Assembly: GCA_963804645.1 (NCBI GenBank)
Contig: CAWDRG010000005.1
Location: 64,001-128,000 of the forward strand
Direction: 5' to 3'
DNA: 64,000 bases
Source: an uncultured Bacillota bacterium
GTDB lineage: Bacteria; Sysuimicrobiota; Sysuimicrobiia; Sysuimicrobiales; Segetimicrobiaceae
The notes beneath the pieces are model-generated. The model was not told the DNA's origin and did no database searches. It was given only the letters and a program-made list of their open reading frames with translations. Position 1 is the first letter of the stretch, and each line of letters begins with the position of its first letter. Positions 1 to 64,000 of the stretch are shown piece by piece. Made by a program: the position numbers and the translations under genes.

Positions 1-414
1 CGGTACGTCGCGGGGAGCGAACGCGCCGCACTCCTCAGACGCCAGCACGCTGCCGTCGAACTCGACGGACCGCACCCCGTATTGCGCGAGCCCCGCCAGA
101 TACGTGCCGCCGATGACCGCCCGCACGAAGCCGTCGATCGCATCGTGCCCGAAGACCGCGGGATCCAGATGCGCGCTCCGCACGTCGTCGTCCCAATGCG
201 CGTCCCAGTAAACGTTGACGACATGCGCCGTCGGCACGGCCCCGCTCGGGATCCCGCTCGTGGTACTCGCAGGCGGTGGACCGACCCGACCGCCCGCGGC
301 GATCCCGGGCGCGAACGCCATCGCGACGGCGGCGGCGCACGCGACCCCGATGATCAGCCACTGCCGGATCGGCGCCCGCCTCTCCGGCCGGAAATTGTAC
401 GCCCTGCCCGGCAC
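1..414 (-). CDS. Hypothetical secreted or membrane-anchored protein, 3' end beyond the window
   Basis: Not in the ORF track. Manual translation from GTG at 414, preceded by CAGGAGG, is open to position 1: VPGRAYNFRPERRAPIRQWLIIGVACAAAVAMAFAPGIAA...HVVNVYWDAHWDDD...YLAGLAQYGV. Hydrophobic signal-like N-terminus. Confidence 0.7.
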   Translation of the reverse strand, partial: MPGRAYNFRPERRAPIRQWLIIGVACAAAVAMAFAPGIAAGGRVGPPPASTTSGIPSGAVPTAHVVNVYWDAHWDDDVRSAHLDPAVFGHDAIDGFVRAVIGGTYLAGLAQYGVRSVEFDGSVLASEECGAFAPRDVP

Positions 415-584
415 GGCGACCTCCTGCGTGACCCGAGATTCGCTTCTCCCATTCTATCGCCATCGAAGCGGCCGCGTCGATCCACGGTGCGCGATCCGGC
501 CAGCCACGAGGAGAGCACGGCCACCGTCGAGCTGGCGCCCACGCGCCCGTACACGTCGGACGCGGCGGTTCGACGTCCACGTCG

Positions 585-1208
585 CTACGTCTTGAGGCGT
601 GGGGCCGCGGTCCTCCGGTATTCGATGTAGTGGGCCGTCTCGTCCGCCACCGCGGCACCATGGAGACGCTCGACCACGTAAAATGCCATGTCGATGCCGG
701 AAGCGACGCCGGCTGACGTGATGATACCGTCATCGACCACGCGATGGTCCCGCTCGACCGTGCCCACATCGAGCGTCGCAAGAAGGTCGAGCGCGTTCCA
801 GTGCGTGGTCGCCCGCCGGCCCGTGAGCAGCCCGGCCTTGGCCAATAAGAGCGACCCGGTACACACCGACGCGACCTGACGCGCGTCGGACGCGGTGCGG
901 CGAATCCAGTCAAGGGTCTCGGGATCGTTGAGCAGCGGCCGGGTCCCCGCGCCGCCGGGCACCACGAGCAGATCGACGTGCGGAGCGTCCACAAACCCAT
1001 AGTGCGGGGTCACGGTCAGTCCGCCGGTCGTGGAAATCGGTGCAAGGGATTTGGCCACGGTGAAGACCCGGAAGGGCGCACACTCCTCGGAGCGGCGTGA
1101 CTCCGCACCTGGCTCAAGCCGCGCACGCGAGAACACTTCGAATGGCCCGGCGAAGTCGAGAATCTCAACGCCGTCGAAGATGAGGATGCCGACGTTCCAC
1201 TTGTCCAT
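585..1208 (-). CDS. DJ-1/PfpI family protein (isonitrile hydratase/ThiJ-like)
   Basis: ILIFDGVEILDFAGPFEVF, LVVPGG, SVCTGS (nucleophile Cys), ATTHW, TSAGVASGID. AGGAGG RBS. Confidence 0.93.
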   Translation of the reverse strand: MDKWNVGILIFDGVEILDFAGPFEVFSRARLEPGAESRRSEECAPFRVFTVAKSLAPISTTGGLTVTPHYGFVDAPHVDLLVVPGGAGTRPLLNDPETLDWIRRTASDARQVASVCTGSLLLAKAGLLTGRRATTHWNALDLLATLDVGTVERDHRVVDDGIITSAGVASGIDMAFYVVERLHGAAVADETAHYIEYRRTAAPRLKT

Positions 1209-1291
1209 TCCTGGCCTCCTTCCGTGACGAGGCGGAGCGGTTCACCTCAGACCCACACGTACCCGCGTCACCGCCCCCATCACTGCGGCGC

Positions 1292-2620
1292 TCACGGGTC
1301 CGAGATCCTTCGGACTGCCCCGAGCCCCACCGCGACGTAGGTGAATCCGGCGGCCTCGAGCGCCGCCCGGTCAAGCAGCCGGGGCATGTCGAGCACGAGC
1401 GGATGCCGCATCCCGGCCCTGAGGCGCGCGTAGTCGAGTGCCGCGAACTCCGGCCATGGCGTCGCGACCACGAGCGCATCCGCGTCCACGGCCGTGCGGT
1501 ACGGATCTCGCCCGAACTCAAAGGGGGGCAGATCGGCGATTTCATCGAGATCGGCCTCCGGATCCGCCGCGGAGACGACGGCGCCCGCCTGGACGAGGCG
1601 GCGGATCATCGCGACGGACGACGAACGCCGCAGCGTGCTCGTGCCGGGCTTGTATGTCAATCCGAGCACGCCGACGCGCCGGCCCGCGAGCGTCCCGTAC
1701 GCCTGCTCGAGCCACCGGATCGGAAGCCCCTGCTGCCCATCGTTCACCCGCAGCACCGCCTCGAGCAGCCGGGCGGCGTACCCGTGCCGCTCCCCCACAT
1801 CCTCGAGCGCCTTGACGTCGCGCGCGAGCGTCCCCCCGGCAAATCCCATCCCCGGCGCGAGCGGCACGCGCGGCCCGATGCGCCGCTCCAGACGCAGCAC
1901 CTGCAGGAGCGCGTCCGTGTCGGCGCCCTCGAGCTGGCTCAGATTCGCGAGTTCGTTGGCGAAGCTGATCGACGTCGCGAGAAACGTGTTGATCGCGTGC
2001 TTGGCCATCTCGGCCGTCGCGAGGTCGGTGCGCACGCGGGGCGCCTCGATCGCCGCGAACAGCCGGTCGACGCGCTCCCGGGCCTCGGGGTCATCGGTCC
2101 CGACCACCAGCATGTCGGGGTGCAGGTAGCGCTCGATCGCCTGGCCGAGCCGTAGATTTTCCGGCACGTACGCCACGCACACGTCCCCTCCCCGCCGCGC
2201 GCGCAGCGCAGAGCGCAGCCCGCGACACGTCCCCACCGGCACCTGACTCTGCACGAGCAGCAAGGCACCCGGCGGCAGCGATCGGCCGGCGGCCTCCGCC
2301 GCGTCGAGCACGACCGAGACGTCCGCACGGTCCCGCTCGTCGACCGGAGTATCATACGCCAGATACGCCACGTCGGCGTCCCGGAACGCCTCGTGGAAAT
2401 CACCGGTGAAGTGGAGTCGGCCCGCGGCGATCCCCTCGCCGAGCAGCGCGTCGAGTCCGGGTTCCCGAAGCGGCGCGCGCCCGGCCCGCAGGGACGCGAC
2501 GCGGTCGGCGTCGGCATCCACCCCGACGACGCGGTGTCCGACCTTCGCGAGACACGCCGCGGCCACACAACCGAGGTGCCAGAGGCCGGCGACCACGACC
2601 CGGAGCGGCCTATCGGTCAC
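1292..2620 (-). CDS. UDP-glucose/GDP-mannose dehydrogenase family protein, divergent active site
   Basis: Three-domain Ugd layout (GLWHLG, EPGL, PENLRLG, KHAINTFLA, GLTYKPGT), but GGTLARD replaces GGSCxxKD. Confidence 0.85.
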   Translation of the reverse strand: MTDRPLRVVVAGLWHLGCVAAACLAKVGHRVVGVDADADRVASLRAGRAPLREPGLDALLGEGIAAGRLHFTGDFHEAFRDADVAYLAYDTPVDERDRADVSVVLDAAEAAGRSLPPGALLLVQSQVPVGTCRGLRSALRARRGGDVCVAYVPENLRLGQAIERYLHPDMLVVGTDDPEARERVDRLFAAIEAPRVRTDLATAEMAKHAINTFLATSISFANELANLSQLEGADTDALLQVLRLERRIGPRVPLAPGMGFAGGTLARDVKALEDVGERHGYAARLLEAVLRVNDGQQGLPIRWLEQAYGTLAGRRVGVLGLTYKPGTSTLRRSSSVAMIRRLVQAGAVVSAADPEADLDEIADLPPFEFGRDPYRTAVDADALVVATPWPEFAALDYARLRAGMRHPLVLDMPRLLDRAALEAAGFTYVAVGLGAVRRISDP

Positions 2621-2653
2621 GGCTCATGCGCTCCCCCTGGCGAGGTCCCGGGA

Positions 2654-3775
2654 TCACGCGCCCCGCCCCGCCGCCAGCACTGCGAGCGCCTCTTTCTCGA
2701 AGAGCTCGAACGTAAAGTGCTCGAGGACCCACGCGCGGCCCGCGGCCCCCATCCGCGCCCTGAGGGGCGCATCGCCTCCCAGCTGGATCAGCGTCGTCGT
2801 CACCGCGCGGAGATCGCTCCCGTCGACAACGATGCCGGTAATGCCGTCCCGAATCGCTTCCGGCGCCCCGCCGCCGGCGCCGGCGATCACCGGACGCCGG
2901 AACGCCGCCGCCTCGAGATAGACGATCCCGAATCCCTCCCCCGTCCACCCGTCCGGCCGCAGGGTCGCGGTCGACGGCATCACAAACACATCGCAGCCCA
3001 AGTACTGCGCGGCGAGGCCGTCCTGGGTCACGCGGCCCGCGAACTCGACAAGATCAGAGACACCGCGCTCGCGCGCGAGCGCCTCCAGGCGCGGACGGTC
3101 ATCCCCGTCCCCGACGATCACATAGCGGACCGGTCCAAGCGCGGCCACGACGTCCGGCAGCGCCGAGATCACGGCATCGCATCCCTTGTATCGCTCCTGC
3201 GCGGACAGGCGGGCCACGGTCAAGAACGTCAACAGAGACTCCGATACCGGCCGGACGTCGTCCGCGGGCACCAGACGCAGGAGCGCCGGGTCCACCGCCG
3301 GATAAATCACCATCACCCGGGCCTCCGGCACGCCGTGCTTGGCCGTAATCCAACGCGCCGTGAAGTGACTGACGGCTACCACGAGGGCGGCCTCCCGGAG
3401 CGCCGCCAATTGGCGCGCGCCGAGTTGGCCCCAGATCTCGATCCCGTGGGTGATCACCACGTACGGGGTGTGGAGCAGGCGGTGCAGGATGTGGGCCACC
3501 GGGGCGACCGACACGTGGCTGCACACGACCAAATCGTAGGCCTGACCTCGGCGCAGCGCGTCGATCACAAACCACAACTTCGTCGGTGCGGAGGACCGGA
3601 CGCCCGCGTGTCCCAGATAGGTGGCCGCGGACGTCCGGTCCGCCAACTCGCCGTCGAGAAACGACAGGACCTCGACCTCGGCGCCATTGGCGGCGAAGGC
3701 ATCAGCGTACGCGCGCGTGTACGCCTCCGCGCCGCCGACGCCGAAATACTTGGTGGCGAGCAGCAGGACCCTCAT
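2654..3775 (-). CDS. Glycosyltransferase family 4
   Basis: GGAE N-terminal motif, TVARL...YKG, EGFGIVYLEAAA (E-x7-E). Confidence 0.93.
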   Translation of the reverse strand: MRVLLLATKYFGVGGAEAYTRAYADAFAANGAEVEVLSFLDGELADRTSAATYLGHAGVRSSAPTKLWFVIDALRRGQAYDLVVCSHVSVAPVAHILHRLLHTPYVVITHGIEIWGQLGARQLAALREAALVVAVSHFTARWITAKHGVPEARVMVIYPAVDPALLRLVPADDVRPVSESLLTFLTVARLSAQERYKGCDAVISALPDVVAALGPVRYVIVGDGDDRPRLEALARERGVSDLVEFAGRVTQDGLAAQYLGCDVFVMPSTATLRPDGWTGEGFGIVYLEAAAFRRPVIAGAGGGAPEAIRDGITGIVVDGSDLRAVTTTLIQLGGDAPLRARMGAAGRAWVLEHFTFELFEKEALAVLAAGRGA

Positions 3776-3848
3776 GTGCGCGGCCGCGCCGTCACGCGAT
3801 CGAGGCGGTCGCCGACCGAATCCCGTACGTCATCGAGGGCCGCCGCCG

Positions 3849-5735
3849 TCAGACCGCGACCGCAGGCCGGTCGGCCGAGGTCAGCCACCGGGCAAGCACG
3901 ACGAGCGCCCACAGGCGCGACCAGTGGCTGTGCCCGGCGTCGACGCGCGCCCGAAGCCGGGCGACCGCCCCTGGCTGAAACAGGCCCGCGCCGTCGCCGA
4001 GCGTCTGGTCGATCTGCCGGCGAAGCGGTCCCGCCATCCACTCGCCGATCGGAAACGTGAAGCCCCGCTTGACCCGGCCCACGCCCGGCGGCAGGCGGTC
4101 GCCGAGGGCGCGCGTCAGCAGCCACTTCGGCGGGTGGCCGTCGACTCGGACGCGGCCCGGCAGCCGGGCCGCGAACTCGACGAGCGGGTGGTCGAGAAAC
4201 GGCACGCGCACCTCGAGGCTGTGGGCCATGCTCATGACGTCCGTGTCCCGCAGGAGCTGGTTGTGCATGTACCCGCGCAGCTCCAGCACGCTCGTCGCAG
4301 CCGCCGGCTCGTCTGGGAGCTCTGTGGCCAGCGCGCCCAACGCGGCCGCCGCGTCGAACGCCGCCGACGCCTCGCGGACCGGCCCGGGACGGAGGAGGTC
4401 GTGGACCTCGCCGGCGCCGAGCAGCCCGCGCATCACAAGATACGTCGACTGGATCGTGGCCGGGGCGGCGAGCCCCTCGCGCAGCTTCGCGGACCGGGGC
4501 GACGGCACGACGGCCAGCGCCGACGCGACCGCCGGGCGGGCGAACGGCACGCGCTCGGCCGCGCGCTGCCACGCGAGCAGGCGCGGGACGCGCCGAAACG
4601 ACGGATACCCGCCGAACAGCTCGTCCCCGCCGAGCCCGGAGAGCGCCACGATCGTACCCGAATCGCGGGTCACCTGGGACACGTAGTAGGTGTTGACGCC
4701 GTCCACCGTCGGCTGGTCCATGGCGGCGATGATCCGGTCCAGGTCGCCGGCGAGATCCTGGCCGGTCACCGGGCGGGCGGTGTGCTCCGTCTCGTACCGG
4801 GCCGCCAGCCGCCCCGCCTCCGCGCCCTCGTCGTACCCGGCCTCGGGAAACGTGATCGAGAACGTCCGGATGTGCGCGTGCCCGGCGTCGCGCATCATCG
4901 CGACGATCGCGTTGGAGTCGAGGCCGCCGCTCAGAAACACCCCAAGCGGCACGTCGCTGATGAGATGGCGGACCACCGCGTCCGAGAGACGCGCGCGCAG
5001 CTCCTCGACGGCCGCGTCGACGTCCACCGGCCCCGGCTCCGGGTGCGGGATCTCCCAGTAGCGACGCAGCACGCCGTCGGGATGATTTGGCCCGACGACC
5101 AGCGTAGTCGCGGGCGGCAGCTCGCGCACCCCCTCGTACACTGTGAGCGGACCCGGCACGGAACCGAGGCGCAGGAACGCCGCGACGGCGACCGGATCGA
5201 CCGTGAGCGGCGCCGTCCCGGCCGCGCGAAACGCGCGGAGCTCGGAGGCGAACATCCACTGCCCGTCGCGGTGCGCGTAGTAGAGCGGCTTGATCCCGAG
5301 GCGGTCCCGGGCCAGCAGCAGCTCGCCGGTCCGGCCGTCCCACAGCGCGAACGCGAACATGCCGCGGAGCCGCTCGATCATCTTGGCCCCGTCCCGAAGG
5401 TAGAGGGCGAGGACGACCTCCGTGTCGGAGTGCCCCCGGAACCGGTGCCCCTCGGCTTCAAGCTCCGCGCGGAGCTCAGGGAAGTTGTAGGTCTCCCCGT
5501 TGTACGTCGCCACCACGTCGCCGTGCGACGCCGTCATCGGCTGGTGTCCGGCCGGCGAGAGATCAATGATCGCGAGGCGCCGGTTCCCGAGCGCGCCCCG
5601 CCCGCCGGCGTCCGCCCACACGCCCTCATCGTCCGGTCCGCGGTGCGCCATCGACCTCGCCATCCGGGCGGTCGCGGCCCGCAGCGCCTCCGGGTCGCCC
5701 GGGTGCGCGCGGTAGATCCCGCAGATCCCGCACAT
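3849..5735 (-). CDS. asnB: Asparagine synthase (glutamine-hydrolysing) family amidotransferase
   Basis: True start MCGICG (ATG at 5735, Ntn Cys2). HRGPD, RRLAIIDLS, YNGE, RDRLGIKPLYY, LSGGLDS, SGLGGDELFGGY, EVRVPFLD. Confidence 0.93.
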   Translation of the reverse strand: MCGICGIYRAHPGDPEALRAATARMARSMAHRGPDDEGVWADAGGRGALGNRRLAIIDLSPAGHQPMTASHGDVVATYNGETYNFPELRAELEAEGHRFRGHSDTEVVLALYLRDGAKMIERLRGMFAFALWDGRTGELLLARDRLGIKPLYYAHRDGQWMFASELRAFRAAGTAPLTVDPVAVAAFLRLGSVPGPLTVYEGVRELPPATTLVVGPNHPDGVLRRYWEIPHPEPGPVDVDAAVEELRARLSDAVVRHLISDVPLGVFLSGGLDSNAIVAMMRDAGHAHIRTFSITFPEAGYDEGAEAGRLAARYETEHTARPVTGQDLAGDLDRIIAAMDQPTVDGVNTYYVSQVTRDSGTIVALSGLGGDELFGGYPSFRRVPRLLAWQRAAERVPFARPAVASALAVVPSPRSAKLREGLAAPATIQSTYLVMRGLLGAGEVHDLLRPGPVREASAAFDAAAALGALATELPDEPAAATSVLELRGYMHNQLLRDTDVMSMAHSLEVRVPFLDHPLVEFAARLPGRVRVDGHPPKWLLTRALGDRLPPGVGRVKRGFTFPIGEWMAGPLRRQIDQTLGDGAGLFQPGAVARLRARVDAGHSHWSRLWALVVLARWLTSADRPAVAV

Positions 5736-5736
5736 G

Positions 5737-6675
5737 CTAGCCCCGCACCTCGGCTCGGGCCGCAAACCACTCGAGCGTCCGGGCGAGACCGTCCTCGAGA
5801 GGCACCTCGGGCTCCCACCCGAGGAGCGCCCGCGCCCGCGCGATGTCGGGGCACCGCTGCATGGGGTCGTCCTCCGGGAGCGGCCGGAAGACGATGGGGC
5901 TCCGGCTCCTCGCCAGGCGCAGAATGCGCTCGGCGCACTCGAGCACGGTGATCTCATGCGGATTGCCCAGATTCACCGGGTCGTGCACGTCGGTGCGCAT
6001 CAGCCGCACGATCCCATCGACAAGGTCGGTGACGTAGCAGAAGCTGCGGGTCTGCGTGCCGTCGCCGAACACTGTGATCGGCTCGCCCCGGAGCGCCTGC
6101 GTGATGAACGCGGGGATCACGCGACCGTCGTCGGCGCGCATGAATGGCCCGAACGTGTTGAAAATCCTAACGATGCCGGTGTTCAGGCCGTGCTGCCGAT
6201 GGTACGCCATCGTCATCGCTTCCGCGAACCGCTTCGCCTCGTCGTAGCAGCCCCGCGGCCCGACTGGGTTCACGTGGCCCCAATAGGTCTCCGGCTGCGG
6301 CGAGACGTGCGGGTCGCCGTAGACTTCCGACGTCGACGCGAGCAGAAACCGGGCTCCCTTCGCCCGGGCCAGCCCGAGCGTCACCCAGCTGCCGAGGGCC
6401 CCGGCCTTGAGCGTCTTGATCGGGTGCGCGAGATAGTCGACCGGGCTCGCCGCGCTCGCAAAGTGGAGCACGTAGTCCACCGGTCCGTCGACCTCGATTG
6501 GGGTGGTCACGTCGTGCTGGCGAAACTCAAAGTGCGGGTCGTCGAGGTGGCGCAGATTTTCGCGGCGGCCGGTCAGGAGCGTGTCGAGGCACAGAACGTG
6601 CGCGCCGTCCGCCAGCAGCCGATCGACAAGGTGTGAGCCGACAAAACCGGCGCCGCCCGTGAGGACGACCCTCAC
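5737..6675 (-). CDS. UDP-glucuronate decarboxylase (UDP-xylose synthase)-like SDR
   Basis: [58 protein letters not shown] start overlaps the ugd stop (GTGA). Confidence 0.88.
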
Positions 6676-7961
6676 CGTCCCATCCCCGCGTAGTGGAAGC
6701 CGGCCGCCCTGGCCGCCTCGGGGTCCCACACGTTGCGCCCGTCAATCAGGACCGGGCGCCGCATCACGTCCCTGAGGCGCGGAAGATCGAGCCGGCCAAA
6801 CTCCGGCCATTCGGTGAGCAGCACGACCGCGTCGGCGCCGCGGGCGGCGTCGTACGGATCCGCGCAGTACGTCACCTCGGGCAGCACGCGCCGCGCGTTC
6901 CGTTCGGCGACAGGGTCGTACACGCGGACGGCCGCGCCGTCCCGGCACAGCCGCTCGATGATCGGCACCGACGGCGCGTCGCGCATGTCGTCCGTGTCGG
7001 GCTTGTAGGCCAGCCCGAGCACCGCGATGGTGCGGTTCGCGAGCACCCACAGGGCCTCGGTCAGATGCCGCAGCAGCACGTCGCGCTGCCCTTCGTTGAT
7101 GCGGGCGACTTCCTTGAGCAGCCCGAACTCGTACCCCGCGGCGCTGGCGATCTGAACGAACGCGGCGACGTCCTTGGGAAAGCACGAACCGCCGTACCCC
7201 ACCCCGGCGTTGAGGAACGCCCGCCCGATGCGGGCGTCTTGCCCCATGCCCTGCGCCACCAGCCCCACATCGGCCCCGACGCGCTCGCACACGTTCGCCA
7301 CCGCGTTAATATAGGAGATCTTCATCGCCAGAAACGCGTTGCTCGCGTGCTTGATCAGCTCCGCGGTCGCCAGGTTCGTGACCAGAATCGGACAGTCGAA
7401 CGGCCGGTACACGTCGCGCATCAGCCGCTCGGCCCGCTCGCTCTCGACGCCGATCACGATCCGGTCCGGATGCATGAAGTCCTGGACCGCGGCGCCTTCC
7501 CGGGTGAACTCGGGGTTGCACGCCACGTCGAACGGCACGGCGCCGCGCGTCAGCAGATGAATCTGGTCCCGGATGCGCTCGCCGGTACGGACGGGGACGG
7601 TGCTCTTCTCCACGATCAGGCGGTAGTCCGTGAGCGACGACGCGATCGTCTCGGCGACGGCGGCGACCGCGGTCACGTCGGCGTTGCCGCTCTCGAGCGA
7701 CGGGGTGCCGACCGTGATGAAGATCACCTCGGATTCGCGCACGGCCTCGATGGTGTCGGTCGTGAACCGGAGGCGCTTCGACGCCGCGCCGCGGGCGAGC
7801 ACCTCCTCCAGGCCCGGCTCGAAAATCGGCGAGCGGCCCTGGCGGAGCCTCTCAATGCGATCCGCGTCCCGGTCGGCGCCGATGACATCGTGGCCGACGT
7901 CGGCCAGACACGCCGACGTTACCAGCCCCACGTATCCGGTGCCGATCACACTCAGCTTCAT
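6672..7961 (-). CDS. ugd: UDP-glucose 6-dehydrogenase
   Basis: [38 protein letters not shown] (catalytic Cys and Lys), [10 protein letters not shown]. Confidence 0.95.
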
Positions 7962-8009
7962 GACGTGGTCGCGTCCTCCGCCGGCGCCGCCCCGCGGCCC
8001 GGCGGCCTC

Positions 8010-8038
8010 ATGGTATCATTCGCATCCCGACGACGCAA
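8010..8038 (-). promoter_or_regulatory. Sigma70-type promoter of the ugd operon
   Basis: Minus strand TTGCGT-N17-TACCAT with an extended -10 TG, about 50 nt upstream of the ugd ATG. Confidence 0.55.
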
Positions 8039-8175
8039 TTTCACGGCCGTGCGCGTGATCGGTCGGCGTGCACCGGCGCAGGCGCGCCCGAGCGCACCCG
8101 TTCGTTTCGACGTACGGGGGTGGTCATCAGCGCGGCACCGGACCATCACACCACGCGCGCCGGGCCGTCGAGCAC

Positions 8176-9582
8176 TCACGCGGACCCATTCCCTCCGTTC
8201 GCCGGGCCGTCGTCGAGCGCGGCTGCCGCGCCCGGGTTAACCACGACGCCGCCGAGGCGCCGCGCGACGAGGTTGGCGAGCGAGGACGCGGTGGCGCTGG
8301 CCTCGGCCCCGTCGTCGCACTCGGTCATCACCCGGACGAGCGGCTCCGTCCCGGACGCCCGCACGAGCACCCGCCCGCGGCCGGCGAGCCGCCGTTCGAC
8401 GTGCGCGAGCGCGGCGAGAATCTCCGCGTCGTCCTGCCACCGCTCGGGCGTCTGCACGCGGACGTTGAGCAGGACCTGCGGGTAGCGGTGAAACGGCGAC
8501 GCGAGCTCTTCGAGCGACCGCCCGGACTCGAGGACGACGTTCACGAGCTGCAGGGCGGTGACGAGGCCGTCGCCGGTCGTCGCGTGGTCGAGGAAGATCA
8601 CGTGGCCGCTCTGCTCGCCGCCGACGCGCGCGCCGGTCTCCAGCATCCGCTCGAGCACATACCGGTCGCCGACCCGCGCCCGGTCGAGGCGCACGCCCCG
8701 GTCGCGCAGCGCGACCTCGAGGCCCATGTTCGTCATGACCGTGGCCACCAGCAGCCCGCCCGGCAGCTCACCGCGCGCGTGCCGGTGCAGCGCCACGATG
8801 CCCATGATCGTGTCGCCGTCGAGGACCCGCCCCCGGTGGTCGGCCCCGATGACGCGGTCCCCGTCCCCGTCGTGGGCGAAGCCCACGTCGGCGCGGTGCC
8901 TCGGCGTCGCCTCGGAGATCACCTCGGGGTGCGTCGAGCCGCAGCCGGCGTTGATGTTCGTCCCGTCCGGCGACGCGCAGAGGGGAATCACATCGGCCCC
9001 GAGGCGCTCCCACAACTCCTGGGCGATCCCGCTCGTGGCCCCGTTCGCGCAGTCCACGGCGATCCGCCAGCCGTTGAGCGGCGCCCGCGCGAGCCCCACC
9101 AAGTAGTCCAGGTAACGGGCGGCGGCGTCCGTGACGTCGGTGATCCGTCCGACCGCGCTCCCCGTCGGCCGGGGCAGCCCCCCGGTCTCGCCCATCGCCG
9201 CCTCGATCTCCGCCTCCATCGCGTCCGGAAACTTGAAGCCGGTCGGCGCAAACAGCTTGACGCCGTTGTCCTCCATCGGGTTGTGCGAGGCCGAGATCAC
9301 GGCCCCCGCGTCGACGTCCAGCCGCCGCGTCAGCAGCGCGATCCCCGGGGTCGGCAGAATCCCGAGCCGGAGCACGTCGGCGCCGGCCGAGCAGAGTGCG
9401 GCGGCGAGCGCGGCCTCCAGCAGGCCGCCGGAGATCCGAGGGTCGCGGCCGAGCGCGAACCGCCCGCGGCCGTGCCCGACCAGCACGTGGACCGCGGCGC
9501 GGCCGAGCCGGTCCATCAGCTCGGTGGACAGATCGGCGTTGGCGACGCCGCGGATCCCGTCCGTGCCGAAGAAGCGTCCCAT
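8176..9582 (-). CDS. glmM: Phosphoglucosamine mutase
   Basis: FGTDGIRG, ISASHNP (phospho-Ser), DGDGDR, GGEQSGH, RASGTEP. Follows cdaA-cdaR. Confidence 0.97.
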   Translation of the reverse strand: MGRFFGTDGIRGVANADLSTELMDRLGRAAVHVLVGHGRGRFALGRDPRISGGLLEAALAAALCSAGADVLRLGILPTPGIALLTRRLDVDAGAVISASHNPMEDNGVKLFAPTGFKFPDAMEAEIEAAMGETGGLPRPTGSAVGRITDVTDAAARYLDYLVGLARAPLNGWRIAVDCANGATSGIAQELWERLGADVIPLCASPDGTNINAGCGSTHPEVISEATPRHRADVGFAHDGDGDRVIGADHRGRVLDGDTIMGIVALHRHARGELPGGLLVATVMTNMGLEVALRDRGVRLDRARVGDRYVLERMLETGARVGGEQSGHVIFLDHATTGDGLVTALQLVNVVLESGRSLEELASPFHRYPQVLLNVRVQTPERWQDDAEILAALAHVERRLAGRGRVLVRASGTEPLVRVMTECDDGAEASATASSLANLVARRLGGVVVNPGAAAALDDGPANGGNGSA

Positions 9583-9585
9583 CGC

Positions 9586-10782
9586 TCAGTGGGTCGGTGC
9601 CAAGGTCACGGTGACCTGCGCGGGTGAGACGCTGAGCACACGGGTGCCGCCCGGCAGCACCACGGTGGGCGTCACCTGGTGCGCCCCGGGGCGGAGGCCG
9701 GTGACGTCCACCCGCACCACGACCGCCGACGGCGCGAGCTGCGCGACGACGCCCTCCGGCCCGGAGACCGTGACCTGCAGGTGGTCGGGCGCGAGATGTG
9801 CCGTCAGTCCCGCGGCGACGCCGGCCGCGCGCACCGGCACCCCGCCGATCAGCCGCACGAGCAGCGCCGACCCGATCCGCACCGCGACGGTCACCCGCTG
9901 CGGCGACGACGTCACCCCCGACGGCGCCACGACGGCGATATCCCGGATGACGTCCCGTCGGGCTCCGCGGATGTCGATCGGGGCGGTTGCGATCGTCTGG
10001 ACCGTCTGCAGCGCGTCGCCGGGGCCCGACACCGTGACGGTCTGGGGCAGCGCCGTCACGCTGGTGACCGACAGGCCGGGGGCCGGCGCGCCCGCGAGGG
10101 TCGGAATGACCGGCAGCAGTTTCGTGATCGTTCCCGTCCGGACCGGCAGCGTCACCTGGACGAACGACGGGTCCACGACGACACTGTGCACCTCCTGCCC
10201 GTTGGCATCGAGCAGGTGGATCGGGACGGAGCTGAGCAGCTGCTGCTGGAGGCGCGCGGTGTCCACGGTGACGACCGCGTGGCGCACCTCCTGGACCTGC
10301 TCCGAGGCCCCGCTGATCGTGACGCGTTCGGGCACGGTGCGCGCGGCGCCGAGCGTGATGCCCGCCGGCGGCGTCCCGATCAGGCTGACTTCCACCGACA
10401 GCCGCTTCAGCGTCATCTGGTCGAGGACGACGAGCGCCTCGGGCGGCGTGCGCTCGACCACGCGGACGTCGCCGGCCGGGGTCGCGACGTCGATCCGCAC
10501 GCGGTGCTCGCCCGGACCGAGCCCCTGCAGATCGAGCGAGGCGTCGAGCACGTCCGGCGTCAGCGGCGCGACCGCGGACCGCGACCCCTGGAGCCGCACC
10601 TGCACGCGGTTCGGCGCCTGGACGACCACCTCGGTGGGACTGAGGTCGCGCACGTGCACGTCGAGGGTCATGATGCGCTCGACGACCGGGTTCTTGTCGG
10701 TCGCCACGTAGAGCCACATGACCGAGGCGATGACGATGGACAGCACCGCAAACAGAATCCGCGTGTCGAACAGACGCCTCAC
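9586..10782 (-). CDS. cdaR: CdaR/YbbR family regulator of diadenylate cyclase
   Basis: N-terminal TM helix ending WLYV, then repeated beta-rich YbbR-like domains. Lies between cdaA and glmM. GTG at 10782 overlaps the cdaA stop. Confidence 0.9.
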   Translation of the reverse strand: MRRLFDTRILFAVLSIVIASVMWLYVATDKNPVVERIMTLDVHVRDLSPTEVVVQAPNRVQVRLQGSRSAVAPLTPDVLDASLDLQGLGPGEHRVRIDVATPAGDVRVVERTPPEALVVLDQMTLKRLSVEVSLIGTPPAGITLGAARTVPERVTISGASEQVQEVRHAVVTVDTARLQQQLLSSVPIHLLDANGQEVHSVVVDPSFVQVTLPVRTGTITKLLPVIPTLAGAPAPGLSVTSVTALPQTVTVSGPGDALQTVQTIATAPIDIRGARRDVIRDIAVVAPSGVTSSPQRVTVAVRIGSALLVRLIGGVPVRAAGVAAGLTAHLAPDHLQVTVSGPEGVVAQLAPSAVVVRVDVTGLRPGAHQVTPTVVLPGGTRVLSVSPAQVTVTLAPTH

Positions 10783-11630
10783 GCCCCGGCCTTCCTCCAC
10801 GGCCAGAACGTCGGCACGCGGAGCGGCGGCACGTGCAGCATCCCCGGCCGCGTCGACGGCGGGCCGGCGAGCGCGAGCAGCGCCACCTTGAGCTCCTCCT
10901 CCGTCAAGCCGCGCCGCACGCGCGACTCTTGGGCGAGGGAGATGGTGCCCGTCTCCTCCGACACGATCACGGCCACGGCGTCGGTCTCCTCGGTGATGCC
11001 GATCGCCGCGCGGTGCCGCGTCCCCAGCGCGCGGCTGAGCCCGGGGCGCTCGGTCAGCGGCAGCAGGCAGCCCGCCGCGGCGACCCGATTGCCGCGAATG
11101 ATCAAGGCGCCGTCGTGAAGCGGCGTGTTCGGAAAGAACACGTTGATCAGCAGCGGCGTCGTCACGACCCCGTCAATGCGGATCCCCGTCTCGATGACGT
11201 CCTCCAGACCGATCTGGCGTTCGAGCACGATGAGCGCGCCGATCTTGCGGGACCCGAGGACGCGGGCCGCGCGCGCGACGTCGTTGACGAGGCGGATCGC
11301 CGCCTCGCGGTCGAGCCCGTGCGGGCTGAGCCCCACGAGGGACACGCCGCCGCGGCCGATCTGCTCGAGCATCCGGCGCATCTCCGGCTGAAACAGGACC
11401 AGCAGCGCGATCGGCACGACGATGCCCACGTAGCTCAGCAGCCACTGCAGCGTGTACAAGCCCAGCAGCCGGCTCACCACGTACACGCCGAACAGCACGG
11501 CCAGCCCCGCGACCAGCTGCACCGCCCGCGTCCCGCGGATCAGCATCAACACGTTGTAGATGATGAACGCGACGACAAGAATGTCGATGAGGTCCCAAAC
11601 CCGGAACGGAAACGAGAGCGGCAGCGGCAT
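10779..11630 (-). CDS. cdaA: Diadenylate cyclase CdaA
   Basis: Three TM segments, FQPEMRRMLEQIGR, catalytic LHDGA and GTRHRAA. Start placed at ATG 11630. Confidence 0.96.
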   Translation of the reverse strand: MPLPLSFPFRVWDLIDILVVAFIIYNVLMLIRGTRAVQLVAGLAVLFGVYVVSRLLGLYTLQWLLSYVGIVVPIALLVLFQPEMRRMLEQIGRGGVSLVGLSPHGLDREAAIRLVNDVARAARVLGSRKIGALIVLERQIGLEDVIETGIRIDGVVTTPLLINVFFPNTPLHDGALIIRGNRVAAAGCLLPLTERPGLSRALGTRHRAAIGITEETDAVAVIVSEETGTISLAQESRVRRGLTEEELKVALLALAGPPSTRPGMLHVPPLRVPTFWPWRKAGA

Positions 11631-11670
11631 AGCGGTCACCCGTCGCGCGGCGGTCGGGCCGACCCCGGCG

Positions 11671-12597
11671 TTACAACGCCTGCGCGAGGAGGGACTTCTG
11701 CACGTGCAGGCGGTTTTCCGCCTCGTCAAACGCTACCGACTGGGGCCCGTCGAGCACCTCGTCGGTGATCTCCTCCCCGCGGTGGGCCGGGAGACAGTGC
11801 GACACCAGGGCGTGGCGGGGGGCGTGCGCGAGCAGCGCGGCGTTGATCTGATACCCCGCGAACGCGCGCCGGCGCGCCTCCGCCTCCGCCTCGCAGCCCA
11901 TGCTCGTCCAGACGTCCGTGTAGATCAGATCCGCGCCCATCACCGCGCGCACCGGATCGTCCGTCACCTCGACGGACGCGCCGGGGGCCGCGGACGCACG
12001 GGCGTCGACGAGGGTCCGGTCATCGAGCCCGTAGGCGGGCGGGGACGCGACGATCACCGACGCGCCCAACCGGACCGCCCCGCGCAGGAGCGAGCGCGCG
12101 ACGTTGTTCCCGTCGCCGATCCAGGCGATGCGCACCCCATCGAGACGCCCAACCCGCTCCCGGATCGTCAGCAGCGTCGCCAGCGCCTGACACGGATGCT
12201 CCCAATCGGAGAGCGCGTTGATCACCGGCACGTGCGCGTGCTCGGCGAGGGTCAGCACGTTCGCGTGCGCAAACGTCCGCACCACGATCCCGTCGACCCA
12301 CCGGTCGAGATTGCGCGCGATGTCGGGGTACGATTCCCGCGTGCCCATGCCGACGCCGAGCGCGTCGAGGTAGATCGCCTGCCCGCCGAGGTGGAGCATC
12401 GCGACCTCAAACGTCGCATGCGTGCGCAGCGACGGCTTCTCAAACAGGAGCGCCAGCACCTTGCCGCCGAGCAGGACCGGCCGGTCGCCCGTACGGCCGC
12501 GCGCCTTCAAGTCCGCGGCCAAGTCCAGGACGGCGACGGTCTCGCGAACGTCGAGATCGCAGATCCCGCTGAAATCCCGCCCCCGCAGTCCCGCCAC
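11671..12597 (-). CDS. argF: Ornithine carbamoyltransferase
   Basis: FEKPSLRT, HPCQ, GDGNN, DVWTSMG, HCLPAHRGEE, AENR. GTG at 12597 has a GGAGG RBS. Confidence 0.93.
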   Translation of the reverse strand: MAGLRGRDFSGICDLDVRETVAVLDLAADLKARGRTGDRPVLLGGKVLALLFEKPSLRTHATFEVAMLHLGGQAIYLDALGVGMGTRESYPDIARNLDRWVDGIVVRTFAHANVLTLAEHAHVPVINALSDWEHPCQALATLLTIRERVGRLDGVRIAWIGDGNNVARSLLRGAVRLGASVIVASPPAYGLDDRTLVDARASAAPGASVEVTDDPVRAVMGADLIYTDVWTSMGCEAEAEARRRAFAGYQINAALLAHAPRHALVSHCLPAHRGEEITDEVLDGPQSVAFDEAENRLHVQKSLLAQAL

Positions 12598-12622
12598 GTC
12601 GCCCTCCGTCCCGGCTCGCCTT

Positions 12623-12661
12623 GGTGCATAATTATACCGCAATCGGTCATAATAATGCAAC
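12623..12661 (-). promoter_or_regulatory. argF promoter overlapped by tandem ARG boxes (ArgR operator)
   Basis: Minus strand TTGCAT(12660-12655)-N18-TATAAT(12636-12631). Imperfect palindromes TGCATAATTATACC (12625-12638) and GTCATAATAATGCA (12646-12659) start 21 bp apart, the canonical 18+3 ARG-box spacing. Confidence 0.8.
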
Positions 12662-12714
12662 GCCTGGGCCTGGGAACGTGCGTGAGGACTCGGCGCAGCC
12701 GGTGGGAACGAACC

Positions 12715-13737
12715 CTACAGAACCCGGCGCGCTCCCAGATAGTGCGACAGGAAATACGACTCGTCCAGCTCGTCGACCACCACGCGCCCCACGCTGCTCG
12801 ACGGGTGGACGAACCGTCCGTCCCCGATATAGATGCCGACGTGGGATGCCCCGGTGCCGTCGGTATTAAAGAACACGAGGTCTCCCGGTTCGAGCGCGGT
12901 CATCTCCACGGGGATGCCGAAGCCCCACTGATCGTACGACACCCGCGGCAGATCGGGCACGTACGGCGCATAGATGGCGTAGACGAGGCCCGAACAATCG
13001 ACCCCGGCACGCGTCGTGCCCCCCCAGGCGTACGGGGTCCCGAGGTATTGGAGGGCTTCCGAGGTGACGCGCCGGGCCACCAACGAGGATTGGAGCGACC
13101 CGCGGACGACCGGCGGGCCCGCGGATCCCTGGTCGGGCGGAACGAGCGTCACCGGAGCGTCCGCCCCCGACGCCGGCGGCGCGAGATCGGCCGCCGGCGG
13201 CCCGAACGGTCGAGAGATCTGGGCGGCGGCCGCGGTGCTCGGCGCGGCCGCGGCCGGGATCACCAGCGCCTGCCCCACGTGGAGCGTCGTGGAGACGCCG
13301 AAGTGGTTCGCGCTCTGAAGAAGTACGACCGTCACCCCGTGCGTGACCGCGATATGGTACAGCGTGTCCCCGGCCTGTACCACGTAGACCTGGGCGGTGC
13401 CGGACGGCGGCGGCCAGAACAGCGCCCTCGGGGCGAGGGCATCCGAACTCGCGGGAACGGCGTCTTGGGACGGCGGGAGGGTCGGCGCGAACAGGATCGC
13501 CCGGGACGCGCCGGCGTTGGGGATCACCAGCACTTCGCCCACGTGAATCTCGGACGCGTTGAGGAGGTGGTTGGTCCGCGTCAGATCGGCGACGGTGACG
13601 CCGAAGTGCCGCGCAATGCTGTAGAGCGTGTCGTGCCGAATCACGGTGTAGAGTTCCGCGGCACCGGCGGGTGCCGCCGACACCAGCGCCACCGCGAGGA
13701 TGATCAGCGCCGTGGTGACCCATGCTGCGATGCGCAC
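12715..13737 (-). CDS. Secreted 2xLysM + NlpC/P60 peptidoglycan endopeptidase
   Basis: Signal peptide, two LysM repeats (DTLYSIA, GDTLYHIA), PYAWGG, DCSG (Cys), PGDLVFF, SHVGIY, FVH. GTG at 13737 follows GGAGG. Confidence 0.93.
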   Translation of the reverse strand: MRIAAWVTTALIILAVALVSAAPAGAAELYTVIRHDTLYSIARHFGVTVADLTRTNHLLNASEIHVGEVLVIPNAGASRAILFAPTLPPSQDAVPASSDALAPRALFWPPPSGTAQVYVVQAGDTLYHIAVTHGVTVVLLQSANHFGVSTTLHVGQALVIPAAAAPSTAAAAQISRPFGPPAADLAPPASGADAPVTLVPPDQGSAGPPVVRGSLQSSLVARRVTSEALQYLGTPYAWGGTTRAGVDCSGLVYAIYAPYVPDLPRVSYDQWGFGIPVEMTALEPGDLVFFNTDGTGASHVGIYIGDGRFVHPSSSVGRVVVDELDESYFLSHYLGARRVL

Positions 13738-13871
13738 GCTCGGCCTCCCCCGCGTCGTCCCGCGATCCATCCACTCTGTGCCCGGGACGGGCGTCCACTA
13801 GACCGGAGCAGCTCGGCTGCGATGCTTGCTGCGACCTGCTATTCAGTGACCGGCGCGACCCGCGCGCCGCG

Positions 13872-14270
13872 CTACCGCTTCGAGTACTGGAACCCCTTTC
13901 GCGCCCGCTTGTGCCCGTACTTCTTCCGTTCCTTCTGCCGCGGATCGCGCGTCAAGAGGCCCGCCTTGCGCATCGGAGACCGCAGTTCGGCGTCGATCGA
14001 CAGGAGCGCCCGCGCGATGCCCAACCGCACCGCGCCGGCCTGGCCCGCGACCCCACCGCCGCGGACGTCCACGACCACATCGAACCGCCCCTCCGCGTTC
14101 GCGACTACCAGCGCTTGGCGGATCACAGTCAGCAGCGGACCCTTGGGGAAATGCTGCTCGGCCGTGCGCCCGTTCACGGTAATCGTCCCGGTCCCGGGCA
14201 CCAAGCGGACTCTCGCCGCCGCCTCTTTGCGGCCGCCCGAGGCCATCGTCATCGCGGGGACATCCATCAC
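13872..14270 (-). CDS. rpsI: 30S ribosomal protein S9
   Basis: [48 protein letters not shown]. Confidence 0.98.
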
Positions 14271-14731
14271 GCGTCACGTCCCTTCGTGGAAGTCGATCCG
14301 GGGCGGCGCGGGAACGTCAGCGCCACCGGCTGCTGCGCCGCATGGCGGTGCGCCTCGCCGCGGTAGACCTTGAGCTTGCCCAGGCATTCGCGTCCGAGCG
14401 GATTCTTCGGCAGCATCCCCTTGACCGCTTCCTTGAGCAGCATCTCGGGACGCCGCTGCAGGAGCTTGCCGGCGGGCGTCGACCGCAGGCCGCCCGGGTA
14501 GCCGGAGTGCCGGTAATACATCTTCTGCTGCAGCTTGCGGCCGGTGAGCCGAATCTTCTCAGCGTTGATGATGATCACGTAGTCGCCGCTGACCGACGGC
14601 GTGAATGTCGGCCTCGCCTTTCCGCGCAACACCGCCGCCACCCGGCTCGCGAGGCGCCCGAGAATCTGGCCCCTCGCGTCCACCAGGAACCACTGCGCCG
14701 GCTGATCCGGCTTTCCCATGAACGTCCGCAT
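14267..14731 (-). CDS. rplM: 50S ribosomal protein L13
   Basis: [38 protein letters not shown] at 14731 follows GGAGGT. Confidence 0.98.
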
Positions 14732-14815
14732 GCATACCTCCAGTGCGTGTGCGGCCCTGCAGGGCCAATGTCGCCGCGCGACACCGCGGCCCACCCCAAA
14801 AAACGGCAGGACCTA

Positions 14816-14845
14816 ATTGTACGGGGCCAATCGGCCCTGTGTCAA
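14816..14845 (-). promoter_or_regulatory. Sigma70 promoter of rplM-rpsI
   Basis: Minus strand TTGACA-N18-TACAAT. Confidence 0.8.
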
Positions 14846-15180
14846 TCGACGCATGCCCCTGCAAAACCTCGCGGCCCTCCGTCCTCGCCCCCCTCGCATC
14901 CGGGTCCTTCCCGGCCCTCGTCCCCTGCCCAGCCGCACCCACATGCGGCCCCGGTCGAACACATTCTGATGTTTCGGGCCGTGCATGGCGGGGAAACAGA
15001 TAACTTAATACGAATATACCGGCGATTCGGCTCGCGAGGGGGTGGCTCAGTGACGTTTCCGCAGCTCGTAGGGACTGTGGTGACGAAATCCGCCGTCGCG
15101 ACGATGAGGGAGATGCTCCGTCGTCCCGGGAACAGTCCGGCTGCGGACGCGCAATGTCCGCGGCGGGCAGGGGCGCGATC

Positions 15181-15426
15181 GTGAACACGAGGCCGAAGAT
15201 CATCTCGTCAGACACCATCCCGCAGGATTCCATCACGGCGCGGGAAGTGCCGGCCAGAGACAAACTGGATGAACTCCTGCATTCCGGCTATGTGGTGGTC
15301 CCGGCGCCGGAAACCGCCAGCACGTTGTGGCTCGAAGCCACGCGAGCCCGTCCTGGGTCGCAGGTCAGCCTCAGTTCAACGTCCGCCGGTTACCGCGTAG
15401 AGATCTCGTCCAAGCGCTTCGTCTAG
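15181..15426 (+). CDS. Small hypothetical protein (about 81 aa)
   Basis: Non-shadow ORF with ordinary protein composition, filling the gap between rplM and the DinB gene. GTG at 15181 follows AGGGG. Alternative ATG at 15154. Confidence 0.55.
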   Translation: MNTRPKIISSDTIPQDSITAREVPARDKLDELLHSGYVVVPAPETASTLWLEATRARPGSQVSLSSTSAGYRVEISSKRFV

Positions 15427-15472
15427 CGGTCCAGATCGGCGGCACCGCACCGGCGACCGAAGGCCAGGCGGT

Positions 15473-15967
15473 CTACCGCCGCGTCTTGGCCGCTGCGTAC
15501 TGGCTGCGCCGCTTCGCAATGGTCCGGAGATGATAGTGGACGTGATCGGCAAAATGGTCGACGAGGTACTCGAGCGTCTGCGGCCCGGATTCCGAATGCA
15601 TCCCGGCGTGGGCCCACGCCTCCATCGGCGCCCTGCGAAGCATGTCCGCGGTCGGTTCGCGAACGGCCCGAAAGAGGGTCAGCGCCGACGGAACCGGCCA
15701 CGCCTTGTAATCCAGGGCCGCCGCCCAACGCCCCTGGTCGAACCCCGTCAGGGGCGCGCCCGGCTGCGCGAGCACGAATCGGATGCGCACCGCGGCGACC
15801 AAGTCGCAGTCCGCGACGTGGACGACGTTCTCGTGGATGCTCCAGTGGCCGGCACCCGGACTGAAGGTCATCTCGTCGGGTGAAATGCCGCGGATCGCGG
15901 CCTCCAGGAGTTCGGGCCCCTCGGCATAGGCTCGGAGCAACTCATTGACGCGCTGCGCGGTCGGCAT
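15473..15967 (-). CDS. DinB/YfiT family protein (putative metal-dependent thiol S-transferase)
   Basis: WSIHENVVHVAD, FDQGRW, DHVHYH (His triad). ATG at 15967 follows AGAGGT. Confidence 0.88.
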   Translation of the reverse strand: MPTAQRVNELLRAYAEGPELLEAAIRGISPDEMTFSPGAGHWSIHENVVHVADCDLVAAVRIRFVLAQPGAPLTGFDQGRWAAALDYKAWPVPSALTLFRAVREPTADMLRRAPMEAWAHAGMHSESGPQTLEYLVDHFADHVHYHLRTIAKRRSQYAAAKTRR

Positions 15968-16368
15968 GGCTGCCACCTCTTGACTGACGTACCTACGGTC
16001 TACGTCTACGGTCTTTGGTACGACTACGGCGCGCCCAGTCCCTGGGATCGACACACGGGGTCGGGTGGCCCCAACGGTAATGCGTCACGGCGCCGGCGGA
16101 CCGCCCGCACCGTGACGCACGCGTCAACCCGACGCGGCAGGGGCGCTCACGACGCTGCAGAAGCCGATAGGGGCCGGTGGCGCCGACACCCGGCGGGGCT
16201 GATGGCTACTATCCCTGGGATGATTGTGGGAGTCTCGGTCGTAAACTAGATACAGTGGTTCGATCAGGGGGCCCGGACGCGTCGGCGTCGCCGCGACGAC
16301 GGTCGCGGTATGTCGCGCGTGCGGCCAGCCCCCGGCCGGCCAACGCAGGGCCCTGGAGGAACACGCCT

Positions 16369-17772
16369 ATGGATGCACGCGCACGCACTTGGGCGGCCGC
16401 CGCATGGGGCCGCACCGTCCGTGGAGGAGCGGTGCTCGCGATCGGCGTGCTCGGCCTCGCCGTGGCGGGGTGCACCTCGGCACGCAGCGGGGCGCGGACC
16501 CCGGCGGCCGCGACACCGCCTCCTCCGCCCGTTGTCGTGACGGCCGCCCTGCAGCGGAGCGTGCCCGTGTACCAGGAAGCCGTGGCGCAGACGGTCGCCC
16601 TACAGACGGTGGATCTCCGTCCGCAGGTCGGGGGCGCAATCGAGCAGGTGTTGTTCAAAGAGGGCTCCGAGGTCCGGCGCGGGCAGACGATGTTCGTGAT
16701 CGATCAGCGCCCGTACCAGACCGCGCTCCAAAGTGCCGAGGCGCAGGTCGCCACGGCCCAGGCGCAGCTCGTCACCGCGCAGGCCGCGCTGAGGCAGGCG
16801 CTTGAGCAGACCGCGCTGGCTCAAGCCGAGGCCCAGCTGGCCGCGGTCCGGGCGCCGCTGGTCAACGCGCAGCAGCAGTTGAAGCGGGACCAATACCTGC
16901 TCGCGCAGGGGGCCGTCGCGCAGCAGCAGGTCGACAACGACACCGCCACCGAGCAGGCCGCGGAGGCGACGGTCACCGCCCAAGAGGCCACCGTCAAGAA
17001 CACCGCCCTCTCGCAGCAGATCGGCATCGCGCAGGCCCGCGCCGGGGTGCAGCAGGCGGAGGCCGGGGTCGCGCAGGCGAAGTCCGCGGTCGCCCAGGCC
17101 AGGCTCAACCTCGCGTACACATCGGTCGCCGCCCCGATCGACGGGGTGGTCGGGCTCTTAGACGTGGATCAGGGCAACCTGGTAGCGGCGAACCAGCTGC
17201 TCGCCACGATGTCGTCCGTGGATCCAATGGTGGTCCAGTTCAACGTCAGCGAGGTCACCTACCTCGCATTGGCCAAGCGTGCGATCGCGACCGCCGCCAA
17301 GACGGGACAGCCGGCCGCGAACATCGCATCGTTTGGGCTGATCCTGGCGGACGGCAGTGACTACCCGCAGGCGGGGACGTTCCGGACGCTCGATCGGGCG
17401 GTCAACCCGACGAGCGGCACCATCCCGGTCCAGGCGCTGTTCCCGAATCCGGAGCGGATCCTCAAGCCCGGCATGTACGCGCGGGTGCGGGCGCGGGTCG
17501 AGGAGCGGCCGAACGCCATCCTGATTCCCCAGTCCGCGGTCCAGGAGGTCCAGGGCGTCGATACGGTTTTCGTGGTCGGCGCGAACAACACGGTCGCCGT
17601 GCGCAGCATCACCGAGGGGGGCTCGTACGGACCGTTCTTCGTCGTGCTGAGCGGGCTCCAAGCGGGCGACCGCGTCGTCGTCGAAGGCGTCCAGAAGGTC
17701 CAGCCCGGGATGACCGTGACGCCCACGGTGCAGGCGCCGCCCCCGCTGCCCGCCGAGACCGGAAGGCCGTAG
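16369..17772 (+). CDS. RND efflux periplasmic adaptor (MFP), lipoprotein
   Basis: Lipobox LAVAGC, VDLRPQVGG, long Ala/Gln coiled coil, LNLAYTSVAAPIDG, FPNP..LKPGMY. ATG at 16369 follows GGAGG. Confidence 0.93.
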   Translation: MDARARTWAAAAWGRTVRGGAVLAIGVLGLAVAGCTSARSGARTPAAATPPPPPVVVTAALQRSVPVYQEAVAQTVALQTVDLRPQVGGAIEQVLFKEGSEVRRGQTMFVIDQRPYQTALQSAEAQVATAQAQLVTAQAALRQALEQTALAQAEAQLAAVRAPLVNAQQQLKRDQYLLAQGAVAQQQVDNDTATEQAAEATVTAQEATVKNTALSQQIGIAQARAGVQQAEAGVAQAKSAVAQARLNLAYTSVAAPIDGVVGLLDVDQGNLVAANQLLATMSSVDPMVVQFNVSEVTYLALAKRAIATAAKTGQPAANIASFGLILADGSDYPQAGTFRTLDRAVNPTSGTIPVQALFPNPERILKPGMYARVRARVEERPNAILIPQSAVQEVQGVDTVFVVGANNTVAVRSITEGGSYGPFFVVLSGLQAGDRVVVEGVQKVQPGMTVTPTVQAPPPLPAETGRP

Positions 17773-17776
17773 CCGC

Positions 17777-20700
17777 GTGCTGAGCCAGTTCTTCATCCGC
17801 CGCCCGATCTTCGCGATCTCGATCGCGCTGGTCGTGGTCCTCGTGGGGGCGCTCTCGTACGCGTCGCTCCCCCGGGAGCAGTATCCCAACATCAGCCCGC
17901 CCACGGTGACCGTGTCGACCACCTACGTCGGCGCGAACGCCGAGGTGGTGGCGCAGAACGTCGCCGTGCCGATCGAAGAAGCGATCAACGGCGTTCCGAA
18001 TATGCTGTACATGCAGTCGACGAGCTCCGCGGCGGGCGGGTATTCCTTGACCGCGACATTTGCCCTGGGCACTGACCCCGATCTCGATGCGGTGGCCATT
18101 CAGAACCGCGTGAGCCAGGCGGCCGGCAACCTGCCGGCGGCCGTGAACAACTTCGGCGTCACGGTGCGCAAGGCGTCCCCGAACTTCCTGATGGCGTTCG
18201 CGGTGTATTCGCCGAACGACAGCTACGACCCGATCTTTCTCAGCAACTACGTGCTGCTGCACGTCCTCGATCCGCTGCTGCGCGTCCCCGGGGTCGGCGA
18301 CAGCCTCGTGTTTCCCGAACAGAACTACGCGATCCGCGCGTGGCTCCGACCGGACGCGCTCGCGGCGCTGGGCCTGACGGCCGCCGACGTCTCGACCGCG
18401 ATCCAGTCGCAGAACGTTGTCGCGCCCGCGGGGTCGCTCGGCGAGCCGCCCGTGCCGAACCGGAACGCCTCGTTTCAGTACACGGTCAACGCCGCGGGGC
18501 AGCTGACCACGGCGGACGAGTACGCGCGCATGGTCATCAAGACGCTCCCGGACGGGAGCGTCGTCCGGCTGCAGGACGTCGCACGCACCGAGCTCGGCGC
18601 GCAGGATTACAGCACGTACGGCCTCCGGAATCACCACCCGGCGGCGATCATCCTGCTGCTGCAGAGCCCCGGGTCGAACGCGCTCAACGCCTCCCATGGC
18701 CTGCGCCAGGTCATGGCCGACGTCGCAAAGACGTTCCCGCCCGGGCTGACGTACGACGTCGCCTTCGACTCGACCACCTTCATCACGGCCGCGCTCAACG
18801 ACGTGACCCGGACGCTGGTCCTGTCGTTTTGCTTGGTGCTGCTGGTCGTCTTCATCTTCCTCGGGAACGCGCGCGCGTCGCTGATCCCGATGGCGGCGGT
18901 GCCGGTCGCGCTGATCGGCACGTTCGGCGCGTTCACCGCGATGGGCTTCACCATCAACATCCTGACGATGTTCGCGATGGTGCTGGCGATCGGGCTCGTG
19001 GTGGACGACGCGATCGTCGTCGTCGAGGCGGTGGAACGCCAGATCGAAGGCGGACTCGCCCCCATGGCGGCCGCGGATGCCGCGATGAAGATGGTCTCCA
19101 GCCCGGTGATCGCGATCGCCCTCGTGCTCGACGCGGTGTTCATTCCGAGCGCCTTCATCGGCGGCATCAGCGGCCAGCTCTACCGGCAGTTCGCGCTGAC
19201 CCTCGCCGTGGCCGTGACGCTGTCGGCCTTCGTCGCGCTGACGCTCACCCCCGCGCTCTGCGCGGCGCTGCTGCGTCCTCACGGCGAGCCCCGCAACCCG
19301 CTCGACCGCCTGCTGGCGGCGTTCAACCGGATGTTCACCCGGATCACCGAGACGTACGTGCGGCTCGTGCGGGTCGCGATCCGCTTGCGCTGGGTCGTGC
19401 TCGCGTCGATGATCCTGGTCGCGTGGATGACCTTCCAGCTGCTGCACATGCTGCCCTCGACGTTCGTGCCGCTCGAGGACCAAGGGTTCTTCGTCGCGTC
19501 GTTCCGGCTCCCGGACGGGGCCTCGCAGGCCCGCGCCGAGGCGCTCGCCACGCAGGCGATCACCCAGTTGCTGAAAATTCCCGGCGTGGACGCAGTCACC
19601 ACCGTGGGCGGCTACGATCTCCTCAGCCAGTCGATCAACTCGAACACGCTGGCCATGTTCGTGACGCTGAAGCCCTGGGACGAGCGGCGGTCGCCCCAAA
19701 CCCAGCTGTTCCCGATCCTGTTGCGCGCGAACGCCGTGGTCGCGAGCTATCCGCAGGCGATCGCGTTCGCGTTTCCGCTCCCGCCGATCCCGGGGGTCGG
19801 GGCGGTGAACGGCTTCCAGTTCATCACCGAGGACCTGAACGGCACGGGCCAGGCGGACGCGCTGGCGCGCGTGGCCCAGTCCATGGTCGCCGCGGCGAGC
19901 AAGCAGCCCGCGATCACGTCGGTCTCCACGAGCTTCCGGACGACGGTGCCGCAGTATAACGTCGACATCAACCGGGACAAAGCCGCGACGCTCGGCGTGT
20001 CCGTGGACAGCATCCTCGAAAATCTCGGGGCGTTCCTCGGCGGGATCCAGGTCAACAACGTCACCCTGTTCGGCCGCGTCTACAAGACGATGATCCAGGC
20101 CGAGCCGGCCTTCCGGACGGTGCCGTCGGACATCGGAGATCTGTACGTGCGGAGCACGGCCGGCGCCATGATCCCGCTGAACACCCTGGTGACGGTCGCG
20201 CCCGGAACCGGACCGAACCTCGTGTCCCGCTACAACGGCTACTACGCCGCCGAAATCGACGGACAGGCGCCGTTCGGCCAGAGCTCCGCCAAGGCGATCA
20301 CCGCGATGGAAGGCGTCGCCAAGACGACCCTCCCCGCGGGGTACGGCTACGAGTGGACCGGACTGGCGCGGCAGGAACAGGAGGCCGGAGGGTCGCAGGC
20401 GCTCGCGTTCGTCCTCGCGCTGGTCCTGGTGTTCCTGCTGCTCGCGGCCCTGTACGAGAGTTGGAGCATCCCGCTGAGCGTGCTGCTCGGGGTGCCGCTC
20501 GCGGCGTTCGGGTCGCTGTTCGCGATCCTCCTGCGCGGGATCCTCCTCCGGGACGTGCTGAGCGACGTGTACGTCCAGATCGGGCTCGTGATGCTGGTCG
20601 GGCTCGCGGCGAAGAACGCGATCCTGATCGTGGAATTCGCCAAAGCCAAGCACGATGACGAAGGCATGTCCTTCATCGATGCCGCGATCGCGGGCGCCCG

Positions 20701-21049
20701 CCTGCGCTACCGGCCGATCGTCATGACGTCGATGACGTTCATCGTGGCGGCGATGTCGCTGGTGATCGCGACCGGGCCCGGCGCCAACTCGCGGCACTCG
20801 CTCGGCACCAGCGTCGTCGGCGGGATGACCGTGGCCACGGCCTTCGGGGTCTTCGTGATCCCCGCCCTCTACGTCCTGATGGCCGGGCGCGATCGACGCG
20901 CCGCGAAGAGCCCCCGCTGCCCGCAGCACCTGCCGCGGAGCCGGTCCGGAGGACACGGACTCCCAAGCAGCAATCGGAGGACGTATTCCATAACACACCG
21001 GCCGGAGCCGAACGAAACAATGTTCCTGAGACCCCGCGCATTGAGGTAG
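17777..21049 (+). CDS. RND efflux permease, HAE1 (AcrB/MexB-like), with aberrant C-terminal tail
   Basis: FFIRRPIFA, EQYP, LVVDDAIVVVE, LAAKNAILIVEFA, RYRPIVMT (proton-relay D/D/K/T present). Confidence 0.95.
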   Translation: MLSQFFIRRPIFAISIALVVVLVGALSYASLPREQYPNISPPTVTVSTTYVGANAEVVAQNVAVPIEEAINGVPNMLYMQSTSSAAGGYSLTATFALGTDPDLDAVAIQNRVSQAAGNLPAAVNNFGVTVRKASPNFLMAFAVYSPNDSYDPIFLSNYVLLHVLDPLLRVPGVGDSLVFPEQNYAIRAWLRPDALAALGLTAADVSTAIQSQNVVAPAGSLGEPPVPNRNASFQYTVNAAGQLTTADEYARMVIKTLPDGSVVRLQDVARTELGAQDYSTYGLRNHHPAAIILLLQSPGSNALNASHGLRQVMADVAKTFPPGLTYDVAFDSTTFITAALNDVTRTLVLSFCLVLLVVFIFLGNARASLIPMAAVPVALIGTFGAFTAMGFTINILTMFAMVLAIGLVVDDAIVVVEAVERQIEGGLAPMAAADAAMKMVSSPVIAIALVLDAVFIPSAFIGGISGQLYRQFALTLAVAVTLSAFVALTLTPALCAALLRPHGEPRNPLDRLLAAFNRMFTRITETYVRLVRVAIRLRWVVLASMILVAWMTFQLLHMLPSTFVPLEDQGFFVASFRLPDGASQARAEALATQAITQLLKIPGVDAVTTVGGYDLLSQSINSNTLAMFVTLKPWDERRSPQTQLFPILLRANAVVASYPQAIAFAFPLPPIPGVGAVNGFQFITEDLNGTGQADALARVAQSMVAAASKQPAITSVSTSFRTTVPQYNVDINRDKAATLGVSVDSILENLGAFLGGIQVNNVTLFGRVYKTMIQAEPAFRTVPSDIGDLYVRSTAGAMIPLNTLVTVAPGTGPNLVSRYNGYYAAEIDGQAPFGQSSAKAITAMEGVAKTTLPAGYGYEWTGLARQEQEAGGSQALAFVLALVLVFLLLAALYESWSIPLSVLLGVPLAAFGSLFAILLRGILLRDVLSDVYVQIGLVMLVGLAAKNAILIVEFAKAKHDDEGMSFIDAAIAGARLRYRPIVMTSMTFIVAAMSLVIATGPGANSRHSLGTSVVGGMTVATAFGVFVIPALYVLMAGRDRRAAKSPRCPQHLPRSRSGGHGLPSSNRRTYSITHRPEPNETMFLRPRALR

Positions 21050-21249
21050 TCGATCAGAAAACCCAGGGCCCCAAGCTTCTTGGTATTCCCCAGTTCAAGA
21101 TCCCACCGAATCAAGTCCGCTTTAGATTGGATGCCAAAGGCTTCATGTCTCGTAAGTAAGCTGTACTCCTCAGACGAAAAGATGCTCTCAGGATTCATAG
21201 CGCGCAGCAGATCGTCCCGATGGCTGCGCGTATACGCTCTAAATCTCAC
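20950..21249 (-). pseudogene. Truncated, lower-GC class I SAM methyltransferase-like fragment
   Basis: Visibly more AT-rich than the flanks. Minus frame ...FLIDYLNARGLRNIVSFGSGRCVMEYVL resembles SAM-binding motif I, then runs into the antisense of the RND gene. Ends approximate. Confidence 0.5.
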
Positions 21250-21341
21250 TCCCCGCCCCCGGAGGAGAGAGTCAAACCTATCTCCCCTTAGCGCGCTTTT
21301 CGGTGTCTCGGCCGCCGTCCCTGCGTATCTGCGCGGCGGCT

Positions 21342-21743
21342 CTACGTGGGGACGTGGAAAAGCAAACGGGGCGCTAATCGCCGAGCGCGTTCGTGCCGGG
21401 GATGGAGCCAAGGCACGACACCCGATAGCACCCCCCCGGCCGGGCCTAGCCGGCTGCCCGGTAACCCGCCGCGGAGGACACAACGCCCAAGCAGCCGTAA
21501 CGGCGCCGAGGACTTCGGCGCAGCATTCGCGGTTCGTGCAGACGGAAGAAAGGACGCGATCTCGTGGGTTTGTTTGCACAGTGTCATCGCTGTCTGGTAC
21601 TTGGCCCGGCACTCACTTACTTGCTCGGCGTTACCGGCGGCGAGCGTCAGATTGGTCATGAGAGCACTGGTCGCGCCGATGACGCACTGCTGAAAGGCGG
21701 TGTCGCACGCCTTGCCGGCAAGATCTCGCTGTCCATTTGGCAT
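21342..21743 (-). CDS. Hypothetical protein with Cys-patterned N-terminal half
   Basis: Strong GGAGGAG RBS before ATG 21743. C13, C20, C45, C56. The C-terminal half is low complexity and may be read-through. Confidence 0.55.
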   Translation of the reverse strand: MPNGQRDLAGKACDTAFQQCVIGATSALMTNLTLAAGNAEQVSECRAKYQTAMTLCKQTHEIASFLPSARTANAAPKSSAPLRLLGRCVLRGGLPGSRLGPAGGVLSGVVPWLHPRHERARRLAPRLLFHVPT

Positions 21744-21964
21744 TCTGCTCCTCCAGCACTCGAGTGATCGAGACGTATCGCCGCGGGTCCGGTCACGGCG
21801 ACGCGAAGTTCTCTGCGGGCGCCGCGCCCCTTTGCAACGTCGCTCGGCCGCTCAGGTCCCGACCCCTGCGGAGAGGCGCGTCCCGGGCCGTCAGCGCCGT
21901 TTGCCCGGACGCCGCGCCGCCAGGATTCGACCCGACACGGTGCGAACTCGTTCGGGTGCCGCCG

Positions 21965-22564
21965 ATGTCGATCTCCCGCCTCACGCTCGCTCTCGCGCTG
22001 TTCGTGGTGTGCACCGTGTTTGCGGTGCTTCCGGTCAGCGCGCGGTTCGACCGGCAGGCCGCGATGTGGATCCAGCGCGCCGCGCCCGCCGCGGACGTCC
22101 CCGCGGCCGCGCTCGTGTTCCTCGCGGACGCCGAGGTCATCGGCCCCGGCCTCGTCGTCGCCGGATTGATCTTGCTGGCGCGCCGGGACCGCCGCCGCGC
22201 GTGGCAGCTGCTGTGGCTCGCCGCAGCCACGGCCGGCGTGAGCCTGTTGGCGGTCGTCCTCAAGCACGTCATTCCGCATCCCGGTCCGCCGCCGGCGTTC
22301 GTCCGACACATCGGACGCCCGGTCGTGAACATCCATAACACGCCGTACGGATATCCCTCGGGACATACAATGCGGACGACGCTGCTGGCCGGCACGCTGC
22401 TGCGCGGCGCCCCGGTGGCGGCCGCGGCCTTGGTCATCGCGATGATGGCGTCGCTCGTATATCTCGGCGACCATTGGACGACCGAAGTGCTCGGCGGACT
22501 GTGCCTCGGATGGGCGTGCGTCGAGCTCGTCCGCGGTGCGGCGGCGCGGTTCGGGCTAGGCTAG
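21965..22564 (+). CDS. PAP2 family membrane protein with degenerate phosphatase motifs
   Basis: Several TM segments, KHVIPHPGP, YPSGH, SLVYLGDHWTTEV. Confidence 0.85.
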   Translation: MSISRLTLALALFVVCTVFAVLPVSARFDRQAAMWIQRAAPAADVPAAALVFLADAEVIGPGLVVAGLILLARRDRRRAWQLLWLAAATAGVSLLAVVLKHVIPHPGPPPAFVRHIGRPVVNIHNTPYGYPSGHTMRTTLLAGTLLRGAPVAAAALVIAMMASLVYLGDHWTTEVLGGLCLGWACVELVRGAAARFGLG

Positions 22565-23530
22565 CTCGATCTCCGAACTATCCCCGAGGTTGATGCGGCC
22601 GCGGCGGCCGGTCGCCACCGCGTTCTCACCGATGATCGAATGCTCAAGCAGGACCTGCTCGACCCGCGCGTTCGCGTTGATGATGCTGTCCTGGATCACG
22701 GCGTTGACGACGCGCGCGTCCTCGCCGACCGTCACGTAGGGCCCGATCACCGAACTCTCCACGGTCGCCGTCTCGGCGATGAACGACGGGGGAATGATCA
22801 CCGACCCGGGCACCGACGGCGCCACCGGCGAACGCTCGAGCAGCGCGTGATTGGCCCGCAACAGCGCCTCCGGGGTGCCGCAGTCGTACCAGCGGCTGAC
22901 CGGAAACGTCCCCAACTTCTCGCCCGCGTCGATCATCAGCTGCAGCGCGTCGGCCAGCCAGTACTCGCCGTTGACGACGTGCCGCTCCCCGACGAGGCGC
23001 TCGAGCGCCGTCCGGAACGGCCGAGGGTGCTGGATCATGTACACGCCGACGACCGCGAGATCGCTCGGCGGCGCCGCGGGCTTCTCCCAGAGGCGCCGCA
23101 CGTAGCCGTCCGCGTCTACCTCGACGACGCCGAACGAGCGAGGGTCGTCCACGCGATGCACGCCGATCGACGACACCGGAAGACGCACGGCAGCGTGCAG
23201 ATCGGCCTCCACGATCGTATCGCCAAACACGATCAGCGTCGGCTCGGTGAGGTGCTCGCGCGCCACGTAGATCGCGTGGCCGTTGCCCATCGGTTCGTCT
23301 TGGTACACGAAGTGCGCCCGGAACCCGTACCGCTCCTTGACGAACTCCTCCACCTTCTCGGCGAGGTAGCCGACCACGAACACGATCTCCTCGACCCCGA
23401 GTTCTTTGAGATCGTCGAGGATGTACGCGAGGATCGCCTTGCCGGCGACGTTCATCAGCACTTTCGGCTGGGTGTGCGTGTGCGGACGCAGGCGCTTGCC
23501 CTGGCCCGCCACCGGGATGATGGCCTTCAT
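22556..23530 (-). CDS. Sugar-1-phosphate nucleotidylyltransferase (glucose-1-phosphate thymidylyltransferase-like)
   Basis: MKAIIPVAGQGKRLRPHT..PK, WEKP, WYDCG, C-terminal hexapeptide repeats. AGGAGG RBS. Confidence 0.92.
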   Translation of the reverse strand: MKAIIPVAGQGKRLRPHTHTQPKVLMNVAGKAILAYILDDLKELGVEEIVFVVGYLAEKVEEFVKERYGFRAHFVYQDEPMGNGHAIYVAREHLTEPTLIVFGDTIVEADLHAAVRLPVSSIGVHRVDDPRSFGVVEVDADGYVRRLWEKPAAPPSDLAVVGVYMIQHPRPFRTALERLVGERHVVNGEYWLADALQLMIDAGEKLGTFPVSRWYDCGTPEALLRANHALLERSPVAPSVPGSVIIPPSFIAETATVESSVIGPYVTVGEDARVVNAVIQDSIINANARVEQVLLEHSIIGENAVATGRRGRINLGDSSEIELA

Positions 23531-24975
23531 CGAGACGCCTCCTGTTGCTTCGGGGTCGGTGACCGTCCCGCCGCGATCGGGATGGGAACGTCGCGCGCGG
23601 CGGCCGCCCGCGCCCCACGGGTACGAATCAAGAACTCCACGACCGCATACAGCACAAACGCTTGAATCACGCCGCCCATGACCAGGCTCAGATCCGACTC
23701 CGTCACGGCCGCGGTCCCCACCACCACGACTCCCAGCATAATATTCCCCGGGGCCCCGCTGTCCCCCACCCCGTAGCGCCACAGCAGGCGCAGCACCAGG
23801 CCGACGAACACGGCCGACCCGACGATCCCCCACCAGCCCCAGTTCATCCATCCCTCGGTGATGATCGGAAGATTATAACTGCCCGAGGTGTCGTCGGGCG
23901 TGATCAGGTCGTAGCGGTGCCCGTAATACTGGCCGGCGTTGTCGGACGGCCGGGTGGGCCAGAGGAGCCGCGGCACGAGCTTCGACTCAAGCGGCACGTA
24001 GGTCGCCCCGCGAGCGTAGGGAATCTGCGACGGGGTCATGCTGACGACGTACGCGAAATCGGACAGGCGGTTGATCCGGCCGATAACGCGCTCAATCGCG
24101 TACACCCAGAACAGCGGGATCCGTCCGGCCCGCAGATGGAACCGGAACCCCTGATTCCACAGATCGAAGTCTGCTGGCACCCTATGCTCGACCGTGCCCA
24201 CACCCCCGAGTACCTCATGCATATCGCCGCCCATCGGGCGGAAGGGGTTCGCGCCGATCGACGACCGGATGTACGGCCCGTTGAACACCGCCTGGCGCAG
24301 CACGAGCTTCACCGGATACGACGCGACGAGGAAGGCGACCAGCAGCACCCCCACCGCCAGCTGACGGCGCCCAGGCATGCGCATCGCGCAGAGGCCGTAC
24401 AGGATCGCCAGCCCGCTCACGGCCGCCGGCATCAGCTTCGAGAACAGGACCGGCACGAGAAGCGCGGTGGCCAGATCGACGAACAGCAGCGCCGGCACCA
24501 GGAACCTGAACGCGGTCGAGGCCGGCGCGCGTCCGCGGCCGCGCAGCACCAACAGACCAAGGATGAATGCAACCGTCGGTGCGAACGCCGCGAGATGCAC
24601 GAATTCCTCGAACCCCGGCGGCATCTCCCACAGCGCGTGGACGATCGCCGCGATGCTGCCGAGCACCGAGAAGCCGAGAAACGCGCCCCACAGGGCCTGC
24701 GGCGTCCACTCCCGCGGGGCGGCGCCCCCACCCCGCTGCGGCCACAACACGAGGCCGGCGGCGAGAACGAGCCAAACGATGCTCGCCGCGACGGCCACGA
24801 ACACCGCACGGCCGTCCACATAGACCGCGTAGGTGGCCAGCAGCACCCTCAGCGGCACGCGGTAGAATAGCAGCGGAAGCACGAAGAAGATGACCACGGG
24901 CACAAGAATGTAGAACGCGAACATTCGCTGCGGTCCCGAGACCCGCGGCACCAGGCCCGTCCGCCCCTCACCCAT
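23527..24975 (-). CDS. Polytopic membrane protein, putative Wzy-type polymerase
   Basis: About 10 TM segments with a large loop, VPRLLWPTRP, EGWMNWGWWGI (Wzy-like pattern). Glycan-locus context. Confidence 0.7.
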   Translation of the reverse strand: MGEGRTGLVPRVSGPQRMFAFYILVPVVIFFVLPLLFYRVPLRVLLATYAVYVDGRAVFVAVAASIVWLVLAAGLVLWPQRGGGAAPREWTPQALWGAFLGFSVLGSIAAIVHALWEMPPGFEEFVHLAAFAPTVAFILGLLVLRGRGRAPASTAFRFLVPALLFVDLATALLVPVLFSKLMPAAVSGLAILYGLCAMRMPGRRQLAVGVLLVAFLVASYPVKLVLRQAVFNGPYIRSSIGANPFRPMGGDMHEVLGGVGTVEHRVPADFDLWNQGFRFHLRAGRIPLFWVYAIERVIGRINRLSDFAYVVSMTPSQIPYARGATYVPLESKLVPRLLWPTRPSDNAGQYYGHRYDLITPDDTSGSYNLPIITEGWMNWGWWGIVGSAVFVGLVLRLLWRYGVGDSGAPGNIMLGVVVVGTAAVTESDLSLVMGGVIQAFVLYAVVEFLIRTRGARAAAARDVPIPIAAGRSPTPKQQEASR

Positions 24976-25072
24976 CAGGCCGACCTCTCCGATTCATCGA
25001 TCACCGGGACGGTCATGACATGACGGTATCCCTTCGCGCCGCTCCCGGCCGCCCCTGCTCCTCGCGGACCGA

Positions 25073-26986
25073 TCACGGCAGTGGAGAGACAACATTCGCG
25101 CGGCGCAGCATGAGCTCCGACGGACGATACGTCGGCACCAGCGCCCGGAGGGTGTGGACGATGCCTGCGATATCCCCGGCGTCCGCGCACCGCGCCAGGT
25201 CGTCCACCAGCGGGAACAACGCCGTGGTGTCGGCGGCCACCGCCCCAGGGACGACGAACACGCGGTCGTGACGGGTCGCGGCCGTCCCTTCTTCCGCCGT
25301 CAGCATGTCCTCGTGCTCCTTCTCGCCGGGCTCCGGGTCCGCGAAAATGATCGGGACGTCCCGTTCGGGCTCCAGCCCCGAGAGACGGATCAACTCTTTC
25401 GCGAGGTCGATGACGCGGATCGGTTCGCCCATGTCCAGCGCGAAGATCTCCCCGCCGGCGCCCATCGCGCCGGCCTGCAGCACGAGCAGCACGGCTTCCG
25501 ACGTCGCCATGAAATACCGCCGCATCTCCGGGCCGCGCACCGTGATCGGTTCACCCCGCCGGATGCGCTGCTGGAAAATCGGCACGACGCTGCCGCGGCT
25601 CCCCAAGACGTTGCCAAACCGTACCGCGACGTACCGGGTGGGCCCCTCGGCATTGAGCGCGAGACAGATCTGCTCCGCGACGCGCTTGGTCGCGCCCATC
25701 ACCGAGGTCGGAGCGACCGCCTTATCGCTGGAGATCAGGACGAATTTCTCGACGCCCGCGTCTCGGCTGGCCGTCGCGATCACGAGTGAGCTCAACACGT
25801 TGGTGAAGATCGCCTGCTCGGGGTGGTGTTCCACAAGCCCGACGTGCTTGTACGCGGCGGCGTGGAACACGATCCCAGGCCGATGCTGCGCGAGCATCGC
25901 GCGCACGCGGACCGCGTCCCGCACGTCCAGCAGCACCGCCGTCGCGCGCTGGCCGAGGCGCTGCAGTTCCTGGTGGATCCAGAACAGGTTGGTCTCTTCC
26001 CAGTCGACCACGACGATCTCTCGGGGGTGGAACCGCGCGATCTGCGTGCACAGCTCCGTCCCGATCGAGCCGCCCGCCCCGGTCACGAGCACCGTTTGAT
26101 CGCGCAGCCACGCGTCGACGAGCGTGTCGTCAATCGACACCACGTTGCGGCCGAGCAGATCGATCAACTGCACGTCCGTCAGGTCGGTAAAGCTGATCTC
26201 GCCGTGCAACATCCGGTCGATGCCGGGGACGATGCGGATCTCGCGGACGCCGGCCTCCCGCGCGAGCGACACGACGTTGCGGATCACCCGGGACGGCGCC
26301 GACGGCATCGCGATCAGCACGGCGTCAATCCGATACGTGCGCACGAGCTCGGGCAGGCGGGCTCGATCGCCGAGCACCGGCAGCCCGTAGATCACGGTGC
26401 CAATCTTGCTCGTGCTGTCGTCGATGAAGCCGACCGGCGCGTACTCGGAGCCGACCCCGTGCCGCAGCGATCGCGCTAGCTGTTCGCCGACCACGCCGGC
26501 GCCGACGATGAGGGCACGCGCTTCGCCGAGCGACGCGCGGTGGGTCAGGTGCAGATACACGCGCCGTGCCAGGCGAAACGCGCCGATCGCGTAGAGGGAG
26601 ATCACGTAGTCGAGCAGCAGAATGGAGCGCGAGAACCCCGCGAGCAGCGGGGTGTGCCGCAGCGCGAACGCCGCCAGCCAGAACGCCAGCGTGCCAAGCG
26701 TCACGCCTCGGAACACGACCACCATGTCCTCGAGGCCGACCTGCGACCAGCTCAGGACGTACAGCCGCTGCCAGGCGAACACCGGCATCTTGATCGCCAC
26801 GCTGAGCAGTGCGACCAGAGGGAGCTGCGCCCATGTCTCCGGGGGAATCCGTCCGTCGTAGCGCAGCCACGCCGCCAACACGATGGAGCCCAGCAGCAGG
26901 ACGAGATCACCGACGAGAAAGAAGACCACGCGCACCGTCGGGGTGATCATGTCCTGCACGCGATCGTTCGACAGCGTCCATTTCAT
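25073..26986 (-). CDS. CapD/PglF/WbpM-type membrane-bound UDP-GlcNAc 4,6-dehydratase
   Basis: Four TM segments, CoA-binding-like domain, DLLGR, TGAGGSIG, HAAAYKHV, SSDKAV, MGATKR, RFGNVLGSRGSV. Confidence 0.95.
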   Translation of the reverse strand: MKWTLSNDRVQDMITPTVRVVFFLVGDLVLLLGSIVLAAWLRYDGRIPPETWAQLPLVALLSVAIKMPVFAWQRLYVLSWSQVGLEDMVVVFRGVTLGTLAFWLAAFALRHTPLLAGFSRSILLLDYVISLYAIGAFRLARRVYLHLTHRASLGEARALIVGAGVVGEQLARSLRHGVGSEYAPVGFIDDSTSKIGTVIYGLPVLGDRARLPELVRTYRIDAVLIAMPSAPSRVIRNVVSLAREAGVREIRIVPGIDRMLHGEISFTDLTDVQLIDLLGRNVVSIDDTLVDAWLRDQTVLVTGAGGSIGTELCTQIARFHPREIVVVDWEETNLFWIHQELQRLGQRATAVLLDVRDAVRVRAMLAQHRPGIVFHAAAYKHVGLVEHHPEQAIFTNVLSSLVIATASRDAGVEKFVLISSDKAVAPTSVMGATKRVAEQICLALNAEGPTRYVAVRFGNVLGSRGSVVPIFQQRIRRGEPITVRGPEMRRYFMATSEAVLLVLQAGAMGAGGEIFALDMGEPIRVIDLAKELIRLSGLEPERDVPIIFADPEPGEKEHEDMLTAEEGTAATRHDRVFVVPGAVAADTTALFPLVDDLARCADAGDIAGIVHTLRALVPTYRPSELMLRRANVVSPLP

Positions 26987-27759
26987 GGGAGGCGCCCCAC
27001 CGCGTACACCACCTTATACCCGGACGCCGGCTCGGTGTCCCGAAGCGGCACGAGGGCGCCGGGCTCGCCAGCCTCCTCGCCGATGTCCGTGGGAATGGCC
27101 TCGAGCTTTCCGTATACCAGGCGCTTCAGCAGCTCTTTGCCCTTCATCGTCGCTGGAATCAACCGCAGGCGCACCGCGATCCCGCGAGCCCACAGCAGTG
27201 TGCGTCCGGTCAGGCCCGCGGCCTGCACGGGAAATCCCGCGAATGTCTCTGTCGTGAACCCCGCAGAGGCGAGCAGCGCGTGCAGCTCCGGGGCCGAGAA
27301 GTACCGGTGCGAAAACGGGCTCGGGTTGAACCCGTGCCAGTCGCGGTTCGCCGTGCAGATCACGAGGGCGCCGTGCGGCCGGAGCACCCGGCGCGCTTCC
27401 GCAACGAATCGCTCCGGAGCCGCGAGGTAGTATAACGCCTCAAACAGCACCACGACATCGAACGACCGGTCCGCAAACGGGAGGGCGTGGGCATCGAGGC
27501 GCAGCAGGCGGATGCCGTCTCGCGGCTGCCGACCCACGTATTGCAGCACCTCCTCGTCGCGATCGCCGCCGACCACGGTGGCGGCGTACCGGCGCAAGAG
27601 GCTCAGTCCCAGCCCGGCGCCGCAGGCGACCTCGAGCACGTCCTTGTCCCGGCTGAGCCCGGCCGCCAGGTGGTACCGGGTGCGCAGCATGGCGAGCTGC
27701 TCCGCCGTTGCGCCGGCTCCCGGGACTTCGGTGGCCGTGACATAACTCGGTCCGTTCAT
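26983..27759 (-). CDS. Class I SAM-dependent methyltransferase
   Basis: VLEVACGAG, LPFADRSFDVV, RVLRPHG. Start at ATG 27759. Confidence 0.9.
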   Translation of the reverse strand: MNGPSYVTATEVPGAGATAEQLAMLRTRYHLAAGLSRDKDVLEVACGAGLGLSLLRRYAATVVGGDRDEEVLQYVGRQPRDGIRLLRLDAHALPFADRSFDVVVLFEALYYLAAPERFVAEARRVLRPHGALVICTANRDWHGFNPSPFSHRYFSAPELHALLASAGFTTETFAGFPVQAAGLTGRTLLWARGIAVRLRLIPATMKGKELLKRLVYGKLEAIPTDIGEEAGEPGALVPLRDTEPASGYKVVYAVGRLP

Positions 27760-27886
27760 CGCGTCGAACACACGCGGGATATGCGTTGGGGCCGCAGGCA
27801 GCCTGCGCCCGCTATTACCACAGGTTCGAGTGCGCGCGCGTGCCTCCCTGCCGCACCCGTCCCCTCGGCGGCGTGCGGGAACGGTG

Positions 27887-29044
27887 TCACCCGCCGTTCG
27901 CGGAGGTCGCCGCCGACCGCGCCCGATCGGGAATCGCCGCCGCGCCGGCAAACTCACGAATCGCCGCGACCACGACCTCTACCTGCTCGGGCGTCGTCTC
28001 CGCGCTCATCGGCAGCGAGAGGACCTCCTTACAGATGCGTTCGGTCTCCGGCAGATGCGGGTCGGCCAAGCCGAGATCCGGATGCGCCCACATCGGCTTC
28101 GGCCAGTGGACCAGGGTCTCAACGCCGCGAGCCGTCAGGTGCGCGCGCAGCCGGTCCCGGTCGCGGCTCCGGACGACGTAATTCTGAAAGACGTCGAAAC
28201 AATGGGCCTCGCTGAAGTGCGGGAGCCCGAGTCCCGGCACGCCCTCCAGCCCCTCGCGGTAGAGCGCCGCGATGCGGCGCCGGTGCTCGATCCACTGCGG
28301 CAGGTACGGCAGCTTCACGCTCAGCACCGCCGCCTGGACGTTATCCAACAGCGCGGTGTAGCCGTGTCCGTGATACTCACCGGTTTCCCGGTCCTCCCCG
28401 TTGTAGCGCAGCAGGCTCGCCTGCCGCGCGACCCGCGGATCGTTGGTCGTCACCGCCCCGGCGTCGCCGAACGATCCCAGGATCTTGAACGGATAGAAAC
28501 TGAAGCACCCGGCCGCCCCGAAGCCCCCGGCGCGCCTCCCGTCATGGGTCGCGCCGAGCGCCTGCGCGGCGTCCTCGATCACCGCCAGCCCGTGCTTGTC
28601 GGCAATCGCCATGATGCGGCCCATGTCGCAGACCCGTCCATTCAGGTGCACCGGAATGACCGCCTTCGTGCGGCGGGTGATCGCGGGCTCCAGGCGATCG
28701 GGATCCATGTTGTAGTCGTCCCGCACCTCGATCATCACGGGCGCGGCGCCGCAGTGGATGATCGCCGACACGGTCGCGAGAAACGTGTGTCCGACGGTGA
28801 TCACCTCGTCGCCCGGCCCGATGCCGGCGCCGAGGAGGGCGAAATGCAGGGCGTGATACCCGCTGTTTACCCCGACGGCGTAGCGAACCCCGACAAACGC
28901 CGCGAGCTGCTCTTCGAACTCCCGCAGCTGCTTGCGGTAGATCAGATCTCCGGTGGACAGGCACCCGAGGATCGCGGCGTCGATCTCCGGCTTCAGCCGC
29001 TGGTAGTGGGTACGCGGGTCTACGAATGGCACTTTGAATCCCAT
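27887..29044 (-). CDS. DegT/DnrJ/EryC1/StrS sugar aminotransferase
   Basis: GPGDEVI, IEDAAQALG, FSFYPFKILG (PLP Lys), LSLPM. Confidence 0.93.
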   Translation of the reverse strand: MGFKVPFVDPRTHYQRLKPEIDAAILGCLSTGDLIYRKQLREFEEQLAAFVGVRYAVGVNSGYHALHFALLGAGIGPGDEVITVGHTFLATVSAIIHCGAAPVMIEVRDDYNMDPDRLEPAITRRTKAVIPVHLNGRVCDMGRIMAIADKHGLAVIEDAAQALGATHDGRRAGGFGAAGCFSFYPFKILGSFGDAGAVTTNDPRVARQASLLRYNGEDRETGEYHGHGYTALLDNVQAAVLSVKLPYLPQWIEHRRRIAALYREGLEGVPGLGLPHFSEAHCFDVFQNYVVRSRDRDRLRAHLTARGVETLVHWPKPMWAHPDLGLADPHLPETERICKEVLSLPMSAETTPEQVEVVVAAIREFAGAAAIPDRARSAATSANGG

Positions 29045-29054
29045 CGGATCCTCC

Positions 29055-30038
29055 TTAGGATGAGCTTGACCAAACGCCCCGGACCGCGGCGGCGATCGTC
29101 TCGTCGGTCGGATAGTAGGCGCGCTCCAGCGCCGCGCTCATCGGCGCCGGCGTGTCCGGCAGGGTCACACGCACGATCGGCGCCTTCAGATCGCGGAACA
29201 CCTCCGCGCCCACCGTCGCCGCGACCTCACCGGCGACCCCGCCGGTTGCCCAGGCCCCGTCCGCGACCACCAGGCGCCCGGTCTTTCTAACCGAGGTGCA
29301 CACGAGGTCTCGATCCCACGGCTTGATCGACCGCAGGTCGATCAGCTCCACGTCGATGCCCTCAGACGCGAGCGTCCGGCCGGCCTGCGACGCGAGCGCG
29401 GCCATATACGAGGTGGCGACGACGGTCACGTCCGCACCTTCGCGCACGACCATGCCCCGTCCAATCGGCACCGTGTACATCTCCTCCGGCACCGCGCCCG
29501 CCTGACTATACAACCAGCGGTCATCGATGTACATGACCGGATTGCCATCCTCCACGGCGGCGATGAGCAATCCTTTGGCGTCGTAGGGAGTGGCCGGCAT
29601 GACGACTTTGAGCCCCGGTACATGCATGAAAAACGCCTGCAGCGCCTGCGAGTGCTGGGCCCCCTGCTCCCCGCCCCGGTTGATGACGGCGCGGATCACC
29701 ATCGGGACGCTGGCCTGTCCCGCGAACAAGTACGACCAGTTGGCCGCCTGGTTCACGATCGGGTCGACCGCCAGCAGCATGAAGTCCATGCGCGGGTGAA
29801 ACACGATCGGCCGCATGCCGGTGAGCGCCGCCCCGACCGCGGCCCCGGTGGTCGCGTTCTCCGACACGGGACAGTCGATCACGCGATCGCGGCCGAACTG
29901 CTTCTCCAAGCCCTGCAGGCTGCTGCCCGCATACCACGGACTCCAGAGGCCCTGCCCGATCACGAACACCCTCGGATCGCGGTCGAGCAGCTGCGCGTGT
30001 GCCTCCCGGATCGCCTCCGCGTACGTCAACTCGCGCAT
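29055..30038 (-). CDS. TPP-dependent 2-oxoacid dehydrogenase E1 beta-like subunit
   Basis: TYAEAIREA, DCPVSEN, GAQHSQ, PGLKVV, IDLRSIKPWD, SVRKTGRL. Confidence 0.92.
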   Translation of the reverse strand: MRELTYAEAIREAHAQLLDRDPRVFVIGQGLWSPWYAGSSLQGLEKQFGRDRVIDCPVSENATTGAAVGAALTGMRPIVFHPRMDFMLLAVDPIVNQAANWSYLFAGQASVPMVIRAVINRGGEQGAQHSQALQAFFMHVPGLKVVMPATPYDAKGLLIAAVEDGNPVMYIDDRWLYSQAGAVPEEMYTVPIGRGMVVREGADVTVVATSYMAALASQAGRTLASEGIDVELIDLRSIKPWDRDLVCTSVRKTGRLVVADGAWATGGVAGEVAATVGAEVFRDLKAPIVRVTLPDTPAPMSAALERAYYPTDETIAAAVRGVWSSSS

Positions 30039-30041
30039 GGG

Positions 30042-31065
30042 CTACGGGACCTCGGGCCTCGACACGAACACGTGCGCCTGCATCTCCGCCGCGGCGGGAT
30101 ACGGAGAACGCCGGGCGAACTCGACCGCGTCGTCGATCTCGGCCCGGAGGTCCCGTCCGATTCGGTCGAGATCGTCCTCGGACGCGCCCGCACGAAGCAC
30201 GGTCGCGCGCGTGCGCGCGACAGGGTCTTTCGGCAGCCAGTCCTGCAACTCGTCCCGCCGCTTGACCCCGACATCCATGTCCCATGCCGCGCCGACGTGT
30301 CCGCGCCAGCGGAAGGTGCGGCACTCCAACAGCGACGGGCCGCCCCCCGCCCGCGCCCGGGCGACCGCCTCCACCGCCGCGTGGTGCACGGCGGACAGAT
30401 CATTTCCGTCCAGCACCGTACCCGGGAGCCCGTGCGCCTCGGCGATCTTGAAGATATTGTCCTGCGCCCTGCGCTCCAGCAGGTGCATGTGGCTCGCGTA
30501 CAGGTTATTCTCGCACACGAAGACGACCGGCAGGTCGGTAGACCGCGGCCAGATTCAGGGACTCGTGCACGTGGCCTTCCTCCACTGCGCCGTCGCCGAA
30601 GAACGGGACCGAGACCAGATGATCCCCGCGCAGCTTGGACGCGAGCCCGGCGCCGACTGCGAGCGGCACCGTCGCGGCGACGAGCGGGACCGTCCCGAAG
30701 ATCCCGACGGATGGGGCGATGAGGTGCATCGACCCGCCCCGTCCCCGCGAACATCCCGTGACCTTGCCGTACATCTCGGCCATCAGCGCCCGGAGATCCC
30801 CGCCCTTCGCAAGATAGTGCCCGTGGGACCGGTGGCCGCCCCAGACGGAGTCGTGCGGCTCGAGTGCGGCGCACACACCGACGGCGATCGCCTCCTGTCC
30901 AATGTACAAGTGACACGGCGTCTTGATCTCGCCGGCCTCGACCAAGTCCGCCACGCGCTCTTCGAACAGCCGGATCCGGAGCATCATCGCGTACATCGAT
31001 CGCAGCGCGACGGCGGGGCCTTCGCCCGCGCCGCTGCCGTGCCGTGTCAACGCCGTTGGCTCCAT
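30042..31065 (-). pseudogene. TPP-dependent E1 alpha-like subunit split by a +1 frameshift near 30535
   Basis: The N-part (IRLFEE, HLYIGQEA, HRSHGH, GGSMH, GDGAVEEG) and C-part (LPVVFVCENN, RWRGH, DP) join if one base is removed from TACCGACCTG. Confidence 0.85.
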
Positions 31066-31133
31066 CCGACCCCCCCCCGATGATGTGGCGACGGGTGCGC
31101 GCCGCTCGACGCACCCGCGCCCAGACCCCCACC

Positions 31134-31739
31134 CTACGACCGCAGCCGGTCGACCAGGTGCACCCGCAGCGTCTGCAGCATGATCTGGAAATCCACGGCC
31201 AGGGACTGCCGGCGGACGTACTCAAGCGCCAGCCGGTGCTTCTCCGGCCAGATCTTCTCCCGATACGCTAGCTCCGGGTCCGCACTTCCCTCGAGCATCT
31301 TGCCCTCGTCACGAATCCAGAGCGTGGCCCAATCGGTGATGCCGGGCCGTACGGTCAGAATCTCCCGCTCCTCTTCCGTGAACATCGCCACGTAATGGGG
31401 CACCTCGGGCCGGGGGCCGACGATACTCATCTCCCCCTTCAGCACATTCAGAAACTGGGGGAGCTCGTCGAGGTTCAGCCGCCGAATCATTCGGCCGACC
31501 TTGGTGATGCGGCGGTCATCCGCCGCCGTCGAGGAGCCGCCCAGCCGGTCGGCGTTCACGACCATCGTCCGGAACTTGAAAATCCGAAAGGGGCGGCCGT
31601 GCAGCCCCACGCGCTCCTGCCGGAAAAACACCGGACCCGGCGAGTCTCGCTTGATCAGCAGCGCGACGACCAGGAAGATCGGAAACGACACCACGAGTGC
31701 GATCGACGCAACGATCACGTCAACGAGCCGCTTTACCAT
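31134..31739 (-). CDS. Monotopic polyprenol-phosphate phosphoglycosyl transferase (PglC/Bac_transf family)
   Basis: KRLVD, FRQERVG, KFRTM, DELPQ, MSIVGPRP, RPGIT. Confidence 0.95.
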   Translation of the reverse strand: MVKRLVDVIVASIALVVSFPIFLVVALLIKRDSPGPVFFRQERVGLHGRPFRIFKFRTMVVNADRLGGSSTAADDRRITKVGRMIRRLNLDELPQFLNVLKGEMSIVGPRPEVPHYVAMFTEEEREILTVRPGITDWATLWIRDEGKMLEGSADPELAYREKIWPEKHRLALEYVRRQSLAVDFQIMLQTLRVHLVDRLRS

Positions 31740-31834
31740 CGCCAGCTCGGCGACGCCCCGCGCTCCATGCCGTCCCGTTTATCGTCGCGCACGCCCGATC
31801 GGTCCTCCCCGTGTGCCGCGCTACCTCTCGTTCA

Positions 31835-31843
31835 AGGATAGCA
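31835..31843 (-). promoter_or_regulatory. Possible extended -10 promoter for the 31739-22556 sub-operon
   Basis: Minus strand TG-C-TATCCT in the 250-bp gap upstream of the phosphoglycosyl transferase. No good -35. Confidence 0.4.
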
Positions 31844-31988
31844 TATGCGCGCAACGAGGATGCCGCACGGCTCCACGGGCTGGGAACGGAGTACTGGAAA
31901 TGCGCAGGACATCGGTCAGATCGAGTGGCACCGCGTGACTGTCATGGGAGCGGGTTACGGGTCGACCCCACGCCGCCGTCGCATCCGG

Positions 31989-32642
31989 TTATTCTTCGAT
32001 CGGCTCTCCCGCCCCGAACAGCCTGACGAGCACGAGGCCAGCGATAAACCCTCCAACGTGCGCGAAGTAGGCCACGCCGCCCGCCTCGGTCGACGTGATG
32101 CTGCCGAACCCGCTGACTAACTGCGTCGCGAACCAGATTCCGATCAAGACCCAGGAGGTCAGGCGGGCGCTCCAGATCCAGAACGGCACGAGGATGGCGA
32201 TCAAGATTCGGTCCCCGGGAAATACGATCTGGAACCCGCCGAGCACGCCGGCGATCGCGCCGCTGGCGCCGAGGTTCGGGACGGTCGAGGTCGGGTCCAC
32301 GGCGATCTGCAGCGCGCTGGCCGCGAGCCCGCAGACGAAATAGAAGATGGTGAAGCGGACCGGCCCAAGGTAATTCGCCTCAAGCTCGTCTCCGAACACC
32401 CACAGGTACAGCATGTTGCCGGCGATGTGGATAAAGTTCGCGTGCATGAACATCGAGGTGAACAGCGTCTCGAGATGTTCGCCGCGAACGATCTCAGCCG
32501 GCTTCATTGAGTACCGGAGAATGAAGCTGTCTCCCAGCGCCAACTCGATCAGGAAGACGATAACGTTGGCCGTAATTATCAAGAAGAGCGCGATGGGAAA
32601 TCGACTGAGCGGGCGGGTCTCGTCGCGCAGCGGTAGAATCAT
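31989..32642 (-). CDS. Rhomboid family intramembrane serine protease
   Basis: SMFMHANFIHIAGNM, GASGAIAG (Ser), AYFAHVGGF (His). Confidence 0.95.
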   Translation of the reverse strand: MILPLRDETRPLSRFPIALFLIITANVIVFLIELALGDSFILRYSMKPAEIVRGEHLETLFTSMFMHANFIHIAGNMLYLWVFGDELEANYLGPVRFTIFYFVCGLAASALQIAVDPTSTVPNLGASGAIAGVLGGFQIVFPGDRILIAILVPFWIWSARLTSWVLIGIWFATQLVSGFGSITSTEAGGVAYFAHVGGFIAGLVLVRLFGAGEPIEE

Positions 32643-32908
32643 CGCCGCTTTCCCCCCAAAAACAAGTTACTCGCAGGTCTGGTCAACGCGCCGCCGTCCC
32701 CGCTGGCATCGCCCGACGCGGTCGCGTCGTACGATCCGGTTCTGTGTCAGCGGCGGCACCGCGACCCCGACGATCTCGTGGACCCAGACCCGGCGTGGTC
32801 GCACCACATCGTCGTGCGTCTTCGGCACCGGTCCGTACGAACGGTTCCCGCGGCGCGTGCCGGGACCCTTCCGGCGTCACGGACTGGGCCCGAGCCGGGA
32901 CAAAGCTG

Positions 32909-33520
32909 TCAGCGCTCGGCAAGCGCGAGTTTGATGCCCAAGGCGACAAACGCGCCCGCGAAACCGCGGCGCATCCACGTCAACACCTGCGGACGCGAAA
33001 CGACGTGTGTCCGGATCCAAGCCGCGAACAGGCCGTATCCAACAAAGACAATAAACGTCAGGACCATGAACACCAGGCTCAGCGCGAACATGCGTGAGAG
33101 CGGATGTGGTTCGCGGGTGCTCACAAACTGCGGCAGGAATGCCACGAAGAAGATGGACAGTTTCGGATTGAGCAGGTTAATGAGGATCGCCCGCACGATC
33201 ACGTGCACGGTCGATCGTGTGTCGATGCCCGTGTCCACGCGAAGCGTGCCGCGGTCCCGCAGCGCGTTCCACGCCATGTAGAGCAGGTAGGCCACACCCA
33301 AGTATTTCAGGGTTTGGAATGCGAGCGCGCTTGCGTACAGCACGGCCGCCAGACCCATGATCGCCGCGGCCATGTGCGGGATGATCCCAAGCGTGCATCC
33401 GAACGCCGCAACGATACTGGCGCGCGGACCACGGGAGAGACCGGCCGCCATCGTGTAGAGGACGCCGATCCCCGGCGCCACGATCACGATCAGGGAGGTG
33501 ACGAGAAAGTCCGCGCTCAC
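32909..33520 (-). CDS. LysE/RhtB family translocator
   Basis: IVAPGIG, KYLGVAYLLYMA, NLLNPKLSIFF, FLPQF. GTG at 33520 follows GAGGGGG. Confidence 0.93.
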   Translation of the reverse strand: MSADFLVTSLIVIVAPGIGVLYTMAAGLSRGPRASIVAAFGCTLGIIPHMAAAIMGLAAVLYASALAFQTLKYLGVAYLLYMAWNALRDRGTLRVDTGIDTRSTVHVIVRAILINLLNPKLSIFFVAFLPQFVSTREPHPLSRMFALSLVFMVLTFIVFVGYGLFAAWIRTHVVSRPQVLTWMRRGFAGAFVALGIKLALAER

Positions 33521-33593
33521 GGGATCCCCCTCGCGTGCGTCCGGTGTCCGCGACCGCACGACGGAGCGGCCCACTCCCCCACGCAACGCGGCG

Positions 33594-34757
33594 TCATTCT
33601 GTCTCCCACGGTCCTTTTGCCGCCCGGAACAGAGCGGCGAGAAAGCCGATCGCCATGCCGGCGTTGATGGCCAGAAAATTGTAGACGACCGACGCCACGG
33701 GAACTCGCCGTCCGGACCGCTCTCCCAGGTAGCCGAGCAGTCCGAGGCCCAGCACCAACGCCTCCAGCCACGCCGCAGCGAGATAGATGCCGCCGCGGGG
33801 CGCCAACACCACAGTTGAGATCACGAACGCGACGGCCACGAACGGGCCCAGCCACCGCAAAAAGTGGTGAGAGACGAGCCGCCACGTGATGACCGGATGG
33901 CGGAGGCTTTCCCGAACCCCCCACCGCCGCAGGATCATCGTCACGCTCTTGGAGACGCCCCGCACCTTCGCGCGAAACTCGCTCCGCGCGGACGAAAACG
34001 GTACGTCATGGACGATCGCGTCGTCCGCGAACACCACGCGCCCTCCCTGCAGGATCACGTCGAGCGGCGTCAGGGAGTCGGAGTCGTCGAGCGGACCGCC
34101 CATCGGGCGCCACACCTCCCGTCTCACGGCCATCCCCGCCCCGGTCGACCCCGCCAGGATCCCCAACTGACTTTCCACCCGCCGCAGGTCGGTCTCCAGC
34201 CCCCAGTACCACGTCCGGAGGGCTCCCGTCGCCGTCTCGTTCCCGCGCCAGGCGAGATTCCCGACCACACAACCGACCCGATCGTCTTCGCGAAACCGCG
34301 CGACGACGGCCCGAAGAAATCGGCGATCGAACTCAGAGTCGGCATCGGTGAACACGATGATGTCTACGTGTGCGCCGGCGACGGCGTCGTTCTGCGCGAG
34401 CGCCTTGCCGCGGCGGGGCAGCGCGAGCGCCGCCACACCGCGGGACGCGTAGCGCCGGGCGATCTCGACCGTGCGGTCGGTGCTCCCATCGGATGCCACG
34501 ACAATCTGCAGGCGGTCGCGCGGATAGTCGAGCGCCAGGAGGTTTTCGAGCCGTCGCGCGATGACCCGCTCCTCGTTGTAGACGGCGACGATCACCGCGA
34601 CGGTCGGCGCGTTGCGCTCGTCCACTCGTTGCGTCCCGTCCCGGGCGCTCCGCCGCCCCGGCATGCAGCATGCCGCGGCGCGCAGCAGAAGGTGATATCC
34701 CGCGTATGTGTACGCGAGCAGGGCCGCGGAGATCCAAAACACGAGAAACGCCGTCAC
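33594..34757 (-). CDS. Membrane-anchored glycosyltransferase family 2
   Basis: YTYAGY, YNEE, LDYP, SDGSTD, GKA, FTDAD, C-terminal TM segments. GTG at 34757 overlaps the upstream stop. Confidence 0.92.
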   Translation of the reverse strand: MTAFLVFWISAALLAYTYAGYHLLLRAAACCMPGRRSARDGTQRVDERNAPTVAVIVAVYNEERVIARRLENLLALDYPRDRLQIVVASDGSTDRTVEIARRYASRGVAALALPRRGKALAQNDAVAGAHVDIIVFTDADSEFDRRFLRAVVARFREDDRVGCVVGNLAWRGNETATGALRTWYWGLETDLRRVESQLGILAGSTGAGMAVRREVWRPMGGPLDDSDSLTPLDVILQGGRVVFADDAIVHDVPFSSARSEFRAKVRGVSKSVTMILRRWGVRESLRHPVITWRLVSHHFLRWLGPFVAVAFVISTVVLAPRGGIYLAAAWLEALVLGLGLLGYLGERSGRRVPVASVVYNFLAINAGMAIGFLAALFRAAKGPWETE

Positions 34758-36577
34758 CGGCGGGCCCGCCCGCGCGCGAGGTACGCGGTCGCCGCCCCAC
34801 GCACCCGCGCGTACTGCGCGTCCGAAAGCATCCTCCGGAGCACCGCGCGCCCCGTGTAGCTCATCTGCCAGCGCAGCAGCGTACCGCGATCGGGCCGGAC
34901 GAGATGCGCCAGGTCCGGTTCGCCGACCCCGCGGTGCAGGGCGTTTCTCCGCACCGGCCGCCCCGCCCGCAGCGGAAGCGGGTTCTGGCCCGGCCGAGAC
35001 ACGCACACGCGGGCGTAGCCGGCGTCCACGGCTTCGGCGAGCACCCGATGGCTGTAAATGCCGTGCGGGATCGACAGCGTATCGACCGGCCGCCCGAGCC
35101 GTTCCTGAAGTTCCTCCCGAGACGCCCGCAGCTCGCGGCGAAGCTCGTCCGGAGCGAGCCGCGTCAAATCCGGATGCGAACAGGTGTGGGATCCGAGCTC
35201 CATCCCGGACTCGGCGAGCTCCCGCACCTGGGGCCAGGACAGAAACGATGGGGTACCGACATGGCCCGTCGTAATGAAAAACGTCGCTCGAGCATCCATC
35301 CGAGCGAGCGCGGGCAGCGCGACCGTGGCATCGCTCTCCCAGCCGTCGTCGAACGTGAGGCAGATCGCGTCCGCAGAGGTCCCCGCGGGCGCACGCGCCG
35401 CGTCGGCGAGCGTCTGCACCGGAACCCCGACCGCCCGGACCCGCTCCAAGCAGCGGAGAAACAGCCTCCCGTCGATGTCCGACGGCCGGTCCAGTCCATC
35501 CGCGATGCGGTGGAACAGCAGCACCGTGAGCGTCGGCATTACGGGAGCGCCCGACCGAGTCCGCGACGTCAGAAAACGGGCACGCTCGAGCAGCGGTCGG
35601 GCCAGCAGGTACGCGGACGCCACGGTGCGCATGACGGGGGATCGCCACGTGGCTCCGACATACGCGTGGGGGTATCCGCCGAGGCTGAGCTTGAAGCGGT
35701 CGATCGAGGCCCGTCCGGTACCGCCGAGGTCGTAGCGCCTGAGCCCGCGCTCTACGGCGAACTGGATCACAGACCATTGAATCAGGTTGTTGGGCGCGTA
35801 CGCGCCGACCCCGGGCAGCGACGTGCCGCTCGTGAAGAAGATCTCCTCCTCATCGTGCACGAACAGCCCCATCGCGAGAATCCGGTCGTCCGCTCGGGCC
35901 GACAGAAACAGGAGGCGGTCCTTCGGCAGGAGATGCTCGAGCATCGCGCGGTAGAACCGAAGCCGGTGAGGCGGCCGCCGGCCGGATTTCGCAAATGTGC
36001 CTTCGAGCATCCGGTAAAACAGCGCCAGGTCCGACGGTCCGCCCGCGCAGCGCTCGACCACGACGCCGGCTTTCTCCGCCTTGCGGACCATGTTCCGCCC
36101 TCGGCTCTCCATCCGCTTCCACATCGCGTCAACCGACGCGTCGATGTCCATGAGCAGCGTGGGCACCTCGGTCACGCGCGCACCGGTGGCGCCGGCCATC
36201 GCGAGAAACTCCGGATCGGGCTCCGGCAGCATCCATTCGATCGACGCGTACCCGTGATCCCGCAGGAACCGAAGCTGCCCCTCAAGGATCTCGCGCCGCC
36301 GCCCCTCCGCCTCAGCCAGCCAGACCGGGCGCTGAAACGGGGTGAAACACCCGGGCAGCGGGCTCCCGATGAGACGCAGCGGTCCTCGGCGCGTCTCGAA
36401 CCATGGGACGAGCGCCAGCGGGGCACGCGCCTCGGTGAGCACGCCGACCGGCTGGTAGCCGGCCCCTTCCTGAACGACCCGCGCCCACTCGGTCTGCTGG
36501 TACACCGACGTCCCGCGGCGCGTGATCGCTTCTAGTTCCGCGCCGTGGACCAGCCGATGGGACAGCGCGTCGGTCAC
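34754..36577 (-). CDS. FemAB-like GNAT domain fused to a NodB-type polysaccharide deacetylase
   Basis: GNAT: RNMVRKAEKAGV, PNNLIQW, YDLGG, FKLSLGG. NodB from 35539: LLFH, LTFDDG, GSHTCSH, SIPHG. Confidence 0.85.
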   Translation of the reverse strand: MTDALSHRLVHGAELEAITRRGTSVYQQTEWARVVQEGAGYQPVGVLTEARAPLALVPWFETRRGPLRLIGSPLPGCFTPFQRPVWLAEAEGRRREILEGQLRFLRDHGYASIEWMLPEPDPEFLAMAGATGARVTEVPTLLMDIDASVDAMWKRMESRGRNMVRKAEKAGVVVERCAGGPSDLALFYRMLEGTFAKSGRRPPHRLRFYRAMLEHLLPKDRLLFLSARADDRILAMGLFVHDEEEIFFTSGTSLPGVGAYAPNNLIQWSVIQFAVERGLRRYDLGGTGRASIDRFKLSLGGYPHAYVGATWRSPVMRTVASAYLLARPLLERARFLTSRTRSGAPVMPTLTVLLFHRIADGLDRPSDIDGRLFLRCLERVRAVGVPVQTLADAARAPAGTSADAICLTFDDGWESDATVALPALARMDARATFFITTGHVGTPSFLSWPQVRELAESGMELGSHTCSHPDLTRLAPDELRRELRASREELQERLGRPVDTLSIPHGIYSHRVLAEAVDAGYARVCVSRPGQNPLPLRAGRPVRRNALHRGVGEPDLAHLVRPDRGTLLRWQMSYTGRAVLRRMLSDAQYARVRGAATAYLARGRARR

Positions 36578-36608
36578 CGAGCCCTCCGTCCCGGCGGCGC
36601 CGATGCGC

Positions 36609-37706
36609 TCACGACGCGGCCGCCGCGCGCTCGACGGCACGCGCGATTCCGTCGAGATGACGCGGCTGCAGGCTCTCGTTCACGGGCAGCACAAGGCCTC
36701 GCTCCGACCATGCCCGGGCCCCCGGGAAGGCTTCGAGCCCGAGGTCCGGCACCGCATCGGCACCAGGCCACTGTGATGCCCCGACCCCCATGGCGCGGAG
36801 CGCCCGGCACATGCGCGCAGGGTTCGACACGCGCACAGGGAGCACCTGAGACACGGAACCCTCCGGAGGCACCGGCACCGGGACGTCCACCCCTCGAACG
36901 GCCGCGAGCCGCTCGGCGAGCGCCGCGTAATGTGCGTTCCTCCGCCGGATGAGCGCGCGGATATCCATCGCCGCGAGCAACCGCGGCGACAGTCCGGACC
37001 CGCGCGCGGGCTCACCGCTGGGCTCGCCCCCGTCCCTCGGTCGAGCCCGCAGCCGATCCTCGATCGGCAGGATGTTCCATCCCAGGCGAAACGCAACGGA
37101 CTCGACGACGAGTTGCGCCAGGCGCACCGCCGGGACCGGCGGTTCCAGCGGCGGCGCGGCTGGGGAATCGGGCAGCGGCAGCGCCGGATCGTTCACGACG
37201 AGGACGCCACCGTCCGGCACCGGCAGCAGTTTGCGAAGGCTGAAGATCGCGAAATCCCCCGAGCGGCCCATCGGCCGCGGCGCATCCGGGTCGGGAAGCC
37301 CGTGGGCGCAGTCCTCGATGAGGTGCGCGCCCCGGGCACGGCACTGCTCGCGAGCGGACTGCGCGGGTCCGGCGAGACCAAAGTAATGGAGCAACACCAC
37401 GAGGTCCGCCGGGCGGGCGTCGTGGAATTCGGTGTTGGGCTGCAAGGTATCGGTAATGTCATACGGCACGAGCTGGAGCCCACGCTGGACGAGCGGCGCG
37501 ACCGCGGCCCGGCAGACGTACGCGGGGATCCAGGCACGCTGCCCCGGGACCGCCCCCATCGCCTGCAGCCCCGCGAGGAACGCGAGGCGACCGGTTCGAT
37601 ACCACCGCACGCGCGTCCCGAACAGCGCGGGCTGCCAATCGGGTCTCCCGCGGCGCGCAGCGTACAACTCGGCAAGCCCGATGACTCCCCGATCCGGTAC
37701 GTTCAC
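36609..37706 (-). CDS. Divergent DegT-fold PLP-dependent aminotransferase-like protein
   Basis: TGR, PAYVC, HYFG, IEDCAH, FSLRKLLP..DGG, LVLPV. Confidence 0.75.
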   Translation of the reverse strand: MNVPDRGVIGLAELYAARRGRPDWQPALFGTRVRWYRTGRLAFLAGLQAMGAVPGQRAWIPAYVCRAAVAPLVQRGLQLVPYDITDTLQPNTEFHDARPADLVVLLHYFGLAGPAQSAREQCRARGAHLIEDCAHGLPDPDAPRPMGRSGDFAIFSLRKLLPVPDGGVLVVNDPALPLPDSPAAPPLEPPVPAVRLAQLVVESVAFRLGWNILPIEDRLRARPRDGGEPSGEPARGSGLSPRLLAAMDIRALIRRRNAHYAALAERLAAVRGVDVPVPVPPEGSVSQVLPVRVSNPARMCRALRAMGVGASQWPGADAVPDLGLEAFPGARAWSERGLVLPVNESLQPRHLDGIARAVERAAAAS

Positions 37707-37754
37707 GACGACGTGGGTCCCCCGAGCGACGCGGCCCGACGAACGATCGCCATC

Positions 37755-39302
37755 TCAGCCGACCGCCGGAGTCACGGCACGCTTCCAGAGACGCGGCACC
37801 AGCCAGACGACCCCCAAGAAGAACGTTCCTGCGGCGGCGATCTGAAGCATCTGCCATCCGAAAAAGTCGAGTCCGAAACTCAGCAACAGAGAGTACGTGG
37901 CGTACAGGCAGAGAAACCTCGCAAACATCCCGGTCACTCCCGACAGCCGGCCGGCGACGCCGTACAGCGCCGCGAGCCCACCCATCACGACCGCCGACGC
38001 GACCAGCCCTCCGACGCCTCCGAACAGCACGTAAAACTCGCCCCACAGCGTCCAGATGTAGGTCGTGTACCACGCGCCGCTGATGTACAGCTCCTCACGC
38101 TGGTGTCCGAACACCACCGCGTACTCCTGGGCCATCCACGCGATCGGGAATGGATGCCAGGGGAGCAGATGCGACACCAGGGATTTCCCTTCGTTGAAGA
38201 GATTCACGTGCGCACGCGTGTCACGGCCCTTGTCGTTCACGACGTTGACGAGGGGGTCGATCCCCTCCAGGCGGTTGAAAAACGGGACGATGTTCAGGTA
38301 CGAAGCCGGCGGTACCGCGTCAAGATCCCGGTACGTGTCATAGAGGGTCAGCTGCTGGTTCCGCGTCGCTTCCCAATGCTGTCTGATCGCTTTCGCGCCG
38401 TTGAAGCTCAACACCCCAATCACCATCAGGGGAAGCACGAGCGCGATCATCGCTCGGCTGATCCGGTGTTCGCGGTCCTGCGCCAACCACGCAAAGAACC
38501 AGAACACCACGATCAAGAACACCGCCGCCTTGCTGCTGATGACGATACGGGTCGCAGCGTATCCGACGATTGCGACCAACGCCAGCGTGCGCACACCCCG
38601 TCCGAGCGACCGCCACTGCGCCACGGCGAGGACCAACAGCACCATCAGCCCGGTGTCGATATCGAGCACGGTGTAGTAGAACTTCCAGAAGTGGGACAGG
38701 TGCCGCGCGACCTCGCTGTGTCGATCCATCCCGATGTAGAGGTGTTCGTACACGCGATTCAGTTCGATCACGATCAAGAGCAGGCTCGCTGCCACGACCG
38801 AGAGCACCGGCCGCACGTCGATTCCCAACCGGCCGTCGCGCGCCGGGCCGCTCCACCGGTGCGCGATTCGCGCGCCCACGATGATCCCGCAACCCGAGCA
38901 GACGATTCCCGCCAACGCGTACTCGAGCGCGTGGTGCATGTCCCCACTCGTCGCCGGCGCGAGGAACTGGTCGTACAGGCCCCGGGGATCGATGATCAGC
39001 GCCATGGTGCGGAGCGGGAAAAACAAGAAGGCAAACAGGACAAACACCAGCATCACGGGGTGCCGCCGCTCCGCAACCGCGGTCGTAAGCAGCAGGAGCA
39101 CCAGCAACTGCCCAGCCACCAGAAGGATCGACGCGGTGTCGATCAGTCGGTTCTCGCCGAACACCGCAAACAGCACCGGTAGCGCGACGAGGCCGAGCGC
39201 CACAAGACCCGCGAGCAGCGCCTCCGGGGGCACGCCGCGGCCCGCGGCGCGCTGGCCCTCCCAGGCATGTCCGCCTGACGCCGCCCCGGCGGCGCTCGTC
39301 AC
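37755..39302 (-). CDS. Polytopic membrane protein, putative Wzy-type polymerase
   Basis: About 11-12 TM segments, SSKAA, FNRL, TLWGEFYVLFG. GTG at 39302 overlaps the GT2 stop. Confidence 0.7.
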   Translation of the reverse strand: MTSAAGAASGGHAWEGQRAAGRGVPPEALLAGLVALGLVALPVLFAVFGENRLIDTASILLVAGQLLVLLLLTTAVAERRHPVMLVFVLFAFLFFPLRTMALIIDPRGLYDQFLAPATSGDMHHALEYALAGIVCSGCGIIVGARIAHRWSGPARDGRLGIDVRPVLSVVAASLLLIVIELNRVYEHLYIGMDRHSEVARHLSHFWKFYYTVLDIDTGLMVLLVLAVAQWRSLGRGVRTLALVAIVGYAATRIVISSKAAVFLIVVFWFFAWLAQDREHRISRAMIALVLPLMVIGVLSFNGAKAIRQHWEATRNQQLTLYDTYRDLDAVPPASYLNIVPFFNRLEGIDPLVNVVNDKGRDTRAHVNLFNEGKSLVSHLLPWHPFPIAWMAQEYAVVFGHQREELYISGAWYTTYIWTLWGEFYVLFGGVGGLVASAVVMGGLAALYGVAGRLSGVTGMFARFLCLYATYSLLLSFGLDFFGWQMLQIAAAGTFFLGVVWLVPRLWKRAVTPAVG

Positions 39303-40246
39303 GCAGCCCTCCCCGGGCGCAGCCGGCGGTATCGCATATACACGGGCGACAGCCAGTTGAACGCTCCCGTGCCAAGGTAGCTCAAGGCGTACGCGGCGGC
39401 CATCCGGGGAGACCGCGACGCGTATGGTCTGAGGAGTTCCCGGCACCGGTCGGGGTGGCCAGCCTTCCACTCGGCCAGGGCACCCTGCCACGCAATCTTC
39501 TTTGTAAACGCGCGCACTTCTTCGACGTACTCGACGTCCAGTTCGGGGTACCGCGCCCGAAGCTTCTCAAGCAGCAGGGTGTTCTCCACGCTGAACAGAT
39601 CGTAGTGGGTGTGCGTCCAGCTCTGTTCGTGTACGCGCCACTTGGCCAGCGGCTCGTCGATGCAGTCAATCTCATAGTCATGGGCGAGACGGAGAAATAG
39701 ATCCTTCTCCTCAACCACGTTGAACCGTTCGTCGAACCATTCCGGCAGGCTCTCGAGCGCCTCCCGACGCACGACGACGGTCTCGAGCGAGAGGAAGTAA
39801 TCGCCCAGCAGCTCGCGGAATGCCATGCCCCGCGGCGGCTTGTGGCGCCCGTACACCGGACCCATTTCACGCTTCGCGTCGAAAAAGATCGTGTCGCAGT
39901 AGACGAACCCAAGCCGGGGCGAGCGGTCGAACACCGCCACCTGCTTCTCGAGCTTGCGCGGAAACCAGAGATCGTCGCTGTCCAAAAACGCGAGGTAACG
40001 ACCGCGGGCCTGCTGGATCGCGAGGTTCCTCGCCTTGCCGAGCGGGTGGGTCTCCCCGCTTCTGAAATATCGGACTCGATCTCCGTAACTCTTCGCAATC
40101 GTACCGGTCGCGTCGGTGGATGCGTTGTCCCAGAACACAACCTCCCAGTCCGTGTACGTCTGCGCGAGAACGCTGTCGAGTGCCTCGCGCAGGTAGGCTT
40201 CCCCGTTAAGGCAGTTCACGATCACGCTGACCTCAGGCGTGGGCAT
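39299..40246 (-). CDS. Glycosyltransferase family 2
   Basis: VSVIVNCLNGE, DNASTD, ARN, FLDSDDLW, EE.DL. Confidence 0.93.
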   Translation of the reverse strand: MPTPEVSVIVNCLNGEAYLREALDSVLAQTYTDWEVVFWDNASTDATGTIAKSYGDRVRYFRSGETHPLGKARNLAIQQARGRYLAFLDSDDLWFPRKLEKQVAVFDRSPRLGFVYCDTIFFDAKREMGPVYGRHKPPRGMAFRELLGDYFLSLETVVVRREALESLPEWFDERFNVVEEKDLFLRLAHDYEIDCIDEPLAKWRVHEQSWTHTHYDLFSVENTLLLEKLRARYPELDVEYVEEVRAFTKKIAWQGALAEWKAGHPDRCRELLRPYASRSPRMAAAYALSYLGTGAFNWLSPVYMRYRRLRPGRAA

Positions 40247-41372
40247 CCCGCCTCTCGGAGGCGCCCATGAACGACCGAATGATGTCGATGATGAGTGCGA
40301 CATCCTGATCGGCCAGCGCGCAGTGCAGCGGCAGCGTCAGCATCTCTCCGTAGACGGCCTCCGTCACCGGCAGCACCAACCCAGGCTCGCGGAAATACGG
40401 CTGCAGGTGATTCGGTACGTAGTTCACGCTGGTCTCGATGTCACGATCCTTCAACGCCTGCATGAGGGCGTCGCGCCGGCCGTCCAGCACGCGGATCACG
40501 TAAATGTGGGGAGCAGCATGCCGGTAATCGATCGTCAACGTCCGGATGCTGGGCACGTCGGCGAACGCCCGGTCGTAGCGCCGGCAGATCTCGCGGCGCC
40601 TCGCGATGAACGCGTCGACTTTCGTGAGCTGCGCAAGCCCGATCGCGGCGTTGATGTTGCTCATGTGGTACCTGAACCCGAGCTCCGAGACTTCGTACCG
40701 CCACCCGCGGCCCTTCCAGCCAGGCTCCGTCGGAGCCGGACGAACCATGGCGAGCGATCGCTTGCGGCGCATCCGGTCGGCCAGGGTCGGGTCGACGCAC
40801 ACCACTGCCCCGCCCTCCCCGCACGTGATGTTTTTGATCGAATCGAAACTGAAGCACGCGACATCACCGAAGCTCCCAATCTTCCGGCCGCGGTACACCG
40901 AACCGAACGCGTGCGCCGCGTCCTCAACAACCCGAATCCCAGCCCGTGTCGCGAACTCCATGATGCGATCCATGTCGCACGGATTCCCCGCGTAGTGGAC
41001 CGGCATCACCGCTTTGGTCCGGGACGTGAGCCGCCGCTCCACGTCTTCCAGATCGATCGCCAGCGTCTCGGGCACCACGTCGCAGGCGACCGGCGTGGCG
41101 CCGGTCGCCTTGACGGCCTGAAACGACGAGACAAACGTGAGCGACGGAAGCACAACTTCGTCGCCGGGACCCAGCCCGAGCGTGGCCAGTGCGAGGTGCA
41201 GCGCGGCGGTGCCGTTGCCGACGCAGACGACATGCTCTGCACCGAGAAACTCGCGAAGGCGGTCTTCGAATTCATTCACCTTCTCCGCGTGGCCGTAGTA
41301 GCCCCGGTCCAGGGCGGCCTTGACGGCCTCGTACTCCCCGTCTCCGACGACCGGCTGCGACACGCGGATCAT
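40233..41372 (-). CDS. DegT/DnrJ/EryC1/StrS sugar aminotransferase
   Basis: NGTAALHLAL, VHYAG, EDAAHAFG, FSFDSIKNITCGEGG, GFRYHM. Confidence 0.93.
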   Translation of the reverse strand: MIRVSQPVVGDGEYEAVKAALDRGYYGHAEKVNEFEDRLREFLGAEHVVCVGNGTAALHLALATLGLGPGDEVVLPSLTFVSSFQAVKATGATPVACDVVPETLAIDLEDVERRLTSRTKAVMPVHYAGNPCDMDRIMEFATRAGIRVVEDAAHAFGSVYRGRKIGSFGDVACFSFDSIKNITCGEGGAVVCVDPTLADRMRRKRSLAMVRPAPTEPGWKGRGWRYEVSELGFRYHMSNINAAIGLAQLTKVDAFIARRREICRRYDRAFADVPSIRTLTIDYRHAAPHIYVIRVLDGRRDALMQALKDRDIETSVNYVPNHLQPYFREPGLVLPVTEAVYGEMLTLPLHCALADQDVALIIDIIRSFMGASERRDAHA

Positions 41373-43213
41373 GCGCTCGCGCCGACGCCTGTCATGGGCA
41401 GAAATACCTCCATATAGACCTCCGTGGGTGGGGCAAAAAAGCTCGACAACTCCATCGCGTCCGCGGGCGGAGTTCCCTTCGCGGACAGGACCTCAACCAA
41501 CCGGCGGGCAAGCGCATCCGGTGAGGACACCGCGGGCTCGAACTCCTCGAACCACGCCAGCGGATCCATGTCGAGCTGAGACTCGGGAGAGATCCGAACG
41601 ACGCGCTTGCCGGCCAGGGCCGCCTCGAGCACGGCTCCGGACGCCGCGCATACCACCACGTCGCTCTCCGCGAGCGCCTCCTCCATCGTACCGTCGACGA
41701 CACGCACGCGCGCACCGAGAGCCGCGACCACCCCGTCCGCGAGTTCACGGGCAAACGGATGCGGCTTCACGATGACCGCGGCGTTGGAGATGACCGCGAG
41801 CGCTGCGACAAACTTGTCAATCACCTCCGCCGTGCCGTCCCGCTTCGTCGTCAACACCAGGAGGACCCGGGGCGCGCCGCCGACGGACGACGGCGCACGG
41901 AACGACGGCACGGCTCCGCCGCGGTGAAGATAAGCATACCGCAGTGCCGCCCCCACGACAACCCGCTCGGGCGCGTACCCTTCGCGCACCAGGATGTCCC
42001 GGTACCGCACACCGTTGCAGACGATGCGATCTGGGAGCGGTGCAATGTCCCGCTCGTGGCGATCCGTATACCACGGCAGCACGTTGCGCTTCAGCGGGTT
42101 GTGGCAGAATCCGTATACCAGGGTGCGGGGCATGAAGCGGCGGACCCCGAGGATGGTAAGTTTGTCCGACACCATGTTCTCGAACGGCAGCACCATGAGC
42201 CGCGGGTGGATGCCGTCGCCCGCAAGACGCCGCATCAGCGGATAGTGCAGCGTGGACATCACCGACAGGGACTCGGTGCGGTTTGAAGCATCGAACAGCC
42301 GCGAGACATCGAGGCCGTGCAGCGTCGCCCCACGGAAGCGAAACGTTCGCTGCCGCGCCCACATGAGCGCGGGAAACGTCAGATCCCACAGGCGGAGATG
42401 CTCTTCGAGCACGATGCAGTCGGGAGACCGCCGCAGGCGCCGGATCATGGCCAAAAAGACTCGGAAGGGCTCAGCGATTGTGAGCACGGTCACGCACGAG
42501 AGCCGCTTCGACGCGTAGAGGGACGGGAGCAACGGCAGGTACCGGTCGTGGACGGATCCGGCCTGGTCGATACTCCCCTGGTCCACTCGCGTGCTCAACA
42601 GCACATCCGGGGTCGCGCTGCGCCGCGCTCCGCGGCCCCGCACGGCGACGACGGCGAGCCACCGAGCCAGGAGGGACGCACTCTTCCAGACCAGCGTCGC
42701 AAGGGGCCACAGCGACGAGTCGTGCAGACGCGGCCGGTGCCGTCCGGCGGTTCGGACTCGGTAGTTCCGTGCCCGGGCGAGATCGATGATCAAGGACCGC
42801 AGCGCCGGCGCATCACACACGATGCACACGCTGCGCCGCTCGTCCAGATACTGCCGCGCAAGCCACAGGTAGCAGCAATGGAGAAACAGATCGCTCCCGT
42901 TCGTGTTGCGCTCGGCGATGCCGCTCGCCCACCATGCCAGCGAGTCGTAGCGCCTGCCGAACATCGCCGTGAGTTCGAGAAAGGGCCGCCGCAGATCGTC
43001 TGCGGCGGCCCGCAGATCGGCATCGATGCGACGACGCACGGCGACTCCGTCCACTTCCGCCTCCAGGCGCACGAGGGTCCCGTACTCGGGGATCAGCGCG
43101 ATGACCTCGGCGATCCCGGCCCCATGCAGGACGGCCCGAAGATCCCGCGCCCCGGACGTCGCGAGGACTAGCGTCGGCGGGTCATCGTGGCTCTTCGCCG
43201 ACATCCCCGTCAT
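41369..43213 (-). CDS. Surface-carbohydrate biosynthesis protein, putative GT-B ulosonate transferase
   Basis: C-terminal GT-B-like pattern FEN, GFCH, PDRIV..G, GAALRY, VKPHP, SGAVLEA. Confidence 0.6.
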   Translation of the reverse strand: MTGMSAKSHDDPPTLVLATSGARDLRAVLHGAGIAEVIALIPEYGTLVRLEAEVDGVAVRRRIDADLRAAADDLRRPFLELTAMFGRRYDSLAWWASGIAERNTNGSDLFLHCCYLWLARQYLDERRSVCIVCDAPALRSLIIDLARARNYRVRTAGRHRPRLHDSSLWPLATLVWKSASLLARWLAVVAVRGRGARRSATPDVLLSTRVDQGSIDQAGSVHDRYLPLLPSLYASKRLSCVTVLTIAEPFRVFLAMIRRLRRSPDCIVLEEHLRLWDLTFPALMWARQRTFRFRGATLHGLDVSRLFDASNRTESLSVMSTLHYPLMRRLAGDGIHPRLMVLPFENMVSDKLTILGVRRFMPRTLVYGFCHNPLKRNVLPWYTDRHERDIAPLPDRIVCNGVRYRDILVREGYAPERVVVGAALRYAYLHRGGAVPSFRAPSSVGGAPRVLLVLTTKRDGTAEVIDKFVAALAVISNAAVIVKPHPFARELADGVVAALGARVRVVDGTMEEALAESDVVVCAASGAVLEAALAGKRVVRISPESQLDMDPLAWFEEFEPAVSSPDALARRLVEVLSAKGTPPADAMELSSFFAPPTEVYMEVFLPMTGVGASA

Positions 43214-43259
43214 CCGCGGCGCACACGCACCGCGGCATGCCCCGACGGCGCCGTGCGCG

Positions 43260-44051
43260 TCACACGCGGCTCCAGATCACGGCGAGCTTCGGCGGCCGCA
43301 AGGGCAGCATCCCCGCAGCCGACGGCCGGAGTGTCTCGGTCACCCGAAACTCATCGTCGAACGTGACAAGCGTCTCGGGTCGTAGGCCCGCCCGGAGCCC
43401 AGGGCGCAGGTGCTCCCGCGTCGTACGCTTCCATCCCAATCGCACGACGCGGTGCGCGCGCACGTCCCCGCGTGCCTGAATCAGCGCGCGCTTGGCCAGC
43501 CCCCTGAAGATCCCCCCGAACGACAGGTTCGCCACGGTGATCATCACAGCGGCGCCGCCGGGCGCCAGCAGCCGCGCGGTCTCGTGCAGCAGGTCCTCGT
43601 AGCCCCGCCGGTCGTAGACGTGCTCGATCGCCGAGAGTACGACGACATCGAACGTACCAGGAGGCGCATCGACGTGTCGGGCGTCCCCGATGTACACCGG
43701 CGCCTCCGGATGCGCCTCGCGGAACGGCCCCAGCGAAGAAGCTTGGCACTCCTGCACCGAAACCCGGTAGCCGTGCTCAAGCCACACCTGCTCCATCGTC
43801 CCCAGCCCCGCACCCAGCGAGAGCACGGTGCCTCCGGGCGCACCGGCACCTGGTCGGGATCGCAGCACCGCAGTCTCGATCCACGCTGCAAGATTCAACC
43901 GCGCACACACCCACGCGGGGTCGAGGGAAATCCCCCCGGCGAGAAGCCGATCGTAGAACGCGCCGTAGAATGCCGCGGCCCCGTCGGGGACAGCGGGAAT
44001 GCCATCAAAAGGAATCCCGTGCCACTCGCCCTCGAAGCTCTCGATCTCCAT
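43260..44051 (-). CDS. Class I SAM-dependent methyltransferase
   Basis: VLSLGAGLG.ME, GDA, FDVV, RLLAPGG. Confidence 0.85.
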   Translation of the reverse strand: MEIESFEGEWHGIPFDGIPAVPDGAAAFYGAFYDRLLAGGISLDPAWVCARLNLAAWIETAVLRSRPGAGAPGGTVLSLGAGLGTMEQVWLEHGYRVSVQECQASSLGPFREAHPEAPVYIGDARHVDAPPGTFDVVVLSAIEHVYDRRGYEDLLHETARLLAPGGAAVMITVANLSFGGIFRGLAKRALIQARGDVRAHRVVRLGWKRTTREHLRPGLRAGLRPETLVTFDDEFRVTETLRPSAAGMLPLRPPKLAVIWSRV

Positions 44052-44093
44052 GCCCGCCCACCGCCGACTCCGGACGCCTCGGCCCGCCGCCGT

Positions 44094-44963
44094 TCAGACC
44101 GGCATCGTGCGCTTGGTGTGCAACCGTCCGATCTCGGCCGCCTTCGGGTCATACGCGCGGCAGAATTTCAGCCCGCGGTCGATCTGCGCCTTGATGTCCT
44201 CCGGGGTCACAATCGTCAGAAACGAGATTCCGGCGTCCGCGCACGCCTTCCAGACGCGGTCGAGATCAGCCTGCAGGTCGGGAGGCAGGGGCACCGGCCG
44301 CTTTCGGTATCCCTGCTCCATCGACTGGTCGCCGGCCCCCCACTCGCCAAACGCGATCCCGGGCACCCGCGCGCTCACTTCACAGTTCACGAGCGCGCGC
44401 GCATTCTCCATCTTGATTCCCAGCAGGAGCTCCCCGTTCGGGTTGAGCGGCCACACGTCGGCCTTCTCCATATACTCGTCCTCGGAGATGCCCCACACCT
44501 TCGAGGCCATCCCCTGCCCCCCATGGCCCCGCCGGCCCTTGCCGAGTCCGCGGCCGACCCCGAGCGATTGAAATACGTATCGCGCTGATTCCACGTAGGC
44601 GCGGACCGCCCCCGGCGTCTCCGCGTGACAGAGGATCAATCCATGAACGCCCTGGGCGAGCGCCTGTTTGATCATCCACGCGTTGCTGTACACGACGTAC
44701 TCATCGATGCCGTCGAACGGCAATTCCGCGATCACCGCGGGGGTGCGGTGGCCGCTGCGCGTCGGCCCGCCGTCGATCAGTCCCTGCATGAATGTCCCGA
44801 GTGCGGTCATGTCGAACGGTCCGTGCTCGGAGTCAATGCGGATGTAGTCCGCCCACGTCTTGGCCATGGCAACGCCGCTCTCGTGGGTCAGCACGTGCGT
44901 ACTTGTGTAGTAGACCGGCTGCCCCCGCTCCAGCAGCTCGATCGCCCGGTTTACCCGCGCCAT
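44094..44963 (-). CDS. HpcH/HpaI class II pyruvate aldolase family protein
   Basis: IDSEHGP, IKQALAQGVHG, GIKMEN, WGAGDQSM (metal-ligand E and D positions). GGAGGT RBS. Confidence 0.8.
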   Translation of the reverse strand: MARVNRAIELLERGQPVYYTSTHVLTHESGVAMAKTWADYIRIDSEHGPFDMTALGTFMQGLIDGGPTRSGHRTPAVIAELPFDGIDEYVVYSNAWMIKQALAQGVHGLILCHAETPGAVRAYVESARYVFQSLGVGRGLGKGRRGHGGQGMASKVWGISEDEYMEKADVWPLNPNGELLLGIKMENARALVNCEVSARVPGIAFGEWGAGDQSMEQGYRKRPVPLPPDLQADLDRVWKACADAGISFLTIVTPEDIKAQIDRGLKFCRAYDPKAAEIGRLHTKRTMPV

Positions 44964-44982
44964 TGATTGAACCTCCCGAGTC

Positions 44983-46194
44983 TCAGGACGGTCGACGCCC
45001 GTTCCGCGATGCCGATGCCGCCCGCCGCGCGATTCCTGGGGCGGCTCTCACGACGGCGCGCTCCAGTCGATCGCGGATGATCGCGGCGGACAACTCGCCC
45101 GGCCGGACCCTGCCGTCGCAGGCGATGACCTCGTCGTAGAACGGCGCCCGGAAGCCGGGTTCCACGGTCCCGACCACGGCCACCACGCGGCGCCCCAAGC
45201 GCTTGGCGACCGCCCCCGCGTGAGCCGGCCCCTTCGACAGCAGGGTCGTGCGGTCGAGACGGCCTTCCCCGATGATTACGACGTCGTGACGTTTGATCCA
45301 TGCCGCGAGGCCGATCTCCCGCTCAACCAGCTCGGCGCCGTGCACCAGCGTCGCCCCCAGAAATCCCAACAGCCCCGCACCCAACCCGCCCGCCGCCCCG
45401 GCCAGCGGAACGTCGACGCGGCGACCGGTCTGTCGGCGTAACACCCGCGCGAGGTTGGCAAATCCCGCGTCGAGGTAGGCGATCTCCGAGACGCTGGCAC
45501 CCTTCTGCGGCCCGAATGAGCGCGCCTGCCCCCGCGGGCCCAGGAGCGGGATATCCGCATCCGACGCGACGACGATCTCCGGGACGCCCTGGGACACCTT
45601 GAGGCGATCCAGGCGCACCCCGGCGATGTCGACCAAACTCAGCGCGTTGAACCCGGGAGTCCCGATGGGGCGCAGTACGGCACCGCGCCGGTCAAGGAAC
45701 TCAACGCCCAGGGCCTGCGCCATGCCGATCCCCATGTCGCTGACGATGGACCCGCCCAGCCCGACGATGACGCGGCGGTACCCGCGGGCGACCGCGGCGA
45801 GAATGAGCTCGCCCACGCCGTAGGACGTCGCCACCATCGTCTGCCGTTCGTGGGGGCGCAGGAGCCTCCACCCGGCCGCCTCGGAGATCTCGATGACGGC
45901 AGCCGCCGGCGTGCCGTCGAGCAGCCCGAGGCGCGCACGCCGCGGGCGAAACAGCGGATCGTGCGCGGACACCTCCACCACGCGTCCGCCCCGCGCGGAC
46001 ACCAGGACCTCGATCGTCCCATCGCCGCCGTCGGCCATGGGTGCGATTTCGATCGCGAACCGCTCGCTGCCGCGGCGGAGCCCGCGTGCGATGCTTCTGG
46101 ACGCCTCGCCCGGCGAGAGGTACCCTTTGTGGCCGCAGCTCGCGATCAGCGCGCGCACGCTGCCCCCGGGCGTGCGCGCAGCCCCTACCGGCAT
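44983..46194 (-). CDS. Glycerate kinase (GarK/GlxK family), divergent
   Basis: PMADGGDGT, TSYGVGELI, GLGGS, FGPQKGA, GAAGGLG, GEGRLD. N-terminal SCGHKG replaces PDSFKG. Confidence 0.88.
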   Translation of the reverse strand: MPVGAARTPGGSVRALIASCGHKGYLSPGEASRSIARGLRRGSERFAIEIAPMADGGDGTIEVLVSARGGRVVEVSAHDPLFRPRRARLGLLDGTPAAAVIEISEAAGWRLLRPHERQTMVATSYGVGELILAAVARGYRRVIVGLGGSIVSDMGIGMAQALGVEFLDRRGAVLRPIGTPGFNALSLVDIAGVRLDRLKVSQGVPEIVVASDADIPLLGPRGQARSFGPQKGASVSEIAYLDAGFANLARVLRRQTGRRVDVPLAGAAGGLGAGLLGFLGATLVHGAELVEREIGLAAWIKRHDVVIIGEGRLDRTTLLSKGPAHAGAVAKRLGRRVVAVVGTVEPGFRAPFYDEVIACDGRVRPGELSAAIIRDRLERAVVRAAPGIARRAASASRNGRRPS

Positions 46195-46230
46195 GGCGAA
46201 CCCCCGCGTCGCGGCGCAGCACGCAAGCCG

Positions 46231-47295
46231 TTACTCCGCATCGAGCCGGGCCAGACGCGAGACGATATCTACCACGCGGGACCCGTACCCCCATTCGTTG
46301 TCGTACCACAGCACGAGCTTGAGCTGCGCGTCTCCGTGCACCATCGTCCACCGGTGGTCGACCACCGCGGAGTGCTCAACCCCGGCAAAATCGACGGACA
46401 CCAGCGCCTGGTAGTTGTTCGCGATGACGGGGTACGCCTGCGTACGCTCCGCCGCCTCGAACACGCCGATCACGTCGTCTCGGGACGCGTCCCGAGACAG
46501 TTTCACCGTGAGATCGGCGGACGACACGATCGTGGTCGGCACCCGATACGACAGCGACACAAACTTGCGGTCGATGCCGGGCAGCACCTTGGCCGACGCC
46601 CGCAGGCATGAGGTCGTCTTTGGGATCAGCGACAGCGTGCTCGCGCGCCCCAGCGCATAAGCGGAGTGGATGCTGCCGGGGTCCGAAAACGAAAACGACG
46701 GGCCGTCCAGCAGCCGCTGGTAGCTGAGCCACGGGTGCAGAGTGGTCAGGGAGCCGTACTCGATCCCGAAGTGACGTTCCAACAGCAGCGCCACAGGCGC
46801 GAATGCCGCCGCATCGCAGATGCTGGCCGAGAGCACGAAATCGCCGCGCCGGATGTCGGTCTCGTTCACCCCGAAGATGACAAACCGGTCGACGAACTGT
46901 TCGTCTGGCGCGTTGGTCACGACGCAGTGCCGCACGCCCTGATCAGCCAGCCGGCGCAGCGCGGGCAGGTTGTGCTCGATCCCGGACGCGTCGATCACCA
47001 GATCGACGGCGTCGGCCTTCCACGGCACCGCGTCAATCTCGTGGTGTCGTGATACGCGGATCGAAGGCGCGCGCTCGACCGCGAGCGTATCGGGCCCTTC
47101 TACCCGTACGTCGCGCGCGAGCCGCCCGTATGTCGAGTCGTACTTCAACAGGTAGGCGACGTTGCCGAGATCCGGGTTGATGTCATTGACGGCCACCAGA
47201 TCGAACACGTCCCGCTCGAGGTTGATCCGGGCGATCGCGCGTCCGATCCGGCCGAACCCGTTAATGCCGATGCGCATCCGCATGCCGGCGGCCAC
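46231..47295 (-). CDS. GAPDH/erythrose-4-phosphate dehydrogenase family protein, divergent
   Basis: GINGFGRIGR, YLLKYDSTYG, SASICD (Cys), TTLH, RVPT, WYDNEWGY. The start may be 47283 or 47277. Confidence 0.92.
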   Translation of the reverse strand: MAAGMRMRIGINGFGRIGRAIARINLERDVFDLVAVNDINPDLGNVAYLLKYDSTYGRLARDVRVEGPDTLAVERAPSIRVSRHHEIDAVPWKADAVDLVIDASGIEHNLPALRRLADQGVRHCVVTNAPDEQFVDRFVIFGVNETDIRRGDFVLSASICDAAAFAPVALLLERHFGIEYGSLTTLHPWLSYQRLLDGPSFSFSDPGSIHSAYALGRASTLSLIPKTTSCLRASAKVLPGIDRKFVSLSYRVPTTIVSSADLTVKLSRDASRDDVIGVFEAAERTQAYPVIANNYQALVSVDFAGVEHSAVVDHRWTMVHGDAQLKLVLWYDNEWGYGSRVVDIVSRLARLDAE

Positions 47296-47298
47296 GGC

Positions 47299-48288
47299 CT
47301 ACTCACCACCCTCGGGCCCATAGTCGACCACCCCGTACAGGGGCGGCTCGCCGCGGGCGGCCCGCGCGACGTTCGCCGCCACGTGCTGCACCATCCGAAA
47401 CCGCGATTCGTGGCTCGGCCCGGCGTGCGGCGACAGCGCCACGTTGTCGAGCGCGAGCAGCGGAGAGTCCCGCCGAGGAGGCTCCGCCTCAAACACGTCG
47501 AGCCCGGCACCTCGCAACCGACGCTCGGTGAGCGCCTCGTACAGCGCCTCTTCGTCGACGATGCCTCCGCGCGCTGCATTGATCAAGACGGCCGTCGGTT
47601 TCATCCACCCGAGCGAGTCGCGGTTGATCATGTGCCGCGTCCGGGACGTCAGCGGAACATGGAGGGTCAGCACATCGGACGCCCGCACCAGGTGCTCGAA
47701 CGGGCACGCCTCAAGCGCGTGCGCCCGCACGAACTCGGGATCCGCCGGGCGAATGTCGTCGTACAGGACGCGCATCCCAAATGCGCTGGCGCGGACCGCG
47801 ACCGCACGCCCGACATGCCCGAGCCCCACGATCCCCATCGTCTTGTCGAGGAGTTCAATGTTCTCGTGCTTCCGATTGACCCACGATCCGTCGACGACGG
47901 TCGCATGATGAAACCGCTGGTGACGAAACAGTGTGAGTGCCAGCAAAAATACGTGCTCCGCCACAGAGACGGCGTTCGACCCCCCGTTGTTGGCGACGAT
48001 CACCCCGTGACGCGCCGCACGCGCAAGGTCGATCTGTTCGTACCCGGCAATCGGCAGCTGAAACAGTTTGAGACGAGGCGCGCGCCGGTATTGGTCGTCC
48101 GTCAGGTCGACGCGCGAGATAACGCAGTCCGCGCGAGCTAACAACTCGGAAAGATTGTCCGGAGGCGAGGTAAAATCCACCCGCAGCCACTCGCACCGCG
48201 GGTCACCCAATTCACGCAACTGATTCTTGAAGCTGTCATAGACATCGGCCGACGTCAGGACGACAAACGCGTCGTCACGCGCCGGCAT
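47299..48288 (-). CDS. D-isomer-specific 2-hydroxyacid dehydrogenase
   Basis: VAEH, GLGHVG, HVPLT, INAARG, LDVFEAEP, SPHAG (R-E-H triad). Confidence 0.93.
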   Translation of the reverse strand: MPARDDAFVVLTSADVYDSFKNQLRELGDPRCEWLRVDFTSPPDNLSELLARADCVISRVDLTDDQYRRAPRLKLFQLPIAGYEQIDLARAARHGVIVANNGGSNAVSVAEHVFLLALTLFRHQRFHHATVVDGSWVNRKHENIELLDKTMGIVGLGHVGRAVAVRASAFGMRVLYDDIRPADPEFVRAHALEACPFEHLVRASDVLTLHVPLTSRTRHMINRDSLGWMKPTAVLINAARGGIVDEEALYEALTERRLRGAGLDVFEAEPPRRDSPLLALDNVALSPHAGPSHESRFRMVQHVAANVARAARGEPPLYGVVDYGPEGGE

Positions 48289-49018
48289 GGTTTTTCGTGG
48301 AAGCCGCGCGCCCGCTCAGGATCGTCTCGATGAACAGCATCTGGTGCGGGTCGTCGACGTCGATCGCTCGCTCTGGCGGCACGATGTACGGGATCGGCCG
48401 CCGCCCGATCAAATTGGTCTGCGTTTTGAGCTCGCCGACCGTGTTGAAAATGATCGCAAAGTTGGCGCGGTACATTCGACGATGGTCGTTGTGCCGCGTC
48501 GACCGCCGGTAGTCTTCGGGGAACACTGGGTCGAGGCGGTTATCCTCCGCAATGTTCAGCGCCAGCTGGATAGGGTACTCGTAACTGGTCACGCTGACCA
48601 CGGGCGTCGCCCCGCCCTGCTCTCGGAACAGTTGATACGCTCCCTGGATGTCCTGCGCCGTCCGCAACGGGCACGTCGGAAACAAGACCCCAAGTACCGT
48701 GTCGTCGGACCACTCAAGCGCGCGGATCATCTCCTGGATGATCTCGATGATATACGTGGTGTCGCTCGCCAACTCGGGGGGCCGCAGATAGGTGTCGGCA
48801 CCGTACGAACGAGCCACGGCGAGTATCTCGTCATCCTCGGAATTCACGATGACTCCTTCGAACACACCGCTTTGCAGGGCCGTCTCGATAGTGTACGCGA
48901 TCAGGGGCTTGCCGTTGACCAAGATCAGGTTCTTGTGGGGGACCCGCTTCGACCCGCGTCTGGCGGGGATGAACGCGTGGACAGCCGCCTTCCCACCGCT
49001 GTCCCCACGAACCCCCAT
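48275..49018 (-). CDS. Acylneuraminate cytidylyltransferase (NeuA/KdsB) family protein
   Basis: IPARRGSKRVPHKN, GKPLI, RP.ELASD, PTCPLR, IDVD. ATG at 49018 follows AGGAGG. Confidence 0.92.
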   Translation of the reverse strand: MGVRGDSGGKAAVHAFIPARRGSKRVPHKNLILVNGKPLIAYTIETALQSGVFEGVIVNSEDDEILAVARSYGADTYLRPPELASDTTYIIEIIQEMIRALEWSDDTVLGVLFPTCPLRTAQDIQGAYQLFREQGGATPVVSVTSYEYPIQLALNIAEDNRLDPVFPEDYRRSTRHNDHRRMYRANFAIIFNTVGELKTQTNLIGRRPIPYIVPPERAIDVDDPHQMLFIETILSGRAASTKNHAGA

Positions 49019-49244
49019 CCTCGTCCTCCTGACGCGGTGTTCCTCCACTGACCCTCACGGGGTTATCGGACTCACCAACGGCGCCGCGCGCGCGCCGATC
49101 AGTCGCGGTGCCCGATATTCGACAGATAGTAAGGAAGCCCCTCCGCGCACGCCGCAGCGCGCGGTGCATCGGGGTCGACGACGACGCGACGCGCGGCAAC
49201 CGTGCATCCCGAGCGACGCGCGTATACCTGTGCACGCTGCTCGA

Positions 49245-50777
49245 TTACGGCCCACCGCGGACGGGTTCGGCGCGCCCGCGGCGGCCGATCCACCGCAGCA
49301 GATCGGCGCTGCTCCCCGTCACCCAAACGCCCGCTACAATCAACGGGGCGAGCACGATCAGAGTACCGAGCGCTACGGCTGCGGAGTGCACCAGGTCCGC
49401 TTCCCACCCAACCCGTTCACCCCCGGCACGACCAAACAGCCAGAGCACGCCGGCCGTCCAGCCGGAGGCGCACGCGGCCTGCAACAACACCTTCCACGAC
49501 GTCTTGATCCCCCAAATTTCCCGCCCGGCGGAAAACACCATATACACAAAATACAATGCGTAGCCGATGACTGTGCCCACCGCCACGTCGCGCAGCGTGA
49601 CGCGGCCGAGGACAAACCACATCAGGGCGATCGACCCGCCAGTCGCCAGCACCCCGAACAAGTTCGAGAGACCGTAGGAGACGAGACGCTTATCGGCGAG
49701 CCACAGCACGTAGATGTTGTTGTTGTTCGAGATGAAAAATGAACAGAGCAGCAGCACCAACAGGACCGGCACGCTGTCGCTGTACAGCGGCGTGATGTGG
49801 CGGATCAGAAACGGCGCCGCCGCCGCGACCGCCCAGGACACGAGCGGGATCGACACAAATAACTGAAACTGCATGAATCGCAGCATGTCTTTCCCGATCT
49901 TCTCCCGACCGACTCCCTCTCCATGCTGCATCAGCGTGCGCGTCGACAGCACGGTGCCCATGCGGGTCGTGACATCCGAAGCTTGGGAGTAGAAGCTTTT
50001 CGCGAGGGCGTACAGTGCGAGCGGCCCGAGCCCAAGCAGCCGGGAAACCCACAACACGTCGAGCGACAGAAAGAACACCTGCGGGTAGTCCGCCATCCGA
50101 AAGCCGATTCCGTACGACACCAGGCGCTTCCACATTCGCGTGTCGAACATCCACGCCGTCGTGAGCCCCGCCCGGTTGCCCGCAAGGTAACTCCAGAGCC
50201 CGCGACACAGCTCGGCCACAATCGCCGCCACCAGGAGTCCCGGCAGGCCGGCCGCGTACGCTCCCACAGGGAGCGCGACCGCATACAGGACCGTGGTCAC
50301 CAGCAGCACACGGCTGAGGGCGACATAGAGTTGGGCGCCCTGGAAGAACGTGATGTAGGCTTCCTGGACCTTGCCGAGGATGACCAGCACGCCTGTCACG
50401 ACGAGCGCCGCGACCTTCAGGCGGTCAAAGGTTGCCAGATGCCAGTAGGTGTACGCCCACAGCCCCACCGCCAGCACGGCCGCTTCCACGAGCGAGAACC
50501 AAAGCGCGACGGAGCGGCAGCTGACCTCTTCGGCGGGTTCGTTCCGCCCTTTCAGAATCGAAAGTTCCCGCAACGCCCCCGCCAGCGCGCCGAGCGTGAT
50601 CGGCTGCACATACCCGCGCGCGAGGACAACAAAGTTCCAGGTGCCCATCACCTCCGGGGGCAGCAGACGGCGCACGGCGAACCCGGAGAGAAACGTCACC
50701 ACCTGTGCGAGCACGTTCGTCCCGCTGTACGCGGCGGCGCTCTTCATGACGAGCCGGCGGGCCCGCGACGTCACCAT
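49245..50777 (-). CDS. wzx: Wzx-type oligosaccharide flippase (MOP superfamily)
   Basis: About 12-14 TM segments, RRLLPPEVMG, LG...LALY in the second half. Glycan-locus context. Confidence 0.8.
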   Translation of the reverse strand: MVTSRARRLVMKSAAAYSGTNVLAQVVTFLSGFAVRRLLPPEVMGTWNFVVLARGYVQPITLGALAGALRELSILKGRNEPAEEVSCRSVALWFSLVEAAVLAVGLWAYTYWHLATFDRLKVAALVVTGVLVILGKVQEAYITFFQGAQLYVALSRVLLVTTVLYAVALPVGAYAAGLPGLLVAAIVAELCRGLWSYLAGNRAGLTTAWMFDTRMWKRLVSYGIGFRMADYPQVFFLSLDVLWVSRLLGLGPLALYALAKSFYSQASDVTTRMGTVLSTRTLMQHGEGVGREKIGKDMLRFMQFQLFVSIPLVSWAVAAAAPFLIRHITPLYSDSVPVLLVLLLCSFFISNNNNIYVLWLADKRLVSYGLSNLFGVLATGGSIALMWFVLGRVTLRDVAVGTVIGYALYFVYMVFSAGREIWGIKTSWKVLLQAACASGWTAGVLWLFGRAGGERVGWEADLVHSAAVALGTLIVLAPLIVAGVWVTGSSADLLRWIGRRGRAEPVRGGP

Positions 50778-50853
50778 GGTCGTGCCGGCGGCACAACGCG
50801 CCAATAAGCGGCGAACGAAGTACGCGGAGAACGGCGGGGCAGCGCGCGCACGC

Positions 50854-51297
50854 CTACCCCGGAGACCACGGGGCGGGCATCGTCGCGTCAAACGGGTCGA
50901 GGCGTTCCACCTCGCCCGCATCGTATGGTAGGTCTGTGCAGTTCGCTACGAGGGCGTGCCGGTCTCCGAGCGCCTGGAAGCCGTACCAGATGCCGGGCGG
51001 GATCTGGATCAGCAGATACGCGGCTTCGCCCACCTCCAGCACCTGGGTCACCCCTCGCGTGGCCGAATCGGCCCGCGTGTCGTGAAGGCAGAATCGCACC
51101 GTGCCGATCGGCACCGTTAGCTGCTGCACGATCCGGCGGTGCCGCCGCCATGCTTTCACGGCGCCCGGGTTCGTCAGCGAAAAATACACCTCGCCGAACC
51201 CCCGGAACAGCGGGGAATCCGACCGAAGCATGTGCATGATTTTGCCGCGGGCGTCGGCGATCTGCGTGAGTGGTTGGACCACGACGTCGTGAATCAC
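50854..51297 (-). CDS. NDP-4-keto-6-deoxyhexose 3,5-epimerase-like cupin (RmlC family)
   Basis: DARG, FGEVYFS, KAWRRH, IPPGIWYGF. GTGA overlap with rfbG. Confidence 0.88.
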   Translation of the reverse strand: MIHDVVVQPLTQIADARGKIMHMLRSDSPLFRGFGEVYFSLTNPGAVKAWRRHRRIVQQLTVPIGTVRFCLHDTRADSATRGVTQVLEVGEAAYLLIQIPPGIWYGFQALGDRHALVANCTDLPYDAGEVERLDPFDATMPAPWSPG

Positions 51298-52412
51298 GCG
51301 GCGTCTCCCGCCCCGGCCCACGGAAGGCGGCGCGCCGCGCAATCGGCGGTGTAGCGCGCGATCTGGACGCGCGACACCTCAAACGCCTCATGCGGCCTGG
51401 CATAGTACGTCCGGTACCACTCCACGGTAAACCGTGCGATCTCCTCGAGCGTCAGCACCGTCCGCCACCCGAGCATGTGAAGCGCCTTGTCGCAGGCGAG
51501 TTGCAGGAGGACGTCTTCGCCAACGTTGACCGCCGCGGAATCGATTTCCCAGGCGGCGCCCTCCCACTGACGGCTGATCGTGTCGATCAGTTCGGACACG
51601 GACGCGCTGGCCGGAGGCCCAAAATTGAACGCCTCACCGTGAAAACTCGGCGACGCAAGCAGCGTCGCCCCAAGCCACAGGTAACCGCTCAACGGTTCGA
51701 GCACATGTTGCCACGGCCGCGTGGCGCGCGGGCTGCGAATCCGCGCGACCCGTCCGCCCGACCATGCGCGCACGCAGTCGGGGACGATGCGATCCTGCGC
51801 CCAATCGCCGCCGCCGAGCACGTTGCCCGCACGGGCAGTGGCCAACCGCACACGCCGGCCCGCGAGCAGCGACCGGGCGTAGGCGTGACAGGCCAATTCT
51901 GCGCACGCCTTGGACGCACTGTACGGACTCTGGCCTCCGAGCCGATCGGTCTCGCGATATCCCCAGGGCCACCCCATGTTCTCATAGCACTTGTCGCTCG
52001 TGACGATGACCGCCGCCGCGACCGCGTCGGACTCCCGGAGACATTCCAACATGTTCACGGTCCCCCCGACGTTCGTCTCAAACGTCGTTATGGGATCCTC
52101 GAGCGACCGCCGCACGAGCGGTTGGGCCGCGAGATGGAACACGACCTCGGGGCGGTGCTCCGCGAACACCGCGCGGAGGTGCTTCAGGTCGCGGATATCT
52201 CCGGTCACGTCGACAACCCGGCTCGCGAGCCCGCACGCGTCAAAGTGACTGGGGACGGACGGCTGATACGCGGAGTAGCCGACGACGCGGGCCCCCAACT
52301 CGAGCAACCACGTCGCCAGCCACGAGCCCTTGAAGCCCGTGTGTCCGGTGATCAGGACTGTCTTGCCGCGGTATGCGCCGCCGAACGTGGTCGCGGCCGC
52401 GACCGACCCCAT
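51294..52412 (-). CDS. rfbG: CDP-glucose 4,6-dehydratase
   Basis: TGHTGFKGSWL, HLAAQPLV, TSDKCY, YSASK, RAGNV.GGGDW, RPWQHVLEPL. Confidence 0.95.
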   Translation of the reverse strand: MGSVAAATTFGGAYRGKTVLITGHTGFKGSWLATWLLELGARVVGYSAYQPSVPSHFDACGLASRVVDVTGDIRDLKHLRAVFAEHRPEVVFHLAAQPLVRRSLEDPITTFETNVGGTVNMLECLRESDAVAAAVIVTSDKCYENMGWPWGYRETDRLGGQSPYSASKACAELACHAYARSLLAGRRVRLATARAGNVLGGGDWAQDRIVPDCVRAWSGGRVARIRSPRATRPWQHVLEPLSGYLWLGATLLASPSFHGEAFNFGPPASASVSELIDTISRQWEGAAWEIDSAAVNVGEDVLLQLACDKALHMLGWRTVLTLEEIARFTVEWYRTYYARPHEAFEVSRVQIARYTADCAARRLPWAGAGDAA

Positions 52413-52414
52413 GC

Positions 52415-53212
52415 TCAGCGTCGCGGCAGCGTGGCCGATCGCGACGCCGCCCGCGCCCACGGCGCGTTGCCCGTGGCCCACAGCTTCTCCAGCACCTGCT
52501 TGTCCCGCATCGTATCCATGCACTGCCAGAACCCGTCGTGCTGGAACGCCATCAACTGCCCCTCCCGGGCCAACGTCTCAAGGGGCGTCCCCTCAAGCAC
52601 GGTATCATCCCCATGCAGGTAGTCGAACACGCGCGGTTCAAAGACGAAAAAGCCGCCGTTGATCGCGCCCTCGCCGACCTGCGGCTTCTCTTTGAAGCTC
52701 GCGACCCGCGTGCCATCCAGCACGATTTCCCCGAACCGCGCGACGGGGCGCACCGACGTCACCGTGGCGATCTTCTTGTGCGCCCGGTGAAACTCTAGCA
52801 GCCGTCCGATGTCGACGTCGCTGACGCCGTCTCCGTACGTGAGCATGAACGTCTCGCCGCCCACCACGTCTCGGAGCCGGGCGAGCCGTCCGCCGGTCTG
52901 CACGTGCAGACCTGTGTCCACCAACCGAACGGTCCAGTCGCTGGGCGTGCTGCGGATCGCGCGGACGCTGCCAGTCTTCAGGTCGATCTGAAGGTCACTC
53001 TGATCGTGGTAGTAGTTGAGGAAGTAGTGCTTGATGACCTCACCTTTGTAGCCGAGCGCCACGACAAACTCGCGAAACCCGTGGAAGGCGTAGAGGTTCA
53101 TGATGTGCCACAGCATCGGCTTGTGGCCGATCTCCACCATCGGCTTCGGCAGCACGGTCGTTTCCTCGCTCAACCGAGTGCCGTATCCGCCCGCCAGAAT
53201 CACGACCTGCAA
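52415..53212 (-). CDS. rfbF: Glucose-1-phosphate cytidylyltransferase
   Basis: ILAGGYGTRLSEET, PKPMVEIG, TYGDG, INGGFF, GFWQCMDT.RD. Probable TTG start at 53212 (track gives 53245). Confidence 0.95.
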   Translation of the reverse strand: MQVVILAGGYGTRLSEETTVLPKPMVEIGHKPMLWHIMNLYAFHGFREFVVALGYKGEVIKHYFLNYYHDQSDLQIDLKTGSVRAIRSTPSDWTVRLVDTGLHVQTGGRLARLRDVVGGETFMLTYGDGVSDVDIGRLLEFHRAHKKIATVTSVRPVARFGEIVLDGTRVASFKEKPQVGEGAINGGFFVFEPRVFDYLHGDDTVLEGTPLETLAREGQLMAFQHDGFWQCMDTMRDKQVLEKLWATGNAPWARAASRSATLPRR

Positions 53213-53310
53213 TCGGATAGCCCCCTCGCCCGCAGCGCTCACCAACCGACAGCATATTCTCCGCCCATCGAAACAGCGCCTCTAAGCGACGGCCGCGGCC
53301 CCGCACCCCC

Positions 53311-55350
53311 TTAGGGACCACCGCCCTCAACCCGTGATCGGGCGGCGCGGCCGAGCTGTTCGAGCGCAGCGAGCGCCCGCGCCGCGCTTGCCCCGTCGTC
53401 CCGAAACAACCCGTAGGCGAGCAGAAACTCCTGATTGGGAGTCGCAACCTCGGCAAACTCCTTCGACTGCAACCGCGCCCGCACCCGAGCGCAAAAGGCG
53501 TCGGGATCCGTCGTCACGTCGGCCCGCTTACGCAGCAGCTCCCGGGCCTCGGGCAGCAGACCGTTGTGACGCCGGTCGGCCAGAATGACGATGGGCTTGG
53601 GCGTCAGCAGCGCCTCCAGCAATCCTGTCGAGGGCATATCGATGACGTGAAGGTCGGACGCCCACAGCAGTTCCGGCAGCGGGACGCGGGTCACGACCGT
53701 ACAGTTCGGGCACCGATCGGCGATCAACCGGATGATCGGATCGGGCTCGAGCATGGGGAACGCCTTATAGATGAAGCGGACCTCGGGAAACTCGCGCATG
53801 AGCTCGACCATCCGCGCCTGCAGCTGAAAATACGGCACGTTCCCGTTGTCTCCACATCCGAGATACCGCCGATACCGCATATACATCGTCGGCACATAGA
53901 CCACCGCGGGCTGTCCCGCGGCCACGCCCAGGCGCCGCCGAAGCGCCGCGACCCGTGGCGCGGAGGGCCCAACGCGAAGACGGTCGAGCCGCGCGGACCC
54001 CACGCTCCGCACCTGCGCGCGTGCGCCGGGATACCGAAACCCGGGGTGTTGATAGTACGCCTCAACACCGGGGCCGTACACGAATCGGTGATCGGAGGCC
54101 CGCAGATCAGTCATCTCGTGCAGCGCGAACGCACAGCTGCCTTCAAACCCCCCATGCTGGTACGTGACGATCGGCACGCCGAGCACGCGGCCGGCGTGCA
54201 GCACGCCGTGATCCACCGCGCTGTAGGGCGAGGACACCAACAGCGCGACCGGCCGGCGCGTGCGAAGGCCGGCGTGCGCACCCGTGAACGCGTTCCATCC
54301 GATGGGAATGACGTGCTGACACCAGTGCCGGAGGCGGGGCTCGGCCACCGGCCACAGGTCCACCCCGACCCACTGAAAGGGACGGCGAATCGCCGGTTCG
54401 GACGCGACCCGCTCCCAGCATCCGGACAACGACGCCGACAGCTCGGGGGGTGCCGGTTCGTCCGCCCGCTGCGCTGAGACCACCTCTGCGAATTCTCGGC
54501 ACTGCCATCCCTGCCGCAGCGCAAACCGCGCCACGAGGGACACGTCGAAGCCCTGCTTGAACACGAGTAAAGAGGCGGTCTTGGCACGGGTCAGGCGACG
54601 CAGCAGACCGGCCGGCCCGAGGGACCGGACGATGCGGAGGCCCGCTTTCTGCCGAGACGACAGCATGCGAACGCCCCGCTGGCGCAGCCCGGTCCCGGAC
54701 GCCGAGCCCCGTTGCGCCGGCTCAGCCGGCAGGCGGGTGAGCGGAATCCCGTAGGCGCCCGCGCACGCCGGAAGAATCGCCGCGTGCACCGAGCGATGAT
54801 CGAAGAACAGCTCCGGCCCAAAGCGGTCGGTCGAGACGTCCTCGATGTACACGACCTCGCGAGGTTGCGCGCCCACAAAGAAGTGGACCAACGCGTAGGC
54901 ACACATCAGCATTTCGTCGCTGAGAATCTTGAGGAAGAATCCGTGCATGCGTGCGGGCTTGAACCCGGCCTCGCCAAACACCGGTACGGACTCGGCCAGC
55001 AGCGCGTCCACCGAGTCCAGCCAGCTCATCTGCAGCGCGAGCACCGGCTCGATGAGTCGGCGAAACACCGCTTCGTCGAAAAACTCCTCCAGCACGACGT
55101 AGGGATGTCCGTCCCGAACACACTGATAGGCAGCCTCGGGGGTCACGGCCACGAGGATGTTTACCCGATGCTGCAGCGACGGTTCCGACAACACGCGTCG
55201 GACATCGTCGGCGCGCACGCAGACCGCGTAGACGGCGTCCCGCGGGAGATCACCGCGCCGGCCAGCATCGGATGCGCCGATGCGCCCGTGCGGCAGGATG
55301 TCGCCGACTACGCCGTTGGGCGCACCCGACGGGCCGGTCGAACCCGTCAC
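53311..55350 (-). CDS. Surface-carbohydrate biosynthesis protein, putative nonulosonate transferase
   Basis: YQHGG, FVYG, GSAR, YKAFP, STGLLEA, DGASA.R (GT-B-like C-terminal half). Directly downstream of pseI and pseH-G. Confidence 0.6.
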   Translation of the reverse strand: MTGSTGPSGAPNGVVGDILPHGRIGASDAGRRGDLPRDAVYAVCVRADDVRRVLSEPSLQHRVNILVAVTPEAAYQCVRDGHPYVVLEEFFDEAVFRRLIEPVLALQMSWLDSVDALLAESVPVFGEAGFKPARMHGFFLKILSDEMLMCAYALVHFFVGAQPREVVYIEDVSTDRFGPELFFDHRSVHAAILPACAGAYGIPLTRLPAEPAQRGSASGTGLRQRGVRMLSSRQKAGLRIVRSLGPAGLLRRLTRAKTASLLVFKQGFDVSLVARFALRQGWQCREFAEVVSAQRADEPAPPELSASLSGCWERVASEPAIRRPFQWVGVDLWPVAEPRLRHWCQHVIPIGWNAFTGAHAGLRTRRPVALLVSSPYSAVDHGVLHAGRVLGVPIVTYQHGGFEGSCAFALHEMTDLRASDHRFVYGPGVEAYYQHPGFRYPGARAQVRSVGSARLDRLRVGPSAPRVAALRRRLGVAAGQPAVVYVPTMYMRYRRYLGCGDNGNVPYFQLQARMVELMREFPEVRFIYKAFPMLEPDPIIRLIADRCPNCTVVTRVPLPELLWASDLHVIDMPSTGLLEALLTPKPIVILADRRHNGLLPEARELLRKRADVTTDPDAFCARVRARLQSKEFAEVATPNQEFLLAYGLFRDDGASAARALAALEQLGRAARSRVEGGGP

Positions 55351-56927
55351 GGAGCGCCCGCCCTCTTCGCGGACGGGCGCAGGGAGATCAGCACCTCGGC
55401 GACGCGCTCGGCCCCGCAGCCGTCGACCAGTCTGCGCCCGGCGGCCGCCATCGCGGCACGGAGGTCCGGCCGCGGCAGCAGCTCGACAAGAACGTCGCTA
55501 ACCTGGGCGCGAAGCGACGCGTCGTTAGCGCCGCTCACCGCGCGGACCACTCCTGCGTCCGCCATTGCGCGCACGCTCGCGATCTGATTGTCAGCCGCGG
55601 CGACGGCGACCGTCGGAGTTCCCGCCGCGGCAAGCTCGTACATCGTCTGCCCGCCCGCAGAGAGCGCGAGGTCAGCTTCCACCATGAGCTCGCGTACCGA
55701 GGGGGGATCCCGCACCAGTCGGACCGGCCTGGCGCAGCGCGCTGCGGCGGCGTCGACGACCTCCGGATGGGCGAACATTGGCGCGGTGATCGCCGTCACC
55801 ACGCACTGTTCCGGGAGCAGACCCGCCGCCTCGAGCAGAATCGAGAGCAGCCCGCGCGGGTCCGCGCCACCGACCGCGATCAGCACGTTCTGCACCTCTG
55901 GCCGCGGCGCGCGGACAGGCACGTTCCGAAACTCCGGCCGGAGCATGACGTACCGGGGCCCAAGGAGGAACCGGGCGTCGCCCAGGGATCGATACGGCAG
56001 CGTCTCGGCGTGCGCGCCACCGTTGACGACGAGTTGGCACGGAAACGGGTACGCCGCAAGGTCGTCGATCGCCGCGACGACACCGCCGCTGTCACGCAAA
56101 CGCGCCAGGTACTCCGTATCGACGTGATACGAGTCCACGAGGATGTGGGTGGCTCCAACGTGCACCGCGCTGTCGAGCGTGCGGGCGACGTCGTCGGGAC
56201 TGCCGGGGCGCGCCTGCTCCAGCGGTGCGAAGTCAAACCCAAGGGCGGCAATCCTGCGCTCCGCCTCCGGATGGCTGTCGGCGAGGAACGTCGAGGCGAT
56301 GCCGTCGCCCCGCAGCGCCAGCGCGAGCGAGAGACACCGCTGCAGATGCCCCAACCCGCTCGTCGCGGTCGCGTCGACGCGAAACAGGACCGCGCGTGAT
56401 GCCCTCGGCGCCGCGTCCGCGCGGCCCCAGTCGGAATCCCGGCGCCGGCGATACACAAGCACCCAGGCCTCGACGCCGGCGATCTGCGCGGTGCCGTCCA
56501 GCACGAACCCGGCCCGCTCGAACGTCGCGCGAGATCTGGGGTTGTCGGTCTTCACGTGCGCGACGACGCGCCGCACGGGTCCCGTCAGCACCAGGTCCGA
56601 GGCGATGCCAATCGCCACGGTGCCGTAGCCGCGCCCACGCTCCAGCGCATCGACGCCCACGCTGATCTCGGCGCGGTCGTCGTCGAGCGTGAACCGCACG
56701 TAGCCGACGGCCCGGCCATGAGCCAGGATCACGAACATCCGACGCCGCGGGTCGGCCACGGCGCGCGAGAACCAGTCGCGATGCTCTTCGAAGGGGATCT
56801 CGCGCGTCGTGAACGACGCGCCACGCGCCTCGGGGTCGTTCCGCCACTCCCATACCCGCCTGACGTCCTCGAGCGTCGCGGGCCGGACCGCGACCGGACC
56901 GCGCGCCGCGTCCGGCCGTTCAGTCAT
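55347..56927 (-). CDS. pseG: PseH-like GNAT N-acetyltransferase fused to PseG-like UDP-sugar hydrolase
   Basis: N-terminal WEWRNDP..R, GYVRF, RGRGYG, N.RS...F. C-terminal FRVDA...GLGHLQRC, VDSY, IDD, GGAD, SAGGQTMYEL, ADNQ, VDGCGA.R. Confidence 0.88.
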   Translation of the reverse strand: MTERPDAARGPVAVRPATLEDVRRVWEWRNDPEARGASFTTREIPFEEHRDWFSRAVADPRRRMFVILAHGRAVGYVRFTLDDDRAEISVGVDALERGRGYGTVAIGIASDLVLTGPVRRVVAHVKTDNPRSRATFERAGFVLDGTAQIAGVEAWVLVYRRRRDSDWGRADAAPRASRAVLFRVDATATSGLGHLQRCLSLALALRGDGIASTFLADSHPEAERRIAALGFDFAPLEQARPGSPDDVARTLDSAVHVGATHILVDSYHVDTEYLARLRDSGGVVAAIDDLAAYPFPCQLVVNGGAHAETLPYRSLGDARFLLGPRYVMLRPEFRNVPVRAPRPEVQNVLIAVGGADPRGLLSILLEAAGLLPEQCVVTAITAPMFAHPEVVDAAAARCARPVRLVRDPPSVRELMVEADLALSAGGQTMYELAAAGTPTVAVAAADNQIASVRAMADAGVVRAVSGANDASLRAQVSDVLVELLPRPDLRAAMAAAGRRLVDGCGAERVAEVLISLRPSAKRAGAP

Positions 56928-57969
56928 AGTCGTCCGATGTGATCGCCCGCTCCTGCGGAATATCCCGCCGTGCGCGCCTCCCGAGGATCTCGTCAAACTG
57001 CTTTGGTGGCAGTCCCGCCGGAAGCTTTCCGCAGCGCAGGACCGCGATGTTATCGCGGGTCAGCGCGTCGCCGCGCGCGATCTCGCGCACGGCGAAAATG
57101 CTCCGCCGGGCGAACAGCCGGAGTTCCTCCTCGACCGGGTGCACGACCTTCCGGCCGTCGCCGAGCGCGCGCTCCGTCTCTCGGATCTTCTGGACCATCA
57201 GACGCAGCTCCGCGGGCTCGACAGCGAATCGGTGGTCGACCCCAGGCAGCTCGTTGCTGAGCGTAAAGTGCTTCTCGATGAGGTTCGCACCCACCGCCAC
57301 GGCGGCAAGCGGCCCCACCAGCGGCTCGCGAGAATGATCCGAGAGCCCGACGGGAACTTCGAACGCCGCCTTCATCGCAGGAATGGTGCGCACGTTCAGC
57401 GACTCGAGCGGCGCCGGATACGCGGCGGTGCACTGCATCAAGATCAGCCCGTGGTGCCGCGCCGACCGCACGGCATCGACGGTCTCGGCGACCTCCTCCA
57501 GCGTGGCGGCACCGGTCGAGACGATCACCGGCTTGCCCGCGCGCAGCAGGTATCGGATCAACGGCACGTGCGTCAGCTCATACGACGCGATCTTGAACGC
57601 ATCCACAAACGGTGCCAACCGGTCGGCCGATTCCTCGTCAAAGACCGACGCCATGAACAGCATGCCGTGCTCGTGGCAGCGGGCCGCGAGCGCGGGCACC
57701 CACGCATACGGCATCTCCATCTCGGAGATGATGTCGTAGATCGAGCGTCCGACCTTGAGATAATCGCTCATGCCGGCGTGCTTCGGATACAGGCGCTCCG
57801 CGCGGAACACCTGGAACTTGACCGCGTCGACCCCTGCGGCGGCGGCGACGTCGATCAACCGAATCGCCTGAGGCTCGAGCCCGTTGTGATTGCTCCCGGC
57901 CTCCGCGATGAGGAAACAGGGGGCTCCATCGCCGATCGTCCGGTCGCTGATCCGGACCGGTGGAATCAT
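56920..57969 (-). CDS. pseI: NeuB-family nonulosonic acid synthase (PseI-like)
   Basis: IAEAGSNHNG, VKFQ, KIASYE, STG, CTAAYPA, GLSDHS, EKHFT, C-terminal SAF domain. Product identity is inferred from pseB/C/G/H context. Confidence 0.9.
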   Translation of the reverse strand: MIPPVRISDRTIGDGAPCFLIAEAGSNHNGLEPQAIRLIDVAAAAGVDAVKFQVFRAERLYPKHAGMSDYLKVGRSIYDIISEMEMPYAWVPALAARCHEHGMLFMASVFDEESADRLAPFVDAFKIASYELTHVPLIRYLLRAGKPVIVSTGAATLEEVAETVDAVRSARHHGLILMQCTAAYPAPLESLNVRTIPAMKAAFEVPVGLSDHSREPLVGPLAAVAVGANLIEKHFTLSNELPGVDHRFAVEPAELRLMVQKIRETERALGDGRKVVHPVEEELRLFARRSIFAVREIARGDALTRDNIAVLRCGKLPAGLPPKQFDEILGRRARRDIPQERAITSDDYD

Positions 57970-58188
57970 GCTAGCCTCCCGCACCGAGCCGCTCGGAGGG
58001 GCGCGGAATCGGCCGCCCGCACGGCGCGCGCCATCGGCGATGTTTGGGGACCCGCACCGACCGCGATCGTCCGCCCATCACGTCTCCCTCTCCGGATTCG
58101 CATCGAGGCGAGCACACTACGACGCCGCCCACGGACGCTTCGTCGAGGTGCTGCGATGCCCCTGGGGACAGTCGGGCCGCCGACGACG

Positions 58189-58935
58189 TCAGTCATGCGC
58201 GGGCAAATACTGGGCGTTGAGCGCGGCGACATCCGGATGCGCCTCGAGAAACGCGATGATCTCGTCGGTCGTCACGAGACGCCCCGGCTGGTACAGCGCC
58301 TCGAAGATCCGCCGAAGCAGCAGATAGTCCTCCCAGTAGTCGAGCGTCCAGCGGTACCGCCAGAACCCGCGTGCGGGGTCTTCCACGTTGTAGACGCGCA
58401 GGCCGGCCTCCCAGAAGTACGGGATCGTATGCTCCCGCTGCGGCGGGGTCGTGGCGTGCCGCCACGCCTCTGCGAGGCCCTCCGCAGACAGCACGTCACA
58501 ATCGAGCCCGTCGGGAAACGTCAGCGGGTGGCGATTCGTGACGAGGTCGTACTGCGAAGGGTGCGCCAGAAAAAACCTGACCATTCGGTCGATGAGCCGC
58601 GGGTCGGCCAACGGGCAGTCGGCGGTAATGCGCACGACCACGTCGAGCCGAAACTGCTCTGCCGCCCGGTGATAGCGGTCGAGCACGTCGAGCTCGCTTC
58701 CGCGAAACACCGGGATGCCCCGCGCGTCGCACAGCGCGGCGATGGGGTCGTCCGCCGGCTCCTCTGACGTCGCGACGAGCGCCGCCGTCAACGACGTCGC
58801 GTACGCGAGCCGCTCCATCAGATGGTCGAGCATCGGCTTGCCGGCCGCCTCCAGCAGCACCTTCCCGGGCAGCCGCGTCGAGCGCATGCGCGCCTGGACA
58901 ACCGCGCCCACGCGCGCGGGGGCTCCCTCAGGCAC
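58189..58935 (-). CDS. SpsF-like cytidylyltransferase family protein
   Basis: VQARMRSTRLPGKVL, RGSELDVLDRY, RITADCP, REH, RWTLDYWED. Start approximate. Confidence 0.9.
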   Translation of the reverse strand: MPEGAPARVGAVVQARMRSTRLPGKVLLEAAGKPMLDHLMERLAYATSLTAALVATSEEPADDPIAALCDARGIPVFRGSELDVLDRYHRAAEQFRLDVVVRITADCPLADPRLIDRMVRFFLAHPSQYDLVTNRHPLTFPDGLDCDVLSAEGLAEAWRHATTPPQREHTIPYFWEAGLRVYNVEDPARGFWRYRWTLDYWEDYLLLRRIFEALYQPGRLVTTDEIIAFLEAHPDVAALNAQYLPAHD

Positions 58936-60328
58936 GACAGCAGTCGAGCTGGGCCGCGTCCGGGTGCAGCCGCCCACAGCGGGCCTGCTGGCACCGGTTG
59001 AAGGGTCGGAACACCGGCTTGGGCGCCTCCCCCTCGAATGACTCGTCCACGGTCTCAGTCTCGATCGCCCGCCGGACCTTGCGCATCCCGGCGACGATTG
59101 CATCGAGCGTGCGGTCGAGCTCCTCATCTCCGTGCGAGTAGGTGATCGTCGTCCACGGGATCAGCACCCCGTGGGAAATGACCTCCTCGTGAAACGACGC
59201 GCTCAACGCCGGCCAACCGCGGCCGTCGCCTCGAGTGCAGATGATCTGGGGATTGCAGTCGAACCCGATGATCTGCACGTAGGGCGAGACCCGCTCACGC
59301 TCCGCCGCGCTGCGAATCCCCTCGACGAGCCGCTTCCCGAAACCCCATACGTGTGCGCTGATGTCCACCCGCTGGCACTCCTCCAGGGTGGCGCGGCACG
59401 CCGCGAGGCCGGTCGTTTCGGATCCGTGCGTCTGCGACAGGAGAAACACCCGCTCCTTGTTGTGCCGCAGTCCGCCCGCTTCCATGATGTCACGCTTCCC
59501 TGCCAGCAGCGAGAACGAATAGCCGTTGGAGATCGCCTTTCCGTAGGTCGCCAAATCCGGATAGACGCCCCACAGATGGTGGGCGCCCCGAATGTCGAAC
59601 TTCATCCCGCTGATCATCTCGTCGAAGATGAGCACCGTGCCCTCTTGAGTGGCGAGCGCGCGAAGCTCCTGCAAAAAGTTGTGCTGTGGCGCGTCGTTCT
59701 TGACGGGCTCGAGAATGATGGCGGCGATCTGGCCGGGGTATTGGTCAAACAGCGCGCGGAGGCTCCCCAGGTCGTTGTACCGGAACGGCAACGTCAGTCG
59801 CGACACCTCTTCCGGGACCCCGGCGTTCATGGTGGTCGTCCCGATGAACCAGTCGTGGATGCTGTAGAACGGATGATCCGCGCACTGGGCGATGTATTTT
59901 CGCCCCGTGTAGGCCCGGGCGAGCTTGACCGCCGCGGTCGTGACGTCCGACCCGTTCTTGCCGAACTTCACCATCTCGGCAACCGGCAGCAGGTCCACGA
60001 GATACTCCGCCAGCTCGTACTCAAGAATGCCCGGCCGGGTGAAGTTGGTCCCGAGGTCGATCTGGCGTTTCACCGCCTCGTTCACGGCGGGATAGCTGTG
60101 CCCGAGGATGATGACGCGGTTGCCCATCCCCCAGTCGATATACCGGTTGCCGTCGACGTCCCAGGTGTACGCGCCCAGGGCGCGCGCCATCACCTTGGGG
60201 CCGCGCCACGGAAACTGGTCCTCGCCCTTGCTGTACGTGTGGCTGCCACCCGGAATGAGCCGGTGTAGCTTCTCATTCATCTCGTAGCTTTGAGTGAAGT
60301 TGTCGATCGGGCGCGACACGACGCCCAC
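58928..60328 (-). CDS. Class III aminotransferase (glutamate-1-semialdehyde aminomutase-like)
   Basis: IPGG.HTYSKG.DQ, DVDGN.YID, KNGSD, LIFDEM, YGKAISNG (PLP Lys), S.THG. Confidence 0.9.
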   Translation of the reverse strand: MGVVSRPIDNFTQSYEMNEKLHRLIPGGSHTYSKGEDQFPWRGPKVMARALGAYTWDVDGNRYIDWGMGNRVIILGHSYPAVNEAVKRQIDLGTNFTRPGILEYELAEYLVDLLPVAEMVKFGKNGSDVTTAAVKLARAYTGRKYIAQCADHPFYSIHDWFIGTTTMNAGVPEEVSRLTLPFRYNDLGSLRALFDQYPGQIAAIILEPVKNDAPQHNFLQELRALATQEGTVLIFDEMISGMKFDIRGAHHLWGVYPDLATYGKAISNGYSFSLLAGKRDIMEAGGLRHNKERVFLLSQTHGSETTGLAACRATLEECQRVDISAHVWGFGKRLVEGIRSAAERERVSPYVQIIGFDCNPQIICTRGDGRGWPALSASFHEEVISHGVLIPWTTITYSHGDEELDRTLDAIVAGMRKVRRAIETETVDESFEGEAPKPVFRPFNRCQQARCGRLHPDAAQLDCCRA

Positions 60329-60368
60329 CTCCCTACCGCTCAGGATCGGTCACGAACACGACCGGCGC

Positions 60369-61052
60369 TCACGCCGTGCGGCTCATCAGAAACGCCGCCA
60401 GGTCGAAGTCAAACTGCGTCGCCACGTGCACGCTGCGCTCCTCAGGCGTCTCGTACACGGCGAGGCGTTCGCCAAAGAAGTTCCGGCGCTCGCACAGCGG
60501 GGCGGCGCGGCCGATCTTGATCGATCCGTTCGGCCGCTGGACCGGCGGGAGGAGCGGCCGCTCCAGCATGAACGCGTCCCCGAAGTACATCCGGAACCAG
60601 CCCCCATCTTCGCGCAGCGCCCAGTGAAAATAGTGCGGGTCGACCGGTGTCACCGACACGAGGAAATCGGCGCCGGACTCCACAAATCGCTCCCACGAGC
60701 CCCGCACGTCCCCTGCGCTTCGCAGGGGCGACGACGGCTGGAGACAGACCACCGCGTCGTAGCGGTCCCCGGCCGCCCGCCGTGCCTCAAAGACGTCGAT
60801 GCACACGTCGGTCGAAGAGACCAGATCGTCCGCGAGCGCCGCGGCACGAATGTGCACGTCCGCGCCGCAGTCGCGCGCGATGCGCGCGATCTCCTCGTCC
60901 TCCGTCGAGACGACCACCCGGTCAAACACGTGGCTGGCCGCGGCGGCGTCGATCGAGTAGGCGAGCATCGGCTTGCCTGCCAGCGGGCGAATGTTTTTCA
61001 GCGGAAGCCGCTTCGAACCCCGGCGTGCCGGCACGACGCACAGCGGCCGCAT
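60369..61052 (-). CDS. Acylneuraminate cytidylyltransferase (PseF/NeuA-like)
   Basis: PARRGSKRLPLKN, GKPML, VSTED, QPSSPLR, NGS. C-terminal SVHVAT replaces the usual xDID. Confidence 0.88.
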   Translation of the reverse strand: MRPLCVVPARRGSKRLPLKNIRPLAGKPMLAYSIDAAAASHVFDRVVVSTEDEEIARIARDCGADVHIRAAALADDLVSSTDVCIDVFEARRAAGDRYDAVVCLQPSSPLRSAGDVRGSWERFVESGADFLVSVTPVDPHYFHWALREDGGWFRMYFGDAFMLERPLLPPVQRPNGSIKIGRAAPLCERRNFFGERLAVYETPEERSVHVATQFDFDLAAFLMSRTA

Positions 61053-61055
61053 CGG

Positions 61056-62111
61056 CTACGCCACCGACCCGGCCATCGCTTTGGCGGTCAGCGCCAGCGA
61101 CAGCGTCGCCAGTGCGTCCTCGATCGGATTCACGGTCGGCGCGAGCGTCCGCACGCACCGGAGAAACCCGGCGACTTCATCCACGTACGCCTGGTTCGGC
61201 GCCCAGCCCGCCGGCAGCGCGTGCGTCGTTACCGACGCGTCCCCTCGGGACACCGTCACCACCGGGTGTTCATAGTCCCAGTACAGTGTCCCCCGCTCGC
61301 CGATCACCTGGCATCCCCTCCGGTAGTCGCGTTGGACGACGTTCAGATGCACGCTCGACAGCACCCCAGAGTCGTGACGGATCAGAATCTCGGCGACCCC
61401 CTCGATCTCCAGCCCGAGCGTGCGCGCGGGCACCACCGCCGCGCCGAGGACGCGTCCTGGCCCGAAGTACCAGCGCGCCAGATCGAGCTCATGGATGCAG
61501 TCGAGGATGGCGCCTCCGCCCTGCTCGGCGTGCGCGCTGTAGCTCGACCGATAATCCATCCACGGCCGCCACCCGGGCAGGTACGACCCGGTCTGAATCC
61601 GCGCGGCGATCACAGTCCCGACGGCCCCGTCGTCGATCAGGCGCTTGATCTCGGCCGGACCCGGGTGAAAGCGCATGTTGCAGCCGACCAGCGTGATCAG
61701 CCCGCCGCGCTCGACGGCCGCCCGCAGGCTTTCAGTCCCCTCGGCGGTATGCGCGAGCGGCTTCTCGATAAACAGGTGGCATCCGAGGTTCGCGGCCGCC
61801 GTGGCCGCCTGAATGTGCAGATGGGTGGGCGTCGCTACGAACACGACGTCGGGCCCCCACGCCAACCCATCCTCCAGCGATCCGACGCGCCGCAAACCGT
61901 CGACCTCGGGCACCGACGCGCCCGGGTCGTAGCCGGCCAGCGCCGTGACGCCGAGCGCGCGCAGATTGGCGGCATGGCGCCGCCCGATCGATCCCAGTCC
62001 GACGACGAGTACTCGGAGCGCGCGCGCTTCGTCTCTCGCGGCGGCCTCGGCGCGATCACCTCGCGTAATGGCGGACCACCTTGTCGACCGCCTCCACGAC
62101 GCTGTCGGCAT
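61056..62111 (-). CDS. Gfo/Idh/MocA family NAD(P)-dependent oxidoreductase
   Basis: GLGSIG.RH, TPTHLH, IEKP, NMRFHP, GGGAILDCIHELD. Start uncertain. Confidence 0.9.
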   Translation of the reverse strand: MPTASWRRSTRWSAITRGDRAEAAARDEARALRVLVVGLGSIGRRHAANLRALGVTALAGYDPGASVPEVDGLRRVGSLEDGLAWGPDVVFVATPTHLHIQAATAAANLGCHLFIEKPLAHTAEGTESLRAAVERGGLITLVGCNMRFHPGPAEIKRLIDDGAVGTVIAARIQTGSYLPGWRPWMDYRSSYSAHAEQGGGAILDCIHELDLARWYFGPGRVLGAAVVPARTLGLEIEGVAEILIRHDSGVLSSVHLNVVQRDYRRGCQVIGERGTLYWDYEHPVVTVSRGDASVTTHALPAGWAPNQAYVDEVAGFLRCVRTLAPTVNPIEDALATLSLALTAKAMAGSVA

Positions 62112-63258
62112 CGGCGTCGCTCATCCCGGCGTACATCGGTAGGGAGAGCATGCGCGCGTACGCCTCCTCGGTCACGGGGCAGAGTCCCGGCGTCATTCCA
62201 AAGCGGTCGCGGTAGAACGGGTGCCAGTACACGGGAATGTAGTGCACGTTCACCGCGATCCCCTCCGCCCGCAGCGCCGCGAACACATCGGCCCGCGACG
62301 CCGACAGCACCTCGGAATCGAGCTCGATCACGTACAAGTGGTAGGCGTGCTCAACCTCCGGGCGCACCGCGAGCGGCCGCACGCCCGGAAGCTCGGCCAG
62401 CGCCCCGTCGTACCGGCGCGCGAGCGCACGCCGGCGAGCGACCCAGCCCGGCAGCTTGCGCAGCTGGCTCAGCCCGAGCGCGCACTGGAAGTCGGTCAGC
62501 CGATAATTGTACCCGAGGTCGACCATCTCGTAGAACCACGAGTTCTGGGCCGCCCGCCGGGCATGGTCCGCGGTGATCCCGTGGTTCCGAAAGGTGCGCA
62601 TGCGCGTCGCGAGCGCGGGATCCGCCGTCGTCACGACGCCGCCTTCCCCGGTGGTGATGTGCTTCACCGGATGCAGGCTGAACGCCGTCAGATCCGCGAG
62701 CGTTCCGACCGGCTCTTCGCGGTACCGCCCGCCGAGCGCGTGACAGGCATCCGCGACGAGGCAGATGCCCCGGTCGCGCGCGATCGTCCGAAGCCGGTCA
62801 TACTCGCACGGCTGCCCGGCGTAATCGACGCTCACGACCGCCCGCGTCCGCGGCGTCAGCAGCCGTTCCACCTCAGTCGGAGCGAGCAGTAGCGTCCCGG
62901 GAGATACGTCCGCGAACACCGGCGTCGCGCCCTGATAGACGGCACAGTTCGCGCTCGCCGCGAACGTCAGCGCGGGCACGATCACCTCGTCGCCGGGACC
63001 GACGCCCGCCGCGTACATTGCCGCGTGCAGCGCTGCCGTCCCGCTGCTCACCGCGACCGCGTGCGGCGCTCCGACGGCGGCCGCAAACGCCGCCTCGAAC
63101 TCCGCGACCTGCGGTCCGGTCGTCAGCCAGTCCGAGCGCAGGACCGCGACGACCGCGTCGACATCCGCATCGTCCAGCCACTGGCGCCCGTACGGCAGCG
63201 GCTGCGTCCGGACGGGGGCGCCGCCTTCGATGGCCAGCTTATCCGTGTGTGTCGCCAT
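62056..63258 (-). CDS. pseC: UDP-4-amino-4,6-dideoxy-AltNAc transaminase (DegT family)
   Basis: PYGRQ, LTTGP, SSGTAALH, DACHALG, SLHPVKHITTGEGG, RNHGI, LGYNYR. Follows pseB. Confidence 0.9.
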   Translation of the reverse strand: MATHTDKLAIEGGAPVRTQPLPYGRQWLDDADVDAVVAVLRSDWLTTGPQVAEFEAAFAAAVGAPHAVAVSSGTAALHAAMYAAGVGPGDEVIVPALTFAASANCAVYQGATPVFADVSPGTLLLAPTEVERLLTPRTRAVVSVDYAGQPCEYDRLRTIARDRGICLVADACHALGGRYREEPVGTLADLTAFSLHPVKHITTGEGGVVTTADPALATRMRTFRNHGITADHARRAAQNSWFYEMVDLGYNYRLTDFQCALGLSQLRKLPGWVARRRALARRYDGALAELPGVRPLAVRPEVEHAYHLYVIELDSEVLSASRADVFAALRAEGIAVNVHYIPVYWHPFYRDRFGMTPGLCPVTEEAYARMLSLPMYAGMSDADADSVVEAVDKVVRHYAR

Positions 63259-64000
63259 CAAGCGCCCCGATCATCGCCTGCAGTTCCGCAACGGTGAGCC
63301 ACCGGGTGTTCGTGTCGCTGCTGTACCGGAACCCGTCCGGACACGGCCGCCCGCCGTTCTCCCGCACATACTCGGACGCTTGCCAATCGTGAAATGGCGG
63401 GAGAATCACGAAGTAGTCGTCGTACTCGATCGTGTGCCGCGCATCGTCCTCGGGCACCATCACCTCGTGCAGTTTCTCCCCTGGCCGGATCCCGACGATC
63501 TGCACCTGGCACCCTGGCGCGACGGCCTCGGCGAGCTGCAGTATGTTCATGCTCGGGATCTTCGGGACGAAAATCTCGCCCCCGCGCATGCGCTCGAGGC
63601 ACGCCAGCACGAACTGCACGCCCTGGTCCAGGGTGATCCAGAATCGCGTCATCCGGGTGTCGGTGACGGCGACCGTCCCGGCGCCGCGCATCTTGAGGAA
63701 GAACGGGATCACGCTGCCGCGGCTCCCGACGACGTTCCCGTAGCGCACGATGCTGAACCGGGTGTCCCGTGCGCCGGCGTAGTTGTTACCGGCGATGAAC
63801 AACTTGTCGGAGCACAGCTTGGTGGCGCCGTAGAGATTGATCGGGTTCGCGGCCTTATCCGTGCTGAGGGCGATCACGCGGCGCACGCCGCGGTCGATCG
63901 CCGCGTCGATCACGTTCATGGCGCCGAGCACGTTCGTCTTCACGGCCTCAAACGGATTGTATTCAGCGGTCGGCACCTGCTTCAGGGCGGCCGCGTGGAT
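63239..64000 (-). CDS. pseB: UDP-GlcNAc 4,6-dehydratase (inverting), 5' end beyond the window
   Basis: HAAALKQVP.AEYNPFE.VKTN, STDKA.NPINLYGATK, RYGNV.GSRGSV, MTRFWI, RPGEKLHE, YSSDTN. Confidence 0.95.
   Translation of the reverse strand: MHAAALKQVPTAEYNPFEAVKTNVLGAMNVIDAAIDRGVRRVIALSTDKAANPINLYGATKLCSDKLFIAGNNYAGARDTRFSIVRYGNVVGSRGSVIPFFLKMRGAGTVAVTDTRMTRFWITLDQGVQFVLACLERMRGGEIFVPKIPSMNILQLAEAVAPGCQVQIVGIRPGEKLHEVMVPEDDARHTIEYDDYFVILPPFHDWQASEYVRENGGRPCPDGFRYSSDTNTRWLTVAELQAMIGALDGDTHG

Follow-up and report, generated by a model that had tools for sequence, protein, structure and literature searches.

A candidate cassette for CMP-activated sugar acids around a GAPDH-like dehydrogenase in a surface-glycan locus

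Why would a surface-glycan locus carry, next to a CMP-transferase, a run of enzymes that resemble those of central metabolism? The question is raised by positions 41369 to 49018 of the window, which is the whole stretch of 64,000 nucleotides that was analysed. The initial annotation described seven tightly spaced, co-directional genes in this region. All seven are real and intact open reading frames (ORFs) on the minus strand, with intergenic gaps of -14 to 46 bp. There is no frame-changing indel between 41369 and 49018 in the contigs of four DNA runs, save that one run has two mutually compensating indels, at 44755 and 44759. The 226-bp gap reported upstream was also confirmed, and it extends from the stop codon of a wzx-like gene (49245) to the ATG of the CMP-transferase gene (49018), which is preceded by GGAGG. 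The predicted flippase encoded by the wzx-like gene (49245..50921, minus strand) is 24% identical to a PF01943 (Polysacc_synt) protein of locus L047 but has no Pfam match of its own. The true start of this gene is probably located later than that of the longest ORF.

The operon runs past position 41369, where the next gene, of the DegT family, overlaps by 4 bp. Farther upstream is a nonulosonate pathway (55347..63976, minus strand) that includes PseB- and PseC-like proteins, a Gfo/Idh/MocA protein, two more CMP-transferases, a class III aminotransferase, one NeuB and a GNAT-PseG fusion. The CDP-glucose genes rfbF and rfbG are neighbours of the cassette in the window and in locus L136, but they are absent from the flanks of L033, L139 and L141 and therefore are not counted as cassette genes. 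A promoter and terminator scan gave matches at chance level only.

The conserved unit consists of five genes, encoding a CMP-transferase, a 2-hydroxyacid dehydrogenase, a GAPDH-like protein, a glycerate-kinase-like protein and an HpcH-fold aldolase. Their order is the same in six other loci (L033, L136, L138, L139, L141 and L142; 30-69% GC), and thus the proposal that the gene set is conserved together is borne out. The copies in L033, L136, L139 and L141 show 45-66% identity at 30-63% GC. A unit of seven, as first annotated, is not supported, because conservation does not extend to the methyltransferase and the GT-B protein can be exchanged for another. Rather, the five genes are joined in the four distant copies by a HAD phosphatase, which is missing in the window lineage; no orthologue of it was found in the window genome (best HMM score 20.5, versus at least 156 for members). 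Glycan context surrounds all full copies, whose neighbours include glycosyltransferases, Wzy/Wzx, NeuB/NeuC and a polysialyltransferase-like protein. No PEP-dependent synthase was seen inside the conserved unit, KdsA occurs in no recurring neighbour cluster, and a NeuB match is absent from the available flanks of L033, L136, L139 and L141. Another locus, L140, was dropped as a chance pattern match.

Most of the original family calls are reproduced by Pfam (CMP-transferase, hydroxyacid dehydrogenase, GAPDH, glycerate kinase and methyltransferase), whereas the HpcH call holds by structure and falls below the Pfam cut-off. The CMP-transferase (48275..49018, minus strand; 247 amino acids from the ATG at 49018) belongs to the NeuA/PseF-like branch of the CMP-ulosonate synthetase family. 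It passes PF02348 (73.3 bits versus a gathering score of 22.6; E 3e-20), scores below the cut-offs of the PseF model (161.8 < 205.7) and the KdsB models (41-52 bits versus 155-255), and has NeuA/CSS as its best solved relatives. Together with the copies from L033, L136, L139, L141 and L142 it forms its own clade (support 1.00), and the sister branch is a transferase from the NeuB locus L043 (support 0.86). In all six cassette copies, Phe replaces Gln104 of the Neisseria enzyme and the NG of its RPNGA motif is NF, NY or TY; we presume a functional role for both features in the Neisseria enzyme. The gene is the constant first gene of the cassette and adjoins the dehydrogenase gene in all six full copies, so that this third CMP-transferase of the locus goes with the cassette and not with NeuB. 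The dehydrogenase (47299..48288, minus strand) matches PF02826 (2-Hacid_dh_C, 199 bits) and PF00389, and its alignment shows that it has the motifs of the Arg/Glu/His triad and that an Asp follows the nucleotide-binding strand. It is below the equivalog cut-offs for PdxB (115 < 434), SerA (220 < 454) and GhrB (158 < 492).

The hub of the cassette is the GAPDH-like dehydrogenase (46231..47283, minus strand), which matches Gp_dh_N/C and carries the motifs ICD and HPWLxYQ. In an alignment to E. coli GapA, the catalytic residues C149 and H176 are kept, as are R231 and N313, and I148, C149, D150, K206, T208 and R231 are invariant in all 73 subfamily members. The phosphate sites have been rebuilt in the same 73 proteins (S148I, T150D and T179L, plus Y181), where positions 176-182 were fixed by the search pattern and 148 and 150 were not; T150 is presumably a phosphate-site residue. 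Those of type I phosphorylating GAPDH include S148, T179 and T181 (PMC12041015), and thus the protein fits this type on its catalytic residues but not on its phosphate-site residues. It remains below the cut-offs of TIGR01534 (243 < 367) and of the Epd model TIGR01532 (202 < 531). Its branch is separate from the SCTTN-type gap of the window genome, the outcome of a phylogenetic comparison that the initial annotation had suggested, and we reject duplication of the housekeeping enzyme as its source. On these sequence features, the hub protein is a member of an undescribed GAPDH subfamily.

This subfamily was matched at 119 or more sites in the genomes of bacteria and archaea and on four viral contigs. 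Among 94 genomes of the phylum, only the window's own carries the exact motif. In 40 of 80 loci, a CMP-transferase and a hydroxyacid dehydrogenase are located within 6.5 kb of the GAPDH gene, in a glycan setting; 29 of these also have a HAD protein, and 30 have an HpcH or FAH protein. The ten without a nearby HpcH or FAH are an upper bound, as ORF picking in GC-rich DNA can miss genes. This common cassette shares its GAPDH subfamily and functional set with the window, whereas the window variant has an extra glycerate-kinase clade, a different aldolase family, and a CMP-transferase and a dehydrogenase from other clades. Because the partners fall into separate clades, the same functional set must have been assembled at least twice. 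The GAPDH family is also part of a module that lacks a CMP-transferase (10 of 80 loci). The window protein nests among those, in a clade tied to kinases and NTP-transferases, and L053, from the same clade, has none of the partners. An AroB-like cyclase is likewise associated with the family. No cassette match was obtained from 5,426 E. coli genomes (three DNA queries) or from plasmids, annotated phages gave only ordinary GAPDH/Epd matches (27-32% identity), and all clusters retrieved from the ESM Atlas were GAPDH.

The class I glycerate-kinase-family protein (44983..46194, minus strand; Gly_kinase, 314 bits) passes TIGR00045 for GlxK/GarK (281 > 168). It belongs to a distinct cassette-linked clade of 41 clusters above a score gap, with motifs altered relative to ordinary hits (S.GHK for P.xFK and SIVSD for SATND). 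By indirect matching, 18 of the 41 clade proteins apparently share an assembly with a GAPDH or aldolase match, versus one of 77 ordinary glycerate kinases. In Endothiovibrio diazotrophicus the kinase and the aldolase have consecutive accessions (GAB6041589/GAB6041590). The earlier view of this kinase as a central-metabolism paralogue is not upheld, given that no second GlxK-family kinase was found in the window genome.

The aldolase-like protein (44094..44963, minus strand) is assigned to the class II HpcH/HpaI fold by a structure model and alignment. Its PF03328 score is only 20.5 bits (cut-off 25), while the L033 orthologue passes at 30.4; in a Foldseek comparison the model aligns with HpcH structures (E 3.5e-15, TM 0.71 to 4mf4), and a profile comparison with YfaU gives E 1.4e-8. 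Scoring of 8000 candidates yielded 7348 members of the wider family. In a different search, which covered 60 relatives, no aldolase of the window type was found above 33% identity. The protein keeps the equivalents of D42, E44, H45, E149 and D175, which in HpcH numbering we take to be the metal and pyruvate ligands. The catalytic Arg70 of HpcH is replaced by Glu, a Lys occupies the Gln147 position, and 25 of the 120 best matches carry an Arg at the position two residues N-terminal to the Asp42 equivalent. An invariant Lys184 may stand in for Arg70. Since Arg70 is missing, and since elsewhere in the GAPDH family the aldolase gives way to an FAH protein or has no counterpart found in the vicinity, the core step may be something other than an aldol condensation.

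The two remaining genes are less closely tied to the unit. A class I SAM methyltransferase (43260..44051, minus strand; PF13649) has counterparts only in the two closest relatives, L138 and L142, and the one that L139 has in this position is unrelated. Methylation was rejected as a core step. The loosely linked 614-amino-acid protein (41369..43213, minus strand) has a GT-B fold and a KPHP motif. It had been considered an orphan, but there are 2118 representatives at E<=0.001. Its match to TIGR04326 (LIC13510 family) is weak (75.4 < 250), and an L016 homologue passes at 435.8. Residues 200-612 of the model (pLDDT 93.8) match NeuC, CalG1, MurG and WaaA at Z 12-16, a fold that also fits epimerases and does not by itself reveal function. 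The best PDB match of its profile is KpsC (E 5e-4), across the HP motif, and homologues are found in L033, L139 (19%), L138 and L142. The protein is a candidate transferase of the CMP-sugar.

Taken together, the folds, the retained catalytic residues, the rebuilt substrate sites, the conserved order and the glycan context make it probable that the core genes are a biosynthetic cassette, which would make a 2-keto sugar acid independently of KdsA and NeuB, activate it with CMP and pass it to the GT-B transferase for a surface glycan. A front end resembling Epd and PdxB of vitamin B6 synthesis is, by analogy, the likeliest of several routes, and we favour it only tentatively. Here, the GAPDH-like enzyme would oxidize an aldose phosphate other than glyceraldehyde-3-phosphate, with erythrose-4-phosphate as first candidate, and the thioester at Cys149 would be hydrolysed because the inorganic-phosphate site has been replaced (S148I, T150D). 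The 2-hydroxyacid dehydrogenase would then oxidize the aldonate at C2, in the way that PdxB follows Epd, to yield a 2-keto acid. Perhaps the kinase places a phosphate that the HAD phosphatase removes, a host phosphatase standing in for the latter in the window lineage. The HpcH-fold enzyme would form a metal-bound enolate and extend the chain by aldol addition to a ring-forming ulosonate, from which the NeuA-like enzyme would make the CMP-sugar for transfer by the KPHP-motif protein. Methylation would be optional and lineage-specific.

The Epd/PdxB analogy consists of a GAPDH-family aldehyde dehydrogenase paired with a D-2-hydroxyacid dehydrogenase and of a hydrophobic residue in place of T179, a change linked to a larger substrate in Epd (PMC12041015). 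However, Epd keeps S148 and T150 and has M179 and C311/K209, whereas the cassette enzyme has I148, D150, L179, K206 and Y311, each of the two proteins scores below the cut-off of its model (Epd or PdxB), and a SerC/PdxA/PdxJ context is absent. The unshared C311 and K209 count against the pathway, as do the missing Arg70, the lack of a cassette HAD in the window, the nesting of the window GAPDH among the loci devoid of a CMP-transferase and the partnerless L053, and the aldol step may be optional (10 of 40 loci). Of the original proposal, biosynthetic operation in a glycan locus agrees with the conserved set, its setting and the lack of an importer, while the aldol step is perhaps not core.

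Two alternatives are sub-cases of this cassette reading. In the first, which differs in the skeleton formed and which we regard as unlikely, glyceraldehyde or its phosphate is taken via glycerate to hydroxypyruvate, and the aldolase adds an aldehyde to give a 3-hydroxy ulosonic acid (2-keto-hexonate or Ko-like). Glycerate is central to GAPDH, glycerate kinase and hydroxypyruvate reductase alike, the hydroxypyruvate-bound HpcH-fold enzymes 6r62 and 7nnk are among the structural matches, and two unrelated glycerate-kinase folds (GlxK and MOFRL) occur beside the GAPDH family. However, phosphoglycerates are already glycolytic intermediates, such that there would seem to be no need for a GAPDH and a kinase remodelled for the purpose, and the substrate motifs of both are altered. 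In the second, distinctly unlikely, a 3-deoxy-ulosonate phosphate, either made by the aldolase or taken from the host as DAHP, would be dephosphorylated and its terminal carbon oxidized by the two dehydrogenases to an ulosaric acid such as Dha, which is found in bacterial lipopolysaccharide (LPS) (PMC4019464). This order would account for the optional aldolase and for the association of the GAPDH with the AroB-like cyclase, but it leaves the kinase unexplained. Moreover, the known D-2-hydroxyacid dehydrogenases have 2-hydroxy or 2-keto acids as substrates (PMC6303947) rather than a remote primary alcohol.

It is rather improbable that the product is instead a nucleotide-activated small hydroxy-acid phosphate, similar to CDP-glycerate, for a non-sugar decoration, made by a PF02348 enzyme that has drifted. 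The window GAPDH does lie inside the clade of kinases and NTP-transferases, and Caulobacter CpgD likewise uses CTP to activate a glycerate-type acid for a surface structure, making CDP-glycerate from phosphoglycerate (PMC12275187). However, CpgD forms a CDP diester, whereas the window enzyme is NeuA-like, not CpgD/LicC-like, and should form a CMP-ketoside. In addition, there is no CDP-alcohol or LicD-type transferase within the cassette, and a ketosidic donor is suggested both by its aldolase and by the KpsC-like HP motif.

We give little credence to a division of labour in which the CMP-transferase serves the upstream nonulosonate as a redundant NeuA and the remaining four enzymes provide that sugar with an acyl or ether group, such as one of glyceroyl type. 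The PseF score of the CMP-transferase exceeds that of the upstream copy (131.1) and its sister branch is from a NeuB locus, but it adjoins the dehydrogenase in every full copy, including four without NeuB in the available flanks, and its Gln104 and RPNGA positions are changed throughout. A catabolic sugar-acid operon inserted by chance, with the HpcH-fold aldolase adjoining a class I glycerate kinase as in the glucarate/galactarate enzymes GarL, GarR and GarK, is very improbable and was rejected: although the breakdown of sugar acids is the usual task of glycerate kinases, HpcH aldolases and hydroxypyruvate reductases, the motifs of aldolase and kinase are altered here, the CMP-transferase is constant, the context is glycan synthesis, and the recurring-cluster representatives scanned with Pfam include no dehydratase, no catabolic regulator and no importer such as the sugar-acid transporters that the initial annotation had named as signs of catabolism.

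The known sources of cell-surface ulosonic acids are KdsA- or NeuB-type synthases. The cassette shares its PF02348 CMP-transferase with the Kdo pathway (KdsD, KdsA, KdsC, KdsB and WaaA/KpsC) and the sialic/nonulosonic acid pathways (NeuB, NeuA), and it resembles them in the HAD phosphatase of most copies and in the KpsC-like HP motif of its GT-B transferase, but where these pathways use a PEP-dependent synthase, the cassette has a kinase and a class II aldolase fold along with a pair of NAD dehydrogenases. The published structures include Dha in Acinetobacter LPS and a hexulosonic acid in E. coli K3, and no pathway for either was found in the literature searched. The K3 gene cluster is left without assignment in PMC10433991. 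Likewise, no description of the present gene set was found in the mainly open-access literature that the search covered.

It is possible, but doubtful, that the cassette represents a third, oxidative route to CMP-ulosonic or CMP-ulosaric acids around a non-phosphorylating GAPDH subfamily, assembled several times from unrelated parts and the source of one of the short-chain acids for which only glycan structures are known, such as Dha or a hex-2-ulosonic acid. The aldolase role would then be filled by HpcH, by another HpcH-fold family or by an enzyme of FAH fold, with a spread across bacteria, archaea and large viruses. The five enzymes are small, soluble and suited to reconstitution, and at least two are encoded side by side in E. 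diazotrophicus. Databases label the subfamily as a glycolytic enzyme, and a sequence signature for the subfamily is now available. If the reading is true, there would be a new glycan building block, and many annotations would be corrected, including those in SAR11, SAR86, Prochlorococcus and viral contigs.

All seven genes of the cassette are found at 41369-49018, as the initial annotation had described; they lie on the minus strand and overlap or are separated by 3-46 bp. The 226-bp gap that it reported downstream of a wzx-like gene is also confirmed, provided that the start is the ATG at 49018. The surrounding glycan region is long. Besides genes for CDP-glucose, aminotransferases and glycosyltransferases, it includes a Pse-like nonulosonate pathway with a single NeuB and two further CMP-transferases. 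Across contigs from four DNA runs of two studies (30 of 30 bins covered), the cassette has no frame-changing indel, save for one compensating pair in one run. The genome also has an ordinary gap gene, with SCTTN, and no second match for either the kinase or the aldolase was found in it.

Elsewhere in the window, a TPP-dependent E1-alpha-like gene (30042-31065, minus strand) is broken into two ORFs. This split is probably an assembly error, because one base at 30536 is absent from contigs of all four runs compared, and the gene together with an E1-beta-like gene (29055-30038) suggests a branched-chain sugar. At 35543, where ORFs 34754-36640 and 33594-35777 overlap, one base is absent in three of four runs, and this is likely a second assembly frameshift. 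In the nonulosonate locus (55347-63976, minus strand), a class III aminotransferase scores above the NF004856 cut-off. Together with the Gfo/Idh/MocA oxidoreductase, the two CMP-transferases and the GNAT-PseG fusion encoded there, it suggests a modified Pse/Leg derivative as the product of the locus. Adjoining these genes is that of a 679-aa protein (53311-55350, minus strand) with a weak TIGR04331 (LIC12162 family) match, a candidate second ulosonate transferase.

There are eight metagenome loci that match the pattern of the window's GAPDH clade, seven of them real and one a chance match. The order CMP-transferase, 2-hydroxyacid dehydrogenase, GAPDH-like enzyme, glycerate-kinase-like enzyme and HpcH-fold aldolase is kept in the comparison loci L033, L136, L139 and L141 (45-66% identity), in L142 (72-87%) and in L138, which at 99% identity is not independent of the window. 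Three partial loci (L137, L143 and L087) are consistent with this order, and L053 has the GAPDH without cassette partners. Of the seven genes proposed as a pathway, these five are kept together; the class I SAM methyltransferase (43260-44051) accompanies the cassette only in L138 and L142 besides the window. A HAD gene sits between the GAPDH and kinase genes in all five distant copies and is absent from the cassettes of the window, L138, L142, L137 and L087; an HMM search found no orthologue of it in the window genome. Three of the four distant full copies also contain a radical SAM/SPASM gene that is absent from the window; the three genes (L033:10666-11676, L136:4714-6012 and L141:4713-5708) are orthologous, with identities of 47-51%.

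The kinase clade comprises 41 clusters set off by a score gap. In an indirect co-location test that excluded two rows of intermediate score, the longest contig was the same size as that of a top-120 GAPDH or aldolase match for 18 of these clusters (15 of 21 with contigs of at least 10 kb), and for 1 of 77 ordinary kinases. In Endothiovibrio diazotrophicus, the kinase and aldolase carry consecutive accessions.

The GAPDH-like protein shares about 34% identity with the ordinary GAPDH of its genome, versus 50-83% with its best 119 database relatives. In an alignment to E. coli GapA and Salmonella Epd, C149, H176, T208 and R231 are retained by all of the 73 family members. All 73 likewise carry I148, D150, P177, W178, L179, Y181 and K206, of which the search pattern included positions 176-182, such that independent evidence comes only from positions 148, 150, 206 and 229. 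In ordinary GAPDH, T150 is a phosphate ligand. From the residue changes at phosphate sites, we infer a hydrolytic dehydrogenase whose substrate is other than G3P. A review (PMC12041015) names T179, T181, R231 and S148 as phosphate-site residues of GAPDH, and ties the T179-to-Met change of Epd to a larger substrate.

The GAPDH motif occurs in at least 119 stretches of species-representative genomes, and 119 of the 119 listed match the window protein. Carriers span SAR11, SAR86, Prochlorococcus, Bacteroidota, Bacillota, Myxococcota and archaea. Of 94 genomes from the phylum to which the window belongs, only one has the motif, and it is also present in four putatively viral contigs; this pattern points to a mobile accessory unit. 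Each of these contigs encodes the GAPDH-like enzyme and a CMP-transferase (L144:7485-12066, with a HAD, on 488 kb; L145:5237-8563, 175 kb; L147:4684-8530, 83 kb; L146:6554-8013, 8 kb), and three of the four carry an HpcH aldolase and dehydrogenase, being of the common cassette type.

Neighbours were counted as same-strand ORFs within 6.5 kb at 80 GAPDH loci with flanks, which include related genomes and are thus not independent samples, and of which GC-rich ones may lose genes in ORF picking. CMP-transferases (44), 2-hydroxyacid dehydrogenases (43), HAD proteins (38) and FAH-family proteins (21) are the most frequent, followed by HpcH-fold (13), AroB-like (10) and glycerate kinase (5) proteins; the complete window-type set occurs once (L033). 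CMP-transferase and dehydrogenase occur together at 40 loci (30 of the 47 with at least 5 kb of flank on both sides), accompanied by HAD at 29, FAH at 20, HpcH at 12, both FAH and HpcH at two and neither at 10. A distinct FAH-family subgroup with AYNY/ALNY and RDW/HHL motifs (L078:13218-13997, L065:13202-13981 and 16 more) substitutes for the HpcH aldolase of common cassettes, and this position hints that the FAH fold may support aldolase-like activity. Ten loci (L017, L023, L029, L049, L063, L074, L075, L081, L090 and L091) carry a second module of AroB-like, SDR, NTP-transferase and VOC proteins, at times with a kinase of GlxK or MOFRL fold, and never the CMP pair; its product may be an activated cyclitol or hydroxy-acid phosphate. 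The other 30 loci are mostly short or partial. Sugar-acid transporters would be expected alongside if the cassette were catabolic. A Pfam scan, which covered the recurring neighbour clusters and a minority of the singleton ORFs, found no sugar-acid importer and did find glycan genes.

In midpoint-rooted FastTree phylogenies, the window-variant dehydrogenases form their own clade (support 1.00), separate from that of the common cassette (1.00), and the window-variant CMP-transferases do likewise (1.00), with a NeuB-associated enzyme as the neighbouring branch. The window-variant GAPDH clade (0.99) lies inside the enzymes of the kinase/AroB module (0.93) in the FastTree tree. The same functions appear to have been drawn from different clades in the variant and the common cassette. 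This speaks for a single chemical logic, but it also leaves room for the variant's product to differ from that of the common cassette.

The family of the aldolase (44094-44963) is very large, with 7348 matches among 8000 candidates, and no close solved structure was found for it. Its model (pLDDT 95.4) matches HpcH/HpaI, GarL and hydroxypyruvate aldolases. Arg70 is substituted and Lys184 is invariant. An Arg close to the Asp42 equivalent is present in 25 of the 120 best matches, and in six of the seven paired with the kinase clade through equal-sized longest contigs. The 614-aa protein (41369-43213) has a predicted GT-B fold over residues 200-612, with E345 and P486, the latter in a KPHP motif, invariant in its family. 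Its best PDB sequence match is the CMP-Kdo transferase KpsC (E 5e-4), which fits a CMP-sugar donor; this could equally be the window's own nonulosonate.

We consider it likely that the cassette makes a CMP-activated 2-keto sugar acid for a surface glycan, without KdsA or NeuB. Tentatively, an aldose phosphate of C4 or longer would be oxidised in the manner of Epd/PdxB and its chain then extended by an aldol step. D-2-hydroxyacid dehydrogenases are known to convert 4-phosphoerythronate, glycerate and gluconate-type acids to the corresponding 2-keto acids and back (PMC6303947). Within the same CMP-2-keto-acid reading, a route through glycerate and hydroxypyruvate appears unlikely, and an ulosaric acid formed by terminal oxidation somewhat less likely still. 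Published work describes Dha and Ko in the LPS of A. haemolyticus NCTC 10305 (PMC4019464), Dha also in plant RG-II (10.64898/2026.05.02.722439), and for E. coli K3 a hexulosonic acid (bioRxiv 10.1101/2025.01.29.635457; PMC10433991). CDP-glycerate is formed from phosphoglycerate by CpgD (PMC12275187). No description of the cassette's gene set was found in the literature searched. The cassette is real and conserved, and is a putative new variant of CMP-ulosonate biosynthesis.
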